Part shown: in pieces, positions 1 to 64,000 of the stretch | How positions within the stretch are numbered: the first letter of the stretch is position 1 | How the letters are laid out: each line of letters starts with the position of its first letter | Source of the DNA: Kiritimatiellia bacterium | GTDB lineage: Bacteria; Verrucomicrobiota; Kiritimatiellia; JAQICX01 | NCBI GenBank assembly: GCA_027858345.1 | Contig: JAQICX010000182.1 | Coordinates: forward strand, 273 to 64,272 | Direction of reading: 5' to 3' | Length of the DNA stretch: 64,000 nucleotides | The notes under the pieces: generated by a model | What the model saw: only the letters and a program-made list of their open reading frames with translations | Database searches by the model: none | Told to the model about the DNA's origin: nothing | Translations under genes and position numbers: made by a program

Positions 1-2289
1 TGCAGACAACTCAGCTATTACAAACAGACCATATATCAAATAGAATGCATAAAAATAGTTCATAAAGAACATATGCCTGAAATCAGCATTACCCCACTGA
101 AGGTATAGAACCATATGCAATGCGGTGCAGAAAAAGATTGCACGCCCACCAAAGTTGCGGAAGAAAGCGACGACAACACCAATAGCAGCAATGACAAGTA
201 ACGGAAAAGAGAAAAACTTAATGTTTTTATATAGACCAATATAATTGCGAATTGTATCGTGAGAGTTACCTGGATTCATTCCCTGACCATAGCCCTCTTT
301 TGAAAACTCAGCTGTTGCTCTTATTGTTTGTAAGCTTACAAATGGATTTCCAGTGCCTTGAAAATTTTGAATCAACAAAGGTGCAACACCAACTAAAAAT
401 GAAATTATAGCAAGAGAAACAACCATAAGCTTATCTTTTCTATGCCAAAACTTCTTTTCAATGATAACAGCAAAACCAATTGCCAGTGAATATACAATAT
501 TTGCCTCTTTAACAGAACATGAATAGCCTAGCAGGAAACCTGCTAAAATGACCCAAAAGATTTTACCACCATTAATCAGCTTAATAACCGCAAAAAGTCC
601 AAAAAGAATTAATGTGTAAAAGAGAGCCTCTCGCCATGGATAAGAAAACTGATTGAATGTATCGGGATTTAATAGAACAACAAAAAGAGTCGATAATCCC
701 GCGAAAATTGAGCCGTTAACTCCATTTTTGTATATTTCTTTTATACATAAAAAACAGGCAACCAGCGAGGCATATAGAAGCAACAGATTGGCGTGTAACA
801 TCAAACATGTCCCTCCCAAAATGAACATCAAAGCAAGAAAAAGTGGATAGCCACAAGCAACAGTGCATGCAATTGTTCCATCCTTGAGAATATGAGTATT
901 CCACACAATGCCGGGATGCACTTCTCCTGTAACACTATTCGCCCCAATAAAATCCCACATGGCACCTCTAAAATTAAAATTTCCGTCAGCAATTGATCTT
1001 GCAAAAGTTGTGTATGTATATGAGTCAGCGTTAATGGTTCCATAGTGGTTCACCCACAGTGGATATGCAATTTTTAAGGCTCCGGCAATCAGCAAAATGC
1101 CAATCAGAGTTTTGAACAAAAAATTAAACGGTTTTTTTTGTTTATCGGATGATTTTAGCGATTCGAACATAGATGTTTCGTATTCCTTGGTAATAACAGA
1201 CCACGATAGTTCATCTTTCGCTCTTTGTGCTCCAGCACCGGCAAGAGAACAACGCAGCTCATCATCCTTAAGCAATTTTTCTGCAGCATCAATCATTGCA
1301 GGATAGTCTTCAACATCAACTAGCAATCCTGTTTTTCCATCTAATACAGCTTCTGGAATTCCACCAATCTTTGTTGCCAGAGAGGCAGCCCCTCCAAGAG
1401 CTGCTTCAGAAAAAACAATGCCGAACCCCTCCACATCGCCAGGAACATCTAGACAAGGCAGTGTAAATATATCACAATGATAATATAGTTTAGTCAAATC
1501 ATTGTTGGAAACTTTGCCGAGAAGGAACACGTTGTTGTTGAGATTTAACTCATCAATCTTAGCCTGTATCTTATCCTTAAGACGATCTTTGTGTGCCAGT
1601 GACTTTGTTGCATCCTCGCCCACCACCAAATATGCCACATCTGGATAGCGTTTGACAAGCTCAGGCATAACATTCTCAACAAATTCAAGAACACCTTTGC
1701 GTTTAATCAATCTTCCAACAGAAAGTATAATTTTTTTACCTTTAACCTGCTTGAAAATTTCTTCACACCCAGTCGGAGGTTCTTCTTCATATAATTCAGA
1801 ACAAACTCCTGGATAAATGACATCAATACGAGACTCTTTACACCCAGCTGCAATAAGAAGCCTTTTTGTGTTTTCACTGTTAGCAGCAAGACGAGATGCA
1901 TGTTTGACTAAAAACCTTACACAAAACTGGTATAATTTGCCTCCATATAATATATCACTACCATGCATTAGTAAAAGATATGGAATTCGAAAAATAAGCG
2001 AAGAGACAAAAGCAGCCGGTGCGGTAACAATACTACCACATAAGATTACATCAGGACGTTCTTTTAGGCAAAACTTGAATGATGCAAAAAAGGAATATAT
2101 CACATAAGACTTCAACCCGGCCTTTTTACATCTATATACGTTGCTGTCTTCTTCAACGTCATCACAGTGTGATGTAATTGCAGAAACACTATGACCAAGT
2201 TTCTTTAAACCCTTGTAAAGATGCTCAACAACATATTCTATACCTCCTAAAACAGGAGGGAAATTCCAAGAAAGAAACAAAACTTTCAT
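1..2289 (-). CDS. Glycosyltransferase family 4 (GT-B fold) N-terminal domain fused in frame to a C-terminal polytopic membrane domain (ArnT/PMT- or O-antigen-ligase-like); C-terminus runs off the window start
   Basis: Manual minus-strand translation from ATG at 2289: MKVLFLSWNFPPVLGGIEYVVEHL...EGFGIVFSEAALGG... (GT4 motifs), continuing without a stop through ...EYETSMFESLKSSDKQKKPFNFLFKTLIGILLIAG... into many hydrophobic segments down to position 1. Absent from ORF track because it touches the window edge. Start adjacent to the upstream GT2 stop (operon). Confidence 0.6.
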   Translation of the reverse strand, partial: MKVLFLSWNFPPVLGGIEYVVEHLYKGLKKLGHSVSAITSHCDDVEEDSNVYRCKKAGLKSYVIYSFFASFKFCLKERPDVILCGSIVTAPAAFVSSLIFRIPYLLLMHGSDILYGGKLYQFCVRFLVKHASRLAANSENTKRLLIAAGCKESRIDVIYPGVCSELYEEEPPTGCEEIFKQVKGKKIILSVGRLIKRKGVLEFVENVMPELVKRYPDVAYLVVGEDATKSLAHKDRLKDKIQAKIDELNLNNNVFLLGKVSNNDLTKLYYHCDIFTLPCLDVPGDVEGFGIVFSEAALGGAASLATKIGGIPEAVLDGKTGLLVDVEDYPAMIDAAEKLLKDDELRCSLAGAGAQRAKDELSWSVITKEYETSMFESLKSSDKQKKPFNFLFKTLIGILLIAGALKIAYPLWVNHYGTINADSYTYTTFARSIADGNFNFRGAMWDFIGANSVTGEVHPGIVWNTHILKDGTIACTVACGYPLFLALMFILGGTCLMLHANLLLLYASLVACFLCIKEIYKNGVNGSIFAGLSTLFVVLLNPDTFNQFSYPWREALFYTLILFGLFAVIKLINGGKIFWVILAGFLLGYSCSVKEANIVYSLAIGFAVIIEKKFWHRKDKLMVVSLAIISFLVGVAPLLIQNFQGTGNPFVSLQTIRATAEFSKEGYGQGMNPGNSHDTIRNYIGLYKNIKFFSFPLLVIAAIGVVVAFFRNFGGRAIFFCTALHMVLYLQWGNADFRHMFFMNYFYAFYLIYGLFVIAELSA

Positions 2290-2300
2290 ATACCCTAAAC

Positions 2301-3266
2301 CTAGCTGTTTTTATTAAGCGAATACTCTATTTTTTTTACTCTAAAAAGAGTTTCATCCTGTGCTACTCTAATTCTATCAAGCATATCGGCAACCATACCA
2401 ATAAAGAATAGAGAAAATGCACCAATCAAAAATAGTAAACCAGTAACTCCAGACCACTTGTGAGGAGTGAACATACCTGTAGTTACCTTAACAAACATTA
2501 GAAAACTAAAAAATCCTACTGCTAATACAAATGATATAAAAGATAGTATACCAAAGAATTTTAAAGGTTTATAATCTCGGTATGTCTTCAATATTATTGT
2601 TGCAGCTCTCCAACCATAGTTGAATAGGTTTGATGCAACGCGTGACTTACCGTGTTCACGAACCCCACGAATTTTCACAGGAACTTCTTCAATTCGAAGT
2701 CTATTAAAAGCCAGTGTTAAAAAAGTTTCATGCGTATAAGTGAAGTCTCCTAACAGCAGCAGTCTTAAATATGCATCGCGCGAGTAAGCTCTAAAACCAC
2801 AGGACACATCAAAAAATTTCTTTTTAATCATAGAACTGAGCCAGTGAGCAATCATATCGTTACCAAAGCGTTTTGCTTTCGGCATGACCGGAGCCAATTC
2901 ATTGTCCATAAATCTGGATGCAGTAACAAAGTCTGCATTTCCGTCTATGATGGGTGCAATGACTTTTGAGATGTCATTTGGATCAAACTGACCATCTGCA
3001 TCAATTGTCACAATAATATCCGCATTTAGTTTACTGGACTCTGACACCCCTGTTCTAAATGCAAAACCAACACCTTTGCAAGTTTCATGTGAAACAACAA
3101 TAGCACCAGCTTCTCTAGCCAACTCAGCAGTTCTATCTGTAGAACCATCATCGACAACCAAAACCTGTACTTCTGTAATACCCGCAAAATCCTTTGGAAT
3201 TCTACTTATAACATCTGCAATTGTAATCTCTTCATTAAGAGCAGGGATCTGAACAACCAACTTCAT
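2301..3266 (-). CDS. Glycosyltransferase family 2 (Dpm1/ArnC-like polyprenyl-phosphate sugar transferase) with C-terminal TM helices
   Basis: 321 aa ORF; N-terminal GT-A signature (VVQIPALNEE..., VLVVDDGSTDRT, DADGQ) and two C-terminal hydrophobic helices typical of ArnC/DPM1-like enzymes. Confidence 0.85.
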   Translation of the reverse strand: MKLVVQIPALNEEITIADVISRIPKDFAGITEVQVLVVDDGSTDRTAELAREAGAIVVSHETCKGVGFAFRTGVSESSKLNADIIVTIDADGQFDPNDISKVIAPIIDGNADFVTASRFMDNELAPVMPKAKRFGNDMIAHWLSSMIKKKFFDVSCGFRAYSRDAYLRLLLLGDFTYTHETFLTLAFNRLRIEEVPVKIRGVREHGKSRVASNLFNYGWRAATIILKTYRDYKPLKFFGILSFISFVLAVGFFSFLMFVKVTTGMFTPHKWSGVTGLLFLIGAFSLFFIGMVADMLDRIRVAQDETLFRVKKIEYSLNKNS

Positions 3267-3273
3267 TCTATAT

Positions 3274-3636
3274 TTATTCCTCTAACCATTCCCAAGCTTC
3301 ATCAAGTTCATCTGCATCAAAACACTTGATTTCAAATGTTAAAAACATCGAGAACATCTTTACTCCCGCAGTCACATATGCCGGACCTCCAACAAGAGCA
3401 ATTTTTTCAAAGGATTTACAATGCTTAAAGCCGAACTTTGCATCATCAACAATAGCTTGTGTTTCCCAGCCTTTAAACTCATCATCCATATAAAGCAAGG
3501 CAGAAACTTTACCATATTCACTAATAAGCTTATCTAATGCAGGCACCCAGATTTCTTCATAATCTTTTGCCGTTAACTTTCCAGATGCCTCAACACCTAG
3601 AACACTATCATGACTTTTTTCTAATATATTAATCAT
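3274..3636 (-). CDS. SpoIIAA-like / STAS-fold small protein (DUF3478-type)
   Basis: 120 aa; pattern ...SGKLTAKDYEE...KFGFKHCKSFEKIALVGGPAYV...AWEWL resembles PF11964 family; recognised by memory only. Confidence 0.45.
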   Translation of the reverse strand: MINILEKSHDSVLGVEASGKLTAKDYEEIWVPALDKLISEYGKVSALLYMDDEFKGWETQAIVDDAKFGFKHCKSFEKIALVGGPAYVTAGVKMFSMFLTFEIKCFDADELDEAWEWLEE

Positions 3637-3800
3637 TTTACTAACCTTTCTTTTTATAATCCAACACTTTTAACAAGGATTTTCACATTAAAACCTTGTA
3701 AGATATGCCACAAATCAGCTAAACACTTTTAAACAATAATATTAAAACACAAACAAATCAAGCAAAAGAACAGAAAAATAGTTATATATTTGTCAACAAC

Positions 3801-4676
3801 TTAAAACAGCAATAATTCTGGTTGCTTTAACTCTTTCACAAACCCATGAAATTCATATGTTTCATAGAACTGAACTAACTCATTAAAACCAGGATGCCTT
3901 ATTTTAAAATCAGAAGCAGAAATCTCACCAATATCAACTAAATAATCTAAGCTGACAAGTTTTATATTTCTGCTTATAATTTCCTCAGCGCTCTGGATTT
4001 TCTCTTGCAATTTTGGGTTTTCAATCTTTGCCAAGCAATCTTCAAAAGGTTCAAGACTGCCCACATCATTAAGAACTTTTGTTGCTGTTTTGTGTCCAAC
4101 ACCTTGAACACCTGCAATGTTATCTGCATTATCTCCAATTAATGCAAGCCAGTCCACAACCTGCTCTGGATAAACCCCCGTCTTGTCTTTAACCTCTTGA
4201 GCCCCCATCTTTATTGGAAGACCTGCAACAGAAACCATTTTGATGTTATCAGATATCATCTGCATCATATCTTTATCACCCGTGGCAACCAAAATTTCAT
4301 CGTACTCGTTCTTTAAACGTTTTCCAAGGGTTGCAATCACATCATCAGCTTCCTGCATATCAATTTTCATAGTGCATATATTTGAAACTTTTAGAAATTC
4401 ATTAAGTGGTTCAAACTGCGCTCTTAACTCATCAGGCATTGGAGGTCTTTGGGCTTTATACTCAGGTAAAAGCTCCATTCTTTTCTTCGGTAGGCCACCA
4501 TCAAACACAACAATTAAGTCACTTGGTTGCCAATCCTTAATAGAACGGTTTAGCATCTTAATAAAACCATATAAAGCATTCGTAGCTAAACCATCGCTCC
4601 GCTTTATATTTTTAATTGCATAAAACGCTCTATAAAAATATGCCATTCCATCTATGATTAAAAGTTTTCCTGCCAT
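3801..4676 (-). CDS. 5'-3' exonuclease (FEN family, Pol I N-terminal-domain homolog; ExoIX/YpcP-like stand-alone flap endonuclease)
   Basis: 291 aa; LLIIDGMAYFYRAFYA...TNALYGF...DLIVVFDGG...GDKDMMQ...IPGV.GVG.KTA motifs of 5'-3' exonuclease domain; no polymerase domain follows. Confidence 0.8.
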   Translation of the reverse strand: MAGKLLIIDGMAYFYRAFYAIKNIKRSDGLATNALYGFIKMLNRSIKDWQPSDLIVVFDGGLPKKRMELLPEYKAQRPPMPDELRAQFEPLNEFLKVSNICTMKIDMQEADDVIATLGKRLKNEYDEILVATGDKDMMQMISDNIKMVSVAGLPIKMGAQEVKDKTGVYPEQVVDWLALIGDNADNIAGVQGVGHKTATKVLNDVGSLEPFEDCLAKIENPKLQEKIQSAEEIISRNIKLVSLDYLVDIGEISASDFKIRHPGFNELVQFYETYEFHGFVKELKQPELLLF

Positions 4677-4754
4677 CTTGTCTCCTTCTTAAATCTTATG
4701 GGCATAAAAAAAGTACGACAACAATGCCGTGCTCTTTTTAAATAAGAATATCAA

Positions 4755-7520
4755 TTATTGATTAGCCTGATCTGCTTCTTCCTGAAGCTTATCAGCAATC
4801 AAATCTGCACTTGAATCTTCAACTGGACGACCAGCTGGGTCAACAAGTCTTGCTGTAACAAAAATCAACAAGTTACGTTTTTCACTTTGGCTTGTTTTGC
4901 TCTGAAAGAATTTTCCAATAATAGGTATATCACCTAAAAGAGGAATCTTATCAATTGTGTCAACACGCTTTTCTGTAATCATACCACCCATTACAACAGT
5001 TGCACCATTATAAATTGAAATACTTGTCTGAACTAGTCTTGTGTGGAAGAAAGGTTGCTCCATATTAAGCTGTTGGACATTTCCTTCCTGATCTGTATAT
5101 GTAGTACCATAGTTTTTCCAATCAGGCTCTGTAACAACTTCTGGAGTCATATTTAGAGTAATCATTTGACCTTCAGGACTAACGTCTGGTTGAACAGTAA
5201 GAATCACACCAACTTCACGCATTTGAAAATCCTGAGGTTCAACGATACCACCAATGATAACCGCAGTATCATTAATAGCAGTCTGCCCTGTAACAGGAGT
5301 AACCGTATATGCAGTTGGATAAATATATTCTGTGACAACTTTAATTGTTGCTTCTTGACCTGTCTGAGTTGTAACCTTTGGAGATGACAGCAAATCAGCA
5401 TGACCTTTTTGCTCCAATGCATGAATAACAAGTCCAAGTTCCGGGTTTGTAAGAATACCAGCAATTGAAAGAACAGAGTCAGCAACGTTTGCAGCATCTG
5501 CAGTAACAACGTCAGACATAAATCTGTTACCAGTTGTAAAACCACCTGATGCACTATTAGCAGCAATATCTACTCTTGGCGCAGCTCCTGGAGCATAATT
5601 GCCATTCTTTGATGCAAGAGTGAAGTCATCATTAAGGAACCATTCAAATCCTAGAGAGTTCATATCCTTTTCATTTACTTCAACAAAACGAGCTTCAATT
5701 TCAATCTGGTTAGGGACAACATTTAGTTCATTAAGAATTCCTTCAAAATCTATTAAGTTATCTTCTGTGTTTGCAACAACAATTTTACCAATTGATCTGA
5801 TGTATTGAATTTGAGAACCAACAGGCCATTTAACTCCCATCTTCGTGAAAAACTCTTTCCAAGGAACAGCAGTTGCCTCCGTACCACCTGCATCACCAAA
5901 ACCAAAACCATCCCCAACTCCACCTGCATTCATTGACAACTCATTGCCAACTGATGGAATTTTATCTTCAACAGATGGTAGAACATCATATGTCTTAACA
6001 ATAATCTTGCCATCAGGAGCATCCGCTGGAACAATCATAACAACAGAACCATCAATTCTGTATTTCAATTTAGAAATTTCTGTAACAATATTTAAAGCCT
6101 CTAGCAATGATATGTATCTTGAACTAAATGTAATAGATTGTTGACCACTTGAATCTGCAACCGCTGTGGTTGGAATTGAGAACGGATCTGGCTCACTTGT
6201 CGTTGCAACAGGCTCGGCATCAGCACCAAGATTAAGAATTATATTTACACCTTTTTCTTCTTGAGGAGAATCTGATGTGTCATAGTCAATAGATGCTCGT
6301 TGTAAAAAGTCAATAACATCAACAATATTTGCCTGACGGAAATTTAACTCAGGTATAATAATGCTTTTCATTTTTTCTGCAATACGAACCTTTTTGTCGT
6401 CTGATATTAATATAGGCTTAGTATTCCGCATTTTATCGGTAGCGCCCTTGTTTACAGCAACATAGCTATCAGGACTCCATTTGTCTCTAACTTCAGCCAT
6501 CATATTAGCACGAGTTGCTTCTGCTTCTTTTGTATTAATTGTGTACTTGTTTCTACCACAAGTTTCTAATAATTTGATTGCATCACGATTATATGGTTCA
6601 AGAGCTAAAACACCCTCAAGCATTAGAACTGCTTCATCGTAATTACCAACAGCCATATACTGTTTTGCTTTCACAAGAAATAGATTTACATCTGTTTGAA
6701 GATCTTTGTAACTATTCTTCTGCCATTCAAGATTTGAATCTTTTTGTTCGACAACAGGAGGTGATTCTTGATACTCAACACATTTTTTTACAAGAGCAGG
6801 AGCTTTGCGGTAACCATACTGAGCTGATTCACGAGCATTGTTTTCTGCAATCTGATAATCACCCTGCTCCATAAGAATAAGTGCTCTCGCATAATATGTT
6901 TCGCCAAGCCTATTTGGAATCTGGTCTTTATAAACTCTAGCTTCTGTACTATTGTTCAAATATTTATTAGCTTCTTTATAAAGACGAATTGCTTGTGCAT
7001 ATCTTTCATTCTTATATGACTCTTCGGCTTCTTTAAAAGTTTTGATACCAAATAATGTTTCAGCCTCTTTTTTGTTGATTTCAAGCTGAATCATTGTGTT
7101 GATATCTGTTTCATCATTTGCAACAGTTGATACAACAGGCTTAACAGGCTCAGCTGTTACATCTGTAGCAAGATCACCAAAGCTGTTCATTGCTGCTAAC
7201 TCCTCTTCAGGTTCAACAGCAACTTCATCAGCAGTGGTTTCCGGCATGGTTTCTGCTTCATCAATATCCATTGTGACTTCTGGTTCGTCAAGATCAAGAA
7301 GATCGCTCACATCAGAAGAGCCGCCGGATCCAGGACTGTTAACTGTGACATCAACACTTGCATTCGTATCCGCTTTGTTCTCAACAGCAACAGGGCTGAC
7401 AGGTTCATCAAGCAACAAGTCTTCATCAAGCAAGAACTCATCATCTTGTGCAACAAGACCTTGAAAAGTTAATGCCGAACATACAACAGCTGTCAACATA
7501 AATATATTTTTCTTTGTCAT
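4755..7520 (-). CDS. Secretin (GspD/PilQ family outer-membrane channel) with signal peptide, long acidic N-terminal region and TPR-like segment
   Basis: 921 aa; signal peptide MTKKNIFMLTAVVCSALTFQGLVAQ; C-terminal secretin signature ...KIPLLGDIPIIGKFFQSKTSQSEKRNLLIFVTARLV. Confidence 0.8.
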   Translation of the reverse strand: MTKKNIFMLTAVVCSALTFQGLVAQDDEFLLDEDLLLDEPVSPVAVENKADTNASVDVTVNSPGSGGSSDVSDLLDLDEPEVTMDIDEAETMPETTADEVAVEPEEELAAMNSFGDLATDVTAEPVKPVVSTVANDETDINTMIQLEINKKEAETLFGIKTFKEAEESYKNERYAQAIRLYKEANKYLNNSTEARVYKDQIPNRLGETYYARALILMEQGDYQIAENNARESAQYGYRKAPALVKKCVEYQESPPVVEQKDSNLEWQKNSYKDLQTDVNLFLVKAKQYMAVGNYDEAVLMLEGVLALEPYNRDAIKLLETCGRNKYTINTKEAEATRANMMAEVRDKWSPDSYVAVNKGATDKMRNTKPILISDDKKVRIAEKMKSIIIPELNFRQANIVDVIDFLQRASIDYDTSDSPQEEKGVNIILNLGADAEPVATTSEPDPFSIPTTAVADSSGQQSITFSSRYISLLEALNIVTEISKLKYRIDGSVVMIVPADAPDGKIIVKTYDVLPSVEDKIPSVGNELSMNAGGVGDGFGFGDAGGTEATAVPWKEFFTKMGVKWPVGSQIQYIRSIGKIVVANTEDNLIDFEGILNELNVVPNQIEIEARFVEVNEKDMNSLGFEWFLNDDFTLASKNGNYAPGAAPRVDIAANSASGGFTTGNRFMSDVVTADAANVADSVLSIAGILTNPELGLVIHALEQKGHADLLSSPKVTTQTGQEATIKVVTEYIYPTAYTVTPVTGQTAINDTAVIIGGIVEPQDFQMREVGVILTVQPDVSPEGQMITLNMTPEVVTEPDWKNYGTTYTDQEGNVQQLNMEQPFFHTRLVQTSISIYNGATVVMGGMITEKRVDTIDKIPLLGDIPIIGKFFQSKTSQSEKRNLLIFVTARLVDPAGRPVEDSSADLIADKLQEEADQANQ

Positions 7521-7686
7521 AAAGATATAATCTCCATTTCTTCATTCTTTATTAAATGGGCAATGTTTCAAATCAAAACAAAATAACCCTATAACCTGTC
7601 ATTACAACAGGTGTTCAATCATAACTAACTGTTTATTATCAAGGACTTACAAATATTCCAAGATAAAAATCCTCTAAAAACTCTAT

Positions 7687-8703
7687 TTATTTCCCTTCAA
7701 AAACAAGGACTTCATCGTCATCAATGCGCTTTATTACTATATTTTGACCCGAGTTGTCAACATGAATAAACTGATATGGCTTATTTTTTAGCTTAAATGT
7801 ATCACCAGCACGTAATTTGAATTCTTCACCTGTGATGTTAAACTTAAGGGTTACAGTGTATTCTTTATACGCAGTACCTTTACCTTCGATAAGATCAATT
7901 TTTTTCCCGGAAGGAGATATCAAACGCAAAACATCTTTATCTCGCTCTCCCTCATTCTGAGCTTTTGCAGCACCTTTTCCAAAATTTGACAGTGTGAACC
8001 CTTCAACCTTTTCCCCGAGTTTCTTAAAATGAGTTCTATCACCATTCTTTAGATTTATCTGGAACATTCTAGATTTATCTGGTAGCAACGATGAACCTTT
8101 AAACAATAGATTAAATGGGTCAGCAACCACTGAAACAACTTTCAATTCTGTGTCTGGTGGTGGATAACTATTTGGATCCGATAGACTCGTATTTGACTTA
8201 AACTCAACAATGTTTGAGAATCCATCACCATCTGCATCAGCCATTGAATCATCAAGACGATGGTTTAAACCATGCTCTTTTTCATACATATCAGGTATTC
8301 CATCCTTGTCTCCATCATATTTTTCGTCAAGTGATCTAAGTGGTGGCTGTACTGTTTGACAAAAAGGACATTTCTTTGCAAAGTATGCTATTGGTATTTT
8401 GCAGTCAATACAAACAACTCTTGACTCTGGAACAAACATAGCAACATTTGTCCAACCTGGATCAGCTAAATTTAACTGATACGGATTTGTAATCTCTGCT
8501 ATTGTGTCCTCGTACTGAGAAACATCTAAAACAGATGCATTAGGGTTAGCCTTGGTGTAAGAAACAATCTCGTTTTCAACTTCAGCCATATCTTTAACAC
8601 CCTGCCCAACATTTATATATAGGTAGGCAGCTGTTGCCAACAAAGCAATAACCACCAATATTAAAATAATTTTATCATAAGAACTTTTTATCATAGAAAT
8701 CAT
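7687..8703 (-). CDS. Membrane-anchored hypothetical protein with CxxC...CxxC zinc ribbon and thrombospondin-type-3-like Ca-binding repeats (DGDKDGIPD, DADGDGFSN); pilus/secretion-cluster associated
   Basis: 338 aa; N-terminal TM helix; CIDCKIPIAYFAKKCPFC; acidic D-x-D-G-D repeats; sits between secretin and PilMN genes. Confidence 0.6.
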   Translation of the reverse strand: MISMIKSSYDKIILILVVIALLATAAYLYINVGQGVKDMAEVENEIVSYTKANPNASVLDVSQYEDTIAEITNPYQLNLADPGWTNVAMFVPESRVVCIDCKIPIAYFAKKCPFCQTVQPPLRSLDEKYDGDKDGIPDMYEKEHGLNHRLDDSMADADGDGFSNIVEFKSNTSLSDPNSYPPPDTELKVVSVVADPFNLLFKGSSLLPDKSRMFQINLKNGDRTHFKKLGEKVEGFTLSNFGKGAAKAQNEGERDKDVLRLISPSGKKIDLIEGKGTAYKEYTVTLKFNITGEEFKLRAGDTFKLKNKPYQFIHVDNSGQNIVIKRIDDDEVLVFEGK

Positions 8704-8714
8704 AATGCAGCACT

Positions 8715-9722
8715 CTACTTATCTTCTTGGTTATATGTTTTATCAAATCTGTAAACTTCAATACCAATTGTTACTTCCATTGGCACCTCCAACTCTAAAC
8801 CAGAAACTAATCTTTCTGGACGGGATAGCTCCTTCAGTGTAACACCATCAGCCAAGGCCTTTGCTTCAATCGTTGATGAAGGTAAGATTCCATTGTTAGG
8901 CTTTATAAATTTAACTGTTGAAACTCGAAGGAACATCTTTTCCTTTGAAATATTGTTCAAAATTTCTAAAGCACTCTGCATCTTTGCCTTAATCACGAAT
9001 TCAAAGTACATTTTTCCAAAAATTTCATTTCGAACAATCCTGCCTGTTTCAGGGTTTGTCATCCCCTGAACACTGTTAGCTTTTGGAGTAGGCTCACCTC
9101 CACGACTATTTCTTCCACGACGGCTGCTACGAGATCTACTGTCTGTTTCTTCCTCTTCAGTATCTGAAGTGCTGTTAACTTGAGACCCCTCAAAGAGCTC
9201 TCTTTTAATTGCTATAATCTCTTGTGGCTTAGCCTCACAAAATATAGTAACCAATCGTTCCACAAGAAACAGTTGCTGACCAAGTCTTCCAACATCTCTA
9301 GGTGCAGGAAGAGCATTGGCCTCAAAATACTTTTTGAAACCAAGATCAAACTCAGCTGGCATCTTAACATTATTCTCTCTTATAAGAGCAAACATCTCTG
9401 TTCTTTTCTCACCTAAAGTGGACATAAATGCTGATGGACTCTTCTGTACCGGCTCAACTTGTTGAGCAGCCAAGTTATTTAAAATGTCGTCAAACCATTT
9501 CTGAAGTTCTACATCATGTTCCTTGTATACATCAATATTCTCTTCTGTTGGAAACGGGTTGCTATCTTCATAAATTCTTTTGATTGAATCTTTAGCCCCG
9601 GTCATCTCCGACATTGCTTCATTGTAACCTAAAAAACCTAAAACAAGCATTGTGCCTGATCCAATAAGCATTAATGCACCAACCGCTATGGCGACCCACA
9701 AAACTATTTTTCCTGATTTCAT
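8715..9722 (-). CDS. Membrane-anchored hypothetical protein of the T4P-like cluster; positional and size equivalent of Akkermansia Amuc_1100-type pili-like protein
   Basis: 335 aa; N-terminal TM; charged low-complexity middle; gene order secretin-X-Y-PilM-Z matches Amuc_1098-1102 locus (recalled from literature, not verified by alignment). Confidence 0.55.
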   Translation of the reverse strand: MKSGKIVLWVAIAVGALMLIGSGTMLVLGFLGYNEAMSEMTGAKDSIKRIYEDSNPFPTEENIDVYKEHDVELQKWFDDILNNLAAQQVEPVQKSPSAFMSTLGEKRTEMFALIRENNVKMPAEFDLGFKKYFEANALPAPRDVGRLGQQLFLVERLVTIFCEAKPQEIIAIKRELFEGSQVNSTSDTEEEETDSRSRSSRRGRNSRGGEPTPKANSVQGMTNPETGRIVRNEIFGKMYFEFVIKAKMQSALEILNNISKEKMFLRVSTVKFIKPNNGILPSSTIEAKALADGVTLKELSRPERLVSGLELEVPMEVTIGIEVYRFDKTYNQEDK

Positions 9723-9735
9723 AATAAATCCTACC

Positions 9736-11403
9736 TTATCTGATTCTTATAGGGGTTTGCAAAGCAACATATATCTTAAATTTATGAGTGTAATCACCAG
9801 CAACAAGAGGTGGTTGCTCTTTTATTGCCGTGCCATCCGTAAATCCAGGAAACTCTTTTAGACGAGTTGTAAAAACCTCTAAAACAGTCGTATCACCTTT
9901 TACGATTGCCCTTGCTTTATCTTCAAAAATCTCACCCTCTATCTCAACACCGGCAGCCATTCCATTATTTACTACAGGCTTAAAGGATGTTAACCACATA
10001 CCTTCCAGCATAGCATTATGAACCCCGTCAAGAACCAATAACCATGATGTCTTTGATGCAACGAGATCTACAAGCTTTCCTACCTCTTTTTCCTCTGCTT
10101 TCTGAGCTCTCACAGCATCTCTAAGCTTCTTATCCAAACTCTCCAACCGTAACTTTTCATTCTCGATATTGATTGTGTTATCTTTTGCAAGAACTGTCAT
10201 ATGATGAAAATACCAAGCCCAGCAACTCATGGCAACAGCGGCAAGTACAACTGAAGCAACAAAGAATGGCCTACGCTTGCGCATTATTTTTTGTGCAACA
10301 ATTGATGCCGGCATCAAATTAATCTCAATAGGACATCCTCCTGCATACCTTACACCAAGACCAACAACCTCTCCAAGTACTGTAACATCAGCATTAAGCT
10401 GGTCGACAGAAATATTTGGTGATATACTTATACTTTTAAAAGGATTTAAATACTCAACATCAACACGAAGTTTTTCATTAAAAAAAGTATTTAAATGAGG
10501 AATAATCGAACTACCACCTGCAAGAAGAATTGATGTAGGAGCACTTCCTGACTGCTGACTTCTATAAAAATTTATAGATCTGTTAACTTCCGCATGTAAA
10601 CGTGTTAACACATTTCTTACTATCTTTGAAATTTTTTCTGTGTCAGGATCTTCTGACATAGAATAAACACCACCAAGTGCAACAACTGCTTTTTCTTTTT
10701 TGAGTTTTTCTGCCTCTTCAAAGGTCAAATTGAACTCTTTCATAATCTCTTGGGAGATTGTATTGCCAGCAACTGTAATACTACGACTAAAAACTTTGTT
10801 TCCTTCAACAAAAACAAGGTTAGTTGAACGCGCACCAATATCAAGAACCATTGTACAAGCATCTGTTGTTATTTCCGGATAACTCATTCTTACAAGATTA
10901 TAAAGTGCTAAAGGAGCCGTATCAATTATTTCAGGCTCAAGACCTAAAGTCTGAACACAGTCTGTCAGAGCTGTAACATTCTCTGTCTTAACAGCAACAA
11001 GCATAACCTTCTTTTCATCATCAAGACCATCATCAAGTAACTGATAATCCCAAACAACTTCGTCAATCGGAAATGGGACATTTTGTTGTGCTTCGTACTC
11101 AACAATTTGTTGAATCTTATCACCTTCAACAGGCGGCAACTTAACATAGCGCGGAAAAACTGCCTGGCCAGAAATAGACATGTATAACTGAACGCCAGAT
11201 CTTATACCACGCTCTTTCATTAGATCTCTTAAAGCTGATACTATATATGCAGATGAATCAACATTGCTTTCAGGTAAAACACCCAAATCTGCAACTCCAT
11301 AATTGATAAGTTCTGGCACACCATTCTTACGTGTCACAAACTCAGCAACTACAATTTTACTGGCACCAATATCAAGTGCAATCATTCTATCTGGACTAAA
11401 CAC
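9736..11403 (-). CDS. pilM: Type IV pilus assembly protein PilM (actin-like ATPase fold) fused to PilN-like C-terminal TM/coiled-coil domain
   Basis: 555 aa; N-terminal IALDIGASKIVVAEF... acetate/sugar-kinase/FtsA-like fold; after ~aa 365 a TM helix (FFVASVVLAAVAMSCWAWYF) and coiled coil typical of PilN. Confidence 0.75.
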   Translation of the reverse strand: MFSPDRMIALDIGASKIVVAEFVTRKNGVPELINYGVADLGVLPESNVDSSAYIVSALRDLMKERGIRSGVQLYMSISGQAVFPRYVKLPPVEGDKIQQIVEYEAQQNVPFPIDEVVWDYQLLDDGLDDEKKVMLVAVKTENVTALTDCVQTLGLEPEIIDTAPLALYNLVRMSYPEITTDACTMVLDIGARSTNLVFVEGNKVFSRSITVAGNTISQEIMKEFNLTFEEAEKLKKEKAVVALGGVYSMSEDPDTEKISKIVRNVLTRLHAEVNRSINFYRSQQSGSAPTSILLAGGSSIIPHLNTFFNEKLRVDVEYLNPFKSISISPNISVDQLNADVTVLGEVVGLGVRYAGGCPIEINLMPASIVAQKIMRKRRPFFVASVVLAAVAMSCWAWYFHHMTVLAKDNTINIENEKLRLESLDKKLRDAVRAQKAEEKEVGKLVDLVASKTSWLLVLDGVHNAMLEGMWLTSFKPVVNNGMAAGVEIEGEIFEDKARAIVKGDTTVLEVFTTRLKEFPGFTDGTAIKEQPPLVAGDYTHKFKIYVALQTPIRIR

Positions 11404-12056
11404 TATTTTATTACCTCATAACTATCAATATTCATAAATACAAAAGGTGACTCTTTTTTATTCAAAAGATACCCGGAACGAGGAATCAAAACATTACTCT
11501 CCATTATGCGAGGGTTGTTCCACCAATTATCTCCAAAAATTTGTCTCACAGAGTTAGCAACTTCTCCCGTAGCTTCAATCACTACACCATCAACACTTAA
11601 AATAACTGCCGCAGCAACCGCCTTACCATATCTCTTTTCTGCGTTAGGATGCAAAAATGCTGATGCAAAATGCTGTCTACCTTGCTCTACATCAATATAT
11701 GTAACGCTTTTCTTATATACACTGTATCTCTGAACATTCTTACCATCCTCACGTTCAACTTTCAAGGTAACAACAATATATTCAATCTTTAGTTCATCAA
11801 TCCACTCTGGTATTGTCTGATACTCAACATTCAAACGACGCCACTCGGGGGCTCTCCCTGACTTTGAAATTCCTGGCTCATCCTGTATACCATAACTAGG
11901 AGTTTTCACAAGGTTCTTGGAGTCGCTCAACGCACTAAAGCTTTTCAACTTCAACGGTGGTGGTTGTTGTTGATTTTGCTGAGCAAGTGCAACAGAACAA
12001 ACACTTACCAACATAACTACTGTCATAAAACTTCTTAAAACTCTAATATTCATCAT
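11403..12056 (-). CDS. Secreted hypothetical protein, first gene of the T4P-like cluster
   Basis: 217 aa; signal peptide MMNIRVLRSFMTVVMLVSVCSVALAQ followed by Q/P-rich stretch; start overlaps PilMN stop (11403). Confidence 0.55.
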   Translation of the reverse strand: MMNIRVLRSFMTVVMLVSVCSVALAQQNQQQPPPLKLKSFSALSDSKNLVKTPSYGIQDEPGISKSGRAPEWRRLNVEYQTIPEWIDELKIEYIVVTLKVEREDGKNVQRYSVYKKSVTYIDVEQGRQHFASAFLHPNAEKRYGKAVAAAVILSVDGVVIEATGEVANSVRQIFGDNWWNNPRIMESNVLIPRSGYLLNKKESPFVFMNIDSYEVIK

Positions 12057-12385
12057 CTTGCCCCTCTTCTGGTTGTTTATCGTAAATCGTTAAACACAAA
12101 GCACTTACGCATAAGCGACAGATTGCTTTGTAAAACCCGACCTTATTTAACAAAAAAATTTCTATAACCATACACCAATATGCCATAAAAATCAATGAAA
12201 AAAAATGGTTTGAAATAACTTTTTTTAATTTATGCTCTAATTTTATTAGTATTCTCTTAGTTTAAACAACTCAACTAGAGCATTTCGCTCATGAAACGCA
12301 GTACATATTTGTCCTGCGACTTCTGTTGAATCTTTCAAAAAAATAGGCAATTATAACCTCATATCTCACCAAAGTTTTCAATAGC

Positions 12386-12418
12386 AAAAAAAAGCGGAAT
12401 TCAAAAACAAATTCCGCT
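12386..12418 (-). terminator. Rho-independent terminator downstream of the RRM-protein gene
   Basis: Minus-strand reading: perfect 8-bp stem GCGGAATT / AATTCCGC (12394-12418) followed by U8 (plus-strand A8 at 12386-12393). Confidence 0.8.
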
Positions 12419-12472
12419 AATATACTTAAAGTCGTCTACATATGATCTCGTACAACCACATACAGTAAAATA

Positions 12473-12859
12473 TTATCTAGCCTTGGATTTGGCTTCATTT
12501 ACAACAAGCTTGCGACCTTTAATGTCCTTGTCATCAAGGTTTTCAATAGCACGCTGTGCTTCTCCTCGGTTCGGCATTTCAACAAAACCAAAACCTTTTG
12601 ATTTTCCGTTTTGTAAGTTCGTAATAATTCGAACATTCTGAACTGCACCATATTTTTTGAAAATTTTACGCAAATCACCTTCTCTTACATTGTAAGAGAG
12701 ATTACCTACATAAATCTCAACACATCTATTTTTACTTTTTGCTTTGGCCGGCTTACTCTTAGCATTCTTGCCCAAAATAATACCAACTAAACAAAATACT
12801 GCAGCCACAACAACATTAATTAAAATATTTGCAGCATCAACATCTTCTAATCCTAACAT
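12473..12859 (-). CDS. RRM-type RNA-binding protein with an N-terminal hydrophobic (TM-like) segment
   Basis: 128 aa; C-terminal RRM with RNP2 IYVGNL and RNP1 KGFGFVEM; N-terminal ILINVVVAAVFCLVGIILG hydrophobic helix; only in-frame ATG is at 12859 with AGGA RBS upstream. Confidence 0.75.
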   Translation of the reverse strand: MLGLEDVDAANILINVVVAAVFCLVGIILGKNAKSKPAKAKSKNRCVEIYVGNLSYNVREGDLRKIFKKYGAVQNVRIITNLQNGKSKGFGFVEMPNRGEAQRAIENLDDKDIKGRKLVVNEAKSKAR

Positions 12860-12888
12860 ATCATATTCCTTTCACGGTTCCTAAAATC

Positions 12889-14931
12889 CTATTTGGATTC
12901 CAAAAAACCTTCCAGCTTCTTTAGTCGCGTCGGATGACGTAACTTTCGCAAAGCCTTTGCTTCTATTTGTCTGATTCTTTCTCGAGTTACATCAAATTTT
13001 TTACCAACCTCTTCTAACGTCCTAGAGTAACCATCTGTTAATCCAAATCGATAATCCAAAACAGACTGTTCTCTTTCCGTTAATGTTGATAAAACTATCT
13101 TTAAACGATCTCTAAGTATACTGTATGCAGTCATTTCCGATGGATTATCTGCTGTTTTATCTTCAATAAAATCACCAAAATAAGCATCGTCTCCATCACC
13201 TACCGGAGCCTGAAGCGATATAGGTTGTTGTGCCATTTTATAAACAGCCCTAACGCGTTCAACCGGCATATCCATCTCTTCTGCAGCTTCTTCAGGAGTA
13301 GGCTCTCTACCAAGCTCTTGAACAAGTTTTTTCTGAACCCTCAGCAATTTGTTGATTGTCTCAATCATATGCACAGGGATTCTAATAGTTCTCGCCTGGT
13401 CTGCAATCGCACGAGTTGCAGCCTGACGAATCCACCAGGTTGCATAGGTGCTAAATTTATAACCTCGGCGATATTCAAATTTCTCAACTGCCTTCATCAG
13501 ACCAGTGTTACCTTCTTGAATAAGATCAAGAAATGACAAACCTCTGTTCATATATTTCTTAACAATACTTATAACAAGCCTAAGGTTAGCTTCAACCATT
13601 TCTGTTCGAGCCCTCTGACCTCTTTTCATCCACTTGGACAACTCCTTAAGGCTAACAACCAAGTCATCAACCGGCATGAGAAATTCTAATTCATATTCAT
13701 TTAACTTGTTTTGAAGCTCAATAACACCTGAATCTCTTTTTTTGCTCTTTCTTTTTTCTTCAAGTTTTTTGATTGAGTTTATAATATCATAAACAGACTT
13801 ATATTTAAGACCTGCCTCTGCTGCCATAATCTCAATAACCTTTTGCTTGAAATGCAAAGATGCATAAACATCCACAGCTTTATCTCGCCGTTTCTCAAAA
13901 ACCTTCTGTTTCTTCTTGAAATCAGCTGCACTTAACGAGTGGTTTGACGGCACGTAAGCAGAATGCAAAGATTCTTCAGCTCCAAGTACAGCTTTTTTCA
14001 AGCCAACCATTTGCTCAATATACTTATCCCTACTATCAACAACTTTATCAATCACAACTCTGTCAAAACGCTCTTCTGAATTTTCAAGCTGAGCCAAAAC
14101 ATCCATATACATCTTAGGGGCAAAACCAAATTTGTTAAATATAGTTCTAACATTAAACTCTGCCTCTTCAATTCTTTTGCAAATCTCTACCTCTTTTTCT
14201 CGCGTTAAAAGAGGAACTTGTCCCATCTGGTGCAAATACATTCTTATAGGGTCGTCAATATCAACTCTAGATGTCTTGCTACCAGCTTTTTTCTTGTCAA
14301 ATTTCTTGTACTTATCACCCTCTGTAGACTCAAAAACTTCAATCTCCATGGATTTTAAAATACGCAAACAGGCTTCGATTCCCTCTGCATTAATCATCTC
14401 CGGAGAAAGATATTTGTTGATATCGTCAAAAGTTAAATAACCTTGATTTCCCGCCAACCCAATAAGAGTTTTTAAACTCTCTGCTTTGGTTGTTGCTTTG
14501 GTAGCTTCCTCCAGTTGAGCAAAATCAGGCTCAACATCTCTTAAACCTTCAGGAATAACTGTTTCGTCCAGTAATGCTTTCTTATGAGTCTCTTTTTTAG
14601 GAGCTTTTTTCGTACTTTTCTTAGGAGCAACCTTAGCTTTAGGCTCTTTCTTCACAGGAATTGATTTGGCTTCGCTTGTTAATACCTTCTCCAAAGCTGG
14701 AGAAGTAGTTTTTGTGGCATTTTTTACCGCAGGAGCTTTAGCTCCAGCAGCATTTTTAGTCGTAGCTTTTTTTGTTGATTTTGCGACCGATTTACTCTGG
14801 GAAGGCTTAGCCTTTGAAGAAGTCTGCTTCGCGACCTGGCTTTTTCTGGCCAGTTTTTTAGCAGCTGTTGCTTTAGTTGTCTTCTTTCCTACAACTTTAT
14901 CTTTTTTCTCTTCTGGTTTACCTTTTGGCAT
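12889..14931 (-). CDS. rpoD: RNA polymerase primary sigma factor RpoD (sigma-70) with ~150-aa Lys/Ala-rich histone-H1-like N-terminal extension
   Basis: Regions 1.2-4.2 clearly present (…[54 protein letters not shown]…, …[28 protein letters not shown]). Likely start [10 protein letters not shown] at 14931 (SD AGAGGG upstream); ORF-track start 15015 adds 28 dubious residues. Confidence 0.9.
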
Positions 14932-15302
14932 AAATAATTCACCCTCTTTTGCTTGTTGATTTCCAATAAACCTATATATTATACCAACAATACATAAATT
15001 TAGTCTCTTTTGCAACTGTTTTTTTTCATTTTTCAGTTTTTTTCACAATATATGACACGCATTTGCCATTTTTTTCCCTTTTTCAATAAAGAATTGCAGT
15101 TACAGTGCACATTAATAACCATAGAGTGGTTAATAATTATATGAGCCTAATATCAATAAGGATATAATTACAAAAAAAATTATCCCGCATATTTTATGAG
15201 ATTACTTTTTGCATTGTTTTCAAGCGTTTGTCAAATCTTTTCAATTTTTATTTTTGTTATCGCATTTCTTAAGTATCAAACAACACTTCCAAAACAAAAT
15301 AT

Positions 15303-15318
15303 ATCACGATTTCGTGAT
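15303..15318. promoter_or_regulatory. Perfect 7-3-7 palindrome ATCACGAtttCGTGAT in the divergent rpoD / 15541 intergenic region; candidate transcription-factor operator
   Basis: Read directly at 15303-15318 in an AT-rich 520-bp divergent promoter region. Confidence 0.35.
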
Positions 15319-15540
15319 GAAGAAGAAAATCTTTTACCAGATTTCATTTTTTTACACATTAATTTTGCATAAAATTCCAAATTTTCCACATAAACAACCA
15401 TTTTTTACATCATCTTGTACAAATAACGATGGAAATCGAGAAAATAACCACAATCTTTCCAAATTTCCTTGACTAAAACATAAAATTCTAATAGTATGTG
15501 GGTGATTTAATGTAAAAATATAAACATGAGGTAAAATATA

Positions 15541-16392
15541 ATGAGTAATAAATTTTTGTTCTGCGTAATAACACTTTCTTCTTTTGTTGTTGCATCATCG
15601 GCTTTCGAGCCAGCATTTAAACTTGTCCAGCCAGAAGGTAAAGTCAAGATTCAAACACCAGCTTCAAAACGTTCTGAAACACCGAGAGTGGATCAGGCTT
15701 ATGCTTATGGAAGCACAATAACAATTGAAAAAGGTTCATCTGTTAACGTAATATTGGGCAATGGTAGCTCTGTTAAACTTACAGGTGCTGCAGTTGTAGG
15801 CATGAAAGAAGACGGTGACGAAAAAATTATTGATCTAAAATCAGGTAAAGCTGAATTCAATCTTGCAAAAGATAGTGGGAAACTCAAAGTTCAATCAAAA
15901 GGAATTGAAATTTCACCTGTCTCTGCTGGTACTTTTACTGTAGATGCAAGAAGATCATATTCCTTCAACTCTGTAGGAATAGTTTCTGACACTGCACAAG
16001 TCGCTGTTAAAGGCGATCAATTCGATATTAAAAAGTTTGGACCTAAATCAGAACTATCAATTTCATCAGCTTCTGATGGTTCTTACTCAAAAATTCAGGT
16101 TCCAAAAGGTAACCTAAACCTTACATTTGATACCGACGATGGTGATAAGAATGTTAAAGTTGAAAAAGGCGAAACAGTTGCAATATATCGCAAAGTTTCA
16201 AACCTTGGAATCACAGTTGTTTCAACTGTTATAATAACAGGTGCTGACTCAACAGTTAAACAACAGTTTTCATTCTCTAAAAAACTAAAAAAACGAATTC
16301 CAATTAATCCAGCGTCTACTACTACGACTACTACAACTACTACTACAAGTTCTACAACTGTAAAGTCGCCTACACCAGTTGGTGAAAGATAA
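15541..16392 (+). CDS. Secreted hypothetical protein (FecR-like beta-rich periplasmic domain?) with C-terminal poly-Thr/Ser tail
   Basis: 283 aa; signal peptide MSNKFLFCVITLSSFVVASSA; ends PASTTTTTTTTTTSSTTVKSPTPVGER. Confidence 0.6.
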   Translation: MSNKFLFCVITLSSFVVASSAFEPAFKLVQPEGKVKIQTPASKRSETPRVDQAYAYGSTITIEKGSSVNVILGNGSSVKLTGAAVVGMKEDGDEKIIDLKSGKAEFNLAKDSGKLKVQSKGIEISPVSAGTFTVDARRSYSFNSVGIVSDTAQVAVKGDQFDIKKFGPKSELSISSASDGSYSKIQVPKGNLNLTFDTDDGDKNVKVEKGETVAIYRKVSNLGITVVSTVIITGADSTVKQQFSFSKKLKKRIPINPASTTTTTTTTTTSSTTVKSPTPVGER

Positions 16393-16502
16393 GAAAACAG
16401 TCTTAATAGTGAACTCAATTTATAATGCATTTCTTCTTAAATAAAAATCTAGGGAGAAATGCATTTTCTTTTTAAAATGTAATCAAAAACAAGGAAAATA
16501 TA

Positions 16503-18185
16503 GTGTTAATTTCAAAATTTCATAAAATAATAGGAAACAAATGGCTTTGGGCAGCATTTGCAATATTAATGAGTTTAGTATTGGTAGGTCTTTTTACTCC
16601 AGGCATGAATAGCGGTCAAGAAGAACGTGTACTTGCAGCTGGAAAACTATACGGGCTCGATATTGCAAAATCAGAATATAACATCGCTGAATATTTCGAA
16701 AAAGGACTCGTCAGTGACAAAACATACGACCAGGAAGAATATAAACAACTTCAAAAACAAACATGGCAAAGATTAGCTGCTCTTAAAACTGCTCCAAGAA
16801 TGGGAATCATTGTAACAGAGCAGGAAGTCCTTGATGCAATCAAAAACGATCGTACATTTGCCAACAGTGCTGGTCAATTTGATAAAACAATCTTTAATCA
16901 GATTATGATGCAAATAAGACTAAGCCCTGAAATCTACACAGAATATGTTAAACAACAATTAATTATTTACAAAGTAAAAAAACAACTTGAATCAGAAGTA
17001 TGGCTACCACCAACATTGATTGAAGAAAAGCTTTCAGACTTGACCGACCTAATCACAGTAAAAGCCGGACTTGTCAGCAACGTGAATTTTACAAACAACG
17101 TAAAAGTTACAGATGAATTGATTTCAGCATACTATGATGAAAACAAAGAGATCTTTGAAACACCAGAAAAAATATCTGTTAAATACATAAAGTGGTCAAA
17201 CGACGATGTCGCAAAAACAATTGAAATCACACAAGAACAAACTGCCAACTATTACACAAACTATATTGATGACTTCTCTGTTGCAGACACAAACAACAAC
17301 CTAGTCCCTATGCCTTTGAAGGACGTACAAGATAAAATTGTTGCAATGCTGAAAAATAGAGCAGCTCAAAATCAGTTAATTGATACCGCAAGTTATTTCA
17401 CAAGAAAATTGGAACCTGTTGCAGGAAAATCAGAACCTTTTGAAACAGTTGTTGCAAAAGAGACAGATCTTTCAGTATCAACAAGCGGTCTGTTTTCAGC
17501 ACAAAGCAAGATCGCAGGACTAAGCGATGTTGAACCAAATGATGTGCAAATGCTATTTGCTCTTGACCAAAATGACCCATGGCGTTGCTTCAGCGACCCT
17601 GTTGTAACAGAAAAAGACGTATACATCTTTGCTGCAAATGAAAAAATCGCTCCGAAAATTCCAGAACTTGCAGAACTTAAAGAGACTATTTCTTTCTATG
17701 TAAAACAAGATGAACTTGGCAAGCTTACAAAAGAAAAAGCTGAAGAATTCATTGCAGAAATTGAAAAAGAAGTTGCGGCGGGCAAATCCTTTGAACAAGC
17801 AGCTAAAGCTCTAGATATTGAGACATTCAATGCAGGAACATTCATGTCATACCAAGGTATCACAAACAATGTACCATATGCAGATACGATCTCTCGTTTA
17901 GCAATCTCAGTTGAAGCTGGTAAAGCTTCTGAACCGGTTGAAATTCCAAGTGGTGCAATCTTCGCATTCGTTGAGAAACGTACAGAAGGCGAACCAATTG
18001 AAAAAGAATTGGTAAGACCTCAACTTCTATCATCTCTAACAAAATATAGAGCCGATATCACTTATCCAGCTTGGGGCCAAAGTATATTGGATAGTAAAGA
18101 AGCTGACTTCCAAAACTTCATGGATCAACCAGAAGAAAATGAAGCCGCTGAAAAAGAACTTGTTGAAGAAGAAACCGGCATTTAA
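16503..18185 (+). CDS. ppiD: PpiD/SurA-like periplasmic chaperone (peptidyl-prolyl isomerase family) with N-terminal TM anchor; GTG start
   Basis: 560 aa; N-terminal TM WLWAAFAILMSLVLVGLF; overall PpiD-like architecture; SD AAGGA 7 nt upstream of GTG 16503. Confidence 0.6.
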   Translation: MLISKFHKIIGNKWLWAAFAILMSLVLVGLFTPGMNSGQEERVLAAGKLYGLDIAKSEYNIAEYFEKGLVSDKTYDQEEYKQLQKQTWQRLAALKTAPRMGIIVTEQEVLDAIKNDRTFANSAGQFDKTIFNQIMMQIRLSPEIYTEYVKQQLIIYKVKKQLESEVWLPPTLIEEKLSDLTDLITVKAGLVSNVNFTNNVKVTDELISAYYDENKEIFETPEKISVKYIKWSNDDVAKTIEITQEQTANYYTNYIDDFSVADTNNNLVPMPLKDVQDKIVAMLKNRAAQNQLIDTASYFTRKLEPVAGKSEPFETVVAKETDLSVSTSGLFSAQSKIAGLSDVEPNDVQMLFALDQNDPWRCFSDPVVTEKDVYIFAANEKIAPKIPELAELKETISFYVKQDELGKLTKEKAEEFIAEIEKEVAAGKSFEQAAKALDIETFNAGTFMSYQGITNNVPYADTISRLAISVEAGKASEPVEIPSGAIFAFVEKRTEGEPIEKELVRPQLLSSLTKYRADITYPAWGQSILDSKEADFQNFMDQPEENEAAEKELVEEETGI

Positions 18186-18382
18186 AACATAATACCAAAA
18201 ATGGCTTTTAAAATTGAGCTAAAAAAAATCCGAGCCAACTGGAGGCAGCTACAATATGTGAAACATGGAAAAACTCTAATGGCATTCACAACACCTGTAG
18301 CCGAGTCGCTCCGGCTCTGGAAAATAAAATTTTCATGACTTTAAGACAGACACAGACCTGTAAAAAAATAGTTTGATAATAA

Positions 18383-18901
18383 ATGAAAAAAATAACAACA
18401 ATTTTTCTTTGCATACTAACAGCATTGATAATGTTTTCGTGTAAAACTGTCGAACACGAATTTGAAACCAACCAAACACAACACATTGGTTGGTGGCGTT
18501 CACAGCTGTTTGAATATTATCCTGACAACCCATATACCAATCATCCTTCAGAATCAATTGAGGCAGTTGTCCTAATTGGTGATGGCTTTGACGCAGGTAA
18601 ACCATGGGTAATTGTTAACCCTGAATACAAGTACAAACAACGTCCATCAACAAGACCAATTGAAGTTATATGCTACTCAAAAAAAGCAATTGAGTTTCTT
18701 TGCAACGCTCCTGCAGTAGACTTTGAAGCACGGGGTGCATGGCACGCAATCTTTTGTGGAACAGACGGAAAACTTGCAGGCATAAAAACAATCAGCTCAT
18801 ATAGCTTTAATTTAATGCCGGACAAAGATAAATCAAAAACACAATCAATAAAGGACGACCAAATTTCACCTGATGCCGTCAGACAGCTATACAACTTCTA
18901 A
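18383..18901 (+). CDS. Lipoprotein, hypothetical
   Basis: 172 aa; lipoprotein signal MKKITTIFLCILTALIMFSC. Confidence 0.6.
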   Translation: MKKITTIFLCILTALIMFSCKTVEHEFETNQTQHIGWWRSQLFEYYPDNPYTNHPSESIEAVVLIGDGFDAGKPWVIVNPEYKYKQRPSTRPIEVICYSKKAIEFLCNAPAVDFEARGAWHAIFCGTDGKLAGIKTISSYSFNLMPDKDKSKTQSIKDDQISPDAVRQLYNF

Positions 18902-18911
18902 CCCTTAAGCA

Positions 18912-18947
18912 AATCTCAACCTTAATCTCAACCTTAATCTTAACCTT
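18912..18947. repeat. Three tandem 12-bp units (AATCTYAACCTT)x3 immediately after the stop codon; hexamer-period CTTAAY family also at 19796-19822 and 43304-43328
   Basis: Read directly: aatctcaacctt aatctcaacctt aatcttaacctt. Confidence 0.7.
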
Positions 18948-18958
18948 TATACAACACC

Positions 18959-19726
18959 ATGGCACTTATACATTTAAACTTTTTTTCAGAATCACTCGGA
19001 GTATCAACATCAATTGACATTATCATGCCGCAGAAAACCTCTGGACAGGAAATTGGTCTGGAAACCAACGCATCAGAAGATCTTCCTCCTTGCTTATACC
19101 TTCTACACGGTCTATCCGATGATCATACAATATGGCAACGCAGAACATCAATCGAAAGATATGCTGCTTCAAAAGGCATCGCAGTAATAATGCCTTGCGT
19201 AAATAGAAGCTTTTATACCGATATGGCATACGGACCAAACTACTGGACATACATCAGCGAAGAACTCCCCAAAATAGTACACTCAATGTTTAAAATATCT
19301 CAAGATCCAAAGAAAACATTTGTTGCAGGTCTGTCAATGGGTGGATATGGAGCAATGAAAATGGGACTTAGAAATCCCGATCGTTTTGCTGCAATTGCTT
19401 CACTATCCGGTGTTATGCAGCTCAAAGCCTTTGGTGATCCCAAAAAGAATGCCGAAGCAAAATTAATCTTTGGTGACACTCCTCCAATAAATAACGAAAA
19501 CGATATGTTCTACCTGATAAAGCAACTCAAAGAAAATGGAACCAAAATTCCAGAAATATATATTGTATGCGGAACAGAAGACTTTCTTTATGAAGAGAAC
19601 CAAACCTTCAAGAAACATTTGGAAGAACTAAACATCAAGCACACATATCAGGAAGCATCAGGAGCACACGAATGGGGATTCTGGGACAAGCACATCCAAG
19701 ACGTCCTCGACTGGATCCCACTATAG
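18959..19726 (+). CDS. Esterase (esterase D / S-formylglutathione hydrolase-like, PF00756 family)
   Basis: 255 aa; GLSMGGYGA nucleophile elbow, HEWGFW C-terminal motif. Confidence 0.75.
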   Translation: MALIHLNFFSESLGVSTSIDIIMPQKTSGQEIGLETNASEDLPPCLYLLHGLSDDHTIWQRRTSIERYAASKGIAVIMPCVNRSFYTDMAYGPNYWTYISEELPKIVHSMFKISQDPKKTFVAGLSMGGYGAMKMGLRNPDRFAAIASLSGVMQLKAFGDPKKNAEAKLIFGDTPPINNENDMFYLIKQLKENGTKIPEIYIVCGTEDFLYEENQTFKKHLEELNIKHTYQEASGAHEWGFWDKHIQDVLDWIPL

Positions 19727-19838
19727 AATCTTTTTATTCAAAATTGGATGTTGAACGTTCGATGTTCGACGTTCTCCCCCGCGAGCAAAGCGAGCTCTTA
19801 ATCTTTACCTAAATCTTAATCTGCTGGAGAATCCAGCA

Positions 19839-20921
19839 TTATTTACCTGGTTCCCAGTTATATAAAAATGGACTCGCACTATTTCTTACACCCAAAAGAT
19901 TTGAGAGATCCAAGCCATTTGACACACCAAACATTGTTCGCCAATTAAATGCTTCCTCATATCTATAGACTTTTATATCTTCAACACCTAAAAGTTCGGC
20001 ACAAACATCTTGAGCATCTTCATAATAGCCAATTTGATCAATGAGTTCTAAATCCTTTGCCTGAGCTGCCGTAAAGATTCTTCCATCAGCAATAGCTGTA
20101 ACTTCTTCAAGAGTTAATCCCCTACCAGTCATAATTACTTCAACAAATCTTGTATGCATCTGTTCAATTACTACTTGCAATAAAGCCTGTTGTTCAGGAT
20201 TTACCTGTTTTAAAGGATTCATCATATCTTTATTATCACCTGAAGTAATTGTTACATCCTGTATGCCAACTTTCTGAGCAAGTTCATACATGTTAATTGA
20301 TTGCATAATAACAGAAAGAGAACCAGTCACCGAGGTTGGACGAGCAACAATATAATCCGCTGCCGTTGCAATATAATAAGCACCTGATGCAGCAACATCA
20401 CCAAAAATTGCAACAACCTTTCTGTCAGGATCGTTCTCCTTAAATTTCATCAGAGCATGATAAACAATATCACTTGCTGTTATTCCACCACCACCACTAT
20501 TCACATCCAGAATAATTGCCTTTACATCATAATCCAATGTTGCTCTTTTGATAGCAGAAAGGGCCGCAGAAGTAGGACTCACTGTTTTGCCAAAAATGCT
20601 ATCACTCGAACTTAATGTAATAAATCCGTTAATAGGAACCCTGACAACCTTCGTCATAGAAGATCCTGAACCAGAACTCCAGACCTCTGTCAATGCAGGA
20701 TACTCATCCCTGCCATAGACAGAATCGTCTTCCAATTCATCAAACGCAGCCGACTGAACTGCCTTTGAGAATCCTGCTGCTGCAATGGCTCCAACAGCAA
20801 AAAGAACCAAAACAAACATTACAGCAAATTGTACCGCTATAACTGTCCATAAACATCCCTTTCCTCCAGAACCTGACTGTTGAATAATTATACGATCACT
20901 CTTCAAATTTGACTCTTCCAT
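19839..20921 (-). CDS. sppA: Signal peptide peptidase SppA (S49 family, 36K type)
   Basis: 360 aa; N-terminal TM; S49 ClpP-fold motifs (…GDVAASGAYYIATAADYIVARPTSVTGS…). Confidence 0.8.
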   Translation of the reverse strand: MEESNLKSDRIIIQQSGSGGKGCLWTVIAVQFAVMFVLVLFAVGAIAAAGFSKAVQSAAFDELEDDSVYGRDEYPALTEVWSSGSGSSMTKVVRVPINGFITLSSSDSIFGKTVSPTSAALSAIKRATLDYDVKAIILDVNSGGGGITASDIVYHALMKFKENDPDRKVVAIFGDVAASGAYYIATAADYIVARPTSVTGSLSVIMQSINMYELAQKVGIQDVTITSGDNKDMMNPLKQVNPEQQALLQVVIEQMHTRFVEVIMTGRGLTLEEVTAIADGRIFTAAQAKDLELIDQIGYYEDAQDVCAELLGVEDIKVYRYEEAFNWRTMFGVSNGLDLSNLLGVRNSASPFLYNWEPGK

Positions 20922-21074
20922 CTTATATGCCCTTTCTATTATTCTGGTTCTACCAGAAATTTTACACTCTTTTCAAACCTATTATCAATGTGATAAAAAA
21001 CTGTTTTGTCTTATGCAATCTCTTCTCGTCTGTCATCGTCCGATGCTACAGACATTGTGTCTACAAAACAAACC

Positions 21075-21175
21075 CCTGTTCGCCAAAACTCCTCCCCGGC
21101 TAGCTTGCTAGTCCCGCTCTGCGGGAGGAGGTCACCTCGCGTGCGAGGTGGGAGGGTACTTACTTCTTCCTTAGA
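21075..21175. repeat. Stacked-hairpin GC-rich intergenic repeat (family 2: CTCCTCCC...GGGAGGAGG + CACCTCGC-gtg-CGAGGTG + GGGAGGGTACTTACTTCTTCC)
   Basis: Copies at 21075-21175, 22598-22672, 31385-31495, 31836-31960 and inverted at 50640-50745. Confidence 0.8.
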
Positions 21176-21421
21176 TATTTTGTTGCCACTCCTTAAAGTC
21201 GTTGCTTTAGCTTCGCCAAGGCCTGTCTTCGCTTCGCTACGGATGTTGATTATTAGATATTCAGTTTCCCTATGTTTTATAAAATTTTTGACAGTACCTA
21301 TATTATTCTATAACTTTAAAATCTCACTAACTCCATTTACCACGCTCCCAAAGAAAAACAGCTATCTACACCTTGAGCAGGCTTTAAAATTACGCAAACC
21401 GTTAGTTGTATTGCACAACGT

Positions 21422-21455
21422 CTGTAGCCGAGGTCCGCAGACCTCGGGAAAACAA
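21422..21455. repeat. CTGTAGCCGA + 8-bp-stem hairpin (GGTCcgcaGACC) + GGGAAAA module (family 1)
   Basis: Same module at 18295-18330, 43670-43700, 50851-50880 with different but self-complementary stems. Confidence 0.75.
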
Positions 21456-21480
21456 AGGTTAACAACCTCGCCCCTCAATC

Positions 21481-22398
21481 TTAATTTTCAAGATATTTCT
21501 GAGCATCAAGAGCAGCCATACACCCTGTGCCAGCAGCTACAATAGCCTGCTTATACACAGGATCAATAACATCTCCACAAGCAAATATACCAGGAATATT
21601 TGTCTTTGTTGTGCCAACCTCTATCTTTAGTAGTCCCCCTTCATTAACCTCAACCAAATCTTTAAAAGCCTCTATCTGAGGATCATGCCCTATTGCAGCA
21701 AAAATACCCTCACATTCAACCTCTAACTCTTCTCCCGTTTCAAGATTTTTTAAAACAGCACCAGCAACCATACCATTATCATCACCTTTTATTTTTGTAA
21801 TCACATAAGGAATAAGCCACTTAATCTTTTCCTGTGCTTTAGCCTTTTCAACCTCAATTGGATCTGCTCTCAAATACTCCCTGCGATGAACAATTGTTAC
21901 TTCATCAGCAAACCGTGTCAAAAACAAAGCATCCTCAATAGCTGTGTTTCCTCCACCAACAACTAAAACCTTACAATTTCTGTAAAACGCTCCATCGCAT
22001 GTTGCACATCCAGAAACACCTTTGCCATAAAACTCAGGCTCATTCTCAACAGGTAGACGCCTTGCAATAGCACCTGAGGCAACAATCAAACTCTTGGTCT
22101 CAATTTCTCGACCATCATCAGTCTTTACAACAATTATATCACCCTTTTTTGATACTCCAGAAACAGAAGCACTATCAAACCGTGCACCAAACTTCTCTGC
22201 CTGTGTTTTGAATTTATCAAGCAATTCAAATCCCGAAATCATATCAAATCCAGGATAATTTTCAACCTCTTGAGATACTACAAGCTGACCACCTGGTGAT
22301 GGTCCCTCAAAAATCAATGGACTCAACATCGCTCTAGCTGCATATATTGCCGCTGTTGCCCCCGCTGGTCCTGAACCAGCAATAATTAAATTCTCCAT
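21481..22398 (-). CDS. trxB: Thioredoxin-disulfide reductase
   Basis: 305 aa; FAD motif GSGPAGATAAIYAARA, redox-active CATCDG, NADPH motif VVGGGNTAIEDALFL. Confidence 0.9.
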   Translation of the reverse strand: MENLIIAGSGPAGATAAIYAARAMLSPLIFEGPSPGGQLVVSQEVENYPGFDMISGFELLDKFKTQAEKFGARFDSASVSGVSKKGDIIVVKTDDGREIETKSLIVASGAIARRLPVENEPEFYGKGVSGCATCDGAFYRNCKVLVVGGGNTAIEDALFLTRFADEVTIVHRREYLRADPIEVEKAKAQEKIKWLIPYVITKIKGDDNGMVAGAVLKNLETGEELEVECEGIFAAIGHDPQIEAFKDLVEVNEGGLLKIEVGTTKTNIPGIFACGDVIDPVYKQAIVAAGTGCMAALDAQKYLEN

Positions 22399-22597
22399 TT
22401 TATCGTCCTTTCTCTATAATTCATTCCGTTAAAAACTTTACTCTTTTAAAAACATATTTTGTTATAAATCAACGAGATACAGCAACTTTTGCTCTATTCC
22501 TATTTTTTTCGTCAGTCAACTGTGTCCTGCGAAGCTTGCAAAGCGAAGAATGATCTCGCCTTGCTTGACTACAGCCATCGTATCTAAAAACTACCCC

Positions 22598-22672
22598 TAG
22601 TATGCAAAAACTCCTCCCGCTTTTAGGGGAGGTCACCTCGCCTGCGAGGTGGGAGGGGTACTTACTTCTTCC
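22598..22672. repeat. Stacked-hairpin repeat family 2 copy (CCTCCCgcttttaGGGGAGG + CACCTCGCctgCGAGGTG + GGGAGGGGTACTTACTTCTTCC)
   Basis: Read directly; near-identical 3' half to 21127-21170. Confidence 0.8.
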
Positions 22673-22765
22673 TTGGACATTCCCTGTTGGATGTTGGATA
22701 TTCAATTTGTATATATTAAGTTTTCATCTTTTTAATATAATTTTAAAAGGGCCCTATAATCCATT

Positions 22766-23794
22766 TTAAACAAGTGTAACCACCTTCTCGCCTTCAACAA
22801 CCTTGCCAATAACAGTTGGTCTTTCTCCCGCTTCAGTCAAAATTTCCAATGCTTTGATAACATCATCTTCAGAAACAATCATAACAAACCCAATACCCAT
22901 GTTGAATACACGATACATCTCTTCACAATCAACATTACCCTCAATCCTAATAAAATTATAGATCTCTGGAACCTTCCAAGTTGATTTATCAACCTCAATT
23001 CCAACACCATCAGGTAAAATTCTTGGAATATTATCACAAAAACCACCACCTGTAATATGTGCCATACCAGCAACAGTTATCTCTTCCATAACAGCCATTG
23101 CGGGCTTCAAATAACTTTTATGCACAGCAAGAAGAATGTCAGCAACTGTCCTATCTGTACCCGGCAGAACATCATTCACACCAAGTCCAGCATCCTCAAA
23201 AATCACCTTTCTTGCAAGAGAATAACCATTAGTATGCAGCCCCGAAGATGGCAAACCTATAAGCACATCACCCTCTTCAATGTTTTCACCTGTAACAATC
23301 TTATCCTTATCAACAACGCCAACAATTGTTCCAACCAAATCATATTCACCCTCAGGGTAAAGCCCAGGCATCTCTGCCGTCTCGCCACCAAGCAGTGTAC
23401 AACCATTCTCAATACATGCAGTACAAAGTCCCTTCACAACATCCTTAAACACTTCACCCTTAAGCTTGGCTGTACCCAGATAATCCATAAAAAATAGTGG
23501 TTTTGCACCCTGAACAAGAATATCATTAACACAATGATTAATCAAATCCTGACCAACAGTGTCATGAATACCTGCCATAGAAGCAACCTTCAACTTTGTT
23601 CCCACACCATCTGCACTTGAAACCAAAATACTGTCAGCTCCTGGAGACTTAAACAGCCCGCCAAAAGAACCAATACTACTCAAAACACCATCCGTATTTG
23701 TCTGTTTAACCATCTCTTTCACAGAAGTCAAAGAAGACATCATCTCATCAATGTCTACTCCCGCTGCTGCATATGCCGATTTTTTCTCTTTCAT
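22766..23794 (-). CDS. purM: Phosphoribosylformylglycinamidine cyclo-ligase (AIR synthetase)
   Basis: 342 aa; PurM N- and C-domain motifs (…SADGVGTKLK…, …HITGGG…). Confidence 0.9.
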   Translation of the reverse strand: MKEKKSAYAAAGVDIDEMMSSLTSVKEMVKQTNTDGVLSSIGSFGGLFKSPGADSILVSSADGVGTKLKVASMAGIHDTVGQDLINHCVNDILVQGAKPLFFMDYLGTAKLKGEVFKDVVKGLCTACIENGCTLLGGETAEMPGLYPEGEYDLVGTIVGVVDKDKIVTGENIEEGDVLIGLPSSGLHTNGYSLARKVIFEDAGLGVNDVLPGTDRTVADILLAVHKSYLKPAMAVMEEITVAGMAHITGGGFCDNIPRILPDGVGIEVDKSTWKVPEIYNFIRIEGNVDCEEMYRVFNMGIGFVMIVSEDDVIKALEILTEAGERPTVIGKVVEGEKVVTLV

Positions 23795-23929
23795 AACTAC
23801 ATCCCTTCGTAAAATTCAATTAATAATTCACAATAAACCATATTCAAAAAATCATAGTTACAATATACAGTATTCCCATCATAAACTAAAGCATTTTTTC
23901 CTCCCTCCCTCATTTTCCTAAACAAAACC

Positions 23930-23958
23930 TTGCAGATATTCAGAAAAAACAATATTAT
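23930..23958 (+). promoter_or_regulatory. Sigma-70-type promoter (TTGCAG-17-TATTAT) driving the 24165 gene with a ~200-nt leader
   Basis: -35 23930-23935, 17-bp spacer, -10 23953-23958. Confidence 0.5.
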
Positions 23959-24164
23959 ATTTGTAAAACAAAGATTTGCTAAATCCAAAAAAGGAAGACA
24001 ACGAACATAATTTCATGAAACAAAAACACAACCGATCAATAACTTTTTCCACTATTACAAACCCTGAGCGAGGAGTACCCTATTGTTGAAAACTCAGCAA
24101 CAGGAACGCAGGTAACCTTTAAAAAACAGGAAAAAGGACTCGATATCGTAAACACCACAAAGAG

Positions 24165-24746
24165 ATGTCAAAATTAACCCAAAAGGCACCATTAACCACT
24201 CCCGAAAAAGATATCTGTGCCAGAGCAATTTTCTGGAATGATCCTATACTGCAAATCTACCGCAAGAACCAATTGCAATATGATGACCAATGGAGCTCTA
24301 AGGTGATTAGCCGATACAAAAATATATTAAAAAGTATTGCAGATGTGCCCAAAAGCGATGAAGCATCTTTTGAATATGGAAAAACTCTCCTAAACATCTT
24401 GATTCATAAGCTTGAACTGATGGATAAACTCGATTGTGCATATGCAGAAAAAAACACGCAGAAACTCACAGCCATATCGCAGCTTGCATCTGAAATCATT
24501 AGCGAACTTGAAGAATTTTCAACATCTTTCAGAGAATATCAGTATGAAAGATACAACCCGCAAGGGTTCGAAATTCTTCAAATTCGCATTGGGGGACTCA
24601 AAGAAAGGTTCAAAGAAGTTTCGCTACGAGTTGAGGAATTGCTTCATGGCAAAATTGACTCAATCCCAGAGCTACACGAAAAGGCAAGCTACAGGCTGGT
24701 CAACAAGCACTACCACGACCTGGCAACCGCCTCATATTTTGTTTGA
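24165..24746 (+). CDS. Hypothetical cytoplasmic helical protein
   Basis: 193 aa ORF, no recognisable motifs. Confidence 0.5.
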   Translation: MSKLTQKAPLTTPEKDICARAIFWNDPILQIYRKNQLQYDDQWSSKVISRYKNILKSIADVPKSDEASFEYGKTLLNILIHKLELMDKLDCAYAEKNTQKLTAISQLASEIISELEEFSTSFREYQYERYNPQGFEILQIRIGGLKERFKEVSLRVEELLHGKIDSIPELHEKASYRLVNKHYHDLATASYFV

Positions 24747-24949
24747 CAATCATGATATAGACGCCTAGGACGGCATCTCGATAGGTCGGCTCACAGCAGG
24801 TACAAGCTTCCGTGCGTCGCTCTGCGATCTATGTGACGCTGTTGCTTGTTTATTTAACTTAGCGTTATTAGTTAAGCATCGTTTGCCGTTCTGGGAGCGA
24901 CAACGTCCTCGTTGTCATATAATAAATACCTGCGGAGCTATTCCAATGT

Positions 24950-26314
24950 TCAATGCTCTAGAATTTTTCCTGTGGATGCATTGAGGTTTTCTATTGCAAG
25001 AATTCTAGACAATCGTTCTCTTGCCAAAGCTGACTCTGCTGCAACAGCGTCTGTTTGCACTTGATTCAACCGAGTCACAGAAACAAGACTGGCGTTATAC
25101 TCTTCCGTGACAACATTCTCTATCTCATCTGCCAACCTATATATTTCATCACTCTTCTGCAACGACAAATTCTGAATTTCAAGATTATCACTTGCTACTC
25201 TGACATCTGCAACAACATCAATCTGAGTTTTTCTGTACAAATCAGAAGCAGCTGAAGCATCTGCTTTTGTTGCTCGAACTTTCCCGTGTCTCATACCACC
25301 ATCAAAAAGATCCCATGATGCCACCACACCAACAAATGCTTCTGTATTTTCATCTTTGTTTAGGGCGTCAGTATCATCAACACCATTATATCCATAACGA
25401 CCTGTTGCAACTACAGTAGGCATATAACTACCTTTTTCTGCAGATACAGCTGCTTCAGCTTGATCCAATTCAAGCTCTTTCTGCAAAAGATCAGGACGAT
25501 GATCCACCGCATATAATATTTCTTTATCAAAATCCACTAAAAATTCTTTATACTCCTGCTCAAGATTTGAAACTGATTGAACATCGTTTGTAACAGTTCC
25601 ATCGTCAACCCCCATGAGTCTAGCCAAAGCAATTCTGGCTTGACGTTTAGACAATTCTGCAGCCAGTGCCTGGTTTTCAGAAGCAATTTTACGCATTTTA
25701 AAATTCATCACATCAGATCTTGATGCGGCACCTGCAAGATTTCTATCGCGAGTTTCTTTATAAAGCACCTCGTTCAACTTTGCAGTTTCAATTGCAATTC
25801 TCTGTTGTTCTCCGGCAAACAATACAGCCAAGTATGCTTGAGAAACTCCTTGAAGAAGAAGTCGCTGTGCATCAAGAGTAGAGTTTTCGCTTATTTCTTC
25901 TCCATATTTCGCAGCCATTATCCTATATTTACGGGATAAGCCATCAAATAGCAGCCATGAAACATCGACTCCTGCCTTATAATTGTCGTGAGAGCCTAAA
26001 GCTCCTTGGGAGCCGGGCACTTCTTCCATTCTGTAGGCTGAGCCATAGGCACTAACGGTAGGTAACCAAGCAGATTTTGCCTGTTGAGCAATCGCAGATG
26101 CAGCCTCAATACGTGTCATTGCTGCTTGCAGTCCAGGATTTCCGGACAAGGCAATTTCTTTTGCCTGTTTCAGTGTGAGAAGTCCATTAACAACCTCCCC
26201 TTTTTCTACAAAACTATCAGGTATACTTGCTGAGTCTTGAGCCGAAAGATTACTCACTGTCATAGGCAATGACAACCCAATTAAAATTATTATTATAGAT
26301 ATTTTATCTTTCAT
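24950..26314 (-). CDS. Outer-membrane efflux factor (TolC/OprM family) with its own signal peptide, currently in frame with the upstream RND gene
   Basis: C-terminal 454 aa of the 1476-aa ORF; begins MKDKISIIIILIGLSLPMTVSNLSAQ (signal peptide) and shows OMF coiled-coil/barrel repeats (…LFDGLSRKYRIMAAKY…, …LFDGGMRHGKVRATKADASAASDLY…). Confidence 0.75.
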   Translation of the reverse strand: MKDKISIIIILIGLSLPMTVSNLSAQDSASIPDSFVEKGEVVNGLLTLKQAKEIALSGNPGLQAAMTRIEAASAIAQQAKSAWLPTVSAYGSAYRMEEVPGSQGALGSHDNYKAGVDVSWLLFDGLSRKYRIMAAKYGEEISENSTLDAQRLLLQGVSQAYLAVLFAGEQQRIAIETAKLNEVLYKETRDRNLAGAASRSDVMNFKMRKIASENQALAAELSKRQARIALARLMGVDDGTVTNDVQSVSNLEQEYKEFLVDFDKEILYAVDHRPDLLQKELELDQAEAAVSAEKGSYMPTVVATGRYGYNGVDDTDALNKDENTEAFVGVVASWDLFDGGMRHGKVRATKADASAASDLYRKTQIDVVADVRVASDNLEIQNLSLQKSDEIYRLADEIENVVTEEYNASLVSVTRLNQVQTDAVAAESALARERLSRILAIENLNASTGKILEH

Positions 26315-29300
26315 AATTTTCTTTTTTCCTCTTCGTGTTCCAAAATCATAAAGTATAGGGACAACAAACAGTGTCAATATACCCGAAATCAAAATGCCAC
26401 CAGCGGAAGCAATACCAACACCATTTCTGGCTTCAGCGCCTATTCCTTGAGCCAAGCCCATTGGCAGCATGCCAAAGAAACCGGCAAATGTAATCATAAT
26501 AATTGGTCTCATCTGATCTCCAGCAGCAGTAATCATTGCTTTATGTACAGGCATTCCTTCTCTAAGATGTACATTGAGTTGTTCCATAATCAAAATTGCA
26601 TTGTTCACCACAATCCCAATAAGCATAACTATGCCCATAATCACAAACACAGATATACTCTCATTCATCAATAATAACGCCCAGAACACACCAATCAATC
26701 CAAGTGGAAGTGTAACTAAAATTAATGCTGGTTGTTTCCACGACTCCATAATCGCAGCCAGTGTCAAAATAACCAAAATGATAGCTAACAAACCTGCTTC
26801 ACCAAGACTTGCCTGGCTCTCTGCCATGTTTTCTGCATCGCCAGAAAAAATAATTTCATACCCAGGTGGTAAAAGCTGCTCTTTGTCAACATATGAAGCA
26901 ATAACCCCAATAGCTATTCCAAGAGGAAAATCAGGATTCAAATTACTTGTTAATTTTGTGACTCGCCTTTTGTCTCTACGAAGAATCTGCACAGGAGTGT
27001 TGACTTCCTCAAAATTCACAAACGATTCAACCGAAACTGGTTTGCCAGGAAGTCCCGGAACAGAGAATGATTTAACTTGATCTTTGCCTTGTATTTCTTC
27101 ATATTTAACAACAATATCATAATTTCTGTCACCTTGTTTAAATGTGCCAATCTCAATACCTTCAAGATTACCTCTCAATGACATTCCAAATGTAGTTGCA
27201 GAAATACCAAGATCACTGAAAATTGCTCTCTTAGGAAACATTTTGAGCTTATTCTTGCCCAGACGTACTGATGTGTCAACGTCGCTAAAGCCTGGATAAT
27301 TTTCACAATACTGCTTAATATTTAAAGATAAAGCATTAAGAACATCCAACTCATCACCAACAATATAAGCCTCAACAGGTGTGCTGATGCCTCCAATTAA
27401 CGATGGGATAAACGCCCCGGTTAAACAATCGGTTATACCCGTCAATCTGTTTCGAACAATCTCAAGCAAATCATAAATAGTTGCATCTCGTTCATCCCTT
27501 TCCAAAAATTTCAATTGAACTTGCCCAAGATATACACCTTCCGATGCCTGACCGGCAATACCTTGAATTTTGCCAACAGTCACTAGACTACTTGTAAGTC
27601 CTGGCAAATCATCAAACAGTTTTGCAATTTCCAGAACACGTCCAACGCTGTTGTCCAATGAATATGAGGTAGGAAACTCTAAACGAACTGTAATTGAACC
27701 CTTATCCAGATCAGGAAAGAAACTGCCACCAACAGCCTTTGCCGACTTCAAGGCAGACATAAACATTAAAACTACCGCAATAATAAAAAGTATTGCAAAA
27801 ATCTTTCTTTTTTCAAACAAACGCAATAGTTTTCTATATGCGCTGATAACCTTGTCAAGTCCGGCATTGAACTTGTTTTCAAAAAATGCAAGAACACCCT
27901 TGTTTTTTCGACTTGTTAAAAGCTTTGCACATAACATTGGTGTTAATGTGAAAGATATAAAGAGTGATACAAGAGTCATAATAAGCATTGTCAAAACCAA
28001 TGGTTTAAGAAACATTGCAACCATACCGCCCATCATAGCAATAGGAAGAAGCACAACACAATTTGTTCCAGCTGACGCTAAAACAGGAAGCCAGGAATCT
28101 GAGGCTCCAAGTCTCGCTGCCTCTTTTGGATCTTTACCCTGCGAAATGTGCTTGCTTATTGCCTCCATAACCACAATGGAATTGGTTACAAGAATACCCA
28201 CACTCATACCAATTGATATCAATGTTGACATATTCAATGTATAATTCATTAGCCCCATAAAGAAAAGACCAATAACAATCGTAAGTGGCATTGTTATACA
28301 TACAACAAACGTTGTTCTAATATTATAAAGAAACAAAAATAGAATCAATCCCGTGAGCACAACACCCATTGCAACATTTTCCCAAGCACTATCTACAGAT
28401 GCCTTGATAAACTTTCCCTCATCATTAACCCACTTAAGATCCATTCCTCCTGGTAATTGCTCCTTCAATTTTGAAAACTCTGACCGAACAGAATCAACAA
28501 CTTCAACAGCATTTGCATCCGCAAGCTTAACAATTTCAATTGCTATGCAAGATGCACCATCGAGAAAAGCCTTTTGCCTAATCTCTTCAGTTGTCATGAC
28601 AGCCTTGCCAACATCTTTCAAATATACCCGCTTACCATCAACATTTGCAACTTCCAGTTCATTAAAGTCTACAACTTCCAAAGGGTCAGCATCAAATTCA
28701 ACAGTATATTCAAAACCATTATCTTTGACTCTACCTGATGGAATCAAACCAATTGCTGAATTAATATTTTGAGCTACTATTCCAGAGGTCAGCCCTCTTG
28801 CAGCAAGTTTATCTCTATCTATAAGAATATGAACTTCACGCTTAGCACCACCAATCAGCGTACACTCTGCAACACCTGCAATGGACGACAACCGGTCTTT
28901 TAAAGTATTATCAGCATAATCATACAGATCGGCAATGGGCAAATCACCAGTCAATGCAAGCTTCACAACAGGAACGGCATTAACATCAAATTTTTCCACG
29001 ATAGGATCTTCAACCCCTGCAGGGAAATCACCAGCAATTAAACCAATTTTTTCTCGCACATCCATCGCTGCAATATCAATATCTGTACCATATTCAAACT
29101 CAAGAAACGTAAAGCACACATTTTCCATAGCTGTTGACTCAACATGTTTAATGCCATTGAGAGTCATCACTTTATCTTCAATTCTCTTTGCAACATCAGT
29201 CTCTATCTGTTCAGGACTTGCTCCGGGAAAAATTGTTTTAATCGTAATGATCGGTGCATCGATACTCGGAAGCATCTCCAAACCCATCTTACGATAAGTA

Positions 29301-29380
29301 TTGAACCCTAGTAAAACCAGGGCAATCAACAAACAAGACATCGCAATAGGACGCCTAATTGACGCATTTGATAAAAACAT
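26315..29380 (-). CDS. RND multidrug efflux transporter (AcrB/HAE1 family); lacks a stop codon and reads through an A6 tract into the OMF gene
   Basis: N-terminal 1022 aa of the 1476-aa ORF; 12-TM RND architecture, MFLSNASIRRPIAMSCLLIALVLLGF..., ends ...FGTRRGKKKI then MKDK. Confidence 0.85.
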
Positions 29381-29392
29381 AATTATAACTCC

Positions 29393-30550
29393 CTATTTAC
29401 GAACATTTATGCCTGTGTCATCATTAAGCAGAAATTGTCCTTCAACAATAACCAAATCACCAGTCTTAATAGATTCGTCAACGACTTCTGTCCAACCATT
29501 AAACTCCAAACCAGTTTTAATTGGTACAAGCTTTGCAACTTCACCATCTGCAACAAAAACTACATCACCTGTTTGTTTCTTAATGATTGCCTTAGTTGGA
29601 ACCCCAATACCCTTGGATTTACCAAGTTGAATAACACCACTAATCAAACTTCCTGGGGCAACCAGTTCGCTATTTACCAAATCTGCTTTAACTTCAAAAA
29701 CCCTTAACATATTATCAATTGACGGAGCTTTATAGCTAAGCACATAGTCTCCCTCCTGCTTCTCATTTGAAAAAATCATTAACTTTGTTGTTCCTGCATT
29801 AATATCTGAATAATACTGAGATGGAATATAGAAAGATGCTTCAAGCTTGTTTACACTCTCAATTTTGAACACAGCCTTACCTGTCGTGCCCATATCTCCA
29901 ACATAATAAAATGTTTCAGACACAACTCCGCTGATTGGTGCCTTCACAACAGTATCGGACAAGTTCTTTTTTGCAATTTCCAGTGCGGCTGCTGCCTGAG
30001 AAACTTGCTCTTTTGAGAGCTGAATCAATGTATCTGCATGTTTTACAGATGCTTTGGCCTGCAGCATACCTGATTCCAACTTTTCAATTGTATCCAAGGT
30101 TCCAACCTGCTTTTCATCATACAATTTTTTTTGTCGTTTGTAATCAATTTCAGCTTTATTTAAAACAGCTTCAGCCTGTTCTTTTAAAGCCTCTTTTTCA
30201 TTCACAGCACATTTTGCAACCGCAAGTTCCTGTTTAGCAAGAATCATAGCCTGCTCAGTTTTTATTGCATCAACTGCAAACAACTTAGTTTTATCTTTTT
30301 CAACAGCATCGCCCTCGTTCACAAAAAGCTCTGTAATCGTTCCGGATATACGTGGCGTAACCATCGCAACATCTTTGGCCTCAACCGAACCTTCAACACT
30401 AATGTTATCCTCAAAATCCATGATTTCTCCATTCGCAACAATAACAGGAATTGACTTCTTCTCAACTTCTTTAGCCACTTCTTTTTTTCCGCACCCAACA
30501 AATGCCAATAAAACTGCCAATAACAAAAATTTAATTATTTTACTCATCAT
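29393..30550 (-). CDS. RND efflux membrane fusion protein (periplasmic adaptor, HlyD/AcrA family), lipoprotein
   Basis: 385 aa; lipobox LAFVGCG; coiled-coil hairpin and beta-barrel domains. Confidence 0.85.
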   Translation of the reverse strand: MMSKIIKFLLLAVLLAFVGCGKKEVAKEVEKKSIPVIVANGEIMDFEDNISVEGSVEAKDVAMVTPRISGTITELFVNEGDAVEKDKTKLFAVDAIKTEQAMILAKQELAVAKCAVNEKEALKEQAEAVLNKAEIDYKRQKKLYDEKQVGTLDTIEKLESGMLQAKASVKHADTLIQLSKEQVSQAAAALEIAKKNLSDTVVKAPISGVVSETFYYVGDMGTTGKAVFKIESVNKLEASFYIPSQYYSDINAGTTKLMIFSNEKQEGDYVLSYKAPSIDNMLRVFEVKADLVNSELVAPGSLISGVIQLGKSKGIGVPTKAIIKKQTGDVVFVADGEVAKLVPIKTGLEFNGWTEVVDESIKTGDLVIVEGQFLLNDDTGINVRK

Positions 30551-30563
30551 TCTTATCTCTCTT

Positions 30564-31175
30564 TTAATTATTATCTTTTATTCCTAAATTAATACTATTT
30601 ACTAAAACATCTATAACCTCATCTGAACCAGGACTATTCTCAGGATTACAAATTAACTCCATAATCAATTCCATAATAATCAGACCAATCATCCATGCAC
30701 GAGTTTCAGGGTTGTCCACAATCCACCCCTCTTTCTCTATACCATCTTTAAAAAGTGACAAAAATACCGCTCGCTTTCGATCAATATGCTGTTTGCGTTG
30801 CTCTGATAAAACAGGAAACTCCTTTTCAGCCCCAACAAATAACAACAACCAGCTCCTGTGAGTCTCTGCAAATTCAAAATGAGCTCGAAGATATTTGATC
30901 AACCTTTCCCTTGCCGACAAACTGGCATCTTCAAGAATAGGATCAAAAAATGCACTCGCCCTTTTGTTTATATCTTCAATTATAGTTAAAACCAAATCTT
31001 CCTTAGATGAAAAATAGTTATATAAAGTTCCCTTGGAAACCCCCGCTTCTTCTGCAATATCAGACATTTTCATCTCATATAATGTAGTCCCCGAAATCAG
31101 CCGGCATGTCGCAGCACAAATCTCGCTGCGCATCATCTCTTCAACTTTGCTCTTCTTCTTGTCTATTAAATTCAT
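30564..31175 (-). CDS. TetR/AcrR-family transcriptional regulator (likely efflux-operon repressor)
   Basis: 203 aa; N-terminal HTH (…MSDIAEEAGVSKGTLYNYFSSKEDL…). Confidence 0.85.
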   Translation of the reverse strand: MNLIDKKKSKVEEMMRSEICAATCRLISGTTLYEMKMSDIAEEAGVSKGTLYNYFSSKEDLVLTIIEDINKRASAFFDPILEDASLSARERLIKYLRAHFEFAETHRSWLLLFVGAEKEFPVLSEQRKQHIDRKRAVFLSLFKDGIEKEGWIVDNPETRAWMIGLIIMELIMELICNPENSPGSDEVIDVLVNSINLGIKDNN

Positions 31176-31384
31176 ATCATTATTCCTTTATTTATCCTTC
31201 GGTTCTGTCAAAAGTTTGCAGGCTTCCGCCTTCGCAAAGCGAAGAATGACGCCCCTGGCGCTATCAGCCGTCATTCCTTCCAGCCTTCGCCGTCCATGCG
31301 TCGCTCTGCGAGCTATGCAGGAGGCGCTTGGGCTACGGCTGACAGGCCTTTGCGACATACAGGTGTTGTGTTTGCAAGTCAACT

Positions 31385-31495
31385 CTAGTCCGCAAAAGCT
31401 CCTCCCGCTTTTAGGGGAGGTGGCGATCCAGCTACTACTTTGCTTTAAGTCAAAAGCAAAGTAGTAGCTGGAGAGACGGAGGGGTACTGCCTTCA
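31385..31495. repeat. Stacked-hairpin repeat family 2 copy containing a perfect 19-bp-stem hairpin CCAGCTACTACTTTGCTTT-aagtca-AAAGCAAAGTAGTAGCTGG
   Basis: Read directly at 31412-31456; flanked by CCTCCCgcttttaGGGGAGG and GGAGGGGTACTGCC. Confidence 0.8.
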
Positions 31496-31835
31496 TCACT
31501 GAATATTCGAAGTCGGACACTTTCTTGTATTCTTACTATTAAAGCTTTCTTACAAAAACCAAAGATACATTTTTCTGACTTGCGGGTCATTTTCGCAAAC
31601 ACACGGTCATAATGCAAGAACTTTTTTTCAAAAAATTAAGAAAAACTGCTTTTTTGTCGATTATCTTGTTAAATACTAGGATGCTAGTTGATTTTCTTAC
31701 GTCAATATCTATTTATCACAGGCAAACACGGACTAACACACACAAGCGAATATCCAGCTTGGGTGTCGAGACATGGTCTCGCAAAGTGAAGGCTGAAAAC
31801 CTCGAGAAACTTGCAAATAAATTTGAGTCCGCCAA

Positions 31836-31960
31836 AGCTCCTCCCCGGCTAGCTTGCTAGTCCCGCAAAGCGGGAGAAGGTGGCAATCCCGCTACTACTT
31901 TGCCTTTTTTAAAAGCAAAGTGGAAGCGGGAGAGACGGAGGGGTATTCATTTTATTGGAT
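31836..31960. repeat. Stacked-hairpin repeat family 2 copy (extended CTCCTCCCCGGCTAGCTTGCTAGTCCCGCAAAGCGGGAGAAGG + degenerate long hairpin + GGAGGGGTA)
   Basis: Near-identical 5' half to 21084-21130 and to the reverse complement of 50690-50745. Confidence 0.8.
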
Positions 31961-32116
31961 ATTCTTCTTTTCAGACCTTTTTTATGTGATTTTTGCAAAT
32001 AGTGTTTATTGTGTAAAAAACTCCTCCTTATTTTTTCAAAAAATCAGAGTAAAAACTGCGTAAATTATTAAGAGTCAATGCTTTTTAAAAAGTCTAGAAA
32101 AATCCATATTTTGTGG

Positions 32117-32145
32117 TTGACAAAAAACAAACCACAAGATATAGT
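32117..32145 (+). promoter_or_regulatory. Consensus sigma-70 promoter TTGACA-17-TATAGT for nrdJ; spacer/-10 overlaps an imperfect palindrome ACCACaagatatagTGGTG (NrdR-box-like)
   Basis: -35 32117-32122, -10 32140-32145; palindrome 32131-32149. Confidence 0.55.
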
Positions 32146-32336
32146 GGTGCTTCAAAATTGACACCTCTCCGTGCTTATTGTTTTATTTGTAACTTTGGCA
32201 TTAATAATGTGTTAAGATTATGCAACAAATAAAAGCAACGTCTGGGAGGTCTTTTTTGAACAAAAAGAAACATGAATGTGAGAATCTTTCAGGTATAGAA
32301 TATTTTTTAATTTAAACAGCTCAAAACAGGAGACAA

Positions 32337-34604
32337 ATGAAAACTATAAGTGAAGAAATATGGGAGCGGAAGTATCGATACGATGGACTAGGAGATGCGC
32401 CAGAAGACACATGTTACGAAGATACATGGAAAAGAATTGCCGGAGCGGCAGCCTCAAAGGAGAAAGATTCAAAGTTTTGGGAAGATGAATTTTATAGTAT
32501 TTTAAAAAATTTCAGATTTTTACCAGCTGGTAGAATTATTGCAAATGCAGGAACAATGCGTGAAGAAGTTACCATGTTCAACTGCTATGTAATGAATAGT
32601 ATCGAGGACTCAATCGAAGGCATTTTTGACACAGTTAAAGACTCTGCTCTAACACAAAAACAGGGTGGTGGTGTTGGATTTGACTTCTCAACAATTCGTC
32701 CAAAAGGTTCAATGATAAAAGGATGTGAATCGAATGCATCTGGTCCAATCAGCTTTATGCAGGTTCTTGACTCCACATGTCGCACAATCATGAGCGCAGG
32801 GCAGCGTCGTGGAGCTCAAATGGGTGTGATGCGATGCGACCATCCTGATATTGAAGAATTTATTACTGCAAAACGTAATAATGATCAATTAAAGATGTTC
32901 AACCTTTCAGTGGGTATTACCGATGGCTTTATGCAGGCAGTGAAAGATGATGCAGACTGGGATCTTGTATTTAAAGGCAAAGTGCATAAAACAATAAAAG
33001 CATCTGAGCTTTGGGACTCTATTATGAGTTCAACATATGACTACGCTGAACCTGGATTCATTCTGATTGACAAGATTAATAAAATGAACAATCTGTCATA
33101 TTGTGAAGAAATTTGTGCAACCAACCCTTGTGGAGAGCAGCCATTGCCTCCCTTTGGAGCTTGTCTACTTGGTTCACTAAACCTAACTCGTTTTGTTAAC
33201 CACCCGTTTACAGAAAAGGCTAATGTAGATTTCAAAGAATTGGCCAAAGTTACAAAGGTTGCAGTCAGACTTCTTGACAACGTGATTGACCTCAGCAACT
33301 ACCCGCTTGACCAACAACGTAAAGAAGCTGAAGCAAAAAGAAGAATGGGCATTGGCATCACTGGTCTTGCAGATCTGTTTATATTCATGCAACTTCGATA
33401 TGGTACGAATGAATCTGCTGACTTAGCAGAAAAGATTATGCAGACAATTACATACTCTGCATATGAAGCAAGCGTAGAACTTGGAAAAGAAAAGGGCGTA
33501 TTCAAAAAATTTGATGCCAAGAAATATTGCCAGGGTGCATTTATCAAATCACTACCTGCTGACTTGCAGAAGAAAATTGAAGAAAATGGTTTAAGAAATT
33601 CACATTTAACATCTGTTGCTCCAACAGGAACAATTAGTCTATTTGCTGAAAATGTTTCAAGTGGTCTGGAACCTGTATTTGCATATATGTATACAAGAAA
33701 AGTTCGTAACACAGACGAAAATGATGTTACAGAAATGCGTGTCACTGATTATGCATTCAAAACATACAGCGAATTTATTCACAAACCGAACCTTGAAGTT
33801 AGTGAGTTGCCGGAATACTTTGTATCATCATCTGACATTGCTCCGTCAGAACATATTAAAATTCAGGCATCTCTTCAAAAGTATGTTGATAGTTCAATAT
33901 CAAAAACAATCAATATACCTGCTGACTACCCATTTGAAGACTTTAAACATGTTTATATTGAAGCTTACGAAAAAGGTTTAAAGGGCTGTACAACATTCAG
34001 ACCTTCTGATTACATCACGGGTGTTCTTGTTAAGGACGAAGACAAGAAAAAAGAAGAAGAGACAGTTAAGCCAAAAACTTTTGTTCCAAGACCTCAAATT
34101 TTAGAAGGTACAACCTACAAAATCAAAACACCATTGTCAACTGATGCTCTATACATCACAATTAACGATTTGGTTAAGGAAAATGGAACTAGGCGCCCGT
34201 ACGAATTGTTTATTAACACAAAGAACCTACAACACTTTAGCTGGATTGTTGCGATGACGCGTCTAATATCTGCGGTCTTCAGACACGATGCAGCACCAAT
34301 ATTCCTTGTTCAGGAATTGAAAAGCATCTATGATCCAAATGGTGGATATTTTGTAGATGGCGGCTATGTTCCTTCTCTTGCAGCCGATATTGGTCGTATA
34401 ATTGAAAAACATCTGACCAAGATTGGCATTATTGCCGAGACAAACAAAAAAACAATGAGCAAACCTGCTAAAGAGGCAAAAAAAGGTGCTCAACAACTAA
34501 ACAACGACAATTTTATGTTCTGCCCAAGCTGCAACGAAAAAGCATTGGTTTCACAAGAAAACTGTCTAAAGTGCCTAAGCTGTAACTACAGCAAGTGCGG
34601 ATAA
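32337..34604 (+). CDS. nrdJ: Ribonucleotide reductase class II, adenosylcobalamin-dependent, with C-terminal Cys4 zinc ribbon
   Basis: 755 aa; …NPCGEQPLPPFGACLLGSLNL…, …SSISKTINIP…, C-terminal FCPSCNEKALVSQENCLKCLSCNY. Confidence 0.9.
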   Translation: MKTISEEIWERKYRYDGLGDAPEDTCYEDTWKRIAGAAASKEKDSKFWEDEFYSILKNFRFLPAGRIIANAGTMREEVTMFNCYVMNSIEDSIEGIFDTVKDSALTQKQGGGVGFDFSTIRPKGSMIKGCESNASGPISFMQVLDSTCRTIMSAGQRRGAQMGVMRCDHPDIEEFITAKRNNDQLKMFNLSVGITDGFMQAVKDDADWDLVFKGKVHKTIKASELWDSIMSSTYDYAEPGFILIDKINKMNNLSYCEEICATNPCGEQPLPPFGACLLGSLNLTRFVNHPFTEKANVDFKELAKVTKVAVRLLDNVIDLSNYPLDQQRKEAEAKRRMGIGITGLADLFIFMQLRYGTNESADLAEKIMQTITYSAYEASVELGKEKGVFKKFDAKKYCQGAFIKSLPADLQKKIEENGLRNSHLTSVAPTGTISLFAENVSSGLEPVFAYMYTRKVRNTDENDVTEMRVTDYAFKTYSEFIHKPNLEVSELPEYFVSSSDIAPSEHIKIQASLQKYVDSSISKTINIPADYPFEDFKHVYIEAYEKGLKGCTTFRPSDYITGVLVKDEDKKKEEETVKPKTFVPRPQILEGTTYKIKTPLSTDALYITINDLVKENGTRRPYELFINTKNLQHFSWIVAMTRLISAVFRHDAAPIFLVQELKSIYDPNGGYFVDGGYVPSLAADIGRIIEKHLTKIGIIAETNKKTMSKPAKEAKKGAQQLNNDNFMFCPSCNEKALVSQENCLKCLSCNYSKCG

Positions 34605-34650
34605 AAAAACTCACCAAAATTTATATATAAATACGTAAATTCATCATTAA

Positions 34651-34682
34651 GATGCTGCATCCGCAGCATCTTTTTTTTTTGA
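34651..34682 (+). terminator. Rho-independent terminator after nrdJ
   Basis: GATGCTGCAT-CC-GCAGCATC stem (34651-34670) followed by T12. Confidence 0.85.
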
Positions 34683-34741
34683 TATTGCTTTTTTAACACA
34701 TAAAATATATACTCAGACAAAATTTCGGGGGATTAACAATA

Positions 34742-37459
34742 ATGATATCTAAAAAAACAACAATCTTTTTTGCACTTTGTATGATAATTTTAGGTATTAC
34801 TCAAGCGTTTAGCAGTAGCAAAGAAAAGACCGTCCAATTAACTGCTGAAGAAAGATCATGGCTTGAAGCCCATCCTGTCATTAGACTGGCACCCGACCCT
34901 GAATTTCAACCAATTGAGTTTTTCGATGAGGAAGGCAAATATTCAGGAATTGGCGCAGACTACGCAAAATTAATTTCTGAAAAACTTGGTATAAAGTTTG
35001 AAATTGTTCAATGTGCCAATTGGAACGAAGTCGTTGAAAAAGCAAAAAACCGTAAAATTGATGTTTTAAACGCTGTCGTTAAAACTCCTCAACGTGAAAA
35101 ATATTTAATTTTTCCACCTCCTTACTTAAAAACTTCATCTGTCATAATAGTTCGAAAAGGTGTCTCCGATAAATTAACTTTAGAAATGCTGGAAGACATG
35201 CATGTTGTTATGGTATCAGAATATGGATATGTGGATCTAATTCGTAACAAACACCCCGAAATCAAAATTGATTTAGTCATCAGCCAAAAAACCGCTCTCC
35301 GAAAAGTGTCATTTGGTATGGCCGATGCATTTGTTGGCGACTTGTTAACTGCCAGCTTCTATATTGAACAAGAGGGCATAACAAACCTAAAATTAGGGAA
35401 GGAACTACAACCACCAAATACATCTGGATTTGCAGTGCGTTCTGATTGGCCGGTATTAAGCCAAATCCTTGAAAAAGGTGTTAATATGCTAACCGAGGAT
35501 GAAAAAAATAGTATTTATTCAAAATGGATACATCTGCAAACAGCCCCGGGATTAACGACCCAAGAGGTTAAAAAGTTAAGTACAATCATACTAACATGTG
35601 TATTCCTGATTATATTGGGGTTTTTACTTTGGAATCGTTCTCTAAACCATAACGTACAACAGCGTACAAAAGACCTTAAAAAAGAGGTGGATGAAAGAAA
35701 AAAAGCAGAATATGCTTTAAAAGAAGCCCATTCTGAATTAGAGAAAAGAGTGGAAAGACGAACAAAAGACCTTAGTGAAGAAATTAAAAATAGAGAAATT
35801 CTAGAAGATGAACTTGCAAAAGAAAAAACATTTTTAGAAGTTGTCCTTCAGAACATTCAGGAGGGAGTTATAGTATGCGATAAAAATGGTATTTTAACAT
35901 TGTTCAATAGGGCTTCACGCGAAATACACGGCCTACCAGAATTGTCAGTTACACCAGACCAGTGGGCAGACCATTATCTTGCTGATGGTATTACTAAAAT
36001 GCACAAGAGTGACATCCCATTATTTAGGGCTCTACAAGGAGAAAGTATCAAAAACTTTGAAATAACCGTAATTCCTAAATCAAAACCCCCAGCTTCATAT
36101 ATAAGTTCCAGTCAACCATTGAGGGACGAAAACAATGTCATAATAGGAGCTGTAGCAACTATGCATGATATTACAGAAGAAAAAAGAGCTGAAATCATAC
36201 TACGAGATGCCCATATTGAATTAGAGAAAAAAGTAAAAGAACGTACAAACGAACTGCAACTATCTCTCAAAAAACTGGAAGAAGAGACTGCGGAAAGAAA
36301 AAAGATGGAAATGGCTCTGATGCAATCTCACAAAATGGAGGCCATCGGAACTCTTGCAGGAGGCATTGCCCATGATTTCAACAACATTTTAGCTGCTATT
36401 ATTGGCTATGCCGATATGGCAATTGACTACATCCCTGAAAATAGTCCAGCAAAACATCAGATAGAACAGGTGTTAAAAGCAGGAGATCGAGCAAAAGACC
36501 TCATTCAACATATATTAACATTTAGTCGCAACGAATCTCAAATCCGAGTTCCTACGGAAATCTATGCTACGGTTAAAGAGGCCACAAAGTTTTTACGCGC
36601 TTCAACCCCGACTACAATTGAGATAAAGGAAAACGTTGATGAAAAAAGTGGAACCATTCTGGCAGATGAGACTCAGATAAATCAAGTCGTTGTTAATCTT
36701 TGCACCAATGCTGCACACGCTATGGAAGAAGATGGAGGCGTCCTTGAAATCTCATTGGCTCCATATGAGCACTCTAAAGACGGAGAATACAAAAACATTA
36801 ATTTAAAACAAGGCTCTTACATTATGCTTTCAGTCAAAGATAATGGACCCGGTGTTGACCCGGAAATCATTGATAAAATTTTTGATCCATACTTTACCAC
36901 AAAAGGTATTGGCAAAGGTTCAGGCATGGGACTAGCAGTTGTACAAGGAATCGTAAAGAATCATGATGGCTTCATAACCGTAGACAGCTCGTCCAGCGGA
37001 ACAACATTCACGGCATTCTTTCCGAAAATTCAAAAAAGTAGTTCAAAAAAGAAAAAAACGAATGAATTAATTCCAACAGGAACAGAAAAGATACTAATTG
37101 TTGATGATGAAGAGATAATAGCCAGAATGACAAAAAGAATTGTAGAAAGCTTGGGCTACAAAGCAACATCAACAACAAACAGCTTAGAAGCATTAACAAT
37201 ATTCAAAGCCAATCCCGATGATTTCGATCTGGTGATTAGCGATCAGACAATGCCTGATTTAACAGGAGACAAGCTATCCAAAAAAATATTGAACATCAGA
37301 AAAGATATACCTATCATTATATGCTCTGGCTATAACTCCAAAATAGATGAGTTAAGAAACGATGCCATTGGAATTGCCAAGTTTATAATGAAACCCGTTC
37401 GCAAACAGGAACTCGCCAAAACAATCCGAGAAGTTCTGGATAATCGACAACCGAAGTAA
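34742..37459 (+). CDS. Hybrid sensor histidine kinase: signal peptide + periplasmic solute-binding (SBP_bac_3-like) domain + TM + coiled coil/PAS + HisKA/HATPase + C-terminal receiver
   Basis: 905 aa; H-box …GGIAHDFNNILAAIIGYADMA…, N/G boxes, receiver with …ILIVDDEE…DLVISDQTMPDLTG…. Confidence 0.85.
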   Translation: MISKKTTIFFALCMIILGITQAFSSSKEKTVQLTAEERSWLEAHPVIRLAPDPEFQPIEFFDEEGKYSGIGADYAKLISEKLGIKFEIVQCANWNEVVEKAKNRKIDVLNAVVKTPQREKYLIFPPPYLKTSSVIIVRKGVSDKLTLEMLEDMHVVMVSEYGYVDLIRNKHPEIKIDLVISQKTALRKVSFGMADAFVGDLLTASFYIEQEGITNLKLGKELQPPNTSGFAVRSDWPVLSQILEKGVNMLTEDEKNSIYSKWIHLQTAPGLTTQEVKKLSTIILTCVFLIILGFLLWNRSLNHNVQQRTKDLKKEVDERKKAEYALKEAHSELEKRVERRTKDLSEEIKNREILEDELAKEKTFLEVVLQNIQEGVIVCDKNGILTLFNRASREIHGLPELSVTPDQWADHYLADGITKMHKSDIPLFRALQGESIKNFEITVIPKSKPPASYISSSQPLRDENNVIIGAVATMHDITEEKRAEIILRDAHIELEKKVKERTNELQLSLKKLEEETAERKKMEMALMQSHKMEAIGTLAGGIAHDFNNILAAIIGYADMAIDYIPENSPAKHQIEQVLKAGDRAKDLIQHILTFSRNESQIRVPTEIYATVKEATKFLRASTPTTIEIKENVDEKSGTILADETQINQVVVNLCTNAAHAMEEDGGVLEISLAPYEHSKDGEYKNINLKQGSYIMLSVKDNGPGVDPEIIDKIFDPYFTTKGIGKGSGMGLAVVQGIVKNHDGFITVDSSSSGTTFTAFFPKIQKSSSKKKKTNELIPTGTEKILIVDDEEIIARMTKRIVESLGYKATSTTNSLEALTIFKANPDDFDLVISDQTMPDLTGDKLSKKILNIRKDIPIIICSGYNSKIDELRNDAIGIAKFIMKPVRKQELAKTIREVLDNRQPK

Positions 37460-37519
37460 AAAGGAAAGGACAGAGCGTTACGCACACCCACCCGGTTCTC
37501 TATTTACCATTTAAGCGGA

Positions 37520-38719
37520 CTATTTACTGCGAGCAACGCACGCTTGCACAATATCGAGCGCCTTATCCATGTCTGCTTTTGAGACATTCAATGGTGGGAT
37601 AAACCTCAAAACATTTGGTCCTGCGGGAACAGTAAGTAAACCCTTTTCAGTTAGTTTCTGAAAATATGGCTTAACCTCGTTCTTGCACACAAGCCCAAGC
37701 AGTAAACCTTTACCCCTGACTGTTGTGAATTCATCATTGTTTTCAATGATTTCCAATAAGCCATCAGTAAAGTACTTACCTGATTCAACAGCTTTGTCAA
37801 CCAAACCTTCATCCTTGCAAACTTTTAATACAGCAAGAGCTGCCGAGCATGCAAGAGGTGTACCGCCAAAAGTTGTGGCATGCTTGCCCACTTGCAGTAC
37901 GTCTGAGTATTTTGGAGAAGCAGTAATGCCACCTATTGGATAGCCATTTCCCAAAGCCTTTGCAAATGATATGACGTCGGGCTCAACGCTGTAATGCTGA
38001 TATCCAAACCATTTTCCTGTCCTTCCAATTCCGCATTGAACTTCATCGCAAAGCATAAGCAGATTCTTTTCGTCGCAAAGAGCCCTGACACCCTCAACAA
38101 ATTCAGGTGTAACAGGCAGAACGCCCCCTTCTCCCTGAATTGCTTCAAACATCACAGCCACTGTCTTCTCGTTGATAAGCTCTTTTACAGACTCCAAGTT
38201 ATTAAACTCTGCATATACAAAACCTGTAGGCATTGGTTCAAATCCTTTTTGAATTTTATCCTGCCCTGTTGCAGATGCTGTTGCAAGCGTCCTGCCATGA
38301 AACGAATTCTTCATAGTTATGATTTCATACCTGCCTTTATCATGTCCCCATAACCTTGCAAGCTTAATCATTCCCTCGTTTGCCTCTGCTCCTGAGTTGG
38401 CAAAAAAACATTTGCCTCCAAGTGAAATTTCAGAAATTTCCCTTGCCAACTGAGCTTGCGGCTCTGTGTAGAAAAGATTTGACACATGCACAAGCTTTGA
38501 CAGCTGCTTTTGAATTGCTTCAATATACACTGGATGCGAATGCCCAATGTTTGTTACAGCAATGCCACTTGTAAAGTCTAAATATTCTTTTCCGTCTTTA
38601 TCCCACACATATGAACCTTTTCCTTCTACTAAGGCAATCTCAGGCGCATATGTCGGCATAACATAATTACTATATAATTCTTTGATTTTTTCCATCTTCA
38701 ATAATCTCCGTTCCAACAC
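37520..38719 (-). CDS. argD: Acetylornithine aminotransferase (class III PLP aminotransferase)
   Basis: 399 aa; …LLMLCDEVQCGIGRTGKWFGYQHY…SFAKALGNG…; true start probably MEKIKELYSNYVMPTY at 38695 (overlaps argB 3' end by 26 nt). Confidence 0.9.
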   Translation of the reverse strand: MLERRLLKMEKIKELYSNYVMPTYAPEIALVEGKGSYVWDKDGKEYLDFTSGIAVTNIGHSHPVYIEAIQKQLSKLVHVSNLFYTEPQAQLAREISEISLGGKCFFANSGAEANEGMIKLARLWGHDKGRYEIITMKNSFHGRTLATASATGQDKIQKGFEPMPTGFVYAEFNNLESVKELINEKTVAVMFEAIQGEGGVLPVTPEFVEGVRALCDEKNLLMLCDEVQCGIGRTGKWFGYQHYSVEPDVISFAKALGNGYPIGGITASPKYSDVLQVGKHATTFGGTPLACSAALAVLKVCKDEGLVDKAVESGKYFTDGLLEIIENNDEFTTVRGKGLLLGLVCKNEVKPYFQKLTEKGLLTVPAGPNVLRFIPPLNVSKADMDKALDIVQACVARSK

Positions 38720-39575
38720 CTTGTGTTGTAAATAATTCTAATAATAGGGAGTGCTGCATTCTTCCATCAACCATATGTATTTTATGCACTCCACTTTTTA
38801 ATGCTTTGATACCACTATTAATTTTGGGCAACATGCCTCCACTGATAATCCCGCGTTCAATCAACTTTTCAACGTCATGCACATAAAGCGTTGAAATCAA
38901 TGTATCGTTGTTTTCTATATCTATCATCAGGCCAGGAACATCAGACAAAAACACAAGTTTTCGTGCTTTTAAAGCCGCTGCAATTGCTGCAGCTGCAACA
39001 TCTGCGTTGATGTTATACAGATTACCTTCGGCATCTTTTCCAAGTGGTGTTATAACCGGTATCTGTCGTCGTCGTAAAGCTTCAAAAATTGGTTCAGGAT
39101 TAACACTAACAGGATTTCCCACAAATCCCCATTCAATTGTACTGCCATCTTTAGCTGTTTCAACCATCTTTTCTGCAACAATGATGTCCTCACCTTTAAT
39201 CTGTACGACCTCTGCTCCATAATTTGCCAAAATTTTAATAATGCTTTGGTTAACCTCATTGGTCAACACATCGTGAACAATATGTATTGCATCCTCATCT
39301 GTCACCCGTAACCCATGCAAAAACCGAGACTTTACCTTTTTCTTTTCCATGCCCCTTGAAATTGCTTTACCCCCACCATGAACAATAACAGATTTCATGC
39401 CAACACACTCCATAAATGTCGTGTCCTGCAAAATTCTTTTTTTATGCTCCTCAACCTCCATGGCACTTCCGCCAAACTTCACAACAACAGTTGCGTCCCT
39501 AAATTTTTGTATGTATGGCAATGCTTCAATTAGAACGGCTGCCTTTTCAATATATTTATTCATCTTATTCATCAT
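38670..39575 (-). CDS. argB: Acetylglutamate kinase
   Basis: 301 aa; …VVVKFGGSAME…, …IVHGGG… amino-acid kinase family motifs. Confidence 0.9.
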   Translation of the reverse strand: MMNKMNKYIEKAAVLIEALPYIQKFRDATVVVKFGGSAMEVEEHKKRILQDTTFMECVGMKSVIVHGGGKAISRGMEKKKVKSRFLHGLRVTDEDAIHIVHDVLTNEVNQSIIKILANYGAEVVQIKGEDIIVAEKMVETAKDGSTIEWGFVGNPVSVNPEPIFEALRRRQIPVITPLGKDAEGNLYNINADVAAAAIAAALKARKLVFLSDVPGLMIDIENNDTLISTLYVHDVEKLIERGIISGGMLPKINSGIKALKSGVHKIHMVDGRMQHSLLLELFTTQGVGTEIIEDGKNQRII

Positions 39576-39689
39576 TTCTGTATCTTAAATTCAATCTTTA
39601 TCGAAATCTGCCCGTACGGGCAGGCCTCGTGTCTGCCCCTGCTGGCGGAGCCAGCCCTTCCCACTTCCTACTTATCACTTCCCACTTCT

Positions 39690-40946
39690 TTACGTGGTAT
39701 ACTCAGCATTAATCTTCACATACTCATATGAACAATCACAAGTATACAGATTATACTCACCATCACTAATGTTCAAATCAATAGTGATTACAAACTCATC
39801 CTGCCTCATTATTGCCTCAAGCTCTGCAAGCTTACCCGCAACAACCATTCCACCCTTAACGCACTCAATCGAGCCATAGAAGATGTCTACCTTTTCTTCA
39901 ACCAACTCAGCACCGGAATACCCAGCTGCATCAATAATTCGTCCCCAGTTCGGATCGTTACCAAACCATGAAGTCTTAACTAACAACGAGTTGCCGATCG
40001 CCCGTGCGACCAACCCTGCATCAGCATTGCTCTCAGCGCCCTTAACAACAATCTCAACAAACTTTGTTACGCCTTCACCATCCCGCACAAGTTCCTTTGC
40101 AAGATACAAAGCCGTTTCATGTATGGCATCAACAAAAATCTGCCAATCCTTATGCTGAAGATTTAATTCCTTATTACCCGCAAGTCCATTTGCCATAATA
40201 AAAAACGAATCATTACAACTCTGATCTCCATCAACACTAATCCTGTTAAATGTCTTTGCAGTCACATCTTCTATGCAGTCCTGCAGAGCAGCTCTGTCAA
40301 CATTTGCATCTGTTGTGATATAAGCAAGCATGGTTGCCATATTTGGTTCAATCATACCAACACCCTTGACCATAGCACCAATCTTAACACGCTTGCCATC
40401 AATCACAACTGTTTTTGTAAACTCTTTTGGACGAGTGTCAGTTGTCATAATAGCCTTTGCAGCAATTGCACCGCAATCCTCACACTCGAAGATCTCTCGG
40501 GTAATGCTCTTAATGCCTCTTTCAACCTTGTCCATTGGCAAAGGAACACCAATAACACCAGTTGAACAAACATATACAGAAGTATCCGGAACTCTTAAAC
40601 ACTCCGCTGTAAACTCTGCCATTCTTTTTGCATCGCTATTCCCCTGTTCTCCATTACACGCATTTGCATTCTTGCTGTTAATGATTATAGCTCTTGCTGT
40701 TTCACCACGTTCAAGTAAAGACATACAATATTTTACTGGAGCACCCTTTATTTTGTTTGTCGTAAAAACAGCCGCAATACTTGCTTCAACTTCAGAATAT
40801 ATCAATGCCATATCTAAAGCATCATTTTTTATTCCTGCATTTATTCCTAATGCCCCAAAACCTCGAGGTGTACTTATTCCACTCATGGTAAATTCTCTTC
40901 CGTTCATAATTAAAATTGCACAGAGTTGAACTATATAACAATACAA
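39690..40946 (-). CDS. argJ: Bifunctional glutamate N-acetyltransferase / amino-acid acetyltransferase ArgJ
   Basis: 418 aa; …ATMLAYITTDANV… autoproteolysis Thr region; start likely at internal MSGISTPRGF (40886). Confidence 0.85.
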   Translation of the reverse strand: MYCYIVQLCAILIMNGREFTMSGISTPRGFGALGINAGIKNDALDMALIYSEVEASIAAVFTTNKIKGAPVKYCMSLLERGETARAIIINSKNANACNGEQGNSDAKRMAEFTAECLRVPDTSVYVCSTGVIGVPLPMDKVERGIKSITREIFECEDCGAIAAKAIMTTDTRPKEFTKTVVIDGKRVKIGAMVKGVGMIEPNMATMLAYITTDANVDRAALQDCIEDVTAKTFNRISVDGDQSCNDSFFIMANGLAGNKELNLQHKDWQIFVDAIHETALYLAKELVRDGEGVTKFVEIVVKGAESNADAGLVARAIGNSLLVKTSWFGNDPNWGRIIDAAGYSGAELVEEKVDIFYGSIECVKGGMVVAGKLAELEAIMRQDEFVITIDLNISDGEYNLYTCDCSYEYVKINAEYTT

Positions 40947-41272
40947 CAGGCAAATGCAACCTTAAAAATCATAGAAAATATACTTTCCTCACTTTTTTGG
41001 TTACCCCACCATTGTCACTCCCGTTTTTTCAAGACAACGGTTATTTGTATGCCGGGAGCGACACTCGAGCCTGCGAGAGAGGCTGCTTTCCCTAATGAGA
41101 AAAGTAGAAAGGAGCAATGAGCGTAGCGAATGGCCTACATTCGTCCTCGTTGTCACAACTATGTTCAACCTTAAAATTCAGGGAAAACAACCTTAATTTT
41201 TAGTTTAGGATCAGAAACATGTCTTTCAATTAGTAAAATTAGCAAAAAACACATTGTTTTATCACCAAACTG

Positions 41273-41505
41273 ATGATAAATATGAAAAATAATTTTTTAA
41301 AGGCGGGGTCATCAGTCTTCGCCCAGCTATTAACAATATAATAAATCTTGTTAGTAGCTGGGCTACGCCAGACGCAGCGTACTTTGAAGGTAAACCCTAC
41401 AAAATACTTGCAAATCAAGGATTTAGCTTTGGTTGCAGCATCCGTAACTGTAGGGTCGGGGTCCGTGACCCCGCCAAAAAGGGTGTTCAACCGAAAAATC
41501 AAGGA
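41273..41505 (+). ncRNA. Copy 1 of a paired ~200-bp structured repeat (candidate small RNA gene or MITE) with TGATAAAT promoter-like box, nested hairpins and 10-bp terminal inverted repeat GGCGGGGTCA / TGACCCCGCC
   Basis: First 102 nt (41301-41402) identical to 59161-59262; 3' hairpin GGGGTC-cgt-GACCCC vs GGGGTG-ctt-CACCCC in copy 2 (compensatory). Overlapping ORFs 41239..41502(-) and 41348..41536(+) are judged spurious. Confidence 0.45.
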
Positions 41506-41961
41506 TACTCACCCTAGTTTTTCGGTTGGAGTCTGAAACATGCGTTTCAGCTAATAAAATAAGCTATTGATTTTTCCTTTTATGCCTTTTTGGGTGATAA
41601 ATTAATGTTTTTTATAAGGGGCTGTTAGCAAGTGTCTTATGGTAAAAATACGCTTTGCGCATTGCATCCCGCTTTGCGGAACCAGCAAAGCTGGCATAAA
41701 TCATAATAGGCGAAGCGACTTCCTAACCTCGTAGAGAACTATTTACTATTTACTATCAACTATAAACTATTTGAAAGAATGGCTTTCCAAAATTTCAATA
41801 AAAAAATGAATCAACATAAAAATTTAGGAAAAACAACCTCTTTTTACAAAATTACTTGATATATATATACACCTTTGATAAAATTAAGGGTAAATTTAAA
41901 ACAAATAAGATTTTTGATTTTACATTTAAAGCAAATCTCTTAAAATAGAAAGGCTAAAACA

Positions 41962-42132
41962 ATGGCAGCAGTAGTAGATAAAGATCTTTGCACAGGATGT
42001 AGTGCATGTGTGGGTTCTTGCCCAGTAGAAGCAATTACAATGGATGGCGATAAAGCAGTTATCGACGCAGACGCATGTGTTGATTGCGGTGCTTGCGTAG
42101 GCGAATGCCCAGTAGAAGCTATCAGTTTGTAA
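41962..42132 (+). CDS. fdx: 2x[4Fe-4S] ferredoxin (56 aa; below ORF-track size cut-off)
   Basis: Manual translation MAAVVDKDLCTGCSACVGSCPVEAITMDGDKAVIDADACVDCGACVGECPVEAISL; two CxxCxxCxxxCP motifs. Confidence 0.85.
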   Translation: MAAVVDKDLCTGCSACVGSCPVEAITMDGDKAVIDADACVDCGACVGECPVEAISL

Positions 42133-42161
42133 GCTTTATGCAGATTGCATAAACAGAGGAT

Positions 42162-42205
42162 AGATGTGTATAGATTATTATTTTCTGTGCACATCTTTTT
42201 TTTTA
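42162..42205 (+). terminator. Possible terminator after ferredoxin gene (AGATGTG...CACATCT stem, large AT loop, T9)
   Basis: Stem 42162-42168/42190-42196 followed by T-run 42197-42205; loop is long so weak. Confidence 0.35.
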
Positions 42206-42227
42206 TTATTATTATCCAAATTGGCTT

Positions 42228-42620
42228 ATGCCAAACGTTAATAGTAAAGATAATATATTAAAGGAGTTATTTATGAATATATATATGTTTAAATCCAAAA
42301 TTCATAGAGCAACTTTAACGGGAACCCACCTTGATTATGAAGGTAGTATATCCATTGATACTGATTTACTTAAAGCTTCAGGAATCTTACCTGGAGAACA
42401 AGTACATGTTGTAAACCTTAACAATGGCTCTCGTTTAGTTACATATGTGATTGAAGACGAAAAAGGTTCTGGAAGCATTATGTTAAATGGACCAGCCGCT
42501 CGTTTGGGGTTAAAGGGTGACAAGATTGTCATCATTGCTTACTGCCAAATGGATGAAGAGGAAGCAAAAACTTTTAAACCGACGGTTGTAACGGTTGACG
42601 AGAAAAATAGACAAATATAA
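42228..42620 (+). CDS. panD: Aspartate 1-decarboxylase (pyruvoyl-dependent)
   Basis: MFKSKIHRATLTGTHLDYEGSISID… with G-S self-cleavage site; real start probably 42273 or 42285. Confidence 0.9.
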   Translation: MPNVNSKDNILKELFMNIYMFKSKIHRATLTGTHLDYEGSISIDTDLLKASGILPGEQVHVVNLNNGSRLVTYVIEDEKGSGSIMLNGPAARLGLKGDKIVIIAYCQMDEEEAKTFKPTVVTVDEKNRQI

Positions 42621-43293
42621 GGGGTTTACTTTGCAAAAATATGGATGCATTTTTTGTAATGGTGAATACATTAACACCAATCAGGAAGTTGAAGAGCTTC
42701 TTGAAAATGCAGACTTTATTATTGCCGCAGATGGTGGACTAAAACACCTAAACTCCTTAAATCTCTCTCCAAACGCAATCATTGGCGACATGGATTCTAC
42801 TAGTCCGGAACTATTAAAGAAATATTCCGCCGAAATCATGAAGTTCCCTGCGAAAAAATCGCAAACCGATACCGAACTCGCCGTTGAGCACCTAATATCA
42901 CTTGGGTACCAAACTATTTTTCTGATTGGTGCAACAGGCAAGCGACTAGATCATGAACTGGGAAACATCTCACTCATGGCAAACAAACCAGGCGTCCTGT
43001 TTATTGTTGACAAAGACTCTCTCTCGTTTGCTCTCGGCAAAGACAGCACCAGTACAACTTTTCAGCGCCCCAAAGAATCAATTGTTTCAATAATTCCATT
43101 TAGCCAGCAGTTCCCATGTTTGACCACATCCGGACTTGAATACCCCTTAAACAACCAATCTTTAGAAAATCCATGCCATGGCATCAGCAATCTTGTAAAC
43201 AGCGAAACAACACAAATAACCCTAAACAACGACTCAACAGCAATAATATCAATTGAAGGAATTCTTCCGTTACCAGTAGTGCACCACCAGTAA
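42595..43293 (+). CDS. Thiamine pyrophosphokinase
   Basis: 232 aa ORF; …IIAADGGLKHL…GDMDS… TPK catalytic motifs; probable TTG start at 42632 with AAGGGG SD. Confidence 0.7.
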   Translation: MTRKIDKYKGFTLQKYGCIFCNGEYINTNQEVEELLENADFIIAADGGLKHLNSLNLSPNAIIGDMDSTSPELLKKYSAEIMKFPAKKSQTDTELAVEHLISLGYQTIFLIGATGKRLDHELGNISLMANKPGVLFIVDKDSLSFALGKDSTSTTFQRPKESIVSIIPFSQQFPCLTTSGLEYPLNNQSLENPCHGISNLVNSETTQITLNNDSTAIISIEGILPLPVVHHQ

Positions 43294-43618
43294 TAAGTCA
43301 GCAGGTTAAGATTAAGGTTAAGGTTAAGGGCTGAATACCTCCCCGGCGGAATTATAGAAAAATTGAAAAAACAGGAATATTCTTCATGTAACACGGAGAA
43401 AATAGGCAGGGAATTGCAAAATCAGTTTTGCGGGTTTAAGTCCTTGGTCGAAAGTCTTTAGTCTTTCTTTTTGGTTGCGAAGGCAACCCGCGAGTTTTGG
43501 TCATTTTTGTCCTTTAGGTCGTTTTATACATTCACCGACCTCTGAGGATATCAGCTAAAACTAGGAAACGGCAGAGGACTGATTGCACTTCCACACCTGT
43601 CTTGTCGCGCCGGAGTGA

Positions 43619-43787
43619 CACGGCTACAGAGTGAACTTTGTAAATTGACGGTTAAACTGTAGTTTCACTCTGTAGCCGACCTCAGCAGAGGTCGGGAACA
43701 CGGTTGAATCGAGGAATTAACGCTTAGCAACTTTTAGTCGAGAGTCCTGAGTCGTGAGTCAAATTGACATATAACATAACAGTTATG
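43619..43787. repeat. ~165-bp composite hairpin repeat (family 1 long form): 15-bp perfect inverted repeat CGGCTACAGAGTGAA/TTCACTCTGTAGCCG, CCGACCTC-agca-GAGGTCGG hairpin, GGGAA, then GAATTAACGCTTAGCAACTTTTAGTCGAGAGTCCTGAGTCGTGAGTCAAATTGACATATAACATA
   Basis: About 88% identical to 50808-50957. Confidence 0.8.
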
Positions 43788-43835
43788 AAAAAACATTAAA
43801 CTTGTGGAATAACCAAAAAAATAAAGGAAAACAAG

Positions 43836-44225
43836 ATGTCAAACGTTGCAGACAGATTACATAATGACAGATTAGTCGAACTACTAGGAATTGAAATACT
43901 TGATGAAAACGAACAATTTCCATCATGCCAGCTCAAAGTATGCAAGAAACACCTCAACGGTGTAGACTACACACAGGGTGGTGCAATTTTCACACTTGCG
44001 GACTACGCATTCGCAATTGCATCCAACACAGACCAACGCCTATCCCTCGGCATAAGCACAACAATGAATTTCTTCAAAGCAACCAAAGAAGGCGATATCC
44101 TCTACACAAAAACTCGCGAACTAAGCCGCACAAAAAAACTTTCAATCTACGAAGTTGAGATATACTGCGAAGATGCACTTATAGCAACCTTCACAGGCAC
44201 CGCATATAAAGTCGCCGATTGCTAG
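43836..44225 (+). CDS. PaaI/YbgC-type hotdog-fold thioesterase
   Basis: 129 aa; …GGAIFTLADYAFAIASN… hotdog thioesterase signature. Confidence 0.8.
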   Translation: MSNVADRLHNDRLVELLGIEILDENEQFPSCQLKVCKKHLNGVDYTQGGAIFTLADYAFAIASNTDQRLSLGISTTMNFFKATKEGDILYTKTRELSRTKKLSIYEVEIYCEDALIATFTGTAYKVADC

Positions 44226-44685
44226 AGAAGGGTAACGTAACGATCTTTCCCGCCTTACGGGACTAGCAGAGCCAGCACGCAAGTGTGAAGGTTTTCATTT
44301 GGTTTGCAACAAGATCCATCATCTTAGCTTATTTTTAATACGACCACAATGTGGAAATCCACCCTTTTCCGTACAGGTTAAACGTCCGCAGGGTAAGAGG
44401 CTTTAGTTTATCTAAAGCAACAGAGCATAGCGAAGTGACAATTTGGCAGTTCTATACCATTTTTATTTGGTCGACAACAGGTAGTCCTTTTACTTTCAAA
44501 AAGTGTAAAACTATCACAGGACAAGACGAGTTCTGCGTCCTAGTTTGTCATTGGCGTAATTGTACTGCGACATGGTTGCATTGTCAAATTGATTTTTGAC
44601 TTCTGTGACTAAATCTCGGTTTGGCTCGTAACTTCTCGTTACTTCAAAGTTGTTCGGGGCAGCTTCACTCCTTTTTCCCACTTTC

Positions 44686-44710
44686 CCTTTTAAGTTTTAA
44701 CTTTCATCAC
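44686..44710 (+). repeat. Left copy of 23-25-bp direct repeat CCTTT(T/G)AAGTTTTAACTTTCATC bounding the DUF2442/DUF4160 cassette
   Basis: Matches 45888-45910 at 22/23; partner motif GAGTTCTGCGTCC.A.TTTGTCATT at 44530 and 44720. Confidence 0.7.
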
Positions 44711-44775
44711 GTCTATCCGTTGAGTTCTGCGTCCGATTTTGTCATTTATTGGGCTTAAACACAAGAGACATCCAT

Positions 44776-45015
44776 TTATGTACACAAATCATATAGTGTT
44801 TCTGGAGCAATATCAAAGCCACATGACCAACAAAGAGTAGGCCATGAATCTAAAGAAAAATTTGCAAATTCATTTAATTCTCGAAGAGATTTTGCATCAT
44901 CATACTTAAAGATTATATCCTGCAAATTTACTTCACCTGATTTACCTGTGTTAAATTTTATAAAAACCTTGTAGTTATAAATATAATAAGCATCTTCAAT
45001 ATATACACATTCCAT
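44776..45015 (-). CDS. DUF2442-family small protein
   Basis: 79 aa; C-terminal …WPTLCWSCGFDIAPETLYDL resembles DUF2442 …DI.PE.LY. Confidence 0.6.
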   Translation of the reverse strand: MECVYIEDAYYIYNYKVFIKFNTGKSGEVNLQDIIFKYDDAKSLRELNEFANFSLDSWPTLCWSCGFDIAPETLYDLCT

Positions 45016-45053
45016 GATTTTATTCTCCTTATTTACAAAACTAGCAAATAGTT

Positions 45054-45320
45054 TTAAACAGAAGCGAAAGTCTTTTTATTATTTTTAATGGAAATACTCT
45101 TCTTATACAAATACTCAGGGTCTAAATCCAGTTCATTCGCCCACTCAATTGTGTCAAAAGAAATTTTGACTGACTTAAAGAGTTTTTCATCTCGCAATTC
45201 AGAAAATCGCCCAAAATTCAACAAAGGACTCACATCAAACTCTCTTTGCTCTGAGTTCTGAAAAGTTAGTATAAGTTTATAGTCCTCTGTTGGAACTACT
45301 GATATAACGCTTAAATACAT
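45054..45320 (-). CDS. DUF2442-family small protein
   Basis: 88 aa; …ISFDTIEWANELDLDPEYLY… DUF2442 signature. Confidence 0.7.
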   Translation of the reverse strand: MYLSVISVVPTEDYKLILTFQNSEQREFDVSPLLNFGRFSELRDEKLFKSVKISFDTIEWANELDLDPEYLYKKSISIKNNKKTFASV

Positions 45321-45329
45321 AAATACTCC

Positions 45330-45596
45330 CTAAATTAATGGTGCAATTTTATATGGATTTTCTCCACTCATTGCAAGCACCCAATCTGCCTGCAACTCTT
45401 CAATATGTAACTCTGCCCAAGCCTTAATAAGTCTAGTTTGTTTCTTCGGCAAATTTCCATCTAACACTTCTAATGTTTTTATACTAAAAGACGCCTTATA
45501 CTCATTGTAATAAGCATGAAAATGAGGTGGATTATGCTCCCCTGGAGCAAAATACATTCTAATTATAATTCCATAAAACATTGATATCGACGGCAT
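45330..45596 (-). CDS. DUF4160-family small protein (partner of DUF2442)
   Basis: 88 aa; MPSISMFYGIIIRMYFAPGEHNPPHFHAYY hallmark of DUF4160. Confidence 0.75.
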   Translation of the reverse strand: MPSISMFYGIIIRMYFAPGEHNPPHFHAYYNEYKASFSIKTLEVLDGNLPKKQTRLIKAWAELHIEELQADWVLAMSGENPYKIAPLI

Positions 45597-45887
45597 ATAA
45601 CAAACTCCCTATTAATTTATATGCCTTTACTATAAAACAAAACATATAATTTGTCAACAAATTCAGACAATTCTAATCAATTAATTTCTATATAGTCTCG
45701 AGGCTAGACTGCTTAACAGTGGTGTTTCATCGATTACGTTCAACACAGTTCCCTATGTACGCTTACTCTATATTGTTCAATATATAATCTCCGCTATAGA
45801 GCCAACGCTCGGTATGAGCTGATGGCGAATCTTTACTCAGAAAGCATGAAACAATGAGCTTCGCTCTACCTGTATTTTTAACTTTTA

Positions 45888-45910
45888 CCTTTGAAGTTTT
45901 AACTTTCATC
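45888..45910 (+). repeat. Right copy of the direct repeat bounding the DUF2442/DUF4160 cassette
   Basis: cctttgaagttttaactttcatc; see 44686-44710. Confidence 0.7.
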
Positions 45911-45954
45911 TACGGCTTTCCTTGACGCACCCGCTTTTATTTGGCAAACAACAA

Positions 45955-46248
45955 TTATTTTTTATTTTGAGATTTGTGTCCATTTTTCCAACATATAACG
46001 GAAACAATAATTAAATTTATACATACCGACCCCCAAGCATGTATCAATAAAATGTAATGTGGCAAAGTCTGAGTATCAGATTCTATCGGTATTATACTCC
46101 ATGGCATCCCCAGCCCTATCAATATAAGCCATACTCCCGGCAAATTGCCTATAGTAATGATAATTACTATTGACACTCCCACCAAAACATAAAAGATTAA
46201 TTCAAATATATTACAAAAACGAATGTGGTTATTTTTCATTCGCAACAA
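45955..46248 (-). CDS. Small hydrophobic membrane protein, hypothetical
   Basis: 97 aa with three hydrophobic helices; AT-rich context. Confidence 0.45.
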   Translation of the reverse strand: MLRMKNNHIRFCNIFELIFYVLVGVSIVIIITIGNLPGVWLILIGLGMPWSIIPIESDTQTLPHYILLIHAWGSVCINLIIVSVICWKNGHKSQNKK

Positions 46249-46432
46249 CTCTCCTCACATAATAAGACTGCACCCTCATATTCAATTCTCGGTTTTCTTT
46301 CCATGTTTAGAATCATTACACATTATACTCACACACATCATCACTAATGCTAAAACAATAGGACCGATACCTTTTGGATACCTTTCTTTTTTGCCCCTGA
46401 CGTATGATTTTGGTCTAATATGCGTTGGATGC

Positions 46433-47203
46433 CTACTGTAAATACCACACACCATTCGTTTTGATAGCGTACATCATGTAGCTCTCGTACCACTCTTCAT
46501 AAGCAGCTTTTAATTTGATCAAGGGAGTCTCATTATCTCTGCAAATTATAGCAATGTGATCATTATACGGACTAATGCTAGAAACAATGTCGCCTTCACA
46601 TTCTGTCCACTCCAAGCGAGATGTAGGACTCATGGCTATGGAATAGAAAAACATCGTACGCTTCTTTTGGACTGCCACAGAGCAGCCCTTCGCTTCTGCG
46701 AGATCTACCACCTGATAGTTGAGATTTGTTGCAAGAACTGGTTCCAAATTGCCATTTTTGAAAGCAGAAATCACCTCAACCACTAGTTGCGTGAGTGTGC
46801 TTTGATCCTCTTGTGTGATATTTGTTATTGAATCTGATTCCTGCCAACTCCATTGATGGTCAAATGTCGGGAGATAGAAATTTGTGAAAACCACAGAAGG
46901 AACACCGTTAGGAAGTATCCATTCACAAACGTTTGTGCTTGTACCATCGGTTGCAATTCTCTCAATACGTCCGGTAACACCTCCCTGTTGCATGATCACA
47001 ACGGAATTTGAGCCTTCAACCAAGTGAGTTGTAACGATCGGTGGCAGGGCATCCCCTTTGTTGAGATACTTGAAGCCGTTGATATAGACAGCTTCTTCAG
47101 CAGAACCTTCCGCATACAGAATATAGTCTTGCCCCGATGCCCCAATGGCACAAAAGATAAGGGATACAATCGTGATGCAAAAAGTCTGTGTAACGCGTTT
47201 CAT
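46433..47203 (-). CDS. Secreted hypothetical protein; start region contains an in-frame tandem duplication of RBS+ATG
   Basis: Likely start MKRVTQTFCITIVSLIFCAIGASGQ at 47203 (GGGAGG SD); ORF track extends to 47368 through two extra in-frame 45-nt repeat units each carrying SD+ATG. Confidence 0.65.
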   Translation of the reverse strand: MKRVTQTFCITIVSLIFCAIGASGQDYILYAEGSAEEAVYINGFKYLNKGDALPPIVTTHLVEGSNSVVIMQQGGVTGRIERIATDGTSTNVCEWILPNGVPSVVFTNFYLPTFDHQWSWQESDSITNITQEDQSTLTQLVVEVISAFKNGNLEPVLATNLNYQVVDLAEAKGCSVAVQKKRTMFFYSIAMSPTSRLEWTECEGDIVSSISPYNDHIAIICRDNETPLIKLKAAYEEWYESYMMYAIKTNGVWYLQ

Positions 47204-47289
47204 GTTTGATATTTCTCCCTGTTCAAAAGTTCTATGTGATAGTTTCATGTTTGATATTCCTCCCTGTACAAAAGTTCTATGTAATGCGT
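47198..47289 (-). repeat. Two tandem 46-bp units (about 93% identical) each containing SD GGGAGG and an in-frame ATG at the 5' end of the 46433 gene
   Basis: 47198-47243 tttcatgtttgatatttctccctgttcaaaagttctatgtgatag vs 47244-47289 tttcatgtttgatattcctccctgtacaaaagttctatgtaatgc. Confidence 0.85.
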
Positions 47290-47394
47290 GTAATGGTTCC
47301 ATGAATTTAGCATCAAACTTCATGGTTTTGCTCCAGGTAATATCTTTTATATACTTGACCCTTGTCAATTAATAATTAACCATTGATAATTATT

Positions 47395-48840
47395 TCAATA
47401 TCCGCTGCCGCCACGCATTGGACCACGACATGCAAGGGGATTGAGAGAACGCAACTTCTTGCTGTCAAAATCTCCTTCACTGGTAATTAGTTTGCCATCA
47501 GCAACAAGATCACTCTTGTTCTTTTCCAGATATTTAATCAAAGCATCTCTAAGCTCAGTCAATTCATTGGTAAATCGAGGATCACTAACAAGATTATTCA
47601 TATCATCAGGGTCTGCCTGAATGTTAAACAGCTGCTCAACACCACCCTCTTTATAAAAAATGTATTTCAGCTCATCCTTATAAACAGCAGCACTACCTGG
47701 AACTTCACCATAAATGTATCTATCATCTGAAACATCGATTGCTGGATTCATCAAAGGAATCAAACTCTGCCCCTCTGCAGTCTCATCTTGCTCAATGCCA
47801 ATCATATCAAACAGTGTTGGGCATATATCCGCAGTCTGAACAGGTGTACCATCCAGAACCGAACGATCAAAACGAGAATCATTGGCTGGTGGACGGAAAA
47901 TCAACGGCACTCGTGCAGCCGACTCCAAAAAGCTATGTTTTGTGAACAAACCATGATCTCCAAGACACTCTCCATGATCAGATGTAAATATAATTGCCGT
48001 ATCTCTATCAACACCATGAGTCTTAAGAGATCCAAACAGACGCCCCAAATGATAGTCAATTTGACTAATCTGACCATAATAGCGTCGACGTGACTCCCTT
48101 ATAATCTCCGGTGTCAAATCGTCCCAATTATAAATCACCTCACGCTTCTGAAACATTGCAGGCAAATCATCATCAACCCAATCACCCTTGACTGGATCCG
48201 ATATTGTAAAGTTATCATACATGCGATCATATGGTGGAGGTGGATCAAAAGGACTGTGTGGTGCCTCAAAAACAAGATAGAGCATAAATGGCATTTCGGG
48301 GTCTCTTTGATCCAAGAACCTAATTGACTCATCAATTGACCAAGTCGTGTGATAATATTTGTCAGGAGTTATTGCCACACCGGGATAAACCTCATTGCCT
48401 CCAAGTCCTTGACCTCTAAAGGCTCCACCATAACCATGGTCTTCCAGCCACCAGATATAATCATCAGGGTGCAATGTCACATGTTCAAAACCATTACGAG
48501 AACGAGATGGTGCAAAATGCATCTTGCCAATAGCTTTTGTCTGATAGCCAGCTTCACGAACTAATCTTGCAGGCAAAGTGCTTTGTCTATCAAAGTCGGG
48601 AGCATTGTTTTCATTAAAATTGTTTATACAACGCATTTGGGAACCTGTCTTTCCCGTTAACATAGTCACTCGCTGAGGCATACATATTGGACAATCTGCA
48701 TAGGCTTGACTAAACAAAATTCCTTCAGATGCCAGTTGATTCAGATGAGGAGTCATAACAGGATGGTTGTTCTTATAGAGTCCGAGACAATCGCCCCGCC
48801 ATTGATCTGCAACAATATAAATTATATTTGGTTTTTTCAT
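47395..48840 (-). CDS. Sulfatase (formylglycine-dependent arylsulfatase family), no signal peptide
   Basis: 481 aa; N-terminal IIYIVADQWRGD and C-x-P-x-R (CMPQR) motif; …FTSDHGE…. Confidence 0.85.
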   Translation of the reverse strand: MKKPNIIYIVADQWRGDCLGLYKNNHPVMTPHLNQLASEGILFSQAYADCPICMPQRVTMLTGKTGSQMRCINNFNENNAPDFDRQSTLPARLVREAGYQTKAIGKMHFAPSRSRNGFEHVTLHPDDYIWWLEDHGYGGAFRGQGLGGNEVYPGVAITPDKYYHTTWSIDESIRFLDQRDPEMPFMLYLVFEAPHSPFDPPPPYDRMYDNFTISDPVKGDWVDDDLPAMFQKREVIYNWDDLTPEIIRESRRRYYGQISQIDYHLGRLFGSLKTHGVDRDTAIIFTSDHGECLGDHGLFTKHSFLESAARVPLIFRPPANDSRFDRSVLDGTPVQTADICPTLFDMIGIEQDETAEGQSLIPLMNPAIDVSDDRYIYGEVPGSAAVYKDELKYIFYKEGGVEQLFNIQADPDDMNNLVSDPRFTNELTELRDALIKYLEKNKSDLVADGKLITSEGDFDSKKLRSLNPLACRGPMRGGSGY

Positions 48841-48975
48841 TATAAATTCTCTTTTTTTATGGCTATCAATTCTAAAACTCTATCAAGAAAAGTGCAAGTT
48901 GACAAGATTGTTATTGAATATATTTTAAAAATACTATATTTTATCTTCAAATCAACAAATACAGGAGTAAAAACA

Positions 48976-49479
48976 ATGAAAAAATATTTTGCCATAGGTA
49001 TTATGTTTTTAGTGATGGCTTCAACAAGCTTTGCAGGAAAAACTCATCAGTTTGGTCTTGGCGTAAACTTTTGGGATACCACCGATGAGCCAATAGACTA
49101 TGACTCCAGCGGAATGTCATATTTCGGTACATATCGTTACACACCAGGATTATGGGGTATCGAGGCAAACCTTGAATATTATCCGGAAGATAGTGTCTAC
49201 ACAGACAATGATGTAGTTTGGGAACCACAAGCACTTTTCGTTATTGGTTCATGGATATATGGCGCTGCTGGCATCGGTTGGCCAATTGGCGACAGTGAAA
49301 TTGCAAATCAACCAGCGGCATACCTGAAAGCTGGATTGAATCTCTCTATACTACCTCTAGTAAAACTGGATATCAGTGGCAAATACAAGTATCAGAGATT
49401 AAAAGATTTCAGCGATAACAATAAAAAGCATACCGTTGATGGTTTTGTAATAGGGGCATCGATCAACATCGCACTATAA
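48976..49479 (+). CDS. Small outer-membrane beta-barrel protein (OmpW/OmpA-like porin family)
   Basis: True start MKKYFAIGIMFLVMASTSFAGKT (AGGAG SD 9 nt upstream); alternating hydrophobic pattern, C-terminal …GASINIAL; ORF-track start 48706 is an unlikely upstream extension. Confidence 0.65.
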   Translation: MKKYFAIGIMFLVMASTSFAGKTHQFGLGVNFWDTTDEPIDYDSSGMSYFGTYRYTPGLWGIEANLEYYPEDSVYTDNDVVWEPQALFVIGSWIYGAAGIGWPIGDSEIANQPAAYLKAGLNLSILPLVKLDISGKYKYQRLKDFSDNNKKHTVDGFVIGASINIAL

Positions 49480-49500
49480 AAACAATTGTTGTTGATAACA

Positions 49501-49538
49501 AAAAAGACAGTTAGCACTTGCTCAACTGTCTTTTTTTT
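49501..49538 (+). terminator. Rho-independent terminator after the beta-barrel gene
   Basis: AAAAAGACAGTT-agcacttgctc-AACTGTCTTTTTTTT. Confidence 0.85.
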
Positions 49539-49811
49539 GCAAGGTAGCGTAAGCTTCCAGCTTGCATGCGTTGCTACACTTGCAACGAAGATCGTTGCGT
49601 TACATAAAACACATCTACTTGTCAAAGAATTACCCAAATTGTCCCGTATCTTTTCATTCCAGAAAGTGTAAACTTATATAAGGACAAAACAGCTGAAAAC
49701 CTGAAATACATATATTAACTGAAAAAAAGGATAAGTTTAATGCATAATAATACTAGACTTTTTGTTCTGTAATAATATAATACAACTATGAACTAATAAT
49801 AAGGATTTGAA

Positions 49812-50612
49812 ATGAATAGAATAGATAGTAAATTTTCACAACTTAAGCAGGAGAACAAAAAGGCAATAGTTCCATATATTTGCGCGGGTGATCCTAATTT
49901 GGAGACAACAGAGGATATAATTCTTGCTCTTGCGGCTAATGGTGCAGATGTAATCGAGGTTGGAGTACCTTTTTCTGATCCTATGGCAGATGGACCATCG
50001 ATTCAGTATGCATGCAAACGCGCGATTGATGCAGGAACAACTCTCAAAAAGATTTTTGAAATGGTTGTACGAATCAGAAAACAAACCGATGTGCCATTGA
50101 TTCTTTTCAGTTACTACAATGTACTTTTCAACGGTGGATTTGAAAATAATGTTAAGAAAGCCAAAGAAATCGGCATTGATGGAATGCTGATTGTAGATGT
50201 TCCTTATGAAGAGTATGACGAAGTTGAACCAATATTGAAAGCAAACGATGTGCATCTTATCAGGTTAGTTGCTCCAACAACAGACGGAGAACGTCTTGAG
50301 AGAATTCTTAAAGATGCGGCTGGTTTTGTATATTGCATTACCGTTAAAGGAGTTACGGGCGCCAGAGCTGAACTGCCTGCCGATTTACAGGAACGACTTG
50401 AAAAGATTCAAAACTTATCTAAAGCACCAATTGTTGCTGGTTTTGGAATATCTTCAGGCGACATGGCAAAGCCAATTGCTAAGCATTCTGATGGTGTTGT
50501 TGTCGGCAGTGCTTTTGTGAATCGAATTGAGAAGTCTGACACTAAAGAAGAGGCAGTTAGCTCATGTCTGGAGCTTCTAGAAGATTTAAAACGAGGAGTT
50601 TCTCCTGCGTAA
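49812..50612 (+). CDS. trpA: Tryptophan synthase alpha subunit (stand-alone, no trpB adjacent)
   Basis: 266 aa; …IPYICAGDPNLETT…, …GADVIEVGVPFSDPMADGP…, …GFGIS… TrpA motifs. Confidence 0.9.
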   Translation: MNRIDSKFSQLKQENKKAIVPYICAGDPNLETTEDIILALAANGADVIEVGVPFSDPMADGPSIQYACKRAIDAGTTLKKIFEMVVRIRKQTDVPLILFSYYNVLFNGGFENNVKKAKEIGIDGMLIVDVPYEEYDEVEPILKANDVHLIRLVAPTTDGERLERILKDAAGFVYCITVKGVTGARAELPADLQERLEKIQNLSKAPIVAGFGISSGDMAKPIAKHSDGVVVGSAFVNRIEKSDTKEEAVSSCLELLEDLKRGVSPA

Positions 50613-50639
50613 GTGAGGACTGCTAAGAGCAAAAGTGAT

Positions 50640-50745
50640 GGTTTACAAGGAAGTACCCCTCCCACCTCGCAAGCGAGGTGACCTCCTCCCGCCTTGCGGG
50701 ACTAGCAAAGCCAGCCGGGGAGGAGCTTTGGCGGACTAAGGTTGA
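50640..50745. repeat. Inverted-orientation copy of stacked-hairpin repeat family 2
   Basis: Reverse complement reads ttagtccgccaaagCTCCTCCCCGGCTGGCTTTGCTAGTCCCGCAAGGCGGGAGGAGGTCACCTCGCTTGCGAGGTGGGAGGGGTACTTCC. Confidence 0.8.
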
Positions 50746-50807
50746 TTTGCAGTTTCCCGCGCCGAGGCGACGAGGCTATCCCGCCTTACGGGACTAGCAA
50801 AGCTAGC

Positions 50808-50957
50808 TGTGAACTTTGCAGGTTGACGGTTAAACTGTAGTTTCACCCTGTAGCCGAGTACCGTGGGCTCGGGAAAAAAGTTGAATCAGGGAATTAACGC
50901 TTAGCAACTTTTAGTCGTGAGTCCTGAGTCGTGAGTCACATTGACATATAACATAGG
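50808..50957. repeat. Second copy of the ~150-bp composite hairpin repeat (family 1 long form)
   Basis: About 88% identical to 43631-43787; hairpin stem here CCGAG…CTCGG instead of CCGACCTC…GAGGTCGG. Confidence 0.8.
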
Positions 50958-51044
50958 GGGCTAGCGTTGCTATCCCGCAAAGCGGGATCTGAAAAGTGCA
51001 TGAAATTTTTGAGAGAATAGAGATCAAAAATCAAGGAGAAGAAA

Positions 51045-52619
51045 ATGCCAGATAACAAAAGAGAGCATTGGGGAAGCAGTTTAGGGTTTATTCTTGCTGC
51101 AGCCGGATCAGCAGTGGGACTAGGTAACATTTGGAAATTTCCTTATGTTACAGGCGAAAACGGTGGTGGAGCTTTTGTTTTAATATATCTTTTATGCATT
51201 TTGTTGATTGGCTTTCCTCTCATGCTTGCAGAGCTTACTATTGGTAGAAAAACCCAGAAAAATCCTATTGGTGCATTTCGTGATCTCATGCCAAAAAACT
51301 GTATGGTTGCACATCTTATCGGCATTGCTGTTGGTTTTACAGGCTTACTGCTATTTGCTTTTAAGCAATGGGGCTGGGGAACAATCTTCATACTGCTATC
51401 TGTGGCAATCTTCAAGCTTGGCTGGAGTATTGTTGGTTACATGGGAGTTTTTTGCGGTTTTGTTATTCTATCTTTCTACAGTGTTGTTGGAGGATGGGTA
51501 ATTGGGTATATTGTTGAAATCTTAAGAGGTACAATCAACTTTGAAACCACAGCGCAGGCCAAAGATTTTTTTGTTGGCAACATCGGCAATCCTGTCTGGT
51601 CAGTTAGCTATCACATAATTTTTATGATAGCATGTATTGCTCTTGTTATGTCCGGATTAAAAAAGGGTATTGAACTATCTTCTAAAATATTAATGCCAGT
51701 ATTGCTTGGCCTATTAATCATTCTTATTATTCGTGGAATCTCTCTGCCTGGAGCAAAAGCGGGAATTACCTTTTATCTATCACCCGATTTTTCAAAAATA
51801 ACTGGTGAAACTGTTTTAATTGCCTTGGGACATGCATTTTTCTCACTTAGTCTAGGTATGGGGGCAATATTAACATATGGTAGTTATCTTGATAAAAAAC
51901 AGAATCTTTACAAATCTACCCTATCTATTGTTGCTTTAGACACTATTATTGCTCTATTAGCTGGATTAGCAATGTTTCCTGCTGTGTTTGCTTATGGAGG
52001 TTCACCAGAAGCTGGACCAGGCTTAGTCTTTCAAGTTATACCAACTGTTTTTAATAAAATGCCCGCGGGGAGTTTCTGGATATTTGTCTTTTTCTTCCTA
52101 ATTTTCATTGCGGCACTAACCTCTGCAATCAGCTTACTGGAAGTTGTGACATCTGCCATGATGGATGAACTTAAGTTTTCCAGACACTTAGCCACATTGA
52201 CTAGCGGTATTCTAATTATTCTGCTGGGACTGCTCTCTGCAGTCAGCGTTACAGGCTGGGAAAACATTCCTTGGGTAGAGACTGTTATGGTCAAATTGTT
52301 CAACTGCAAGCAAGGCAACTTTTTTGATGTTGCAGATAATCTTGCATCAAACTGGTTATTGCCACTTGGGGGTATGTTTATTTCAATATTCACTGGCTGG
52401 ATTTGGGGAACAACTTATGCCATTAAAGAAATTAGAGAAGGGTCTCCTGAATTTGCAAATGTGAACATTTTTGTACTGCTAGCTGGCTTAAAAGATGATC
52501 CAAAGCACAATCCGGAAAAGGTAACATGGACTCTTGCAACAACATGGGGCATTTTTATTCGGTTCTTGTCGCCAGTTGCTGTAACCATTGCTTTCTTATA
52601 CACAATCGGCTGGATATAA
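51045..52619 (+). CDS. Sodium-dependent transporter, SNF (neurotransmitter:sodium symporter) family
   Basis: 524 aa; hallmark …GLGNIWKFPYVTGENGGGAF… and 11-12 TM helices. Confidence 0.85.
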   Translation: MPDNKREHWGSSLGFILAAAGSAVGLGNIWKFPYVTGENGGGAFVLIYLLCILLIGFPLMLAELTIGRKTQKNPIGAFRDLMPKNCMVAHLIGIAVGFTGLLLFAFKQWGWGTIFILLSVAIFKLGWSIVGYMGVFCGFVILSFYSVVGGWVIGYIVEILRGTINFETTAQAKDFFVGNIGNPVWSVSYHIIFMIACIALVMSGLKKGIELSSKILMPVLLGLLIILIIRGISLPGAKAGITFYLSPDFSKITGETVLIALGHAFFSLSLGMGAILTYGSYLDKKQNLYKSTLSIVALDTIIALLAGLAMFPAVFAYGGSPEAGPGLVFQVIPTVFNKMPAGSFWIFVFFFLIFIAALTSAISLLEVVTSAMMDELKFSRHLATLTSGILIILLGLLSAVSVTGWENIPWVETVMVKLFNCKQGNFFDVADNLASNWLLPLGGMFISIFTGWIWGTTYAIKEIREGSPEFANVNIFVLLAGLKDDPKHNPEKVTWTLATTWGIFIRFLSPVAVTIAFLYTIGWI

Positions 52620-52670
52620 TGAATTGTGAATTGTAAATGCTGAATTATGAATTGAGGAAAATATCTTCAA

Positions 52671-53456
52671 TTAGGCAGTCAAAACGATAACTGCCAGTCC
52701 TGCAAAGATGCAGTATATGCCAAAATACCAAAACTTATTTGCACAAAGTATCTTCACCAGCAATTTTATTGCAAACAATCCAACAACTGCAGAAACAAAA
52801 AAACCAACAAGCATGGCAACTAAACTTACATCCCCTGTTGCCTCTCCACCTATTAAATCTTTAGCTCCAAGAAGTGTTGCAGCCAAAAGAAGCGGGATTG
52901 ACATAAGAAATGAAAACTCTGCTGCTTTTGCCGGCTCAATCTTTAGGTGTCTTGCCATTGTAATTGTGCTGCCGGATCTACTAATACCAGGCAGCATTGC
53001 AAATGATTGAGCTATGCCGATTAACAGAGATTTTGGAATAGTCAAAACTGACTTACCTTTGGGAGCAAGAAGCTGCGAGATAAGAACTAGACCTGTTACG
53101 CAAAGCATAATACCAACCGCACCTGGATTATCAAAAAAGGATTCAATCTTCTCTTCCAGGAAAATAAATGCCAAAAATGCAGGTATCATGGAAACCAATA
53201 CCCAAAGAACATATTTTCGCCCTTCACCTTCACCGCTGATGATCTCTTTTATCAGTGATAATATCTTCTTGTGATAAAAAACAAAAATTGAAAGTAGAGT
53301 TCCGGCGTGTAAGATAAGTTCTAAAAGTACCCCTGGAGAATCTAGATGAAGTACGTTTTTAGCAATAACCAGATGACCTGAACTGCTGATTGGCAAAAAT
53401 TCTGCAACCCCCTGTATGGCTGCTAAAATGATAACTTTTACAAATGATAAATCCAT
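52671..53456 (-). CDS. uppP: Undecaprenyl-diphosphatase
   Basis: 261 aa; BacA motifs …QGVAEFLPISSSGH…, …GISRSGSTI…. Confidence 0.85.
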   Translation of the reverse strand: MDLSFVKVIILAAIQGVAEFLPISSSGHLVIAKNVLHLDSPGVLLELILHAGTLLSIFVFYHKKILSLIKEIISGEGEGRKYVLWVLVSMIPAFLAFIFLEEKIESFFDNPGAVGIMLCVTGLVLISQLLAPKGKSVLTIPKSLLIGIAQSFAMLPGISRSGSTITMARHLKIEPAKAAEFSFLMSIPLLLAATLLGAKDLIGGEATGDVSLVAMLVGFFVSAVVGLFAIKLLVKILCANKFWYFGIYCIFAGLAVIVLTA

Positions 53457-53512
53457 AATGCTTATTCCTTAAAGGCAAAAAAAAGCCTCCCGCTGAAGCA
53501 AGGTTTAAAAAA

Positions 53513-53589
53513 TGGCGGGATCGACGGGACTCGAACCCGCGACATCTAGATCGACAGTCTAGGACTCTAACCAATTGAGCTACGACCCC
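53513..53589 (-). tRNA. tRNA-Asp (anticodon GUC), CCA encoded
   Basis: Reverse complement GGGGTCGTAGCTCAATTGGTTAGAGTCCTAGACTGTCGATCTAGATGTCGCGGGTTCGAGTCCCGTCGATCCCGCCA folds into cloverleaf: acceptor GGGGTCG/CGATCCC, anticodon stem CTAGA/TCTAG, loop CUGUCGA. Confidence 0.9.
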
Positions 53590-53612
53590 ATTTGCCTAAA
53601 AAACAGAGCGGT

Positions 53613-53640
53613 ATAATAGCTTTTCTATTTTATTTTGCAA
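53613..53640 (-). promoter_or_regulatory. Sigma-70-like promoter for tRNA-Asp (TTGCAA-16-TATTAT on minus strand)
   Basis: Minus-strand -35 at 53635-53640, -10 at 53613-53618, about 24 nt upstream of tRNA 5' end. Confidence 0.5.
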
Positions 53641-53772
53641 GACTTTTTTTAGTTTTTTATGTTATTTTTTTTTTATGCTTTATAATTAAGTTTTTTCTGT
53701 CAAAAAATGCACCGATTTGCTATTGTCACTACTAACCAAAATTATTAATTTATTAAAGTATGGATTTTACAA

Positions 53773-55197
53773 ATGAAAAAACAAATTAACTGTTTATTTA
53801 TGACATGTTTGTGCATGTTAATTGCAGGGTGCAGCGGCAGCTACTCTTCGTTGACAGACAATGCTTTACAAAAAATGGAGAAGCAAGAATACAACACAGC
53901 AATCAAAGACTTAATCAAGGCCCAAAAGATTGCTCCAAATTCTGCTGAAGTATACTTGAACTTAGGATTGTGCTATTGGAAACTTGGCGAACCTGAAAAA
54001 GCAAATCAGATGCTTAGTAAAGCCATGGAGCTCAACCAGACAGATAGCCAGGCATATTTGTATTGTGGCATAATATATCTTGAACAAGATCTATTAGTAC
54101 CCGCCATGAGTGCATTTAAAAACGCAAGCAGACTTAAGCCAAACTCACCAGAAATTTTCACATGGCTTGCAATTGTGGAGATGGAAAGCAAGGATCCTAT
54201 TGCCAGCAGTCTATACTTGAAACAGGCACTCTCAATTGATCCAAAATATAAACCTGCAATATACAACCTAGCAGTTGTATACAGCACTTTTGGCGATAAC
54301 CCAAAAGAGGCCGAAAAGTATTGTCAGGAATATCTTCAACTTGCTAATGGCGGAGACGCTCAAAAAGAGTTGAAAATCAGAACTTTCCTGCAGCAGATCA
54401 TCAAAAATAACTCTGCAGAACTCAATACTACACCACAGGAAAAAACTGCAAAGAGAGAAAAGTCAGACAGTTTGATTAGACAGGCAAAGCATGCAACAGA
54501 GAATGCAAACTATGATTCTGCAATTGTCTTGCTTGACCAAGCTGTCAACACTGACCCATCAAATCCAGATGCATTGTGGGAAAAGGCAGCATTCTACAAA
54601 GAAGAACTTGGCGACAATCTTGAATCTGAAAAAATTATGAACCTTTTTTACAGCAAATTTCCTGCAGATAAAAGAACTCCAAAAAATTACAGTGTTAAGA
54701 AGTCGCCACTTGAAAACATTGACTGGCATGAAGATAACAGCAAAAATGCAGAATTGGCATTTTCAAAAGGACTTGAATGCTACAGAAGGGGTCAACTTGA
54801 TGATGCTATTGAATGCTATAAAAAAGCATTGTTCTTCTCCCCTACAGACAAGCTTGCCGCATATAACCTTGGTCTGGCATACAAAAGTAAACTTGATTAT
54901 AACAATGCAGAAAAAGCATTCCAGACAACATTGAAGCTTGACCCAAATATGATTGAAGCAAAAACAATGCTTGCTGTTGTATATCGAATGCAGAAAAAAT
55001 ATCTTAACGCAGAGAAAACACTCAACAAAGTAATTGAACAAAATCCAAATTATGCTAAAGCATATTTATATCTTGGTTATGTTTATCAAGATAAAGGTGA
55101 AGCACAAAAATCTGTTGAATATTTCAAAAAATTTGTTGAGCTTGAACCCAACTCTGCTGCATCCAAGAAAATAAAAGCCTGGCTTGACACACTATGA
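53773..55197 (+). CDS. TPR-repeat lipoprotein
   Basis: 474 aa; lipobox MLIAGCSG; multiple TPR-like 34-aa repeats. Confidence 0.75.
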   Translation: MKKQINCLFMTCLCMLIAGCSGSYSSLTDNALQKMEKQEYNTAIKDLIKAQKIAPNSAEVYLNLGLCYWKLGEPEKANQMLSKAMELNQTDSQAYLYCGIIYLEQDLLVPAMSAFKNASRLKPNSPEIFTWLAIVEMESKDPIASSLYLKQALSIDPKYKPAIYNLAVVYSTFGDNPKEAEKYCQEYLQLANGGDAQKELKIRTFLQQIIKNNSAELNTTPQEKTAKREKSDSLIRQAKHATENANYDSAIVLLDQAVNTDPSNPDALWEKAAFYKEELGDNLESEKIMNLFYSKFPADKRTPKNYSVKKSPLENIDWHEDNSKNAELAFSKGLECYRRGQLDDAIECYKKALFFSPTDKLAAYNLGLAYKSKLDYNNAEKAFQTTLKLDPNMIEAKTMLAVVYRMQKKYLNAEKTLNKVIEQNPNYAKAYLYLGYVYQDKGEAQKSVEYFKKFVELEPNSAASKKIKAWLDTL

Positions 55198-55787
55198 ACC
55201 ACATCTTAGACATGTTTTCTCCAATAGACATATGTTTTTTCATATGTCTTTTGTGTGGTGCATTATGGGGAATGTTCAAAGGTCTAAGTGGCGAACTTGC
55301 TCAATTGATTTCAACAATAATATGTTTCTTTTTATCAATTAAACTAACACCTTATGCGGCAGATATACTGGAAAAGTTCACAAAACTCACTAGAGACAAT
55401 GCTCTCTTGATTGCAATTATTATTGTGGTTTTTTGTTGTTTTCTACTTATGTTTCTTTTAAGAAAACTATTCAAAAAGGTTTTAAAAGTTGTCATTGAGG
55501 TTCGTTATGACAAGTTTTTAGGCTTCATAGCCGGCATTGTGCATTACAGTATAATATTGATTATTCTTATAGTCATCATGGGGCTTATGCCATCAACCAC
55601 AATTCACAGAATCTTTGTAGAGGAATCATTCGTAGGGACAAATGTTATGAAACTGTTTCCAAAGGTTAAAACCGTTATTGAGGAAAGGTCTAATATAACT
55701 CTTCCTGAAGAAAGCATATCAGATGATGACAAACCTACAGATAGAGAAAAGCCCAAGCGAGCTTTCATAAAAAATAGCAATGAGTAA
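55194..55787 (+). CDS. cvpA: CvpA-family membrane protein (colicin V production protein-like)
   Basis: 197 aa, 4 hydrophobic helices, ATGA overlap with upstream gene; family assignment by architecture only. Confidence 0.5.
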   Translation: MNHILDMFSPIDICFFICLLCGALWGMFKGLSGELAQLISTIICFFLSIKLTPYAADILEKFTKLTRDNALLIAIIIVVFCCFLLMFLLRKLFKKVLKVVIEVRYDKFLGFIAGIVHYSIILIILIVIMGLMPSTTIHRIFVEESFVGTNVMKLFPKVKTVIEERSNITLPEESISDDDKPTDREKPKRAFIKNSNE

Positions 55788-55803
55788 TATTGAAAGATAA
55801 ATA

Positions 55804-57645
55804 ATGGCAGGTATAACAGAAGAGTGTATTGCTGAAATACGCAACAGAGCAGACATTGTTGATGTCATAGGCTCATATATTCAGCTCTCAAAAGCAGGCT
55901 CTACATACAAGGCCTGTTGTCCTTTTCATAAAGAAAAAACTCCATCTTTCAATGTTAATCCAAACATGCAGATCTTTAAATGTTTTGGCTGTGGAAAAGC
56001 GGGTAATGTTTTCTCGTTTATTATGGAATATGAGGGACTCGATTTCCTAAGCACAGTAAAAATGCTTGCCGATAAAACAGGTGTTGAGATTAAATACAAC
56101 AAAGGATACAGACCCAAAGGCGAGGGCGAAAAAAGCGATCTATATCAAGTAAATAAAAAAGTTGCCGAGTTTTACTATTCATGTTTGAGCTCTGACAAAG
56201 GGAAACCTGCCGTAGACTACCTAAAAAGCAGGGAAATCACAGGCGAAATGGCAAAGGAATTTACCATTGGCTATGCACCAGAAGGTTGGGACACACTAAT
56301 TAATTGGGCAAAATCACAAAAAATTACTGAACAAGATCTGGATAAATTAGGGCTGCTGTCACAATCTGAAAAGTCAGACCATCAATATGACAGATTCAGA
56401 AACAGACTCATGTTCACCATACACGATGATCAGGGACGTGTTGTGGGATTTAGCGGCAGAATTCTTGAGGGATCAAAAGAAAAGGCAAAATACGTCAACA
56501 CACCTCAAACCCCAATATTTTACAAAAGCAAACTTCTATATGGACTACACAAAGCCAGGAGAGCTATCTTAGACAAACAGGATGCAATCATTTGCGAGGG
56601 GCAAATTGATGTTATTCGCTGTCATAGCGCAGGATTCCAAAATGCAATTGCATCACAAGGAACAGCGTTCACAGAAGAGCATGCAGACAAACTTAAAAGA
56701 TATACAGATGCGGTAACAATTGTATTTGACTCAGATAGTGCCGGCAAACAGGCGACCATAAAGACAGCCAGAATATTTATAAAGGCTGGCATGGCTGTCA
56801 GAGCAGCCATTGTTCCAGAGGGCGAAGATCCAGACTCCTATATCCTAAAAAATGGTCAAGAAGGCTTCCAAAAGCTGCTTGATGAAGCAATGTCAATTGT
56901 CAGCTTTCAATATAACTACTTCAGAACCATTGAAGATATAACAACAGATGTTGGAATGATGCGAGCCTCAAAACAGATTATGGAAACCATAAACATCAGC
57001 ACAAGTGAAATACAAAAAGCAAAAATGAGTCTGGAGGCTGCCGAACTATTGAACATACCACTAAGTGCTCTGCAAAGTGACCTCAAGTTTAGGGTTCAAG
57101 GAACATATACTCCACCTCCAAAAAAACAGGCAAAGAGAGAAACAAGAATCTTAAATCCTCAAACGCTTCAACCTCTTCCATATGACGAAAAATCAATATG
57201 TGAAATCATTGCAAGCAATTTTGACAATGCAGAAGTTCATGCACTGGTGCGTGACTACCTCCCAAATGCAATAATATTATCCCCTGTAACCAAAAAATTC
57301 ATCGATGCGGCACTATGGGCTCATGAAAGTGATGAAGACATTCAGGATCTTTTAGCCGAAGATGCAGACAACCAGCAACTAATGACACATTTTTCTGCAA
57401 CAATGTTTATGGAACCAAACAAGTTTGCAAACACAGAAGCAACTGCTGTCAGTGCAACACAACTGTTAATCATTGCAATCTGGAAAAAGTATTTTCAGCA
57501 TCAGTATGCAACCCTGCAAAACAATTACAGACCTGAAGATGATAAAAAACGCTCCCAATTGACGTATGATAAAAACAATATGACATCATGGGAAACCGCC
57601 GAACCAATAATAAAAATTGCCTTCGAAAAAATCGCACTCGATTGA
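55804..57645 (+). CDS. dnaG: DNA primase
   Basis: 613 aa; zinc-binding CPFHKEKTPSFNVNPNMQIFKCFGCGKAG, TOPRIM …EGQIDVI…. Confidence 0.9.
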   Translation: MAGITEECIAEIRNRADIVDVIGSYIQLSKAGSTYKACCPFHKEKTPSFNVNPNMQIFKCFGCGKAGNVFSFIMEYEGLDFLSTVKMLADKTGVEIKYNKGYRPKGEGEKSDLYQVNKKVAEFYYSCLSSDKGKPAVDYLKSREITGEMAKEFTIGYAPEGWDTLINWAKSQKITEQDLDKLGLLSQSEKSDHQYDRFRNRLMFTIHDDQGRVVGFSGRILEGSKEKAKYVNTPQTPIFYKSKLLYGLHKARRAILDKQDAIICEGQIDVIRCHSAGFQNAIASQGTAFTEEHADKLKRYTDAVTIVFDSDSAGKQATIKTARIFIKAGMAVRAAIVPEGEDPDSYILKNGQEGFQKLLDEAMSIVSFQYNYFRTIEDITTDVGMMRASKQIMETINISTSEIQKAKMSLEAAELLNIPLSALQSDLKFRVQGTYTPPPKKQAKRETRILNPQTLQPLPYDEKSICEIIASNFDNAEVHALVRDYLPNAIILSPVTKKFIDAALWAHESDEDIQDLLAEDADNQQLMTHFSATMFMEPNKFANTEATAVSATQLLIIAIWKKYFQHQYATLQNNYRPEDDKKRSQLTYDKNNMTSWETAEPIIKIAFEKIALD

Positions 57646-57721
57646 AAAAAGCTTAACACAAATGGTCACGAAAGCAGCAAGACCAAGTTCAGGCGACGGG
57701 TTAAAAGGTAGACACAAGGCC

Positions 57722-57750
57722 AAAAAAAAGGGTAGACAAAAGGCCTACCC
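57722..57750 (-). terminator. Rho-independent terminator downstream of asd (probably bidirectional between convergent dnaG and asd)
   Basis: Minus-strand GGGTAGGCC-ttttgt-CTACCC followed by U8 (plus A8 57722-57729). Confidence 0.7.
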
Positions 57751-57765
57751 GTACATACGATATTT

Positions 57766-58782
57766 TTATATGTCGTCTGTTTTAACAAGAACTTCAGCAA
57801 TCTGAACTGCATTAAGGGCTGCACCCTTTTTGATTTGATCGCCAACGCACCAGTATGTCAAGCCATTAGGATTTGATATGTCTTTTCTGATTCGACCAAC
57901 AAAAACATCATCTTCGCTGGCACAGAAAAGTGGCATTGGGTATTGACCCTCGGCAGGATTATCAAGCAAAGTAACACCTTCAGCAGCTTCCATGGCAGCT
58001 TTAACATCACTAATTGAAAGTTCATCTTCTGTTTCAAGCCAAATTGATTCTGAGTGGTTTCTCATCACTGGAATTCTGACACATGTTGCACTAACCTCAA
58101 TATCTGACTCCATGATTTTCTTTGTTTCATGAAACATCTTCATCTCTTCTTTAGTGTAGCCATTATCTGTGAAAACGTCAACCTGTGGAATAATGTTCAT
58201 AGCAAGCTGATGCGAAAACTTTTCAACAGTAGGTTTTTCGCCATTAGCAAGCTGCTTAAATTGATTTTCAAGTTCAGCCATACCCTGAGCACCAGCACCA
58301 CTAGCTGCCTGATAGGTTGCAACATGCACTTTTTTGATGTGTGAAAGCTTTTCAATTGGTTTCAATGTAACAACCATCTGGATTGTTGTGCAATTTGGGT
58401 TTGCTATAATATTGCGAGGACGATTCCTGCAAGCTTCAGGATTTACTTCCGGAACAACAAGCGGTACATCTGCATCCATGCGAAATGCACTTGAGTTGTC
58501 AATCATAACAGCACCATGCTTTGTTATTGTCTCTGCAAAATCTTTTGAAGTTTGACCACCGGCTGATGTCAAAGCAATATCAATTCCTTTGAAATCATCA
58601 TTATGGCATAGTTCTTTTACTGTAATCTCTTTACCCTGAAAAGTATATTTCTTCCCAGCACTACGTGAGCTACCAAATAATACCAATTCTTCAATTGGGA
58701 AATTTCGCTCATCTAATACTTTTAAAAATTCCTGCCCGACAGCTCCGCTGACGCCTACAATTGCTACTCTATATTTTTTCAT
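57766..58782 (-). CDS. asd: Aspartate-semialdehyde dehydrogenase
   Basis: 338 aa; [26 protein letters not shown] motif, active-site …[10 protein letters not shown]…. Confidence 0.9.
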
Positions 58783-59133
58783 TTTAATTCCTTAATAAAT
58801 TATTTGCACCTCTGGCACATCAAACATAAACCGTAAATCTTCTTTTTTGTCATAAAAGGTGTATAAAATAATAACTGATAACGAATTATGCAAGCAAATT
58901 CTTGTTTTTTTTATAAAAAAACATTGATTTAGAAAAAACAAAGATATATAATTTATGTATTGTATACTTCTGTGACAGGTGCAAGACAAGAGGTTTTAAT
59001 AAAAGCTGACGACCTCCCTAAAACTACATCCGACCGAGAATTTGCTAAAGACCTTCGCTTTCGGTGGAGGATGCGAACGTGGATTTGGGTCAACAAAAAC
59101 AGGGAGTGAGATTTCATTTTTTATTTCTTTGAG

Positions 59134-59398
59134 TGATAAATCTGAAATATATGTTTTCAAGGCGGGGTCATCAGTCTTCGCCCAGCTATTAACAATATAA
59201 TAAATCTTGTTAGTAGCTGGGCTACGCCAGACGCAGCGTACTTTGAAGGTAAACCCTACAAACCACCTGCGAAGCAACCTTTTAGCTTTAATTTCAGCAT
59301 CCGTAACTTTCTTGTCACGCCGTAGTCTGGAACAGCGAAGGAGGAAGGGTCGGGGTGCTTCACCCCGCCGAAAAAGGTATTCAACCGAAAAATCAAGG
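59134..59398 (+). ncRNA. Copy 2 of the paired structured repeat (candidate sRNA gene/MITE), with ~35-nt internal insertion relative to copy 1
   Basis: 59161-59262 identical to 41301-41402; conserved upstream TGATAAAT (59134-59141) and downstream GGTATTCAACCGAAAAATCAAGGA; overlapping ORFs 58996..59277(-) and 59207..59428(+) judged spurious. Confidence 0.45.
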
Positions 59399-59414
59399 AA
59401 AGAATCAATTGATG

Positions 59415-59443
59415 TAATTCTCGATTGAACACCACTTTGTTTT
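59415..59443 (+). promoter_or_regulatory. Strong sigma-70 promoter TTGAAC-17-(TGtGc)TATAAT for pyrF
   Basis: -35 59415-59420, extended -10 59433-59443. Confidence 0.6.
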
Positions 59444-59482
59444 GTGCTATAATATACCCAAAATTATAAAGAGGAAATAATT

Positions 59483-60178
59483 ATGAGTTTAATTGTTGCA
59501 CTAGACGTGCCGACATCTTCGGAGATACCAAAAATTGTGGAATCACTACCGGAAGAGATTGATTTTTACAAAGTTGGCTTAGAAATTTTCACAGCCGAAG
59601 GACCAAAAGCGCTGGAATACCTACAAAAGAAAAATAAGAAGATTTTTCTAGATTTAAAGTTACATGACATTCCAAGAACGGTTGCCCATGCGGTGACATC
59701 AGCTGCGAAACACAATGTTGGACTCTTAACAGTTCATGCGTGTGGTGGTCGAGCAATGCTGGAAGCGGCAGCTGAGGCAGCGGCAAAATTTGGAGATAAG
59801 GCGCCAAAGCTACTTGCGATAACAACCCTTACAAGTTTGGATCAAAGTGATTTGACGGATCTTGGAATTCAGAGAAGTGTTGCGGAGCACACTGCTGCAA
59901 TGGGAAAACTGGCAATTGACTGCGGAATTGACGGACTGGTCTGCTCTGCACTTGAAGTGGGTGCCTTTAGAGAAACCCTTGGACCAGAACCAATACTAGT
60001 GACACCTGGCATTCGTCCTTCAGGAGGAAGCGTTGGAGACCAGAAACGTGTTGCAACACCAACATCAGCAATTCAAGATGGTTCAAGCTATCTAGTGGTT
60101 GGTCGCCCAATTGTGAAGGCAGAAAATCCTTTTGAAGCCGCAACTCAAATTCTTGAGGAAATTAAGAACGCCAAATAA
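59483..60178 (+). CDS. pyrF: Orotidine-5'-phosphate decarboxylase
   Basis: 231 aa; …IFLDLKLHDIPRTV…, …VHACGG… motifs. Confidence 0.9.
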   Translation: MSLIVALDVPTSSEIPKIVESLPEEIDFYKVGLEIFTAEGPKALEYLQKKNKKIFLDLKLHDIPRTVAHAVTSAAKHNVGLLTVHACGGRAMLEAAAEAAAKFGDKAPKLLAITTLTSLDQSDLTDLGIQRSVAEHTAAMGKLAIDCGIDGLVCSALEVGAFRETLGPEPILVTPGIRPSGGSVGDQKRVATPTSAIQDGSSYLVVGRPIVKAENPFEAATQILEEIKNAK

Positions 60179-60298
60179 TTTTATGTTATTGGGTTTGTCT
60201 TATCGGTTTTTCTTGCTCTAAAGTGACAAATTTGTTATATTCGTCACCCTTAATAAAGAAAACACAAAGAACACACAACAGATGAAGGAAGTATTATT

Positions 60299-60745
60299 AT
60301 GGAATTAAATGTTACAGAAATTATGGAAAACATTCCACACCGTTACCCATTTTTATTGGTTGACAAGATCACAGAGTTGGATGTAGAGGGACTTAAAATA
60401 GTTGGAATTAAGAATATTACAATGAATGAAGAATTTTTTCAGGGACATTTTCCTGGATACCCAGTGATGCCAGGAGTTTTACAGATTGAAGCAATGGCTC
60501 AGACAGGTGGAGTTCTTCTTCGCAAAGCAATGGCGAGTGACAAGAAAATCCTACCGTTTTTCATGTCTCTTGACAATGTTCGTTTTCGTAGTCAGGTTCA
60601 ACCAGGAGATCAACTTGTTATGACTGTTGAAATCACAAAACTAAAGTCTAAGTTAGCAAAATTTAAGGGTGTTGCAACAGTCAACGGGAAAGTTGCAACG
60701 GAAGCTGAATTCATGTGCATGATCACTGAACCTAAAGAGGACTAA
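60299..60745 (+). CDS. fabZ: 3-hydroxyacyl-ACP dehydratase
   Basis: 148 aa; …HRYPFLLVDKI…, …FFQGHFPGYPVMPGVLQIEAMAQ…. Confidence 0.9.
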   Translation: MELNVTEIMENIPHRYPFLLVDKITELDVEGLKIVGIKNITMNEEFFQGHFPGYPVMPGVLQIEAMAQTGGVLLRKAMASDKKILPFFMSLDNVRFRSQVQPGDQLVMTVEITKLKSKLAKFKGVATVNGKVATEAEFMCMITEPKED

Positions 60746-60750
60746 TATTT

Positions 60751-61527
60751 ATGACAAATATTCATCCAACAGCCATAGTAGAAGATACTACAAAAATTGG
60801 AGAAGGTACAACTATCGGACCATATGCAGTTATTGGACCAGAAGTTGAACTTGGGAAAAATTGTAAAATTCATAGCCAATGCAGCATTGTTGGTAAGACA
60901 AAGCTTGGAGACGGTTGCGAAGTTTTTCCATTTGCAAGTGTTGGTGAGAAATCACAAGATTTGAAATATAAAGAAGGCAACAAGACATATGTCGAAATTG
61001 GCAACAACACTGTTATCAGGGAGAGTGCGACAATTCACTCCGGCACAGCTGATGGTGAAGTTACAAAAATTGGTTCCAACTGTCTGTTAATGGCTTACAC
61101 TCATGTTGCACATGGATGTGTTGTGGGTAACCGTGTAATAATGTCTAACAACGCAGCTCTTGCAGGAGAAGCAACGGTTGATGATGGTGCTATTCTTGGT
61201 GGGTTCGCCGCTGTAAAGCAATTTGGTCGCATTGGTAAAATGGCTTTTGTAACAGGTATGTCTGCTATTAATCAGGACATTGCACCTTTTATGATTGGCT
61301 CAGGTAATTTTGCAAGAACTATTGGTGTTAATTCCGTTGGACTTCAAAGAGCTGGATTTGACACAGCCAAAAGATTACTTATCAAAAAGGTGTATAAAAT
61401 CATCTTCAGAGAAGAATTATCAACAAGTCAAGCCTTAGAGAAGATAAAGGCTGAGATTGAGATAACTGATGAGGTTAAAACTATTATTGATTTTATCGAG
61501 GCATCTAAATTTGGAATTGCCAAATAA
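60751..61527 (+). CDS. lpxA: Acyl-ACP--UDP-N-acetylglucosamine O-acyltransferase
   Basis: 258 aa; left-handed beta-helix hexapeptide repeats, MTNIHPTAIVEDTTKIGEGTTIGPYAVIG…. Confidence 0.85.
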   Translation: MTNIHPTAIVEDTTKIGEGTTIGPYAVIGPEVELGKNCKIHSQCSIVGKTKLGDGCEVFPFASVGEKSQDLKYKEGNKTYVEIGNNTVIRESATIHSGTADGEVTKIGSNCLLMAYTHVAHGCVVGNRVIMSNNAALAGEATVDDGAILGGFAAVKQFGRIGKMAFVTGMSAINQDIAPFMIGSGNFARTIGVNSVGLQRAGFDTAKRLLIKKVYKIIFREELSTSQALEKIKAEIEITDEVKTIIDFIEASKFGIAK

Positions 61528-61548
61528 TGAGCTTCTTCAAACAAAAAC

Positions 61549-61575
61549 GCTAAACTCAGGTTTAGCTTTTTTTTT
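61549..61575 (+). terminator. Rho-independent terminator after lpxA
   Basis: GCTAAAC-tcag-GTTTAGC followed by T9. Confidence 0.85.
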
Positions 61576-61620
61576 GAGTTTAACTTTGTTTTTTTTGTTA
61601 AATGACTATATTTTTTTAGC

Positions 61621-61924
61621 CATCCTCCTTCGCAGACTCTGACTCCGGAGGACAGTCCACACGGGTTAACACAGATTTCATTTGTATAACCCCTTTATAA
61701 ACAGCACTTTACGTTTTTTCGGGATTTAACAACGCAATACAACTACATGACATACTTTCTTAGATATCATCTTCTGGGTGATATTGTTATAAAATAATTT
61801 TATGCAGGCTTAAAGTATTAAACAATTTGCTTGTGGATTTAATTATCAACATATTACATGAATATATTTACCCGTGAAAATCTGTCGGGTCTGTCCACCG
61901 GAGTCAGAGTCTGCGAAGAGGATG
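61621..61924. repeat. ~305-bp element bounded by 34-35-bp imperfect inverted repeats (CATCCTCCTTCGCAGACTCTGACTCCGGAGGACAG / CTGTCCACCGGAGTCAGAGTCTGCGAAGAGGATG); candidate invertible switch or MITE
   Basis: IR arms 61621-61655 and 61891-61924 (1 mismatch + 1 indel); 235-bp AT-rich non-coding core; lies between lpxA terminator and the 62094 gene. Confidence 0.6.
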
Positions 61925-62093
61925 ACGAAGAGAAAAAGGAACCTGCAACCGAAAAATTAAGGTAGTTTAGGTTTTGTGCAAGATTTTTCTTTTATTCTCG
62001 TTGATATTATATTACTATCTGCCCTTGTGTTATCATGTTAACAACATATTTAAAAGCTCTGAAACCTATTTGAGGAAAGCATTAACATAACAG

Positions 62094-63151
62094 ATGAAAA
62101 GATGTTTTATAATTTTCGCATTTCTATTTATTTTAGTTCCATATACCTACTGTAGTTTCTTTGAGTCTATAAAAAAGAGTATTGCAGAGAATACAGAAGC
62201 ACAAAAAAGATTGAACTTAAAAACATCAAAGCGGGGAAAAAGGGAAGCAAACCTGTTAATTCTTCCTATGCAACAAATTGGCTTGACAATTTTCATGACA
62301 GTCTATTCCTGACCATTCAGGGACAAATTACCAGAGCAGACACAATGTTTGTGCAGGATAAAGGTTCGGTTACTACACCACATTCTAGATTTGAACTTTC
62401 ACTGTATACCGAACTTGAACAAGGGAAGGGTAGTGCTAGCTTCGCTATTGACCCAAAATTTGACATTGATTTAGCTGTTCCAAATTTAGAAAGAACGCTT
62501 AAAATTTATGTTAATAACACACCTGTGGGTTCTCTGCCAGGTATTGACCCTGTTGATGAAGACAGAACTTTACATCTCGGTGTTAAATCTACTTTGGAAA
62601 AACCAGAGAGTTGGTTGCCAAAGTTTAGTACCAGCATTGGTGTTGATTGGAACTGGCCACCTGATCCATATGTTGAGCTTAATATCAGCAAATATCTGAA
62701 CTTCGGAAACCTTAGGCTTTATCCAAAGCAGTCATTTTGGTTAAACACAACAGATAGACTAAGTGAACAATCAACATTAAGAACGGAATATTGGCTTTCA
62801 AAGAATATGTTGACAACCCTATGGAGTTCCATAAAATACACACAAGACGATGGCTATTTCAATTGGGAACAATCACAATCTGTCATATATCGTTTAAACG
62901 ACTATGGTTTGGATATGGATACACATAAAATGCATTTTTGCAATTTAAAGTTTTCAATATTTGGGGACAATACGGTCGTTAAAACATATCGTTTGACAAT
63001 GCAGTATAAGTTTCCTATTTACAAAGACTGGATATTTCTGGAACTATCTCCTGAACTAAAATTTGAAAAAGAGACAGACTGGGAAACTATCAGAGTCTTT
63101 AGAGTTGGAATAAGTGCCTTGTTTTGGGGTCTTTACAATATGCCAAAGTAA
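62094..63151 (+). pseudogene. Beta-barrel-like outer-membrane protein gene split by a frameshift (signal peptide in frame 0, 62094-62312; mature domain in frame -1 through 63151); pseudogene, sequencing error or slippage-mediated phase variation
   Basis: Frame 0: MKRCFIIFAFLFILVPYTYCSFFESIKK…; frame -1 is open from 62165 and reads …ATNWLDNFHDSLFLTIQGQITRADTMFVQDKGS… to …FWGLYNMPK; overlap zone contains A6 (62171-62176), A6 (62203-62208) and G4A5G3 (62234-62245) tracts. Confidence 0.55.
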
Positions 63152-63173
63152 ATAACAAAAAAGGACAAATAAC

Positions 63174-64000
63174 ATGTCAGATGAACTGCTTCTTATGCAA
63201 ATAGCATATATTGCCGGTTTTCTACTGCTGTCAGCATTAGCATATATATACCTCAAGAAAATTAAGATTCCATACACTATTGGTCTTGTAGTTATAGGCA
63301 TCATTCTTGGATATGTTGCAAAGCATACCAATTATGTGAACGATATAAAAGGTCTACATCTTACACCAGGCATTATTCTTTACCTAATTGTTCCAGCACT
63401 AATTTTTGATGCTGCTCTTGATATGAAAATCAATCGTTTTATGTCGCGAGTTATCCCAATTTTAATTCTTGCCATACCAGGATTGATTATTGGAACTTTA
63501 CTCACAGGTTATATCGTTGGAAGCTTCACCCCTTTAAGTTTGGCAACAGGCATGATTTTTGGTGCACTTATATCGGCAACCGACCCCGTTGCTGTAGTTG
63601 CAATTTTTAAGGAGCAGAATGCCCCCGAAGACTTGGCGATTCTTGTTGATGGTGAAAGTTTGCTGAACGACGGAACATCAATGGTTATGTTCAGTGTTGT
63701 TTTAACCGCTGTTCTTGCTGCAAAAGCCTTCACTGTTGGAACATTATGCAGTGCAACATTGCAATTTGCATACATCTTCTTTGGTGGAATTGCTACAGGT
63801 GTTATAACAACATTTTTACTTTATCTTATAACCTTTCAAGGCAGAAAGAATCCTACAGTTCAAATTGTAACATCCCTATTGATTGCTTATATATCCTTTA
63901 TTGTTGCCGATAAAATTGGGGTCTCTGGAGTTATGTCAACAGTTGCTGCAGCTGTAGCATATAGATACATATACACTGGTAAAAAAGATGAAGACATTCA
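63174..64000 (+). CDS. Na+/H+ antiporter, CPA1 (NhaP-type), N-terminal part; continues beyond window
   Basis: Manual translation MSDELLLMQIAYIAGFLLLSALAYIYL… with …ATDPVAVVAIFKE… and …ESLLNDGTSMVMF… CPA1 motifs; not in ORF track because it runs off the window end. Confidence 0.75.
   Translation, partial: MSDELLLMQIAYIAGFLLLSALAYIYLKKIKIPYTIGLVVIGIILGYVAKHTNYVNDIKGLHLTPGIILYLIVPALIFDAALDMKINRFMSRVIPILILAIPGLIIGTLLTGYIVGSFTPLSLATGMIFGALISATDPVAVVAIFKEQNAPEDLAILVDGESLLNDGTSMVMFSVVLTAVLAAKAFTVGTLCSATLQFAYIFFGGIATGVITTFLLYLITFQGRKNPTVQIVTSLLIAYISFIVADKIGVSGVMSTVAAAVAYRYIYTGKKDEDI

Follow-up and report, generated by a model that had tools for sequence, protein, structure and literature searches.

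A probable mosaic MITE family of Victivallales with its right end about 26 bp upstream of the -35 element of predicted sigma70-type promoters

Introduction

To our knowledge, promoter-directed transposition is rare in bacteria and is essentially represented by TnGBS, ISLre2 and ISKra4, mostly in Firmicutes. Three groups of Mutator-like DDE transposons are known to target sigmaA promoters, namely the TnGBS ICEs, the family of ISLre2 and the group of ISKra4 (Brochet 2009; Guerillot et al. 2014, PMC3942029). These elements insert 15-17 bp upstream of the -35 element with the right inverted repeat (IRr) next to the promoter; the asymmetry of the inverted repeats (IRs) fixes the orientation, and where the IRs are symmetric a promoter is present on either side (PMC3942029). 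Their IRs measure 18-39 bp with a terminal C, and the direct repeats 8-9 bp (PMC3942029). ISLre2 occurs almost exclusively in Firmicutes. In published IRs the last bases are ...C or ...CCC, with 5'-G...C-3' in the p-MULT elements and GGG...CCC in ISKra4, and the ISLre2 and ISKra4 entries have 9-bp direct repeats. A Mutator-like DDE transposase with the N1-N2 signature motif is a further mark of these transposons.

Bacterial MITEs, among them the Correia elements of Neisseria, ERIC, RUP and Nezha, are short, non-coding, structured and multi-copy, with terminal inverted repeats (TIRs) and target duplications. They often lie near promoters and may carry promoter-like boxes; the Correia elements have a TA duplication and promoter parts of their own. 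We know of no fixed distance or orientation of those MITEs with respect to host promoters.

The window analysed in this study is a stretch of 64 kb in which a preliminary description had noticed a structured element in two copies and had proposed a family of small RNA (sRNA) genes, with a MITE as the alternative. Our analysis indicates that the two repeats are very probably copies of a mosaic MITE family of Victivallales (Lentisphaerota). In the literature covering both MITEs and Lentisphaerae, no such element was found to be described.

Results and Discussion

Two copies in the window

Analysis of the window located both structured copies on the + strand with the box, the hairpins and the 3' tail, as had been reported (Table 1). 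Homology runs beyond the limits first given, to 41191-41505 for copy 1 and 59052-59399 for copy 2, and each copy opens with a left terminal repeat. An identical segment is indeed shared, but the longest such block is 104 nt (41300-41403, equal to 59159-59262) and not 102 nt. The TGATAAAT box begins at 41274 in copy 1 and at 59134 in copy 2, and GGCGGGGTCA at 41302 and 59161, leaving a spacing of 20 nt and 19 nt, respectively; the 3' tail TTCAACCGAAAAATCAAGGA is found at 41486 and 59380. The inverted repeat GGCGGGGTCA/TGACCCCGCC, earlier taken for the ends of the element, has its 10 bp in copy 1 but only 8 bp in copy 2. The 3' hairpins differ just as described before, GGGGTC-cgt-GACCCC in copy 1 versus GGGGTG-ctt-CACCCC in copy 2, and copy 2 has an extra 35-nt segment and a diverged middle compared with copy 1.

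Both copies occupy divergent intergenic regions, copy 1 between argJ (leftward) and a ferredoxin gene (rightward) and copy 2 between asd (leftward) and pyrF (rightward), and none of the ORFs inside the copies is conserved from copy 1 to copy 2. At least three more partial or variant members were identified in the window (~41060-41183, 41512-41620 and one ending at 61962). Copy 1 is part of a tandem cluster with a degenerate right end upstream and a truncated left arm downstream. The segment TCAACAAAAACAGGG upstream of copy 2 was considered as a right-end remnant; alignment with full-length copies identified it as the subterminal left-arm module.

Table 1. Features of the element family in the window, in order of position (LE and RE, left and right terminal inverted repeat; hp1 and hp2, internal hairpins)
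Feature	Position	Strand	Remarks
Upstream member with GAATGGCCTACATTCGTCCTCG module interior	~41060-41183	+	Equal interior and right end upstream of pyrF in L049
Degenerate right-end repeat TTCAACCTTAAAATTCAGGG	41164..41183	+	From the upstream member with other interior
Copy 1 LE, degenerate, CCTTAATTTTTAGTTTAGG	41191..41209	+	Fuzzy TIR match; aligns with LE of full-length MAG copies
Copy 1 subterminal left-arm module (..AGAAACATGTCTTTCAATTAGTAAAATTAGC)	41210..41245	+	Kept in all variants; MAG copies and L055 compared
Copy 1 TGATAAAT box	41274..41281	+	Within the conserved left-arm box (TTTTTGGGTGATAAAgt in MAG); extended -10-like
Copy 1 hp1 5' half GGCGGGGTCA	41302..41311	+	3' half replaced; minimal MAG copies have intact GGCGGGGTCACGGACCCCGAC
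Copy 1 82-nt block replacing hp1 3' half	41312..41393	+	Identical in copy 2; contains TACGC/GCGTA hairpin
Copy 1 nested mini-element CCCAGCTATTAAC..GTTAGTAGCTGGG in the 82-nt block	41322-41362	+	
Core stem-loop ACCCTACA..TGCAAATCAAGG-loop-CTTTGGTTGCA..CTGTAGGGT, variable middle	41394..41456	+	Helices 2 and 3: 91% and 76% paired
Copy 1 hp2 CGGGGTCCGTGACCCCG	41457..41473	+	Inverted counterpart of hp1, preceded by GTAG; helix 4 100% paired
Copy 1 RE TCAACCGAAAAATCAAGG	41487..41504	+	
Truncated tandem member, left arm only	41512..41620	+	LE CCCTAGTTTTTCGGTTGG and subterminal module; 7 nt after copy 1
TTTTTGGGTGATAAAT box of the truncated member	41588-41603	+	
Copy 2 LE CCTTCGCTTTCGGTGGA	59052..59068	+	Subterminal module next, 59070-59104
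Copy 2 TGATAAAT box	59134..59141	+	
Copy 2 hp1 5' half and 82-nt block	59161-59170 and 59171-59252	+	Nested mini-element 59181-59221
Insertion unique to copy 2, 35 nt	59309..59343	+	Not a multiple of 3
Copy 2 hp2 CGGGGTGCTTCACCCCG	59351..59367	+	Second hairpin allele; recurs in MAG copies
Copy 2 RE	59381..59398	+	
Predicted pyrF promoter TTGAAC-17-TATAAT, upstream TG	59425..59453	+	26 nt after copy 2 right end (59398)
pyrF ATG	59483	+	
Interior inverted repeat of the third variant	61628-61672 / 61874-61918		
Right end of the third variant GCAACCGAAAAATTAAGG	61945..61962	+	Left-arm box at ~61772-61786

Family members in a related genome

A genome scan with a 22-base pattern from the 3' hairpin (GGGTCGGGGTNNNNNACCCCGCCNAAAA) yielded ~28 matches in one uncultured Victivallales MAG (CAYTUX01, GCA_964441455.1), many of them at contig ends. 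Four other matches (Dehalococcoidia, Thermoflexus) lay inside a protein-coding gene and were regarded as chance. The window organism is a close relative of this MAG, with PyrF 87% identical, and its own metagenome contigs break within copy 2. The family, first described as having two copies, thus counts ~28 in a single genome besides the further members in the window. A metagenome scan with the right-end 19-mer of the window gave 16 matches, all of them unrelated chance matches, in a collection lacking the window's lineage; in viral contigs neither the hairpin pattern nor the left-end pattern had a match, and a distant blastn search with the copy 1 cluster found nothing similar among plasmids and phages.

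The full-length copies are non-coding units of ~240-350 bp bounded by TIRs of ~18 bp, CCTTAGATTTCTGGTTGA ... TCAACCAGAAAAACAGGG. From left to right, the minimal unit of the MAG consists of the left terminal repeat CCTTAGATTTCTGGTTGA; the subterminal module GAGGATAAACATGAATTTTGACCAATAAAATAAGG, followed by ~30 variable nt; the box TTTTTGGGTGATAAAGTTGAAAATTATATTTTAAAGG, with the promoter-like TTTTTGGGTGATAAA in the left arm; hp1 GCGGGGTGAAGCACCCCGAC; the core CCTACAG...TGCAATCAA-loop-TTGATTGCA...CTGTAGG; hp2 GTCGGGGTCCGTGACCCCGCC and the linker AAAAAGGGTGT; and the right terminal repeat TCAACCAGAAAAACAGGG. This order reveals that GGCGGGGTCA/TGACCCCGCC does not mark the ends of the element but is the outer portion of two hairpins that lie inside it and are inverted relative to each other. 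Two hp2 alleles occur in the family, with C-G or G-C at the tip of the hairpin.

Comparison of the window with related loci revealed identical arms around at least four unrelated interiors, and the family is therefore a mosaic. A mini-element of the form CCCAGCTA..TAGCTGGG occurs at differing positions, independently, in loci L021, L022, L029 and L051. In the window copies the interior consists of two inverted GC hairpins around a stem-loop, with hp1 broken by a nested mini-element.

Target duplications and an empty site

Perfect 8-bp direct duplications were found on the flanks of full-length copies at three loci, ACTTAAAA at L009, ATATTCAT at L019 and AATCTGGA at L055, the last upstream of pyrF. 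When the duplications are lengthened by a single base at either end, the match is lost in two of the three cases, which sets the duplication at 8 bp and the termini at 5'-CC...GG-3'. The element has moved as DNA, leaving 8-bp target duplications. Clean target-site duplications are absent at both window copies, the flanks of copy 2 sharing only AAAGA, and the evidence for transposition hence comes from the relatives.

Tandem arrays at L010, L008 and L024 have a spacer of 7-8 nt that is the same as the duplication following the last copy (TGAGAGG three times at L010; ATTGGTT/ATTGATT at L008). The triple at L010 is partly confounded, as the heptamer also occurs in the left-arm consensus, and is supportive only. 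Serial insertion at one site would give exactly such tandem spacers. The pyrF locus provides an empty site: the orthologous pyrF promoter, TTGATG-17-TATTGT, is kept in three related genomes and is free of the element upstream in L051, while L055 (MAG species), L049 (species A) and the window have differing family members at the equivalent position. The many copies and the target duplications agree with the MITE that the preliminary description gave as its alternative, as do the TIRs, the nesting and the empty site; the repeat that it named as the ends is an internal module.

The interior by itself recalls REP, BIME and REPIN sequences, and the hairpin-core-hairpin part could be a REPIN-type unit, mobilised by a RAYT (Y1 HUH) and nested in another repeat. 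Each GC-rich imperfect palindrome is abutted by GTAG/CTAC (..CTGTAG-GGTCGGGGTCCGTGACCCCGCC), two such units stand inverted ~60 nt apart, the two alternating hairpin alleles resemble the Y/Z units of BIMEs, and the modular mosaic arrangement is BIME-like as well. However, in the loci examined the doublet lies only between transposon arms or arm fragments and is never free-standing, and the copies lie 5' of genes, upstream of promoters, instead of at gene 3' ends. Moreover, the unit in its entirety is bounded by terminal repeats and flanked by 8-bp duplications, neither of which RAYT-type single-strand transposition yields. We therefore consider a REPIN origin of the interior unlikely, and a TIR-bounded MITE remains the preferred reading of the unit.

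A search for the enzyme involved found no transposase among ten ORFs of the window (Pfam). Nor was an autonomous element with these ends found in the window, among the genes called at related loci or in collections of viruses, phages and plasmids. In L049, an 849-aa ORF situated between asd and pyrF was evaluated as a candidate transposase and rejected, on account of its signal-peptide-like N-terminus, the absence of a Pfam match and the absence of a bounding left end. As a separate observation, Victivallis vadensis encodes p-MULT 2 'MULE' transposases.

Distance and orientation relative to promoters

Promoters were predicted from consensus, not mapped start sites, as the best sigma70-like match to TTGACA-16..18-TATAAT within 110 nt of an end. 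Of 27 hairpin-anchored copies, 20 have a best promoter that begins 24-28 nt beyond the right end, with a mode of 26 (binomial P ~1e-21); the spacing is missing in about a quarter of these copies. When all recognisable ends were taken, a promoter 24-28 nt out was found for 40 of 74 right ends, a set still including spurious matches, versus 1 of 25 left ends (Fisher P = 4e-6). A position logo of the fuzzy right ends was diluted by spurious matches and was left out. The right end thus lies ~26 bp upstream of the -35 element of predicted sigma70-type promoters, in a single orientation, as at copy 2 of the window (Table 1).

The stretch from the right end to the -35 element is AT-rich and not conserved, and the duplication abuts the right end directly, which places the promoter in host DNA, outside the element. 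In the symmetric copy L013 both ends are of the right type, and a promoter lies 27-28 nt beyond each of them. A co-directional ORF or tRNA gene follows 15-500 nt downstream of nearly every copy, and no clear case of a convergent gene arrangement was seen among the copies. Downstream of the promoters, ribosome-binding sites and ORFs were found and, once, a tRNA gene.

Such a constant distance could also be kept by selection, if the element were a domesticated cassette upstream of promoters that acts through regulator binding, as an UP-like or insulating module, or as a second promoter. The right end at about -62 (centred near -71), the fixed orientation and the internal promoter-like box aimed at the gene are in keeping with such a role, which would then extend to unrelated housekeeping genes and a tRNA gene. 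The absence of a common theme in these downstream genes argues against it, and so do the pyrF promoter, present and conserved without the element, and the tandem re-insertions with a shared 7-8 nt spacer, which point to repeated targeting of one site. The precedent of TnGBS/ISLre2 indicates further that transposase-driven targeting is sufficient. Overall, a domesticated cassette appears improbable. We infer targeting by the transposition process from the insertions that have survived; the spread of +/-2 nt and the tandem re-insertions speak against selection after random insertion.

Folding, transcription and known RNA families

The two copies fold far better than shuffled sequences, with z = -7.2/-5.6 on the + strand and -7.2/-5.4 on the - strand. 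Analysis of 16 minimal copies revealed four helices that are 89% paired. The double changes among these copies represent two or three subfamily alleles and not repeated events, and hence the compensatory pair in the 3' hairpin, previously taken as a sign of selection on structure, is a matter of two alleles recurring across the family. G.T mismatches (18) are as frequent as A.C mismatches (19) across copies, and neither strand is thus favoured; this balance is more in keeping with DNA palindromes or neutral decay than with an RNA under strand-specific constraint.

Rfam at the gathering score identified only a tRNA-Asp (53516-53589) in the whole window, and at E<=10 only noise in both copy regions; ARAGORN found no tRNA or tmRNA at either copy. 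At the two copies, no Rfam or ARAGORN match was obtained to tmRNA, RNase P, SRP, 6S, tRNA, riboswitches, HEARO, Acido-Lenti-1 or other structured RNAs. These results are consistent with the earlier statement that the sequence is not a tmRNA, RNase P RNA, SRP RNA or tRNA, and the Rfam scan proposed at that time gives no known family for it. No intrinsic terminator was predicted in or after either copy.

The TGATAAAT box belongs to the conserved left arm in every variant, whatever the interior. In several MAG subfamilies TTGnTT stands 17 nt upstream of the box, and TTGATT-17-TAAAGT with its TG would make a reasonable promoter. In both window copies the box is weak as a promoter, with a poor -35, and was not among the promoters predicted there by a sigma70 scanner. 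Judged from these motifs, transcription from the box is possible.

The conserved box is also the starting point for the reading as an sRNA gene family, in which each copy would be transcribed from it into a structured trans-acting RNA of ~200 nt and the spread through the genome would be secondary. TTGATT or TTGTTT exactly 17 nt before TAAAGT, with TG ahead of TAAAGT, in MAG subfamilies, the very stable folds (z ~-7) and the high degree of pairing in 16 copies with a few double changes all fit this reading. Nevertheless, the box is retained in members with a wholly different interior and has the poor -35 noted above in both window copies, there is no terminator after the structure, folding is just as good on the - strand, the wobble pairs have no strand bias, the double changes are subfamily alleles and Rfam gives no match. 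Terminal repeats and target duplications would in any case require DNA transposition. The sRNA gene family first proposed is accordingly very unlikely in our view, and the hairpins are better read as part of the MITE. Retron msr/msd, T-box or riboswitch leader, 6S RNA, Y RNA and omega or bridge RNA were also considered; these readings were dropped because of the anatomy, with the promoter downstream of the element, the negative Rfam results and the absence of an adjacent RT, TnpB, IscB or recombinase gene.

Relation to described elements

Like TnGBS, ISLre2 (p-MULT 3) and ISKra4 (p-MULT 4), the present family is oriented, keeps a set distance from the -35 element downstream of it and has its right repeat at the promoter. 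It further shares with the p-MULT elements the asymmetric ends, the symmetric copy with promoters on both sides, inverted repeats of at least 18 bp, a duplication within the 8-9-bp range and intergenic insertions that spare genes. Unlike in the p-MULT elements, the distance is ~26 bp (18 bp beyond the duplication) versus 15-17 bp, the termini are 5'-CC...GG-3' versus 5'-G...C-3' or GGG...CCC, the element is non-autonomous with no linked Mutator-like transposase found, and the host belongs to Lentisphaerota. The duplication of 8 bp also differs from the 9 bp of ISLre2 and ISKra4. The family works like TnGBS/ISLre2/ISKra4 but, as its termini lack one defining p-MULT feature, is not filed as a member.

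Compared with Correia, ERIC, RUP and Nezha elements, the present family has the host promoter wholly outside the element. The likeness to REP, BIME and REPIN sequences, in its GTAG-abutted palindromes, inverted doublets, two alternating types and mosaic build, is confined to a doublet inside a TIR-bounded unit that has an 8-bp duplication. The IS1595 family has 8-bp AT-rich duplications, and the ends of its IS1595 subgroup start with CCTGATT. This end resembles CCTTGATTTTTCGG, the reverse complement of the right end in the window, and may serve as a lead. We know of no report of promoter targeting for the IS1595 family.

Proposed mechanism and biological significance

The observations can be accommodated by a model in which a DDE-type transposase, acting in trans, would recognise the asymmetric ends. 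By analogy with the transposases of TnGBS/ISLre2/ISKra4, it would pick its target by measuring from a promoter. The tandem arrays with 7-8-nt spacers are explained by repeated insertion at one site. The RNA-like hairpins would be cargo or DNA-level palindromes and not a selected RNA. The left-arm box is perhaps an ancestral transposase promoter, and transcription from it may read through to the downstream gene.

A further, tentative proposal, which we hold to be possible but doubtful, is that promoter-directed, oriented insertion arose separately within the PVC group, in a transposase lineage that has no relation to TnGBS/ISLre2/ISKra4 and measures ~26 bp from the -35 element, a helical turn beyond the distance of TnGBS; the MITEs would thereby have brought GC hairpins and a second promoter, carried by the element itself, to dozens of housekeeping promoters and rewired their transcription.

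The elements mark sigma70-type promoters in an uncultured lineage; they also cause breaks in MAG assemblies and are easily confused with genes for structured sRNAs. They offer a natural substrate of ~240 bp for the study of how a transposase measures its distance from a promoter. A non-autonomous family of Lentisphaerota, with differing termini and a differing distance, has the same oriented promoter geometry as TnGBS/ISLre2/ISKra4. This finding suggests that the promoter-targeting strategy is more widespread than thought or has arisen more than once.

Variation among copies of the element

Analysis of the MITE copies revealed a separate mini-element, CCCAGCTAyTAA...TTArTAGCTGGG, that has inverted ends of its own. 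The window copies carry this mini-element within hp1, one of the internal GC hairpins; in relatives its site is the left-arm box (the conserved promoter-like box of the family), between TTTTTGG and GTGAT. In the third MITE variant the left-arm box is enclosed by a 45-nt inverted repeat (82% complementary arms, 201 nt apart), and the closest predicted promoter is weak and located at 22 nt rather than 26 nt.

A contig of the window's own organism from sample JGI 3300051639 (L001, positions 1-230) was compared with window 59253-59350. Its copy 5' of pyrF combines a variable stem of the copy-1 type (AATACTTGCAAATCAAGGATTTAGCTTTGGTTGC) with a 35-nt insert and hairpin of the copy-2 type. This mixed copy could be the result of gene conversion between copies at strain level or of chimeric assembly at the contig end.

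In the sister species (L049/L050, 6848-9397), an additional gene compared with the window is present between asd and pyrF. It encodes a secreted, glycoside-hydrolase-like protein of 849 amino acids, and the DNA on either side of it is repeat-rich.

Other repeats in the window

Further families of GC-rich hairpin repeats are intergenic and dispersed in both orientations, represented by CCCGC-N4-GCGGG with ACTAGCA and by GGAGGTCACCTCGC..GCGAGGTGGGAGGG. Modules related to these repeats are present in the sister genomes L049, L053 and L055. A region of about 3 kb (43300-46430) contains only short ORFs and many repeats. It includes an (AAGGTT)n-like tract that has an inverted counterpart elsewhere in the window. 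At 47197-47285 a 44-nt unit (GTTTCATGTTTGATATTTCTCCCTGTTCAAAAGTTCTATGTGAT) occurs twice in tandem with starts 45 nt apart (93% identity).

A repeat of about 150 nt with the 3' end ..AATTGACATATAACATA is present in two copies (92% identity), both located 5' of plus-strand genes: one precedes a 4HBT thioesterase gene at 43836, the other an SNF-family transporter gene at 51045. This repeat, too, may be associated with promoters.

Positions of repeats and element parts
Feature	Sequence	Positions
Mini-element	Window	41322-41362, 59181-59221
Mini-element	L051 (related genome)	2903-2968
Mini-element	L021, L022, L029	
Third variant, left-arm box	Window	61772-61786
Third variant, right end	Window	61945-61962
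45-nt inverted repeat	Window	61628-61672 / 61874-61918
GC-rich hairpin repeats	Window	21066-21156, 22570-22667, 31358-31421, 31812-31881, 44245-44293, 50647-50751, 50776-50824, 50959-50987
~150-nt repeat	Window	43631-43778, 50809-50955
(AAGGTT)n-like tract	Window	43303-43329
Inverted counterpart of tract	Window	18920-18946
44-nt tandem unit	Window	47197-47285

Possible transposase source

Victivallis vadensis ATCC BAA-548 has several identical genes for a 398-aa 'MULE transposase', assigned to the Mutator-like group p-MULT 2 with undefined ends (PMC3942029, Table S1). These genes are a candidate source of Mutator-like transposases within the order.

Follow-up and report, generated by a model that had tools for sequence, protein, structure and literature searches.

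The 64-kb window (the whole stretch of DNA that was analysed, with a GC content of about 38%) carries, in four of its intergenic spacers, a short hairpin preceded by the tetranucleotide GTAG. As identified by Pfam, the spacer at 18.3 kb lies between a SurA-like gene and a lipoprotein-like ORF, that at 21.4 kb between a peptidase S49 gene and a thioredoxin-reductase-like gene, that at 43.6 kb between the genes for thiamin pyrophosphokinase and a 4HBT thioesterase, and that at 50.8 kb between those for TrpA and an SNF transporter. All four intact copies, and both of two decayed copies, were extragenic and located between genes with clear Pfam identities, and the mechanically called ORFs overlapping them generated no Pfam match. 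Three of the four intact copies point the same way as both of their neighbouring genes and precede a start codon; the one at 21.4 kb runs antisense to its two flanking genes, 30 nt past the stop codon of the thioredoxin-reductase-like gene on the minus strand. The first-pass annotation had named copies inside coding regions as an observation that would speak against its reading; every copy in the window is extragenic, and the hairpin-bearing matches in other genomes (see below) lie in ORF-poor stretches.

The pattern GTAGCCGA-N(8-16)-TCKGR matched the 64-kb window four times, always on the plus strand (18297, 21424, 43672 and 50850), against 0.01 matches expected from dinucleotide shuffles. 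In the window scan the exact sequence CTGTAGCCGA likewise occurred four times, all on the plus strand, starting at 18295, 21422, 43670 and 50848, and allowing one mismatch added one further match, on the minus strand at 43620-43629. The four core copies had been recognised from the outset, with three of the starts correct (18295, 21422, 43670) and the fourth placed at 50851 instead of 50848. Each core, about 30 nt in size, consists of an unpaired (CT)GTAG tag, an 8-bp hairpin of the form CCGA-NNNN, loop of 3-4 nt, NNNN-TCGG, and a GAA(A)A tail, and GTAG directly adjoins the stem in all four copies; these dimensions fall within the 6-13 bp stem and 20-40 bp length of repetitive extragenic palindromes (REPs). 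CCGA/TCGG at the base of the stem is the same in every copy; the four inner positions vary from copy to copy yet remain paired (GGTC/GACC, CCTC/GAGG, GTCG/CGGC and GTAC/GGGC in the window). Stems that vary but stay self-complementary had been described in the first-pass annotation, and the complementarity holds, but the hairpin had been drawn too short: CCGA and TCGG pair with each other and are therefore part of the stem, making a hairpin of 8 bp.

Two of the four stems are perfect, one has a T.G pair and a mismatch, and one has a T.G pair and a bulge. The core at 43.6 kb (43670-43700, plus strand) is made up of the CT-GTAG tag (43670-43675), the stem arm CCGACCTC (43676-43683), the loop AGCA, the stem arm GAGGTCGG (43688-43695) and the tail GAACA. 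The core at 21.4 kb (21422-21452, plus strand), a singleton, reads CTGTAG CCGAGGTC cgca GACCTCGG GAAAA and has a perfect hairpin at 21428-21447. The core at 50.8 kb (50848-50877, plus strand) reads CTGTAG CCGAGTACCGTGGGCTCGG GAAAA, with the hairpin CCGAGT..GCTCGG at 50854-50872, and that at 18.3 kb (18295-18324, plus strand) reads CTGTAG CCGAGTCG ctc CGGCTC(T)GG AAAA, with a T.G pair and one bulge in the hairpin at 18301-18320. Four intact and two decayed copies per 64 kb correspond to about one per 11-16 kb, and the roughly 6 kb past the window ends contained none more. REPs in E. coli have a density of roughly one per 8 kb, and the copy number of a REP genome-wide is typically tens to hundreds.

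The two decayed copies are inverted partners of intact ones. At 43.6 kb the partner (43606-43629, minus strand) reads CTGTAGCCGTGTCACTCCGGCGCG and matches the core at 18.3 kb with 90% identity over 21 nt, and at 18.3 kb the partner (18230-18252, minus strand; GTAGCTGCCTCCAGTTGGCTCGG) has a GTAGCTG head at 18252, followed by a 23-nt remnant ending GCTCGG; GTAGCTGCCTCCAGTTGGCTCGG equals the 50.8 kb hairpin in length and, counted by hand, is identical to it at 16 of 23 bases. Read from the sequence, the distance between CTAC and GTAG is exactly 44 nt at both loci (43628-43671 for the plus-strand spacer at 43.6 kb), and both spacers carry GTGAA...TTCAC, which at 43.6 kb makes a 15-bp inverted repeat together with both heads. 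The inverted decayed partner and the identical 44-nt spacing at the two loci indicate that both are tail-to-tail dimers, with GTAG inward. No two dimers in the window are near-identical and the partners are decayed, unlike the near-identical doublet population that characterizes REPINs. The differing copies and decayed partners fit old or inactive elements, with no direct sign of recent mobility. A further sequence at 43535-43552 (CACCGACCTCTGAGG) resembles the 43.7 kb stem (CCGACCTC..GAGG) without a GTAG head and may be a deletion remnant of another copy in that spacer.

The 43.6 and 50.8 kb spacers also have a longer unit in common (43631-43778 and 50809-50955). It had been reported as about 150 bp at 88% identity; the shared unit is real, and the exact figures are 148 nt and 87.2% identity in blastn, with two ungapped blocks of 49 and 87 nt that are 92% identical each. 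The unit starts with GTGAAC inside the dimer spacer, contains the right-hand REP and 78 nt more, and is missing the left REP; its ends (GTGAAC... and ...TAACATA) are not inverted repeats. The 78-nt 3′ extension (43701-43778, plus strand) runs through GTTGAATC..GGAATTAACGCTTAGCAACTTTT, four AGTC heptads at 43736-43760 and TTGACATATAACATA at 43764-43778, and the extension with its GAGTC heptads falls outside the REP model. The triple GAGTC motif with a 7-nt period (43742/43749/43756 and 50919/50926/50933) and the terminal TTGACATATAACATA are in both copies, as the first-pass annotation had claimed. The 15-bp perfect inverted repeat (43621-43635/43664-43678), which it had also assigned to the unit, is present in the 43.6 kb copy but absent from the 50.8 kb copy; its left arm lies mostly beyond the shared unit, and at 50.8 kb a different hairpin module stands in place of that arm. 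The second copy of the unit (plus strand, 87% identical) lies between two copies, in inverted orientation, of a hairpin module that is not related to it (50776-50808 and 50959-50987).

Arrays of (A/G)GTC with a 6-8 nt period occur three times in the window (43439-43463, 43736-43760 and 50913-50937), against 0.34 expected, and the one at 43439 lies in the same spacer as the 43.6 kb array, 300 nt upstream of it. The 148-nt unit itself was found in two copies in the window and in none of the loci fetched from other genomes. On the simplest reading, this composite is half a dimer (spacer and REP) with 78 nt of neighbouring sequence, copied between two repeat-rich spacers; it is neither a gene in its own right nor a leader that is conserved. 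In a metagenome-assembled genome (MAG) of Victivallales, repeats similar to the arrays (TGAGTCAC TGAGTCAT and GTAGTCCT) flank the REP at L107 3038-3165.

The REPs are embedded in mosaics of other hairpins. Within the spacer at 50.8 kb, the unit with the REP lies between inverted copies of the GGGACTAGCAAAGCTAGC/CCCGC..GCGGG module, the flanking pair reading GGGACTAGCAAAGCTAGC ... GCTAGCGTTGCTATCCC, and beside the CACCTCGC..GCGAGGTG module, so that at least three different hairpin modules surround the REP. These modules recur at 21.1, 22.6, 31.4, 31.8 and 44.2 kb, an arrangement like that of bacterial interspersed mosaic elements (BIMEs). Nested hairpin modules without a GTAG tag were located at 21078-21160, 22590-22660, 31380-31420, 31827-31881, 44245-44293, 50655-50735 (minus strand), 50776-50808 and 50959-50987. 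Their sequences are CTCCTCCC..GGGAGGAG, GGCTAGCTTGCTAG, CCCGC-nnn-GCGGG and CACCTCGC-nnn-GCGAGGTG, and their loops are variable. Sometimes a module has another inserted in its loop; together with the REPs, the modules build the intergenic mosaics.

Other repeats were seen in the window. A second, unrelated repeat of about 230 nt is present at 41292-41505 and 59151-59399, the first 115 nt or so being identical; its terminal hairpin has a compensatory change (CGGGGTC/GACCCCG versus CGGGGTG/CACCCCG), and the 59 kb copy carries a 35-nt insertion. Conserved pieces of this repeat (GTTAGTAGCTGGGC ... CGCCGACCAAAAAGGGTGTTCAACC) recur in relatives (L163, position 79, and L164, position 3258). It generated no Rfam match at the gathering threshold, and it may represent a small RNA or else a shared leader. 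At 31427-31472 there is a perfect 20-bp palindrome (TCCAGCTACTACTTTGCTTT aagtca AAAGCAAAGTAGTAGCTGGA), with a shorter related copy 460 nt off (31890-31921) and GAGAGACGGAGGGGTA after each. Two tandem 45-nt units, 93% identical (47197-47285), lie at the 5′ end of the ORF 46433-47368 (minus strand) and near the end of the ORF 47395-48840 (minus strand).

The SNF transporter is identical to a protein that NCBI assigns to a Kiritimatiellae MAG, and after this its nearest relatives are from Kiritimatiellia, Verrucomicrobia and Lentisphaerae, which places the host in the PVC superphylum. In relatives with a 78-79% identical SNF protein, the gene order trpA-SNF-bacA is the same and the spacers hold other modules; neither the core nor the 148-nt unit was found in the orthologous trpA-SNF spacers of these relatives (L161 and L163). 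In one of them (L161), a 25-nt unit (AAACTGCGTTGGGGCAAGTTAAGTC) is repeated in tandem about 14 times within the trpA-SNF spacer (7528-7900), and the SNF transporter gene is duplicated.

Public genomes, metagenomes and viral contigs were searched with the pattern CTGTAGCCGA-N9-14-TCGGGAA(AA), which leaves the inner stem unconstrained. Among the 151 unique matches listed from public contigs and the window, 17 had Watson-Crick pairs at all four inner positions, against 0.9 expected when the gap was shuffled. The median length of the covering ORF, among the matches listed, was 120 aa for the 17 hairpin matches versus 483 aa for the non-hairpin matches; as the latter sit in long ORFs, they were regarded as chance matches in coding DNA. 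About 85% of the matches listed in the genome scan were such chance matches, in the coding DNA of high-GC genomes; the informative part is the subset that bears a hairpin. The metagenome scan gave 29 matches, none of them from the sample to which the window belongs. The viral contig scan gave 19 single matches with stem complementarity in one only (L006), and the remainder, lacking complementarity, are consistent with chance.

A count of the matches listed in which a stem of 7 bp or more follows a GTAGCCG head gave at least 44 distinct copies, whose inner stems are of at least 10 types (AGTC/GACT, GGTC/GACC, CCTC/GAGG, ACTC/GAGT, CATC/GATG, GGAC/GTCC, GGCG/CGCC, GTCG/CGGC, ATTT/AAAT and AGC/GCT). 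Their hosts are mostly PVC bacteria: Verrucomicrobiota, Planctomycetota and the Victivallales MAG, whose hairpin (L107) is of the 18.3 kb type with one position different; the same type occurs in a metagenome contig (L158). The Verrucomicrobiae MAG MFD03346 carries at least six near-identical palindromes of about 135 nt (L021 4400-4530, and also in L040, L058, L072, L087 and L122), each made of two inverted GTAG-CCGAAGC-GTAA-GCTTCGG units with an 18-nt spacer and further inverted flanks, an organization like that of REPINs. Inverted doublets were also found in L052, L058, L070, L087, L090, L134, L136, L141, L144 and L149, from Planctomycetota, Verrucomicrobiota and metagenome contigs, and dimers with GTAG outward in L021/L040/L058/L072/L087/L122, L052, L090, L136 and L149. 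The doublets elsewhere occupy short spacers between ordinary genes, and no transposase adjoined the copies examined. Another REP type of MFD03346 (GTAG CCGCGAAT cgc ATTCGCGG) forms doublets at L058 5802-5857 and L087 7473-7562. The gene between two REP doublets in L058 was considered as a transposase and rejected, since it encodes a 444-aa enzyme-like protein.

[quoted passage not shown] As described in that survey, they have an unpaired GTAG, a GC-rich stem of 6-13 bp and a loop of 2-4 nt; sub-families carry alternative complementary stem residues, and G.T pairs are frequent. They occur there as singletons, as head-head and tail-tail dimers 20-100 bp apart and as clusters, mainly between unidirectional or convergent genes. 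The PVC examples given in the same survey (PMC3733652) are Opitutus terrae (GTAG-17 to -20) and Rhodopirellula baltica (GTAG-20/21), and an intragenic GTAG-21 insert of R. baltica encodes SRIRQEF. This peptide can be back-translated to AGCCGAATTCGCCAAGAATTC, which would be of the GTAG-CCGA...TCGG type, the real codons not being given in the paper.

We conclude from the sequence that the CTGTAG-hairpin-GAA core is most probably a GTAG-tagged REP lying in BIME-like mosaics, to which mobilisation by a REP-associated tyrosine transposase (RAYT) and an effect on mRNA would be attributed by analogy with the family. The assignment was made because of the anatomy of the core, its non-chance recurrence, its extragenic position, the complementary stem variants, the dimers, the doublets in other PVC genomes and the absence from orthologous spacers. 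Of the two possibilities left by the first-pass annotation, a BIME/REP-like mosaic or a small-RNA family, the former is therefore supported and the latter is not, there being no Rfam match, promoter, terminator or orthologous conservation. The "classic compensatory signature" noted there is real but does not argue for an RNA gene; what lies behind it in REPs is a hairpin that is recognised as single-stranded DNA, forms in mRNA, or both.

That the core or the 148-nt unit is a structured non-coding RNA, either a small-RNA family or a cis-regulatory leader, is the alternative that survives best, and we still consider it quite unlikely. It would account for the co-orientation of three of the four copies with the flanking genes, upstream of a start codon, for the compensated stem variation with T.G pairs on the GTAG strand, and for the folding of both 205-nt regions, which is better than that of shuffles (z = -3.8 and -3.4). 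A consensus fold of all four copies, flanks included, however, had the REP hairpin as the only common structure, and neither gathering nor permissive thresholds gave an Rfam match: in the whole window only a tRNA passed the gathering threshold, and the permissive scan of 43300-43900 yielded only chance microRNA hairpin matches (E of at least 0.25). No sigma-70-like promoter or intrinsic terminator was found in the units; their terminal TTGACA is not accompanied by a usable -10 at a distance of 16-18 nt. The genes that follow the copies (lipoprotein-like, thioesterase, SNF transporter) are not related to one another, and one copy runs antisense to the gene on either side. Relatives lack the element in their orthologous trpA-SNF spacer, and elsewhere the same core forms palindromic doublets, alike on both strands. 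As a strand test, the asymmetry between G.T and A.C mismatches had too few cases, and among the tetranucleotide tags beside all 7-bp hairpins of the window, AT-rich chance hairpins dominate.

It is very unlikely that the repeats are miniature inverted-repeat elements (MITEs) of a conventional DDE insertion sequence, moved via terminal inverted repeats and not via the GTAG hairpin. The outer arms of the ~135-nt Verrucomicrobiae palindrome (CTTAATTTGC...GCAAATTAAG) do resemble terminal inverted repeats, and the 43.6 kb copy has its 15-bp inverted repeat, but the window copies have neither shared terminal inverted repeats nor target-site duplications, which speaks against a classical MITE, and the ends of the unit are not inverted repeats. 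Conservation across genomes concerns the GTAG tag and the base of the hairpin, not the ends, and there was no transposase gene beside any copy examined. Equally poor is the case for host-selected signals (terminators, attenuators or protein-binding sites) that arose in place and not by transposition: every copy is downstream of a gene end, one of them 30 nt past a stop codon, and REPs of E. coli have been co-opted for such roles, but independent origin would not give an identical 10-nt head and stem base at unrelated loci and in different phyla, and terminators in particular are excluded, as neither region contains a terminator-like site and there is no T-run on either strand (GAAAA follows the hairpin, CTACAG on the other strand).

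RAYT is a single-copy HUH/Y1 enzyme thought to spread REPs or REPINs between genes, and the cognate gene is usually flanked by the same REPs (REPtron). The features recognised by RAYT/TnpA-REP are the 5′ GTAG and the hairpin, and the enzyme cuts REPs and joins them again (Quentin et al. 2018, PMC6006769). By analogy with the family, the GTAG strand of the elements in the window would fold as single-stranded DNA, and a single-copy RAYT would cut at CT immediately 5′ of GTAG (CT|GTAGCCGAGGTCCGCAGACCTCGGGAA), thereby mobilising REPs or doublets. Transcribed copies would form stable hairpins in untranslated regions and might slow 3′ exonucleases, for which REPs act as barriers. A phmmer search with E. 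coli RayT found no RAYT among the six-frame ORFs of the window and the fetched loci, and the Y1 motif HuH...YxxNP had no match in the window, in the ~6 kb past its ends or in roughly 170 fetched loci. In a protein homologue search with E. coli RayT, the matches listed were enterobacterial proteins only.

GTAG-tagged REPs are already known as a class, including in PVC bacteria; what is new is a member in the Kiritimatiellae lineage, not an RNA gene or a mechanism. The GTAG-CCGA REP type is thereby seen in several PVC phyla, including Kiritimatiellae, where no earlier REP description was found, and this spread could help trace the persistence of REP-RAYT partnerships. More speculatively, and in our view improbably, GTAG-CCGA...TCGG-GAA may be a single PVC-wide REP lineage (Kiritimatiellota, Lentisphaerota, Verrucomicrobiota, Planctomycetota), kept over the long term by conserved RAYT specificity or moved between phyla, and the 148-nt unit, with four GAGTC heptads and TTGACA at its end, may be a regulatory cassette that is linked to REPs and copied upstream of genes. 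Annotation should treat the hairpins as REP-type repeats to be masked, rather than as small RNAs, riboswitches or ORFs; one mechanically called ORF of 179 aa crosses a repeat cluster.

Compared with known systems, the elements in the window are closest in anatomy to GTAG REPs, agreeing with every sequence-level feature described in the survey (PMC3733652), at the level of the class. They differ in that Kiritimatiellae are not included in that survey and that few copies are visible in the window. With REPINs (Bertels & Rainey 2011, PMC3116915; Quentin et al. 2018, PMC6006769) they share inverted REPs with a short spacer, foldable as one long hairpin, as is evident at 43.6 kb and for the Verrucomicrobiae MAG, whereas in the window the partners are decayed, the copies are not near-identical and no RAYT gene was found. 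The polarity of the doublets also differs, being tail-to-tail with GTAG inward in the window and GTAG outward in the other PVC contigs. Like the ends of IS200/IS605, the elements have a hairpin with an adjacent guide or tag, of the kind recognised as single-stranded DNA by an HUH/Y1 enzyme (the TnpA Y1 transposase for IS200/IS605), but they are non-autonomous, 30-110 nt long and without a transposase or TnpB between the hairpins. As in E. coli BIMEs, REPs and other short motifs in alternating orientation form mosaic intergenic clusters, although the accompanying modules of the window are unrelated in sequence to the S/L/s/l/r motifs.

Follow-up and report, generated by a model that had tools for sequence, protein, structure and literature searches.

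The locus between the thioesterase and sulfatase genes of the window (the whole 64-kb stretch of DNA analyzed here) is probably the remnant, in a Kiritimatiellia genome, of an orphan array of rhs, a YD-repeat polymorphic toxin, with one slot occupied by a toxin-antitoxin (TA) operon of the DhiT/DhiA type. The operon comprises a DUF4160 gene and two DUF2442 genes, all on the minus strand and bracketed by direct repeats. Neighboring genes encode a PaaI-like hotdog thioesterase (43836-44225, plus strand), TPK, PanD, a sulfatase (47395-48840, minus strand), TrpA, SNF, and BacA. The initial annotation of this DNA had proposed an insertion between paaI and the sulfatase region; both neighbors are present, but the region is better read as an rhs array relic that contains the operon. 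The loci used for comparison are short metagenomic contigs, often ending inside the region (L002, L004, and L006), of which L007 and L103 are presumed orthologues. A scan of reference-genome contigs for the thioesterase returned only a 38%-identical match from Anaerolineae and no close relative.

The three small genes originally recognized at 44776-45596 are borne out by Pfam. The first (45330-45596, minus strand; 88 aa) encodes a DhiT-like toxin (PF13711, 86.6 bits; cutoff 23), the second (45054-45320, minus strand; 88 aa) its cognate DhiA-like antitoxin (PF10387, 56.8 bits), and the third (44776-45015, minus strand; 79 aa) a second, unrelated DUF2442 protein, DhiA', that is putatively an orphaned antitoxin (PF10387, 48.3 bits). 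The antitoxin gene directly follows the toxin gene on the same strand after a gap of 9 nt. When metagenomes were scanned with DhiT, this toxin-first DUF4160-DUF2442 pair recurred in 78 of 80 related DUF4160 loci; the third gene occurred in none of the 80. All relatives from the scan are at most 85% identical to DhiT, and rhs accompanies none of them. The family is spread over many phyla at 70-83% identity, L007, L011, and further loci encode an identical (100%) DhiT protein, and residues E20, H21, H25, H27, and Y29 are invariant across 43 homologues. DhiT matches NCBIfam toxin_DhiT (NF048015) over the full model length with 82.5 bits, under the equivalog cutoff of 100; DhiA has no match to antitoxin_DhiA, and DhiA' reaches 30 bits (cutoff 200) over model positions 5-70 of 160. 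Because these scores fall below the equivalog cutoffs, we regard the genes as relatives within the DhiT/DhiA family and not as equivalogs. Base composition also sets the cassette apart, as first noted; its GC content, 31.7%, lies below that of the window (38.0%) and of 13 large ORFs (38.4 +/- 1.4%).

DUF4160/DUF2442 is an experimentally validated type II TA family, DhiT/DhiA, with the validation obtained elsewhere (PMC8198452, PMC12724237). In Dickeya, the two proteins are toxic and neutralizing, respectively, and their genes are co-transcribed and autoregulated (PMC8198452). In Thermus, the pair stabilizes plasmids, and attempts to introduce a construct with the toxin alone failed (PMC12724237). 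Menshen NsnC employs DUF4160 as an effector domain (PMC12065111). The earlier view of DUF4160-DUF2442 pairs as TA-like thus stands, but the description "poorly characterised" is out of date now that the family has been validated experimentally. Since the gene family is known, the cassette itself is ordinary; what is unusual is its context.

Upstream of the operon, a promoter-like site, TTGACA-17-TATAGT (45629-45657, minus strand), agrees with 11 of 12 consensus positions and is kept in L007, L011, and L099; homology with L099 begins exactly at the -35 box. A perfect 9-bp palindrome, GGCATATAA-N16-TTATATGCC (45592-45625; part of inverted repeat I4), reaches from just past the -10 box to the start codon and is a candidate operator, its function proposed by analogy with dhiTA autoregulation (PMC8198452). 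We propose that the sigma-70-like promoter (45657-45629) would drive all three minus-strand genes. DhiT, with its invariant E-H-x3-H-x-H-x-Y motif, would be a growth-inhibiting toxin that DhiA is predicted to bind and neutralize, DhiA and DhiT would probably repress the promoter through the palindrome overlapping the 5' UTR and start codon, and DhiA' would be an additional antitoxin-like gene. In an array prone to recombination, the operon may act as a stabilizing or addiction module and might also donate a promoter.

The rhs ancestry of the locus is recorded in two stubs. Stub 1, (LCLSP)INDKIGRRTQRID, overlaps the end of the DhiA' gene (44712-44764, minus strand; tblastn with residues 1-20 of the L007 RHS ORF, 85%), and in L007 the same sequence leads into an RHS-repeat ORF spanning 795 aa or more. 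Stub 2, which ends in NNFEVTRSYEPNRDLVTEVKNQFDNATMSQYNYANDKLGRRTRLVL and a stop codon (44514-44670, minus strand), is matched in tblastn by residues 177-221 of P0039 (73%, E 9e-17) and also by residues 730-780 of P0002. The RHS proteins matching the stubs carry PF05593 and PF25023, and in intact Rhs proteins the stub 2 segment lies just upstream of NDxxGRRTQRID. The GAGTTCTGCGTCC motif that had been noticed beside the left repeat is present twice, at 44528 and 44722, within a 25-nt repeat (92% identical), and is the antisense of codons G-R-R-T in the two stubs. A 55-aa ORF at 44514-44681 was rejected as a gene, as it equals an rhs stub. The 64-kb window holds no further RHS-like sequence and no intact rhs shell, core-end motif, C-terminal toxin, or cognate immunity gene; it retains the relic only. 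Intact rhs modules occur in the relatives L097, L098, L099, L103, and L104. Indel polymorphisms are found at 44432-44670 and 45946-46001, and stub 2 is missing from the strain variant L002 (deletion 44432-44670). Deletions that still vary within the population may have removed almost all rhs coding sequence from the array in this genome.

The direct repeats belong to the same scaffold. In their best register (44682-44708 and 45884-45910), they span 27 nt with 25 of 27 positions identical and share an exact 17-mer, AAGTTTTAACTTTCATC; this is essentially the pair first reported at 44686-44710 and 45888-45910. Dinucleotide shuffles of 44226-45954 yielded an exact 16-nt repeat in 0 of 1000 trials and more than 21 matches of 27 in 0 of 200. 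Each repeat is the first half of an A/G-rich spacer element of ~45 nt, with a left copy at 44671-44711 (minus strand; aligned among eight copies from five loci) and a right copy at 45870-45910 (minus strand; matched to L097) that reads ATGAAAGTTAAAACTTCAAAGGTAAAAGTTAAAAATACAGG. The degenerate tandem copy previously assigned to the left side is real but lies on the right, where 45871-45890 and 45892-45911 are 80% identical; on the left, the adjoining CCTTTTTCCCACTTTCCC is the second half of the A/G-rich element.

Conservation of the spacer element extends to L096, L097, L098, L103, L104, and L011, and in related rhs arrays the element adjoins unrelated genes. Window positions 45944-45854 match L097 4882-4973 (87%) directly after an immunity-like gene, truncated rhs ORFs in L096 and L098 start with a sequence (MKTKTKNLEVKN...) homologous to the right element, and the junction between QRID and the element is common to L098 (84%), L103 (89%), and L104-L107 (88%). 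In L104-L107, two element copies surround an rhs stub and the TA operon is absent; in L103, the equivalent unit has a single copy. The related TA pairs of L099 and L108 have no element copies. Homology with the window ends at 45659 and 44777 for L099 and at 45596 and 45045 for L108, and the repeats stand outside the L099 limits, 225 nt away on the upstream side and 69 nt away on the downstream side. Because they lie outside the unit common to related TA loci, the direct repeats are not target-site duplications. They are two copies of an rhs-array spacer or leader element and were not produced by insertion of the cassette. The initial annotation had itself named such arrangements, with repeats beside unrelated genes and related TA pairs without them, as evidence against its reading. 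For genome scanning, the locus offers a caution that repeats around a small, AT-rich operon can be the scaffold of a decayed array and not insertion scars.

Further scaffold components surround the operon. The conserved spacer includes a degenerate fragment of group II intron domain 1 (45737-45849, minus strand; Rfam RF02005, 29.7 bits, gathering score 49, E 5e-6) and a GTGCG at 45926-45930; the homologous copy in L103 (2266-2402) scores 53.3 bits with RF02005, above the gathering score (E 1e-12). Neither group II D5/D6 (RF00029) nor a reverse transcriptase (RT) ORF was found in the window region, L007, L011, L096-L099, L103, or L104, and an intact group II intron was rejected in favor of a domain-1 fragment only. 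We also rejected a 48-aa ORF at 45763-45909 as a gene; it runs across the spacer element and the intron relic, and its reading frame is not kept in relatives. An Rfam match to the snoRNA snR66 (24 bits, E ~1) was dismissed as chance. The third copy of an X motif (TGTTGTTTGCCAAATAAAA; 45935-45953, minus strand; repeat family D2) lies directly past the stop of a 97-aa ORF, and in L096, L097, L098, L103, and L104 the motif likewise comes after the final gene of modules. The tail of the relic (44293-44479, minus strand) contains X2 (44461-44479), the palindromic element E1 (44337-44382; 87-91% identical to four L097 copies), and X1 (44293-44311). An X-E1 unit occurs downstream of the cassette in L011 and is inverted in L096. 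The flank repeat families of the initial annotation were recovered as REP-like families (43631-43778 matches 50809-50955; 44245-44293 matches 50684 and 50776). Taken together, the scaffold would run from the X motif through the group II intron relic, an A/G element, and an rhs stub (...NDKxGRRTQRID) to a second A/G element; the spacer parts are ordered differently in the window and L104.

Between these conserved flanks lies a variable slot (44748-45748, minus strand). L103 2277-2377 matches window 45839-45749 (86%) and L103 3201-3276 matches 44747-44672 (89%), and between the two L103 carries NTP_transf_2 and HepT genes (MNT-HepT) instead of DhiTA, bordered by the group II intron relic and the stub NDKxGRRTQRID. 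Further putative occupants of the slot are DhiTA in L099, ParE in L103, and HEPN-MNT in L097. In this lineage, canonical TA operons (DhiTA, MNT-HepT, HEPN-MNT, or ParE) stand immediately 5' of orphan rhs fragments in five of six modules examined; the distant rhs loci L110 and L111 lack TA genes, and the association does not extend there. In the literature searched, we found no account of TA operons interspersed within rhs orphan arrays. We tentatively suggest, as a possibility we hold with considerable doubt, that orphan rhs modules of this lineage have at their 5' edge a conserved slot, framed by the group II intron relic and by the ...NDxxGRRTQRID stub with its A/G-rich element, that captures and exchanges unrelated TA operons; these operons would provide otherwise silent rhs-CT/immunity cassettes with a promoter and lock them in. 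If true, intracellular TA addiction modules would be coupled to an inter-bacterial polymorphic-toxin array in a way not described before. The presence of different TA families in one chromosomal rhs-array slot of related genomes, if general, would tie addiction modules to array maintenance or expression.

DhiA and DhiA' have no BLASTP similarity, and a recent duplication as the source of the two DUF2442 genes is therefore ruled out. L099 and L100 each carry a DhiA' copy (90% identical in protein, 92.6% in DNA) as the downstream member of a DUF4160-DUF2442 operon with only two genes. A block containing the promoter, DhiT, and DhiA (45018-45693, minus strand) has only 4 mismatches in 676 nt relative to L007 (99.4%), consistent with recent exchange, and the DNA adjoining it is ~91% identical, with ~25 mismatches in 305 nt at 44712-45017 and 8 in 26 nt at 45694-45719. 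From these comparisons, we infer that DhiA' is the antitoxin of another pair, DhiT'-DhiA', whose toxin was displaced. An ancestral two-gene DhiT'-DhiA' operon would have directly preceded a truncated rhs fragment (the L099 arrangement), and a different DhiT-DhiA pair of the L108 kind would have taken the place of DhiT' by recombination; this replacement would have left DhiA' orphaned. DhiT-DhiA-DhiA' may accordingly offer a concrete case of antitoxin orphaning via toxin-gene replacement, which bears on TA diversification and cross-protection. On sequence evidence, then, the cassette appears to be a horizontally exchanged unit, and that part of the original proposal of a horizontally acquired cassette holds (the 99.4% block against ~91%, and the L103 slot); the other part, that the repeats delimit the cassette or arose with it, is not supported.

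Two alternatives concern how the operon came to lie between the repeats. That a discrete mobile cassette inserted here, and made or used the 23-27-nt repeats as a target-site duplication or att sites, would fit with repeats that are statistically real and bracket the genes, with the AT-richness, and with the spread of the family across phyla at 70-83% identity. We nevertheless consider it very unlikely; the repeats lie 225 nt and 69 nt beyond the conserved TA unit, the element adjoins unrelated genes and is paired without a TA operon in related arrays, L103 has an equivalent unit with one copy only, and as a target-site duplication the repeat would be unusually long and imperfect. No recombinase, transposase, or integrase domains occur among the genes neighboring the cassette, and no terminal inverted repeats or attC-like imperfect palindromes at the boundaries (43500-47500), which rules out an integron or an IS. 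Alternatively, the A/G elements and X motifs could be cis sites of a dedicated cassette exchange, integron-like or related to retrohoming, that moves TA and rhs-CT modules into and out of the array; the repeats would then serve in recombination without being target-site duplications. Different TA operons in one slot, spacers 81-94% conserved between arrays that differ in gene content, the intron relic with its GTGCG 5' end directly past the X motif, and the inverted X-E1 unit of L096 all speak for such a process; however, none of the loci read contains an integrase, RT, or intact intron, homology breakpoints fall off the element edges, and ordinary homologous recombination between conserved spacers accounts for the data. 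We therefore judge a dedicated system unlikely.

The remaining alternatives question the nature of the genes and of the assembly. Their position between rhs modules is the usual one for immunity genes, and the small genes could be accessory or immunity genes of the rhs system (e.g., immunity to a lost Rhs C-terminal toxin) and not an autonomous TA system. This reading is highly improbable given that the DhiT-DhiA pair stands alone in L108, between cobW and the ATP synthase operon, and in L109, lies in a defense-island-like setting in L101, and is found as a pair, in unrelated settings that lack rhs, at 78 of 80 loci. Furthermore, the family behaves as a self-contained toxin and antitoxin in two species (PMC8198452, PMC12724237), and more distant rhs loci lack such genes. 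PADLOC returned no matches, and a known defense system is not supported. Finally, the mosaic and the repeats could reflect collapsed or chimeric contigs of mixed strains, as several contigs end in the region (L002, L004, and L006) and the near-identical 676-nt block could mis-join strains. We give this next to no credence; the window arrangement recurs in other samples (L001/L005, with 2 SNPs and one indel, and L009, 99.9%), the L007-type junction was obtained in four independent runs, and both repeat copies lie inside single contigs. The same cassette is present in four independent assemblies (L007, L008, L010, and L013), followed by an RHS ORF in L007, L008, and L010.

A relic of an rhs orphan array with a resident TA operon, as proposed here, shares traits with several known systems. 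The operon resembles DhiT/DhiA of Dickeya dadantii 3937 and the "persistence-enhancing module" of Thermus thermophilus plasmids in its domain pair, toxin-first order, few-nt spacing, small genes, and single upstream promoter (PMC8198452; PMC12724237). It differs from both by a third gene, the highly divergent second DUF2442, and by its location inside an rhs array relic. The antitoxins of the window, at 79-88 aa, cover only the N-terminal ~70 positions of the 160-position model of Dickeya DhiA, and for this reason the DNA-binding and autoregulation step may differ from that in Dickeya. Like the group II intron fragments of intergenic and mobile DNA, the spacer starts with GTGCG and has a domain-1 fragment; unlike a group II intron, it retains ~170 nt, with ~120 model positions deleted and no D5/D6 or reverse transcriptase, and the window copy is under the RF02005 threshold and interrupted by the right repeat element. 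Chromosomal integron arrays carry many TA cassettes separated by attC repeats. The window likewise has a small, AT-rich, promoter-proximal TA operon among conserved repeats and a slot that accepts different cassettes, but it has no integrase, attC-type imperfect palindrome, or R'/R'' core sites, and its repeats are not at the exchange breakpoints. Relative to the Rhs orphan arrays of Salmonella and E. coli, where a main rhs gene is accompanied by orphan rhs-CT/immunity modules, the window keeps only two stubs of ~18 and ~52 codons, with no core, CT toxin, or recognizable immunity gene. Here too, the rhs fragments are 5'-truncated, begin in the conserved region before the variable C-terminal part, and are arranged in tandem with conserved junctions; relatives of the window carry rhs-CT with a small downstream gene, and the permuted L007 ORF mirrors the rearrangement of orphan arrays by recombination between repeated rhs sequence.

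On family-based assignment, the three minus-strand genes form a predicted DhiT/DhiA-family toxin-antitoxin (TA) system followed by an orphaned second antitoxin; within a decayed rhs array, this operon appears to occupy an exchangeable slot. The DUF4160 ORF (DhiT; 45330-45596, minus strand, 86.6 bits) precedes a DUF2442 ORF (DhiA; 45054-45320, minus, 56.8 bits) and a third gene, also DUF2442 (DhiA'; 44776-45015, minus, 48.3 bits). GC content is 31.7% in the cassette versus 38.0% in the window and 38.4 ± 1.4% in 13 large ORFs. The initial annotation's description of three small genes, direct repeats, a GAGTTCTGCGTCC motif and low GC was confirmed by the ORFs, domain scores, shuffles and GC. The first gene aligns end to end with the NCBIfam DhiT model, at 82.5 bits against an equivalog cutoff of 100, and the NCBIfam DhiA model gave only a weak match, confined to the third gene's N-terminal part. 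The DhiT family comprises 1666 clusters at E <= 1e-5 and crosses phylum boundaries: Chloroflexota, Gemmatimonadota, Victivallales and other groups include members at 70-83% identity. R13, Y15, E20, H21, H25, H27, Y29, W60, E62 and E67 are invariant across 43 homologues. A promoter-like TTGACA-17-TATAGT lies at 45657-45629 (11 of 12 consensus matches), and a perfect 9-bp palindrome covering the 5' UTR and start codon (arms 45592-45600 and 45617-45625) is a candidate operator.

Across 80 metagenomic DUF4160 loci (53-85% identity), a single DUF2442 gene follows the toxin gene at 15-25 nt in 78, and an HMM search found a second adjacent DUF2442 at none of the 80. The canonical unit is two genes, and the third window gene is probably an orphaned antitoxin. 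BLASTP found no similarity between the window's two DUF2442 proteins. Nearest to the third gene (protein 90%, DNA 92.6% identical) are genes of L099 and L100, two of the comparator loci (all short metagenomic contigs, as the search for a close reference genome found none), where the relative comes second in a separate operon, DUF4160 (82 aa) then DUF2442 (79 aa). Likewise, L101 carries two separate DUF4160-DUF2442 pairs (3740-4252 and 7259-7777) among DUF499, DUF3780 and DUF1156 genes, a defence-island-like context; this layout shows that the third gene's relatives are normally paired with a toxin of their own. In L108 and L109, cobW and the ATP synthase operon enclose close relatives of the window's first two genes as a bare pair (toxin at least 90% identical in protein; DNA 88.6% over 45596-45045). 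Homology between the window and L099 falls in two parts: the promoter and toxin-gene 5' end (45659-45489, 78%), beginning exactly at the -35 box, and the third gene (45033-44777), stopping at its stop codon. The simplest reading is that an incoming DhiT-DhiA pair took the place of DhiT' in a DhiT'-DhiA' operon. L099 also contains an Acido-Lenti-1 RNA match (40-85, minus) that, at 33.9 bits, narrowly misses the gathering score of 37 and fits an origin of this contig in the PVC group.

The mismatch map against L007, which holds the same cassette and a long RHS ORF, supports recent exchange of the DhiT-DhiA block, because the two differ at 4 of 676 nt over 45693-45018 versus about 25 of 305 nt over 45017-44712 and 8 of 26 nt over 45719-45694. 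At the protein level DhiT and DhiA do not differ (1-3 synonymous changes), whereas DhiA' has 8-9 amino-acid changes. In L014 (ENA ERZ27315652), compared over 45045-45328, DhiT is about 98% but DhiA only about 87% identical, a pattern that suggests allele shuffling even inside the toxin-antitoxin pair.

The left flank is rhs-derived in minus-strand translation. Directly after DhiA' comes one stub, ...INDKIGRRTQRID (44764-44712, minus), then the left repeat, and after it a second stub, ...NNFEVTRSYEPNRDLVTEVKNQFDNATMSQYNYANDKLGRRTRLVL* (44670-44514, minus). The GAGTTCTGCGTCC motif, at 44528 and 44722 inside a 25-nt repeat, is the antisense of codons G-R-R-T in both. No further RHS-like sequence was found within the window, which therefore holds an rhs relic; the source organism is a Kiritimatiellia MAG (NCBI MDA3799666-70). 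The same cassette occurs in four independent Logan assemblies, followed in L007, L008 and L010 by an ORF beginning LCLSPTNDKLGRRTQRIDTMINST...; the fourth, L013, stops within the third gene. In L007 this ORF (at least 795 aa) encodes an RHS-repeat protein (PF05593 and PF25023), with homologues annotated from Lentisphaerota, Kiritimatiellia and Verrucomicrobiota. A full-length homologue shows the natural order: it runs ...FEVT+SYEPNRNL+TEVKNQ...NDxxGRRTQRIDTMINS..., then the core end and a C-terminal toxin. The L007 ORF (957-3341) is permuted, its first ~100 residues corresponding to homologue positions 772-868 and the rest to 59-758, which implies recombination between repeated rhs sequences. 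The proteins P0085, P0094, P0096 and P0099 are orphan rhs-CT modules that start at or near NDxxGRRTQRID and differ in their C-terminal domains.

In their best register (44682-44708 and 45884-45910), the direct repeats agree at 25 of 27 nt and share an exact core of 17 nt; dinucleotide shuffles of 44226-45954 gave a longest exact repeat of at most 15 nt (n=1000) and a best 27-mer match of at most 21 (n=200). Each repeat makes up the 5' half of a longer A/G-rich element (about 45 nt, approximately ATGAAAGTTAAAACTTAAAAGGGAAAGTGGAAAAATACAGG), of which eight copies, drawn from five loci, align. Together with its surroundings, the right copy (45944-45854) matches L097 4882-4973 (87%), a segment just 3' of an immunity-like gene. 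The left copy and the preceding NDKIGRRTQRID match L098 1946-2020 (84%), L103 3201-3276 (89%) and L104-L107 (88%), where the element precedes a 23S_rRNA_IVP-family (PF05635) four-helix-bundle gene, intact in L098 and L103 and a remnant in L104-L107. Together these form an insertion splitting the rhs-CT ORF between ...GRRTQRID and NTFGYNSKSEL... (L098 1946-2388, L103 3190-3379, L104 3709-3920). In L096 and L098, rhs ORFs that are truncated at differing internal points take their start (MKTKTKNLEVKN...) from element-homologous sequence. The proposal that the cassette is a repeat-bounded insertion is not supported; the repeats are real but are not mobile-element ends. In L104-L107 two element copies about 190 nt apart flank an rhs stub without a TA operon, so the repeats are array scaffold sequence older than the cassette.

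Other spacer parts recur as well. The X motif (TGTT..GACCAAAT.AAAA) recurs directly 3' of a module's last gene, with window copies at 45935-45953, 44461-44479 and 44293-44311. A degenerate group II intron relic (GTGCG at 45926-45930 plus a D1 fragment at 45737-45849; minus, 29.7 bits) is interrupted by the right repeat element; the homologous D1 copy in L103 (2266-2402) reaches 53.3 bits and exceeds the gathering score of RF02005, and the intron-derived fragment belongs to the conserved spacer 3' of module-terminal genes in rhs arrays. A 46-nt element, E1 (44337-44382), comprises two overlapping palindromes, GTGGAtTTCCAC and CCACAtTGTGG, and in every case follows an X motif at a distance of 40-60 nt. 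L097 has four copies (1729, 5051, 5240 and 5828) and L096 a single inverted one (60-96) that abuts a truncated rhs ORF.

L103 shares the window's left flank (X motif 81%; intron fragment 2277-2377 versus 45839-45749, 86%) and right flank (stub and element, 89%), and carries between them an MNT-HepT operon in place of DhiT-DhiA-DhiA', so that the slot is apparently exchangeable. This replacement and the 4/676 differences from L007 support the horizontal acquisition envisaged in the initial annotation. Of the six modules of this lineage that were examined, five have TA-type genes directly 5' of orphan rhs fragments: DhiTA (window/L007 and L099), HEPN-MNT (L097), and ParE and MNT-HepT (L103). L104 has no TA genes at this position, the IVP gene occupies it instead in L098, and TA genes are also missing from two rhs loci that are more distant. 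No description of a TA operon-orphan rhs association was found in the literature searched. Indels at both edges of the relic distinguish strain variants, and decay of the relic is probably ongoing: L002 lacks 44432-44670 (the second stub and second X motif), L004 stops exactly at 44431, L001 and L005 lack 45946-46001 (otherwise 2 SNPs over 7 kb), and in L011 and L012 all rhs sequence after QRID is absent, with a direct junction to the X-E1 tail.

The family-1/2 flank repeats of the initial annotation are REP-like families, unrelated to the rhs spacer elements. These intergenic repeats (43631-43778 / 50809-50955; 44245-44293 / 50684 / 50776; 41292-41505 / 59151-59399) are 87-158 nt long, 89-92% identical and contain GC-rich hairpins; they flank housekeeping genes across the window. 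A 45-nt tandem duplication (47197-47285, 93% identical) immediately precedes what is probably the true start (MKRVTQTF..., signal-peptide-like) of a 311-aa ORF (46433-47368, minus) with no match in Pfam, NCBIfam or PADLOC. A 1476-aa ORF (24950-29380, minus) joins a full AcrB/RND transporter (aa 4-1011, 702 bits) to OEP/TolC-like outer-membrane factor repeats from aa 1070, and looks like an unusual inner-membrane pump/outer-membrane channel fusion.

Finally, DUF4160/DUF2442 is an already characterised family, and membership supports the TA-like function predicted for the cassette (PMC8198452, PMC12724237). In Menshen NsnC proteins, DUF4160 is an effector domain, for which a structural homologue was not found (PMC12065111). 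On Thermus thermophilus plasmids, a DUF4160/DUF2442 pair raises persistence, and introducing a construct without the second ORF proved impossible (PMC12724237). The Dickeya dadantii 3937 pair is the co-transcribed dhiTA, whose DUF4160 protein inhibits growth and is neutralised by the DUF2442 protein; the antitoxin represses the dhiTA promoter, and the complex represses it more strongly (PMC8198452).

Follow-up and report, generated by a model that had tools for sequence, protein, structure and literature searches.

The gene analysed here is preceded by more than one copy of its own ribosome-binding site and start codon. The question raised was what such an array is: a switch, a tuner of translation, a source of extra peptide, or a repeat that the gene tolerates. 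The gene belongs to an uncultured Kiritimatiellae bacterium and lies in a 64,000-nt stretch of DNA, here called the window. The features of the locus were as follows.

46433..47203, minus strand: coding sequence (CDS) of the repeat-bearing gene from the proximal ATG, encoding a 256-aa pre-protein.
47132..47203, minus strand: signal-peptide coding part, MKRVTQTFCITIVSLIFCAIGASG, then QD, read by inspection of the translation.
47178..47302, minus strand: full repeat array (partial unit, distal unit and proximal unit), from unit dissection and alignment.
47201..47219, minus strand: proximal initiation block, with GGGAGA at 47219-47214, a 10-nt spacer AATATCAAAC and ATG at 47203-47201.
47217..47261, minus strand: distal full 45-nt unit, in the register starting at the AGG of the Shine-Dalgarno (SD) sequence, with ATG at 47248-47246.
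47262..47302, minus strand: upstream partial unit of the 54-nt-spacing type, with ATG at 47302-47300 and without an SD.
47299..47335, minus strand: relic of the 3' part of an upstream gene, containing ATG 47323 and its GGAG.
47339..47368, minus strand: promoter-like site TTGACA-18 nt-GATATT, a consensus match between the sulfatase stop (47395) and the array.

The signal peptide, as read by inspection, consisted of MKR, VTQTFCITIVSLIFCAIGA and A-S-G, followed by QD. It had a positive n-region, a hydrophobic core of ~17 residues, and small residues at -3 and -1. This pattern was kept across the alignment of 15 family members, and residues 1-23 formed a lone helix, of low confidence, in the structure model. 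These are the features of a Sec (type I) signal peptide, which the product is predicted to carry. A lipoprotein (type II) signal peptide was rejected, because the Cys of LIFC comes after Phe; this Cys is changed to Tyr in P0003 and to Ser in P0004. The product is a predicted secreted two-domain protein, composed of a beta-sandwich and an NTF2-like domain.

Searches of Pfam and NCBIfam assigned no family to the protein, to its neighbours or to the extended forms, and Foldseek found no significant match for the modelled protein in the PDB. A blastn search of a plasmid collection gave no match, and a metagenome scan with protein alignment returned three loci, all previously known. The 90% protein cluster of the window product held a single member sequence among ~15 billion proteins. 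Close homologs formed only four 90%-identity clusters in 5.8 billion representative proteins, and a profile search of 1.84 billion representatives yielded 17 relatives.

On the minus strand, the order was sulfatase stop, promoter-like site, ATGs 47323, 47302, 47248 and 47203, and then the signal-peptide coding part and QD. The four ATGs share one frame, and the unit contains no in-frame stop. Compared with the proximal ATG 47203, initiation at 47248, 47302 or 47323 adds 15, 33 or 40 aa. TRF reported a tandem repeat at 47197-47282, with a period of 45, 1.9 copies, 95% matches and a score of 158. Repeat comparison gave two 44-nt copies, 45 nt apart, that were 93% identical (41/44 bases). The 40-nt unit pattern was found at these two sites alone in the 64-kb window, and 0 times in 100 shuffles. 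The leader and the array were identical base for base in four more assemblies of the same population (L001-L004, two from JGI and two from Logan), so the array was not an artefact of assembly.

In each full unit, an A-rich spacer of 10 nt lies between the SD and the ATG, and the first ~8 codons are present as a diverged copy. The last part of the proximal unit is CDS codons 1-8, and the unit covers ~25 nt of the CDS; its segment ATGAAACTATTACACAGAACTTTTG matches the CDS segment ATGAAACGCGTTACACAGAATTTTTG. This sharing of the first ~8 codons indicated that the repeated object is the entire translation initiation region. Translated, the unit reads MKL(L/S)HRTFEQGGISN, of which half is a relic of the signal-peptide n-region and half is translated SD and spacer. 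The distal SD, GGGAGG at 47264-47259, straddles the unit boundary. Units of 54 and 45 nt differ by a 9-nt internal duplication or deletion. The upstream partial unit was collinear with the partial-plus-full unit of a relative, L005 (57/62 bases identical), and resembled a fusion of units U0 and U1 of another, L014.

These results upheld the core of a preliminary description of this DNA, namely an in-frame tandem repeat of SD and start codon, which was seen by TRF, by repeat comparison and in five assemblies. The two peptide strings quoted in it were correct and the two units are in frame. The further partial unit that it placed upstream was present, as a 54-nt variant with ATG 47302 and the SD deleted, and inspection and the 15-member alignment agreed with its N-terminal Sec-type signal peptide. 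Its measures had to be changed in several places. The period is 45 nt and not 46 bp, which would break the frame. GGGAGG, said to be in each unit, was found in the distal one, but the proximal unit has GGGAGA. Hexamer and ATG are 10 nt apart in both units, where 7 had been given, and an upstream start would add 15, 33 or 40 residues in place of 15 or 30.

A 19-mer of the unit, RRAATATCAAACATGAAAC, was also used to scan a genome collection, and gave 44 single matches in unrelated taxa, none in Kiritimatiellae, where ~17 chance matches were expected from the pattern length and the collection size. The unit is therefore not a dispersed repeat in species representatives, a collection in which the MAG itself did not turn up. 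In a promoter and terminator scan, sites were no commoner than in shuffles and none fell within the array. The promoter-like site upstream is not evidence of function, since shuffles predict 3.7 sites of this kind in the region and 3 were seen. No terminator-like site was found between the sulfatase gene and the secreted-protein gene. A duplicated promoter was considered and dropped, with no supporting signal.

To compare the four ATGs, duplex energies were calculated with a generic anti-SD sequence, which was assumed, the organism's own 16S rRNA lying outside the window. The distal ATG 47248 gave -11.1 kcal/mol, which was stronger than all of the 30 other ATG-start long ORFs of the window (median -5.9, best -8.8 kcal/mol). 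The proximal ATG 47203 gave -8.2 kcal/mol. ATG 47323, preceded by GGAG, gave -5.6 kcal/mol, and ATG 47302 gave -0.5 kcal/mol. The leader fold was weaker than 195 of 200 shuffles (z=+1.9). Together, the strong SDs and the unstructured leader made the distal and proximal starts look competent. Initiation probably occurs at both, perhaps more often at the distal one, as judged from these energies. ATG 47302, which has no SD, is unlikely to matter, and so is ATG 47323, which lies within the gene relic and has a weak SD.

All 11 distant homologs in the 15-member alignment begin at a Met aligned with the proximal ATG, with the signal peptide directly after it. By this alignment, the proximal ATG 47203 was shown to be the ancestral start.

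Other kinds of leader were considered. Rfam gave no match near the locus, whether the window was searched at the gathering score or 46900-47600 at E up to 1. A riboswitch or known structured leader was rejected on this result and on the lack of a stable fold. An upstream ORF, leader peptide or attenuator was also rejected, because in the window the upstream ATGs all run in frame into the gene and the leader is unstructured. A CsrA-type leader, prompted by the repeated GGA motifs, was dropped in the absence of a supporting signal.

The number of units was then compared among the relatives, with CDS identities to the window where given.

L010-L012: 91% CDS identity; a single SD and ATG block.
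L013: 77% CDS identity; a single block.
L005-L009: 94% CDS identity; one full unit and an upstream partial unit, with ATGs 54 nt apart.
L014/L015: second member of the L005 protein cluster; TRF 4.8 copies, period 45, 87% matches.
L014 unit U0: ATG out of frame, with a 20-codon ORF.
L014 unit U1: ATG lost.
L014 unit U2: GGGAGG.
L014 unit U3: GGTAGG, -6.5 kcal/mol.
L014 unit U4, the true start: GGGAAG, -5.1 kcal/mol.

The window array has two units and a partial one. Thus, counts of 1, 1 plus partial, 2 plus partial, and ~5 occur in lineages whose CDSs are 87-99% identical. The array is a member of the tandem-repeat polymorphisms of bacteria (minisatellites or VNTRs), being made of head-to-tail units whose copy number varies by lineage. 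L005 and L014 differ in unit number with CDSs that are 98.7% identical. Their difference is no simple change by +/- n x 45, and the upstream region has been replaced. The distal unit of the window was 96% identical to U3 of L014, which indicated that the array predates the split of the two lineages. The array was identical across the assemblies of each lineage (window type, 5; L005 type, 6; L014 type, 3; L010 type, 4), a uniformity that rests on consensus assemblies, which are blind to minority variants in copy number.

The tempo of change was estimated from the leader. Between the window and L005, 5/62 nt of the leader differed (8.1%), and the four-fold degenerate sites of the gene differed by 8.1% also. 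By inspection, 5/5 of these leader differences change an amino acid in the extension frame, which gave no sign of constraint on the extension peptide. Copies within arrays had diverged to 87-98% identity. The 3/44 differences between the window copies are about the neutral distance between lineages, so these copies have not been recently homogenised or turned over. SDs were weakened in U3 and U4 of L014 and in the proximal unit of the window (-6.5, -5.1 and -8.2 against -11.1 kcal/mol), and lost in the partial units of the window and L005. Taken together, the neutral-rate leader, the diverged copies and the lost ATGs and SDs indicated that the array is old and evolves at roughly the neutral pace, with no frequent turnover by slippage.

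Two patterns, each seen in few units, leave room for selection or gene conversion in place of drift and could hint at function. The 17-mer AATATCAAACATGAAAC was shared without change by all six full units that carry an ATG, in three lineages; 0 changes in 17 nt against 3 in 28 nt is not significant (an estimate, from five lineages). In addition, exactly one in-frame block per array retained a perfect GGGAGG. In both multi-copy arrays this was the most upstream in-frame block, and the three downstream blocks were all weakened (3/3 downstream versus 0/3; one-sided Fisher p=0.05, n=6).

We interpreted the array as a slowly evolving minisatellite (VNTR) of the translation initiation region, tolerated ahead of a cleaved signal peptide, and we put the probability of this reading at about 0.6. 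In the ancestral duplication, the copied segment would have begun shortly before the SD and ended near codon 9, its junction showing a TTTTG/TG microhomology. The flanking repeats so formed would then have permitted more unequal recombination or slippage, the 9-nt in-frame indel, and deletions. Related lineages would thereby have come to carry 1 to ~5 units. As the 15-codon unit has no in-frame stop, any in-frame start would yield the same pre-protein with a longer n-region. Each unit adds K and R besides E, so the extended n-region would remain net positive. Long Sec signal sequences are functional, for example those of autotransporters (PMC2805444). That the extension impairs export, as had been proposed earlier, was an assumption, against which stand the net positive n-region and the long Sec signals that work. 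Removal of the extension by signal peptidase would make the mature secreted protein the same for every start. With the mature protein unaffected, the array would be nearly neutral and free to drift.

We infer the duplication mechanism, the start usage and the tolerance of export to the extension from comparison of these sequences. The persistence of the array for as long as the lineages have been separate counts against a neutral reading. Beside being tolerated, the minisatellite may function as a translation tuner.

The alternative that survived best, which we hold to be tentative and not probable, is that of an adaptive amplifier or rheostat with multiple starts. Several blocks on an open leader would load more ribosomes or give a standby site, and selection would set the copy number, tuning the amount of secreted protein. 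Each full unit is indeed a complete block, with an SD that is unusually strong (-11.1 against a best of -8.8 kcal/mol in the 30 genes), and the leader is unstructured. The identity of the 17-mer around the ATG in six units, the retention of the array in three lineages since before their split, and the different copy numbers even of 98.7% identical CDSs would also fit. On the other hand, the leader has diverged at the neutral rate, and the ATG or SD has been lost in several units. A single block suffices in L010, L013 and all distant homologs, and the conservation statistics, drawn from five lineages only, are weak.

A related proposal appeared doubtful to us, namely a selected translational rheostat of an undescribed kind. 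Here the number of units would set ribosome loading as well as the length of the n-region, tuning output or the timing of export. In both multi-copy lineages GGGAGG was intact upstream and the SDs were weakened downstream, which hinted that the working start might shift over time to the most upstream in-frame unit.

It also appeared improbable that the repeated peptide, (MKL[L/S]HRTFEQGGISN)n, is itself a selected N-terminal extension that, for instance, slows or redirects targeting. The frame is open through all units, each unit re-creates a start of the MK...R type that resembles an n-region, and in both multi-copy arrays no SD is stronger than that of the in-frame unit farthest upstream. 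However, half of the peptide is translated SD and spacer, and the differences between the window and L005 were all amino-acid changing (5/5). No Pfam model matched it, including those of extended signal peptides, and it is absent in L010, L013 and the 11 distant homologs.

The preliminary description had favoured an expression switch by replication slippage, which we took to be a phase-variable one, where frequent slippage would turn expression or export on and off within a population. Unit number does differ between lineages (1, 1 plus partial, 2 plus partial, and ~5), so that its expectation of copy-number change among relatives was borne out, and the units share exact stretches of 14-17 nt that are able to misalign. 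The slippage and the switch themselves fared worse. The copies are few, long and imperfect (87-98%), and the 3/44 differences between those of the window are close to what neutral sites show between lineages. One fixed array is carried by every consensus assembly of a given lineage, and the protein cluster of the window product has one member sequence among ~15 billion proteins. A unit of 45 nt, or 15 codons, is unable to shift the frame, and the difference between L005 and L014 involves a replaced upstream region and not a change of +/- n x 45. Known contingency loci have many perfect units of 1-7 nt, unlike this array. We therefore consider such a switch very improbable.

Chance similarity or an assembly artefact is practically negligible, in view of the TRF score of 158, the 0 unit-pattern matches in 100 shuffles, the identical sequence in JGI, Logan and NCBI assemblies, the orthologous arrays in other lineages, and the length of the array (90 nt), which is shorter than a typical read.

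The array was compared with known systems. Bacterial minisatellites in coding regions or at the 5' ends of genes likewise consist of units some tens of nucleotides long, arranged head to tail, and vary in copy number among related strains; they arise by slippage or unequal recombination, their units often have a length divisible by three, and they are tolerated in frame. The array differs from them in that the unit is a complete initiation region and each copy a potential start site. That the repeated unit is a complete start site is the unusual aspect of the array. Narrow keyword searches of the literature found no described tandem duplication of an SD and start codon.

At the lic1 locus, CAAT repeats are combined with several upstream ATGs. 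Such contingency loci resemble the array in that a repeat tract adjoins or overlaps the beginning of a gene whose product is exported or lies at the surface, and its copy number could in principle change the output. Their units are perfect, numerous and 1-7 nt long, they mutate often, and they work by shifting the frame or altering the promoter spacing. The array has 2-5 imperfect 45-nt units, is neutral with respect to the frame, and shows one fixed form per lineage. The hmw1A promoter of Haemophilus influenzae, for comparison, has 13-24 copies of 7-bp repeats (PMC8262952). Assignment to the phase-variable contingency loci was rejected on unit length, on the imperfection and small number of the copies, and on the absence of an effect on frame or promoter spacing.

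Genes with alternative in-frame starts, and autotransporters with long signals, share with the array several starts ahead of one ORF. In the autotransporters, the N-terminal stretch before the core is exportable and is removed with the signal peptide (PMC2805444). The starts here differ in coming from a recent duplication, in varying in number, and in lacking a conserved extension motif. The extended products gave no Pfam match to the autotransporter extended signal-peptide region at E up to 1.

In engineered tandem or bicistronic ribosome-binding sites, an initiation block placed upstream prevents the one after it from closing, and expression can become higher or more stable. Such designs rely on a short leader ORF that is separate and ends in a stop, whereas the upstream starts of the array are in frame and free of stops.

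The region upstream of the array holds part of another gene. The relic was derived from the upstream gene of L014, which encodes a 539-aa Cys-rich secreted protein. Its local alignment to L014 2703-2739 scored 19, with 0/1000 shuffles as good, and for its alignment to the L013 piece 2/1000 shuffles were as good. The relic peptide is KFDAKFME in the window and KFYASFMG in L014. The junction between relic and array lies within a shared CATGG. In the window, deletion has reduced the 539-aa gene to this relic, and the same deletion took away the SD of the upstream partial unit. The public gene model, MDA3799669.1, a 296-aa hypothetical protein of a Kiritimatiellae MAG, starts from ATG 47323. This annotated start is probably wrong, the start of the family, 47203, lying 40 codons downstream.

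The gene neighbourhood also varied. In the relatives, the gene is in a cluster of uncharacterised secreted proteins (L005 4219-5055; L013 1728-2567; L014 1218-2837). The 539-aa Cys-rich protein is encoded upstream of it, and a 278-aa paralog downstream (hhalign probability 99.9%, 24% identity). The window has lost both of these, and a sulfatase gene (47395-48840, Pfam PF00884) now precedes the gene. In L013 the gene is truncated to 189 aa (1045-1614), and the upstream 539-aa gene is fragmented, with many stops (3-1042). The locus of L013, the most distant of the close relatives, appears to be decaying.

Several short modules were seen nearby. An intergenic, near-consensus promoter-like module, TTGACA-17 nt-TACAAT...CCAATGACAAAC, lies at window 44543-44587 on the minus strand. 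The TACAAT module recurs in L005 2911-2946 with 94% identity, abutting the repeat unit exactly at CAAAC|ATG, as if it were a portable promoter or 5' module placed where a rearrangement has joined the DNA. Other short intergenic modules are repeated in the window (44337-44382; 44528-44552 and 44722-44746; 44682-44708 and 45884-45910), and the window's short modules are common to L005 (1563-1608 and 1767-1805) despite different surrounding genes. Between 44.3 and 47.4 kb are small genes on the same strand, namely two DUF2442, one DUF4160, a 97-aa membrane ORF and the secreted protein, a layout that looks cassette-like. The L005 and L010 neighbours include HEPN and nucleotidyltransferase genes that are toxin-antitoxin-like. 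Contig L002, from a sister sample, was 99.6-100% identical to the window except for ~100 nt that were unaligned (~49869-49967). This strain-variable intergenic patch lies between a 206-aa ORF and trpA.

Were the array no more than a tolerated minisatellite, it would be of mainly practical value. It shows how gene callers are misled, since the public 296-aa model begins inside the relic of another gene, and it would be a natural example of cheap duplications ahead of a cleaved signal peptide. If, instead, the number of units tunes translation or export, the array would be a natural counterpart of engineered tandem ribosome-binding sites, and would provide a simple, evolvable dosage control for secreted proteins.

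Follow-up and report, generated by a model that had tools for sequence, protein, structure and literature searches.

The inverted repeat between lpxA and an envelope-protein gene

The window, that is, the whole stretch of 64,000 nucleotides (64 kb) analyzed here, is ordinary chromosome, carrying rpoD, a secretin/PilM cluster, arg and trp genes, asd, pyrF, fabZ, and lpxA. At 7687–12056, by PilM and the secretin, two genes are labeled as Amuc_1100 and Amuc_1102 families in the precomputed annotation of an identical contig, a setting like the Akkermansia pilus-like cluster; a direct Pfam scan at E ≤ 1e-5 was empty for both. The lpxA gene, with matches to the Pfam families Hexapep/Acetyltransf_11, is separated by a spacer of 566 bp from a gene starting at 62094 that encodes a conserved envelope protein, and this spacer holds the inverted-repeat element, whose arms and core together span about 305 bp. 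The features of the locus are as follows:

60751–61527: lpxA
61549–61576, plus strand: intrinsic terminator of lpxA, stem-loop GCTAAACTCAGGTTTAGC followed by a T-run, found by a terminator scan directly upstream of the element
61621–61655, no strand: left arm of the inverted repeat, 35 nt, ~60% G+C
61656–61890, no strand: AT-rich core, 235 bp, without credible open reading frame (ORF) or Rfam match
61891–61924, no strand: right arm of the inverted repeat, 34 nt
61932–61962, plus strand: 3′ module GAAAAAGGAACCTGCAACCGAAAAATTAAGG, 31 nt, starting 7 nt past the right arm
61989–62019, plus strand: promoter-like block CTTTTATT..TTGATA..ATTATATTA, downstream of the element and conserved in four related species
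62094–63151, plus strand: conserved gene, interrupted by a −1 frameshift, of a 352-aa envelope-protein family whose members have a signal peptide and are predicted to be all-beta in the body

The left arm (CATCCTCCTTCGCAGACTCTGACTCCGGAGGACAG) and the reverse complement of the right arm (CATCCTC-TTCGCAGACTCTGACTCCGGTGGACAG) align over 33 matches with one mismatch and one single-base indel, which bears out the arms, the 235-bp AT-rich core, and the coordinates given in the first-pass annotation. G+C content is ~60% in the arms and ~32–35% in the core. Inward of the arms, complementarity continues in a weaker, gapped form to ~61672 and ~61874 (61657–61672 against 61874–61889). Both arms share the exact 20-mer TTCGCAGACTCTGACTCCGG, which has no third site in the 64 kb and is absent from all of 100 dinucleotide-preserving shuffles; the pairing of the arms is far beyond chance. 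Among inverted repeats with arms at most 3 kb apart, it is the only long one of high identity in the window.

The element is non-coding. A credible ORF was looked for in the core and none was found, and the longest ORF touching the element, a read-out ORF, has 35 aa and matches nothing but itself. A phmmer search of 1.84 billion representative proteins with the 40-aa ORF that crosses the right arm returned only itself and one chance match in a repeat protein. The concatenated six-frame translation, used as a protein query, returned nothing and likewise missed a known 35-aa control ORF, which makes this query uninformative. Rfam gave nothing relevant, either for the whole window at gathering score or for the element at E values up to 10, where only chance-level matches overlapping its left edge were obtained; permissive E values applied to the 40.9–46.5 kb region likewise brought up nothing that bears on the element.

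Folding of either strand yields a long hairpin with a z score of about −10.6 relative to shuffles, a value that simply restates the inverted repeat. It is very improbable that the element is a structured RNA, whether a leader that regulates in cis, a precursor of small RNAs, or a transcript processed by RNase III, with a long hairpin of ~305 nt. The fold score of the two strands is what speaks for such an RNA; against it, no Rfam family was hit even at the most permissive threshold, no homologs occur in relatives and hence there is no covariation to show, and the AT-rich interior is poorly structured. Moreover, given that the element lies between an intrinsic terminator and the conserved promoter block of the downstream gene, it is probably little transcribed.

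The downstream gene has full-length homologs of 344–357 aa. In the window it is split into 62094–62312 and 62345–63151 by one missing A at 62203–62208, where a run of six A residues is found and seven would restore the frame. Since the frameshift is identical in every assembly of the organism covering the site (100% identity over the stretch), it is taken as a genuine mutation that may have left the gene a pseudogene; a 268-aa product of it is on record at NCBI under a Kiritimatiellae bacterium metagenome-assembled genome. No Pfam domain was detected in the protein family by a profile scan, and the AlphaFold model of the family, with a pLDDT of 38, was too poor for a fold search, which was dropped. 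The signal peptide and the predicted all-beta body make an outer-membrane protein plausible. Thus, of the frameshifted outer-membrane-protein gene initially described, the frameshift stands, while the outer-membrane identity is plausible but unproven, with no Pfam domain and a pLDDT of 38. The order lpxA, this gene, and a Na+/H+ antiporter gene is kept in relatives, its second half on further contigs too, which indicates a conserved core gene rather than a member of a variable surface-antigen family.

Orthologous spacers and independent assemblies

Orthologous loci of relatives were reached via exact-protein look-ups. The relatives compared share 64–71% amino acid identity with the product of the 62094 gene and are too distant for a base-exact empty site. 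Their spacers between lpxA and the envelope-protein gene measure 306 bp (L007–L009) and 378 bp (L014), compared with 566 bp here, and neither the arms nor the core has any similarity in the spacers of the four related species. Since it lacks a counterpart in the orthologous spacers, the element is, as judged from these alignments, a lineage-specific addition of ~300 bp and not ancestral.

What the four species do share with the window is the promoter-like block, with the pattern CTTTTATT-N5/6-(TTGACA-like)-ATTATAnTA, which lies between the right arm and the start codon of the 62094 gene. Because this block is conserved outside the element, the element is not needed for the promoter of the gene. 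The element had been regarded as sitting in the right place to control the 62094 gene; it does lie directly upstream, and the conserved promoter-like block at 61989–62019, downstream of the element, favors a repeat insertion over a switch.

The element is reproduced in independent assemblies. A JGI contig (L003/L016, sample 3300051640) carries it in full, base for base; a second contig (L005) carries the right arm and a third (L004) the left arm and core. At 61849–61851, two contigs from a single sample series stop or show a gap. These breaks are read as low coverage and not as two orientations, and as weak evidence in any case, given that they fall 40 nt inside the core instead of at an arm and that the contigs are short and broken elsewhere. 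A chimeric fold-back join made during assembly was also considered, and two related scaffolds do gap or end near the right arm; with the entire element identical in an independent contig and its halves reproduced in two others, the chance of such an artifact is close to negligible. The same JGI contig shows a scaffolding oddity at its positions ~2049–2131 (window ~61476–61481), where a 10-N gap and 74 nt of unrelated sequence lie inside the 3′ end of lpxA and make the lpxA product 268 aa; this is absent from the window.

Further copies of the arms were searched for at several scales. The 64-kb window yielded no second copy, and neither did blastn of the right-side flank that other assemblies add to it; these flanks amount to ~6 kb in all, and blastn covered the right side and not the left flank (L017). 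The arm 20-mer had no true match in 185,579 species-representative genomes, nor in 241 million metagenome records and 2.9 million viral contigs. None of these collections includes the genome of the organism itself, as is evident from the window locus not being returned. The matches obtained were coincidences of 20–22 nt in coding genes (Abditibacteriia, Gastranaerophilales). Similarly, blastn of the element against plasmids and phages gave no match. No target-site duplication was detected at either plausible boundary, the flanks (left ...TATATTTTTTTAG(C), right (A)CGAAGAGAAAAAGG) having no direct repeat in common. The first-pass annotation had proposed a search for other copies of the inverted repeat, with many copies bearing target-site duplications as the mark of a miniature inverted-repeat transposable element (MITE). 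What emerged is no further copy in the window or the collections apart from one solitary, degenerate arm-like segment at 59320–59348, and, for the MITE, no duplication and a single copy in the window.

Neighboring repeat families and their 3′ module

Self-comparison of the window revealed at least four other intergenic repeat families that are GC-rich and hairpin-forming. The repeats referred to below are located as follows (L014 is the related species mentioned above; the L015 copy lies about 3 kb beyond the window):

59130–59399 and 41271–41505: Family A, ~230–270 nt, GC-rich, 90% identical over the main 180-nt match
59313–59398, plus strand: arm-like segment, GC hairpin, and 3′ module at the 3′ end of the Family A copy 59130–59399
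50809–50955 and 43631–43778: Family B, 87% identical, each just upstream of a plus-strand gene
50647–50759, 21078–21179, 31803–31881, 22628–22681, and L015 7986–8058: Family C, GC-rich hairpin clusters
41488–41504, 41512–41528 (minus strand), 59382–59398, 61946–61962, and L014 1395–1411: sites of the 17-nt core CAACCGAAAAATYAAGG of the 3′ module

Family A is strongly structured, with an 8-bp closing stem (GGCGGGGT/ACCCCGCC) and a 16-bp hairpin. It has no Rfam match at permissive E values, and a spurious ORF within it returned nothing as a protein query. Metagenome contigs assembled for this organism from other samples break within these repeats; some begin in Family A, which suggests that the family is multi-copy in the genome. 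Family B contains a hairpin, an A-run, and ...AGTCGTGAGTCACATTGACATATAACATA with a TTGACA box, and on this basis may carry a promoter. The hairpins of Family C (CACCTCGC..GCGAGGTG, CCCGC..GCGGG, and CCTCC..GGAGG) resemble REP/BIME mosaics, and the relatives L014 and L007 carry a related motif, CCCCTCCG..ACCTCC. In addition, a non-coding element at 41010–41181 is ~76% identical to L014 1237–1411 and 1178–1203, located upstream of a ferredoxin/panD pair here and of pyrF in L014; its conservation, by alignment, appears to exceed what is expected of a neutral spacer at such divergence.

Two further structures lie in repeat-bearing parts of the window. At 31427–31472, a perfect 20-bp palindrome (TCCAGCTACTACTTTGCTTT/AAAGCAAAGTAGTAGCTGGA) with a 6-nt loop has a 90% copy of its arm at 31887–31907, all within a 1.1-kb intergenic region filled with repeats. 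On the minus strand at 45737–45849, a region of small genes, Rfam reports a hit to group II intron D1-D4-6 that stays below threshold (29.7 bits, where the gathering score is 49; E = 1e-5), and the adjoining segment 45828–45906 is repeated at 44672–44723 and beyond the window.

The module that follows the right arm connects the element with these repeats. Its form, GAAAAAGG..CAACCGAAAAATTAAGG, is a motif common to the 3′ ends of two repeat families of the window. It also ends the Family A copies (59368–59398 and 41474–41504), as well as an unrelated structured element upstream of pyrF in L014 (~1385–1411). Of the 17-nt core CAACCGAAAAATYAAGG, the window has four copies where 0.02 would be expected, and L014 has one, upstream of pyrF. 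It usually comes after GAAAAAGG and a hairpin, sequence similarity stops directly past its ...AAGG, and at 41488–41528 two copies are arranged tail to tail. The core is kept in the L014 species, whose orthologous proteins are only ~66% identical, and the grammar of a hairpin followed by the 3′ motif is conserved between species with proteins ~66–70% identical. The module at 61932–61962 therefore probably belongs to the inserted element, which with it measures ~340 bp. The module was also considered as a promoter and rejected, with nothing conserved downstream at −10 spacing and a distance to promoter-like sequences picked by eye that is anywhere between 12 and 38 nt.

Across the window, the right arm with its flank is locally matched best by the 3′ end of Family A, which scores 36 compared with 25.8 ± 2.5 (maximum 34) for shuffles. 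Next to this match lies a 29-nt arm-like segment identical to the arm at 22 of 29 positions, which taken alone is a weak match (E ~0.5) but is collinear with the match in the 3′ motif and directly upstream of that motif. This segment corresponds to a 35-nt indel, present in the copy 59130–59399 and missing from the copy 41271–41505. A similarity between the 5′ flank of the element and the 5′ leader of Family A was dropped as not significant.

These resemblances bear on an account that is doubtful yet deserves weight, namely that the inverted repeat is a one-off local inverted duplication, neither mobile nor a switch, in which the arm was copied 235 bp away. The right arm and the 3′ module would then be resident repeat DNA like that at 59313–59398, and the copy would stem from template switching or break repair. 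The lack of a target-site duplication and of any other copy in the window or the collections would agree with this, as would the likeness of the right arm and its flank to a repeat end already present, a likeness that the left flank does not have (its similarity to Family A being not significant). The near identity of the arms suggests a recent event. On the other hand, no source of the 235-bp core is detectable in the window or in relatives, palindromes made by template switching mostly have short spacers, and the complementarity weakens toward the inside, a pattern also seen in terminal inverted repeats of transposable elements.

Insertion or invertible switch

The geometry of the locus fits an inverton: near-identical inverted repeats enclose an AT-rich core a few hundred bp long, and a gene for a probable surface protein follows directly. 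In such a switch, a recombinase encoded elsewhere would flip the 235-bp core, re-orienting a promoter or a terminator-like barrier and making the envelope gene phase-variable. Two signals in the core are consistent with it: a match to the IHF consensus lies at 61844–61856 (one, against ~0.05 expected, an estimate from the 15 matches in the window), and a weak sigma-70-like site with 9 of 12 matching positions on the minus strand (61888–61861), the only promoter-like site in the core, would face the gene once the core is inverted. However, promoter-like sites are not enriched in the region (3 against 3.1 expected, a comparison to be read with the caution that the promoter rules of the host phylum may differ), and the conserved promoter block of the gene lies outside it.

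Signs of a second orientation were looked for in assemblies and in protein records. Two assemblies break near 61849–61851, as a mixture of orientations might cause, but the breaks are 40 nt inside the core and not at an arm boundary, in low-coverage contigs of one sample series. The assemblies spanning the element, namely the window and the JGI contig, have one orientation only; L004 has a gap and L005 is partial. From inverted configurations built for every possible crossover within the arms, nine ORFs unique to those configurations were predicted, none of which had an exact match in a collection of ~15 billion proteins, whereas the control, a 35-aa ORF of the present orientation, was recovered on 2 contigs; the power of this look-up is low.

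The statement that the window lacks a recombinase gene held for the 35 ORFs scanned with Pfam, which include lpxA, asd, the reconstructed 62094 gene, and the antiporter fragment; pyrF and fabZ were taken from precomputed annotation. Five ORFs of at least 150 aa were outside the scan (24950–29380, 32337–34604, 34742–37459, 39690–40946, and 55804–57645), and three further ones of at least 150 aa were left out as spurious because they overlap larger ORFs on the opposite strand. The genes annotated on ~4 kb beyond the right end of the window do not include a recombinase either.

Inverton repeats are usually ~10–30 bp long, an invertase is often encoded nearby, and a recognizable promoter lies inside. 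Like the element, the invertons of E. coli fimS, the Mpi-controlled promoters of Bacteroides, and Akkermansia group-138 have repeats flanking a segment of a few hundred bp upstream of a probable surface gene; they differ in that no invertase, second site, promoter signal, or second orientation was found here and the promoter block of the gene is outside the repeats (PMC11892184, PMC11602134). Invertons are common in Akkermansia, a relative within the PVC group, where one example has 17-bp repeats around 158 bp (PMC11892184). On the other hand, the invertons of one genome fall into groups with a common inverted-repeat motif, the median group having 9 members (PMC11892184), and the 64 kb show only one arm pair; furthermore, the 62094 gene is a conserved, single-copy, syntenic gene that is frameshifted here. 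Taken together, an active switch is unlikely at this locus.

A MITE-like foldback repeat insertion, non-coding, lineage-specific, and ~305 bp long, is the best explanation, to which a probability of roughly one half is given. It fits better because relatives lack the element in their orthologous spacers, because a conserved promoter-like block lies downstream of it, because the genome is crowded with other intergenic repeats, and because the right arm is followed, after 7 nt, by the 3′ motif common to those repeats. The element has terminal inverted repeats, small size, no coding capacity, and presence or absence at an orthologous site, as MITEs do. Nevertheless, the MITE label is unproven, with no target-site duplication, no second arm copy in the window or the collections, no transposase among the ORFs scanned in the window, and no known parent insertion sequence (IS) with matching ends. 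Of the two identities proposed in the first-pass annotation, inverton or MITE, the geometry agrees with what was described and the MITE-like insertion fits better, neither label being proven. The probability that remains after the readings given here belongs to explanations beyond them.

Under the preferred reading of a MITE-like insertion, the element would have inserted past the lpxA terminator and ahead of the promoter that the envelope-protein gene already had, arriving by transposition or a related insertion process with an enzyme supplied in trans from elsewhere in the genome, and would now be essentially passive DNA. Any read-through transcript would carry a 35-bp duplex, a potential target of RNase III, as in the Correia elements of Neisseria. 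The element would thereby join the GC-rich, hairpin-forming intergenic repeats of this genome, in which a hairpin is typically followed by GAAAAAGG..CAACCGAAAAATYAAGG; here, the arm pair with its 235-nt loop would take the place of the hairpin ahead of the 3′ motif.

Correia elements (CREE/NEMIS) may serve as the closest functional analogy, with no membership claimed and no likeness in sequence expected. They too are small, non-coding, bounded by terminal inverted repeats, and intergenic upstream of a gene (PMC2649163, PMC2229807, PMC10969869), and the likeness extends to an AT-rich interior with an IHF-consensus site, a possible long RNA duplex, and presence or absence between relatives. In contrast to Correia elements, which have 100–155 bp, 26-bp repeats, a TA target duplication, and hundreds of copies (PMC2649163, PMC2229807, PMC10969869), the element has ~305 bp, repeats of 34/35 bp, no target duplication, and one copy seen.

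The window also resembles genomes with REP, BIME, and REPIN sequences, mobilized by RAYT enzymes of the IS200-like Y1 type, in being full of GC-rich extragenic hairpin repeats, and the element resembles them in that its arms are two inverted copies of a GC-rich unit without target duplication. No target duplication is expected of Y1/HUH enzymes. A REP unit is an imperfect palindrome, and REPINs are ~100 bp long with short spacers. The arms were examined as REP-type hairpins and rejected: single arms are not hairpins, and their folding energies of −4.2 and −3.6 kcal/mol do not surpass those of shuffled sequences (z = −0.6 and +1.2). A further difference is that the window contains no RAYT gene. 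In a related species (L010), a Y1_Tnp gene adjoins the syntenic Na+/H+ antiporter gene. The ends of IS200/IS605 elements and of their derivatives without genes (PATEs) likewise consist of a subterminal hairpin, a short spacer, and a terminal motif against unrelated flank, and the order of hairpin, spacer, and motif recurs in both Family A copies, on the minus strand at 41512–41550, in the L014 element, and in the inverted-repeat element. The resemblance to IS200/IS605 is architectural only, since no TnpA or TnpB gene, defined left end, or conserved target motif was found.

From this recurrence, a broader and rather unlikely reading may be put forward, in which the inverted-repeat element, Family A, the 41010–41181/L014 element, and probably Family B would form one undescribed class of mobile elements in Kiritimatiellae. 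Its members would have a subterminal hairpin and the conserved 3′ terminus GAAAAAGG..CAACCGAAAAATYAAGG in common, differ in cargo, and insert without target duplication while pointing at the downstream gene, in the manner of HUH/Y1-type transposons or RNA-bearing relatives. The 35-bp arm pair would then be an oversized recognition hairpin instead of recombinase sites. Such a class is without a supporting enzyme or defined ends here.

No paper on inverted repeats in Kiritimatiellae was found in the literature. Should the element prove to flip, this group would have a first described case of a phase-variation switch, a modest extension of a well-known mechanism. If it is a MITE-like insertion, it is ordinary genome litter, of use mainly as a warning against taking an inverted repeat for an inverton on the strength of its place ahead of a surface gene, and as a marker of the repeat-rich, little-studied genomes of PVC bacteria. 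The part most worth specialist attention is the grammar of hairpin and 3′ motif in the neighboring repeats.

A second inverted-repeat-bounded example in the clade is found in L007–L009, where a tandem duplication with a unit of ~310 nt lies upstream of pyrF (~938–1560) and the units have their own inverted repeat, GGGACGGATGGGAC ... CATCCGTCCCAT, around an AT-rich core.
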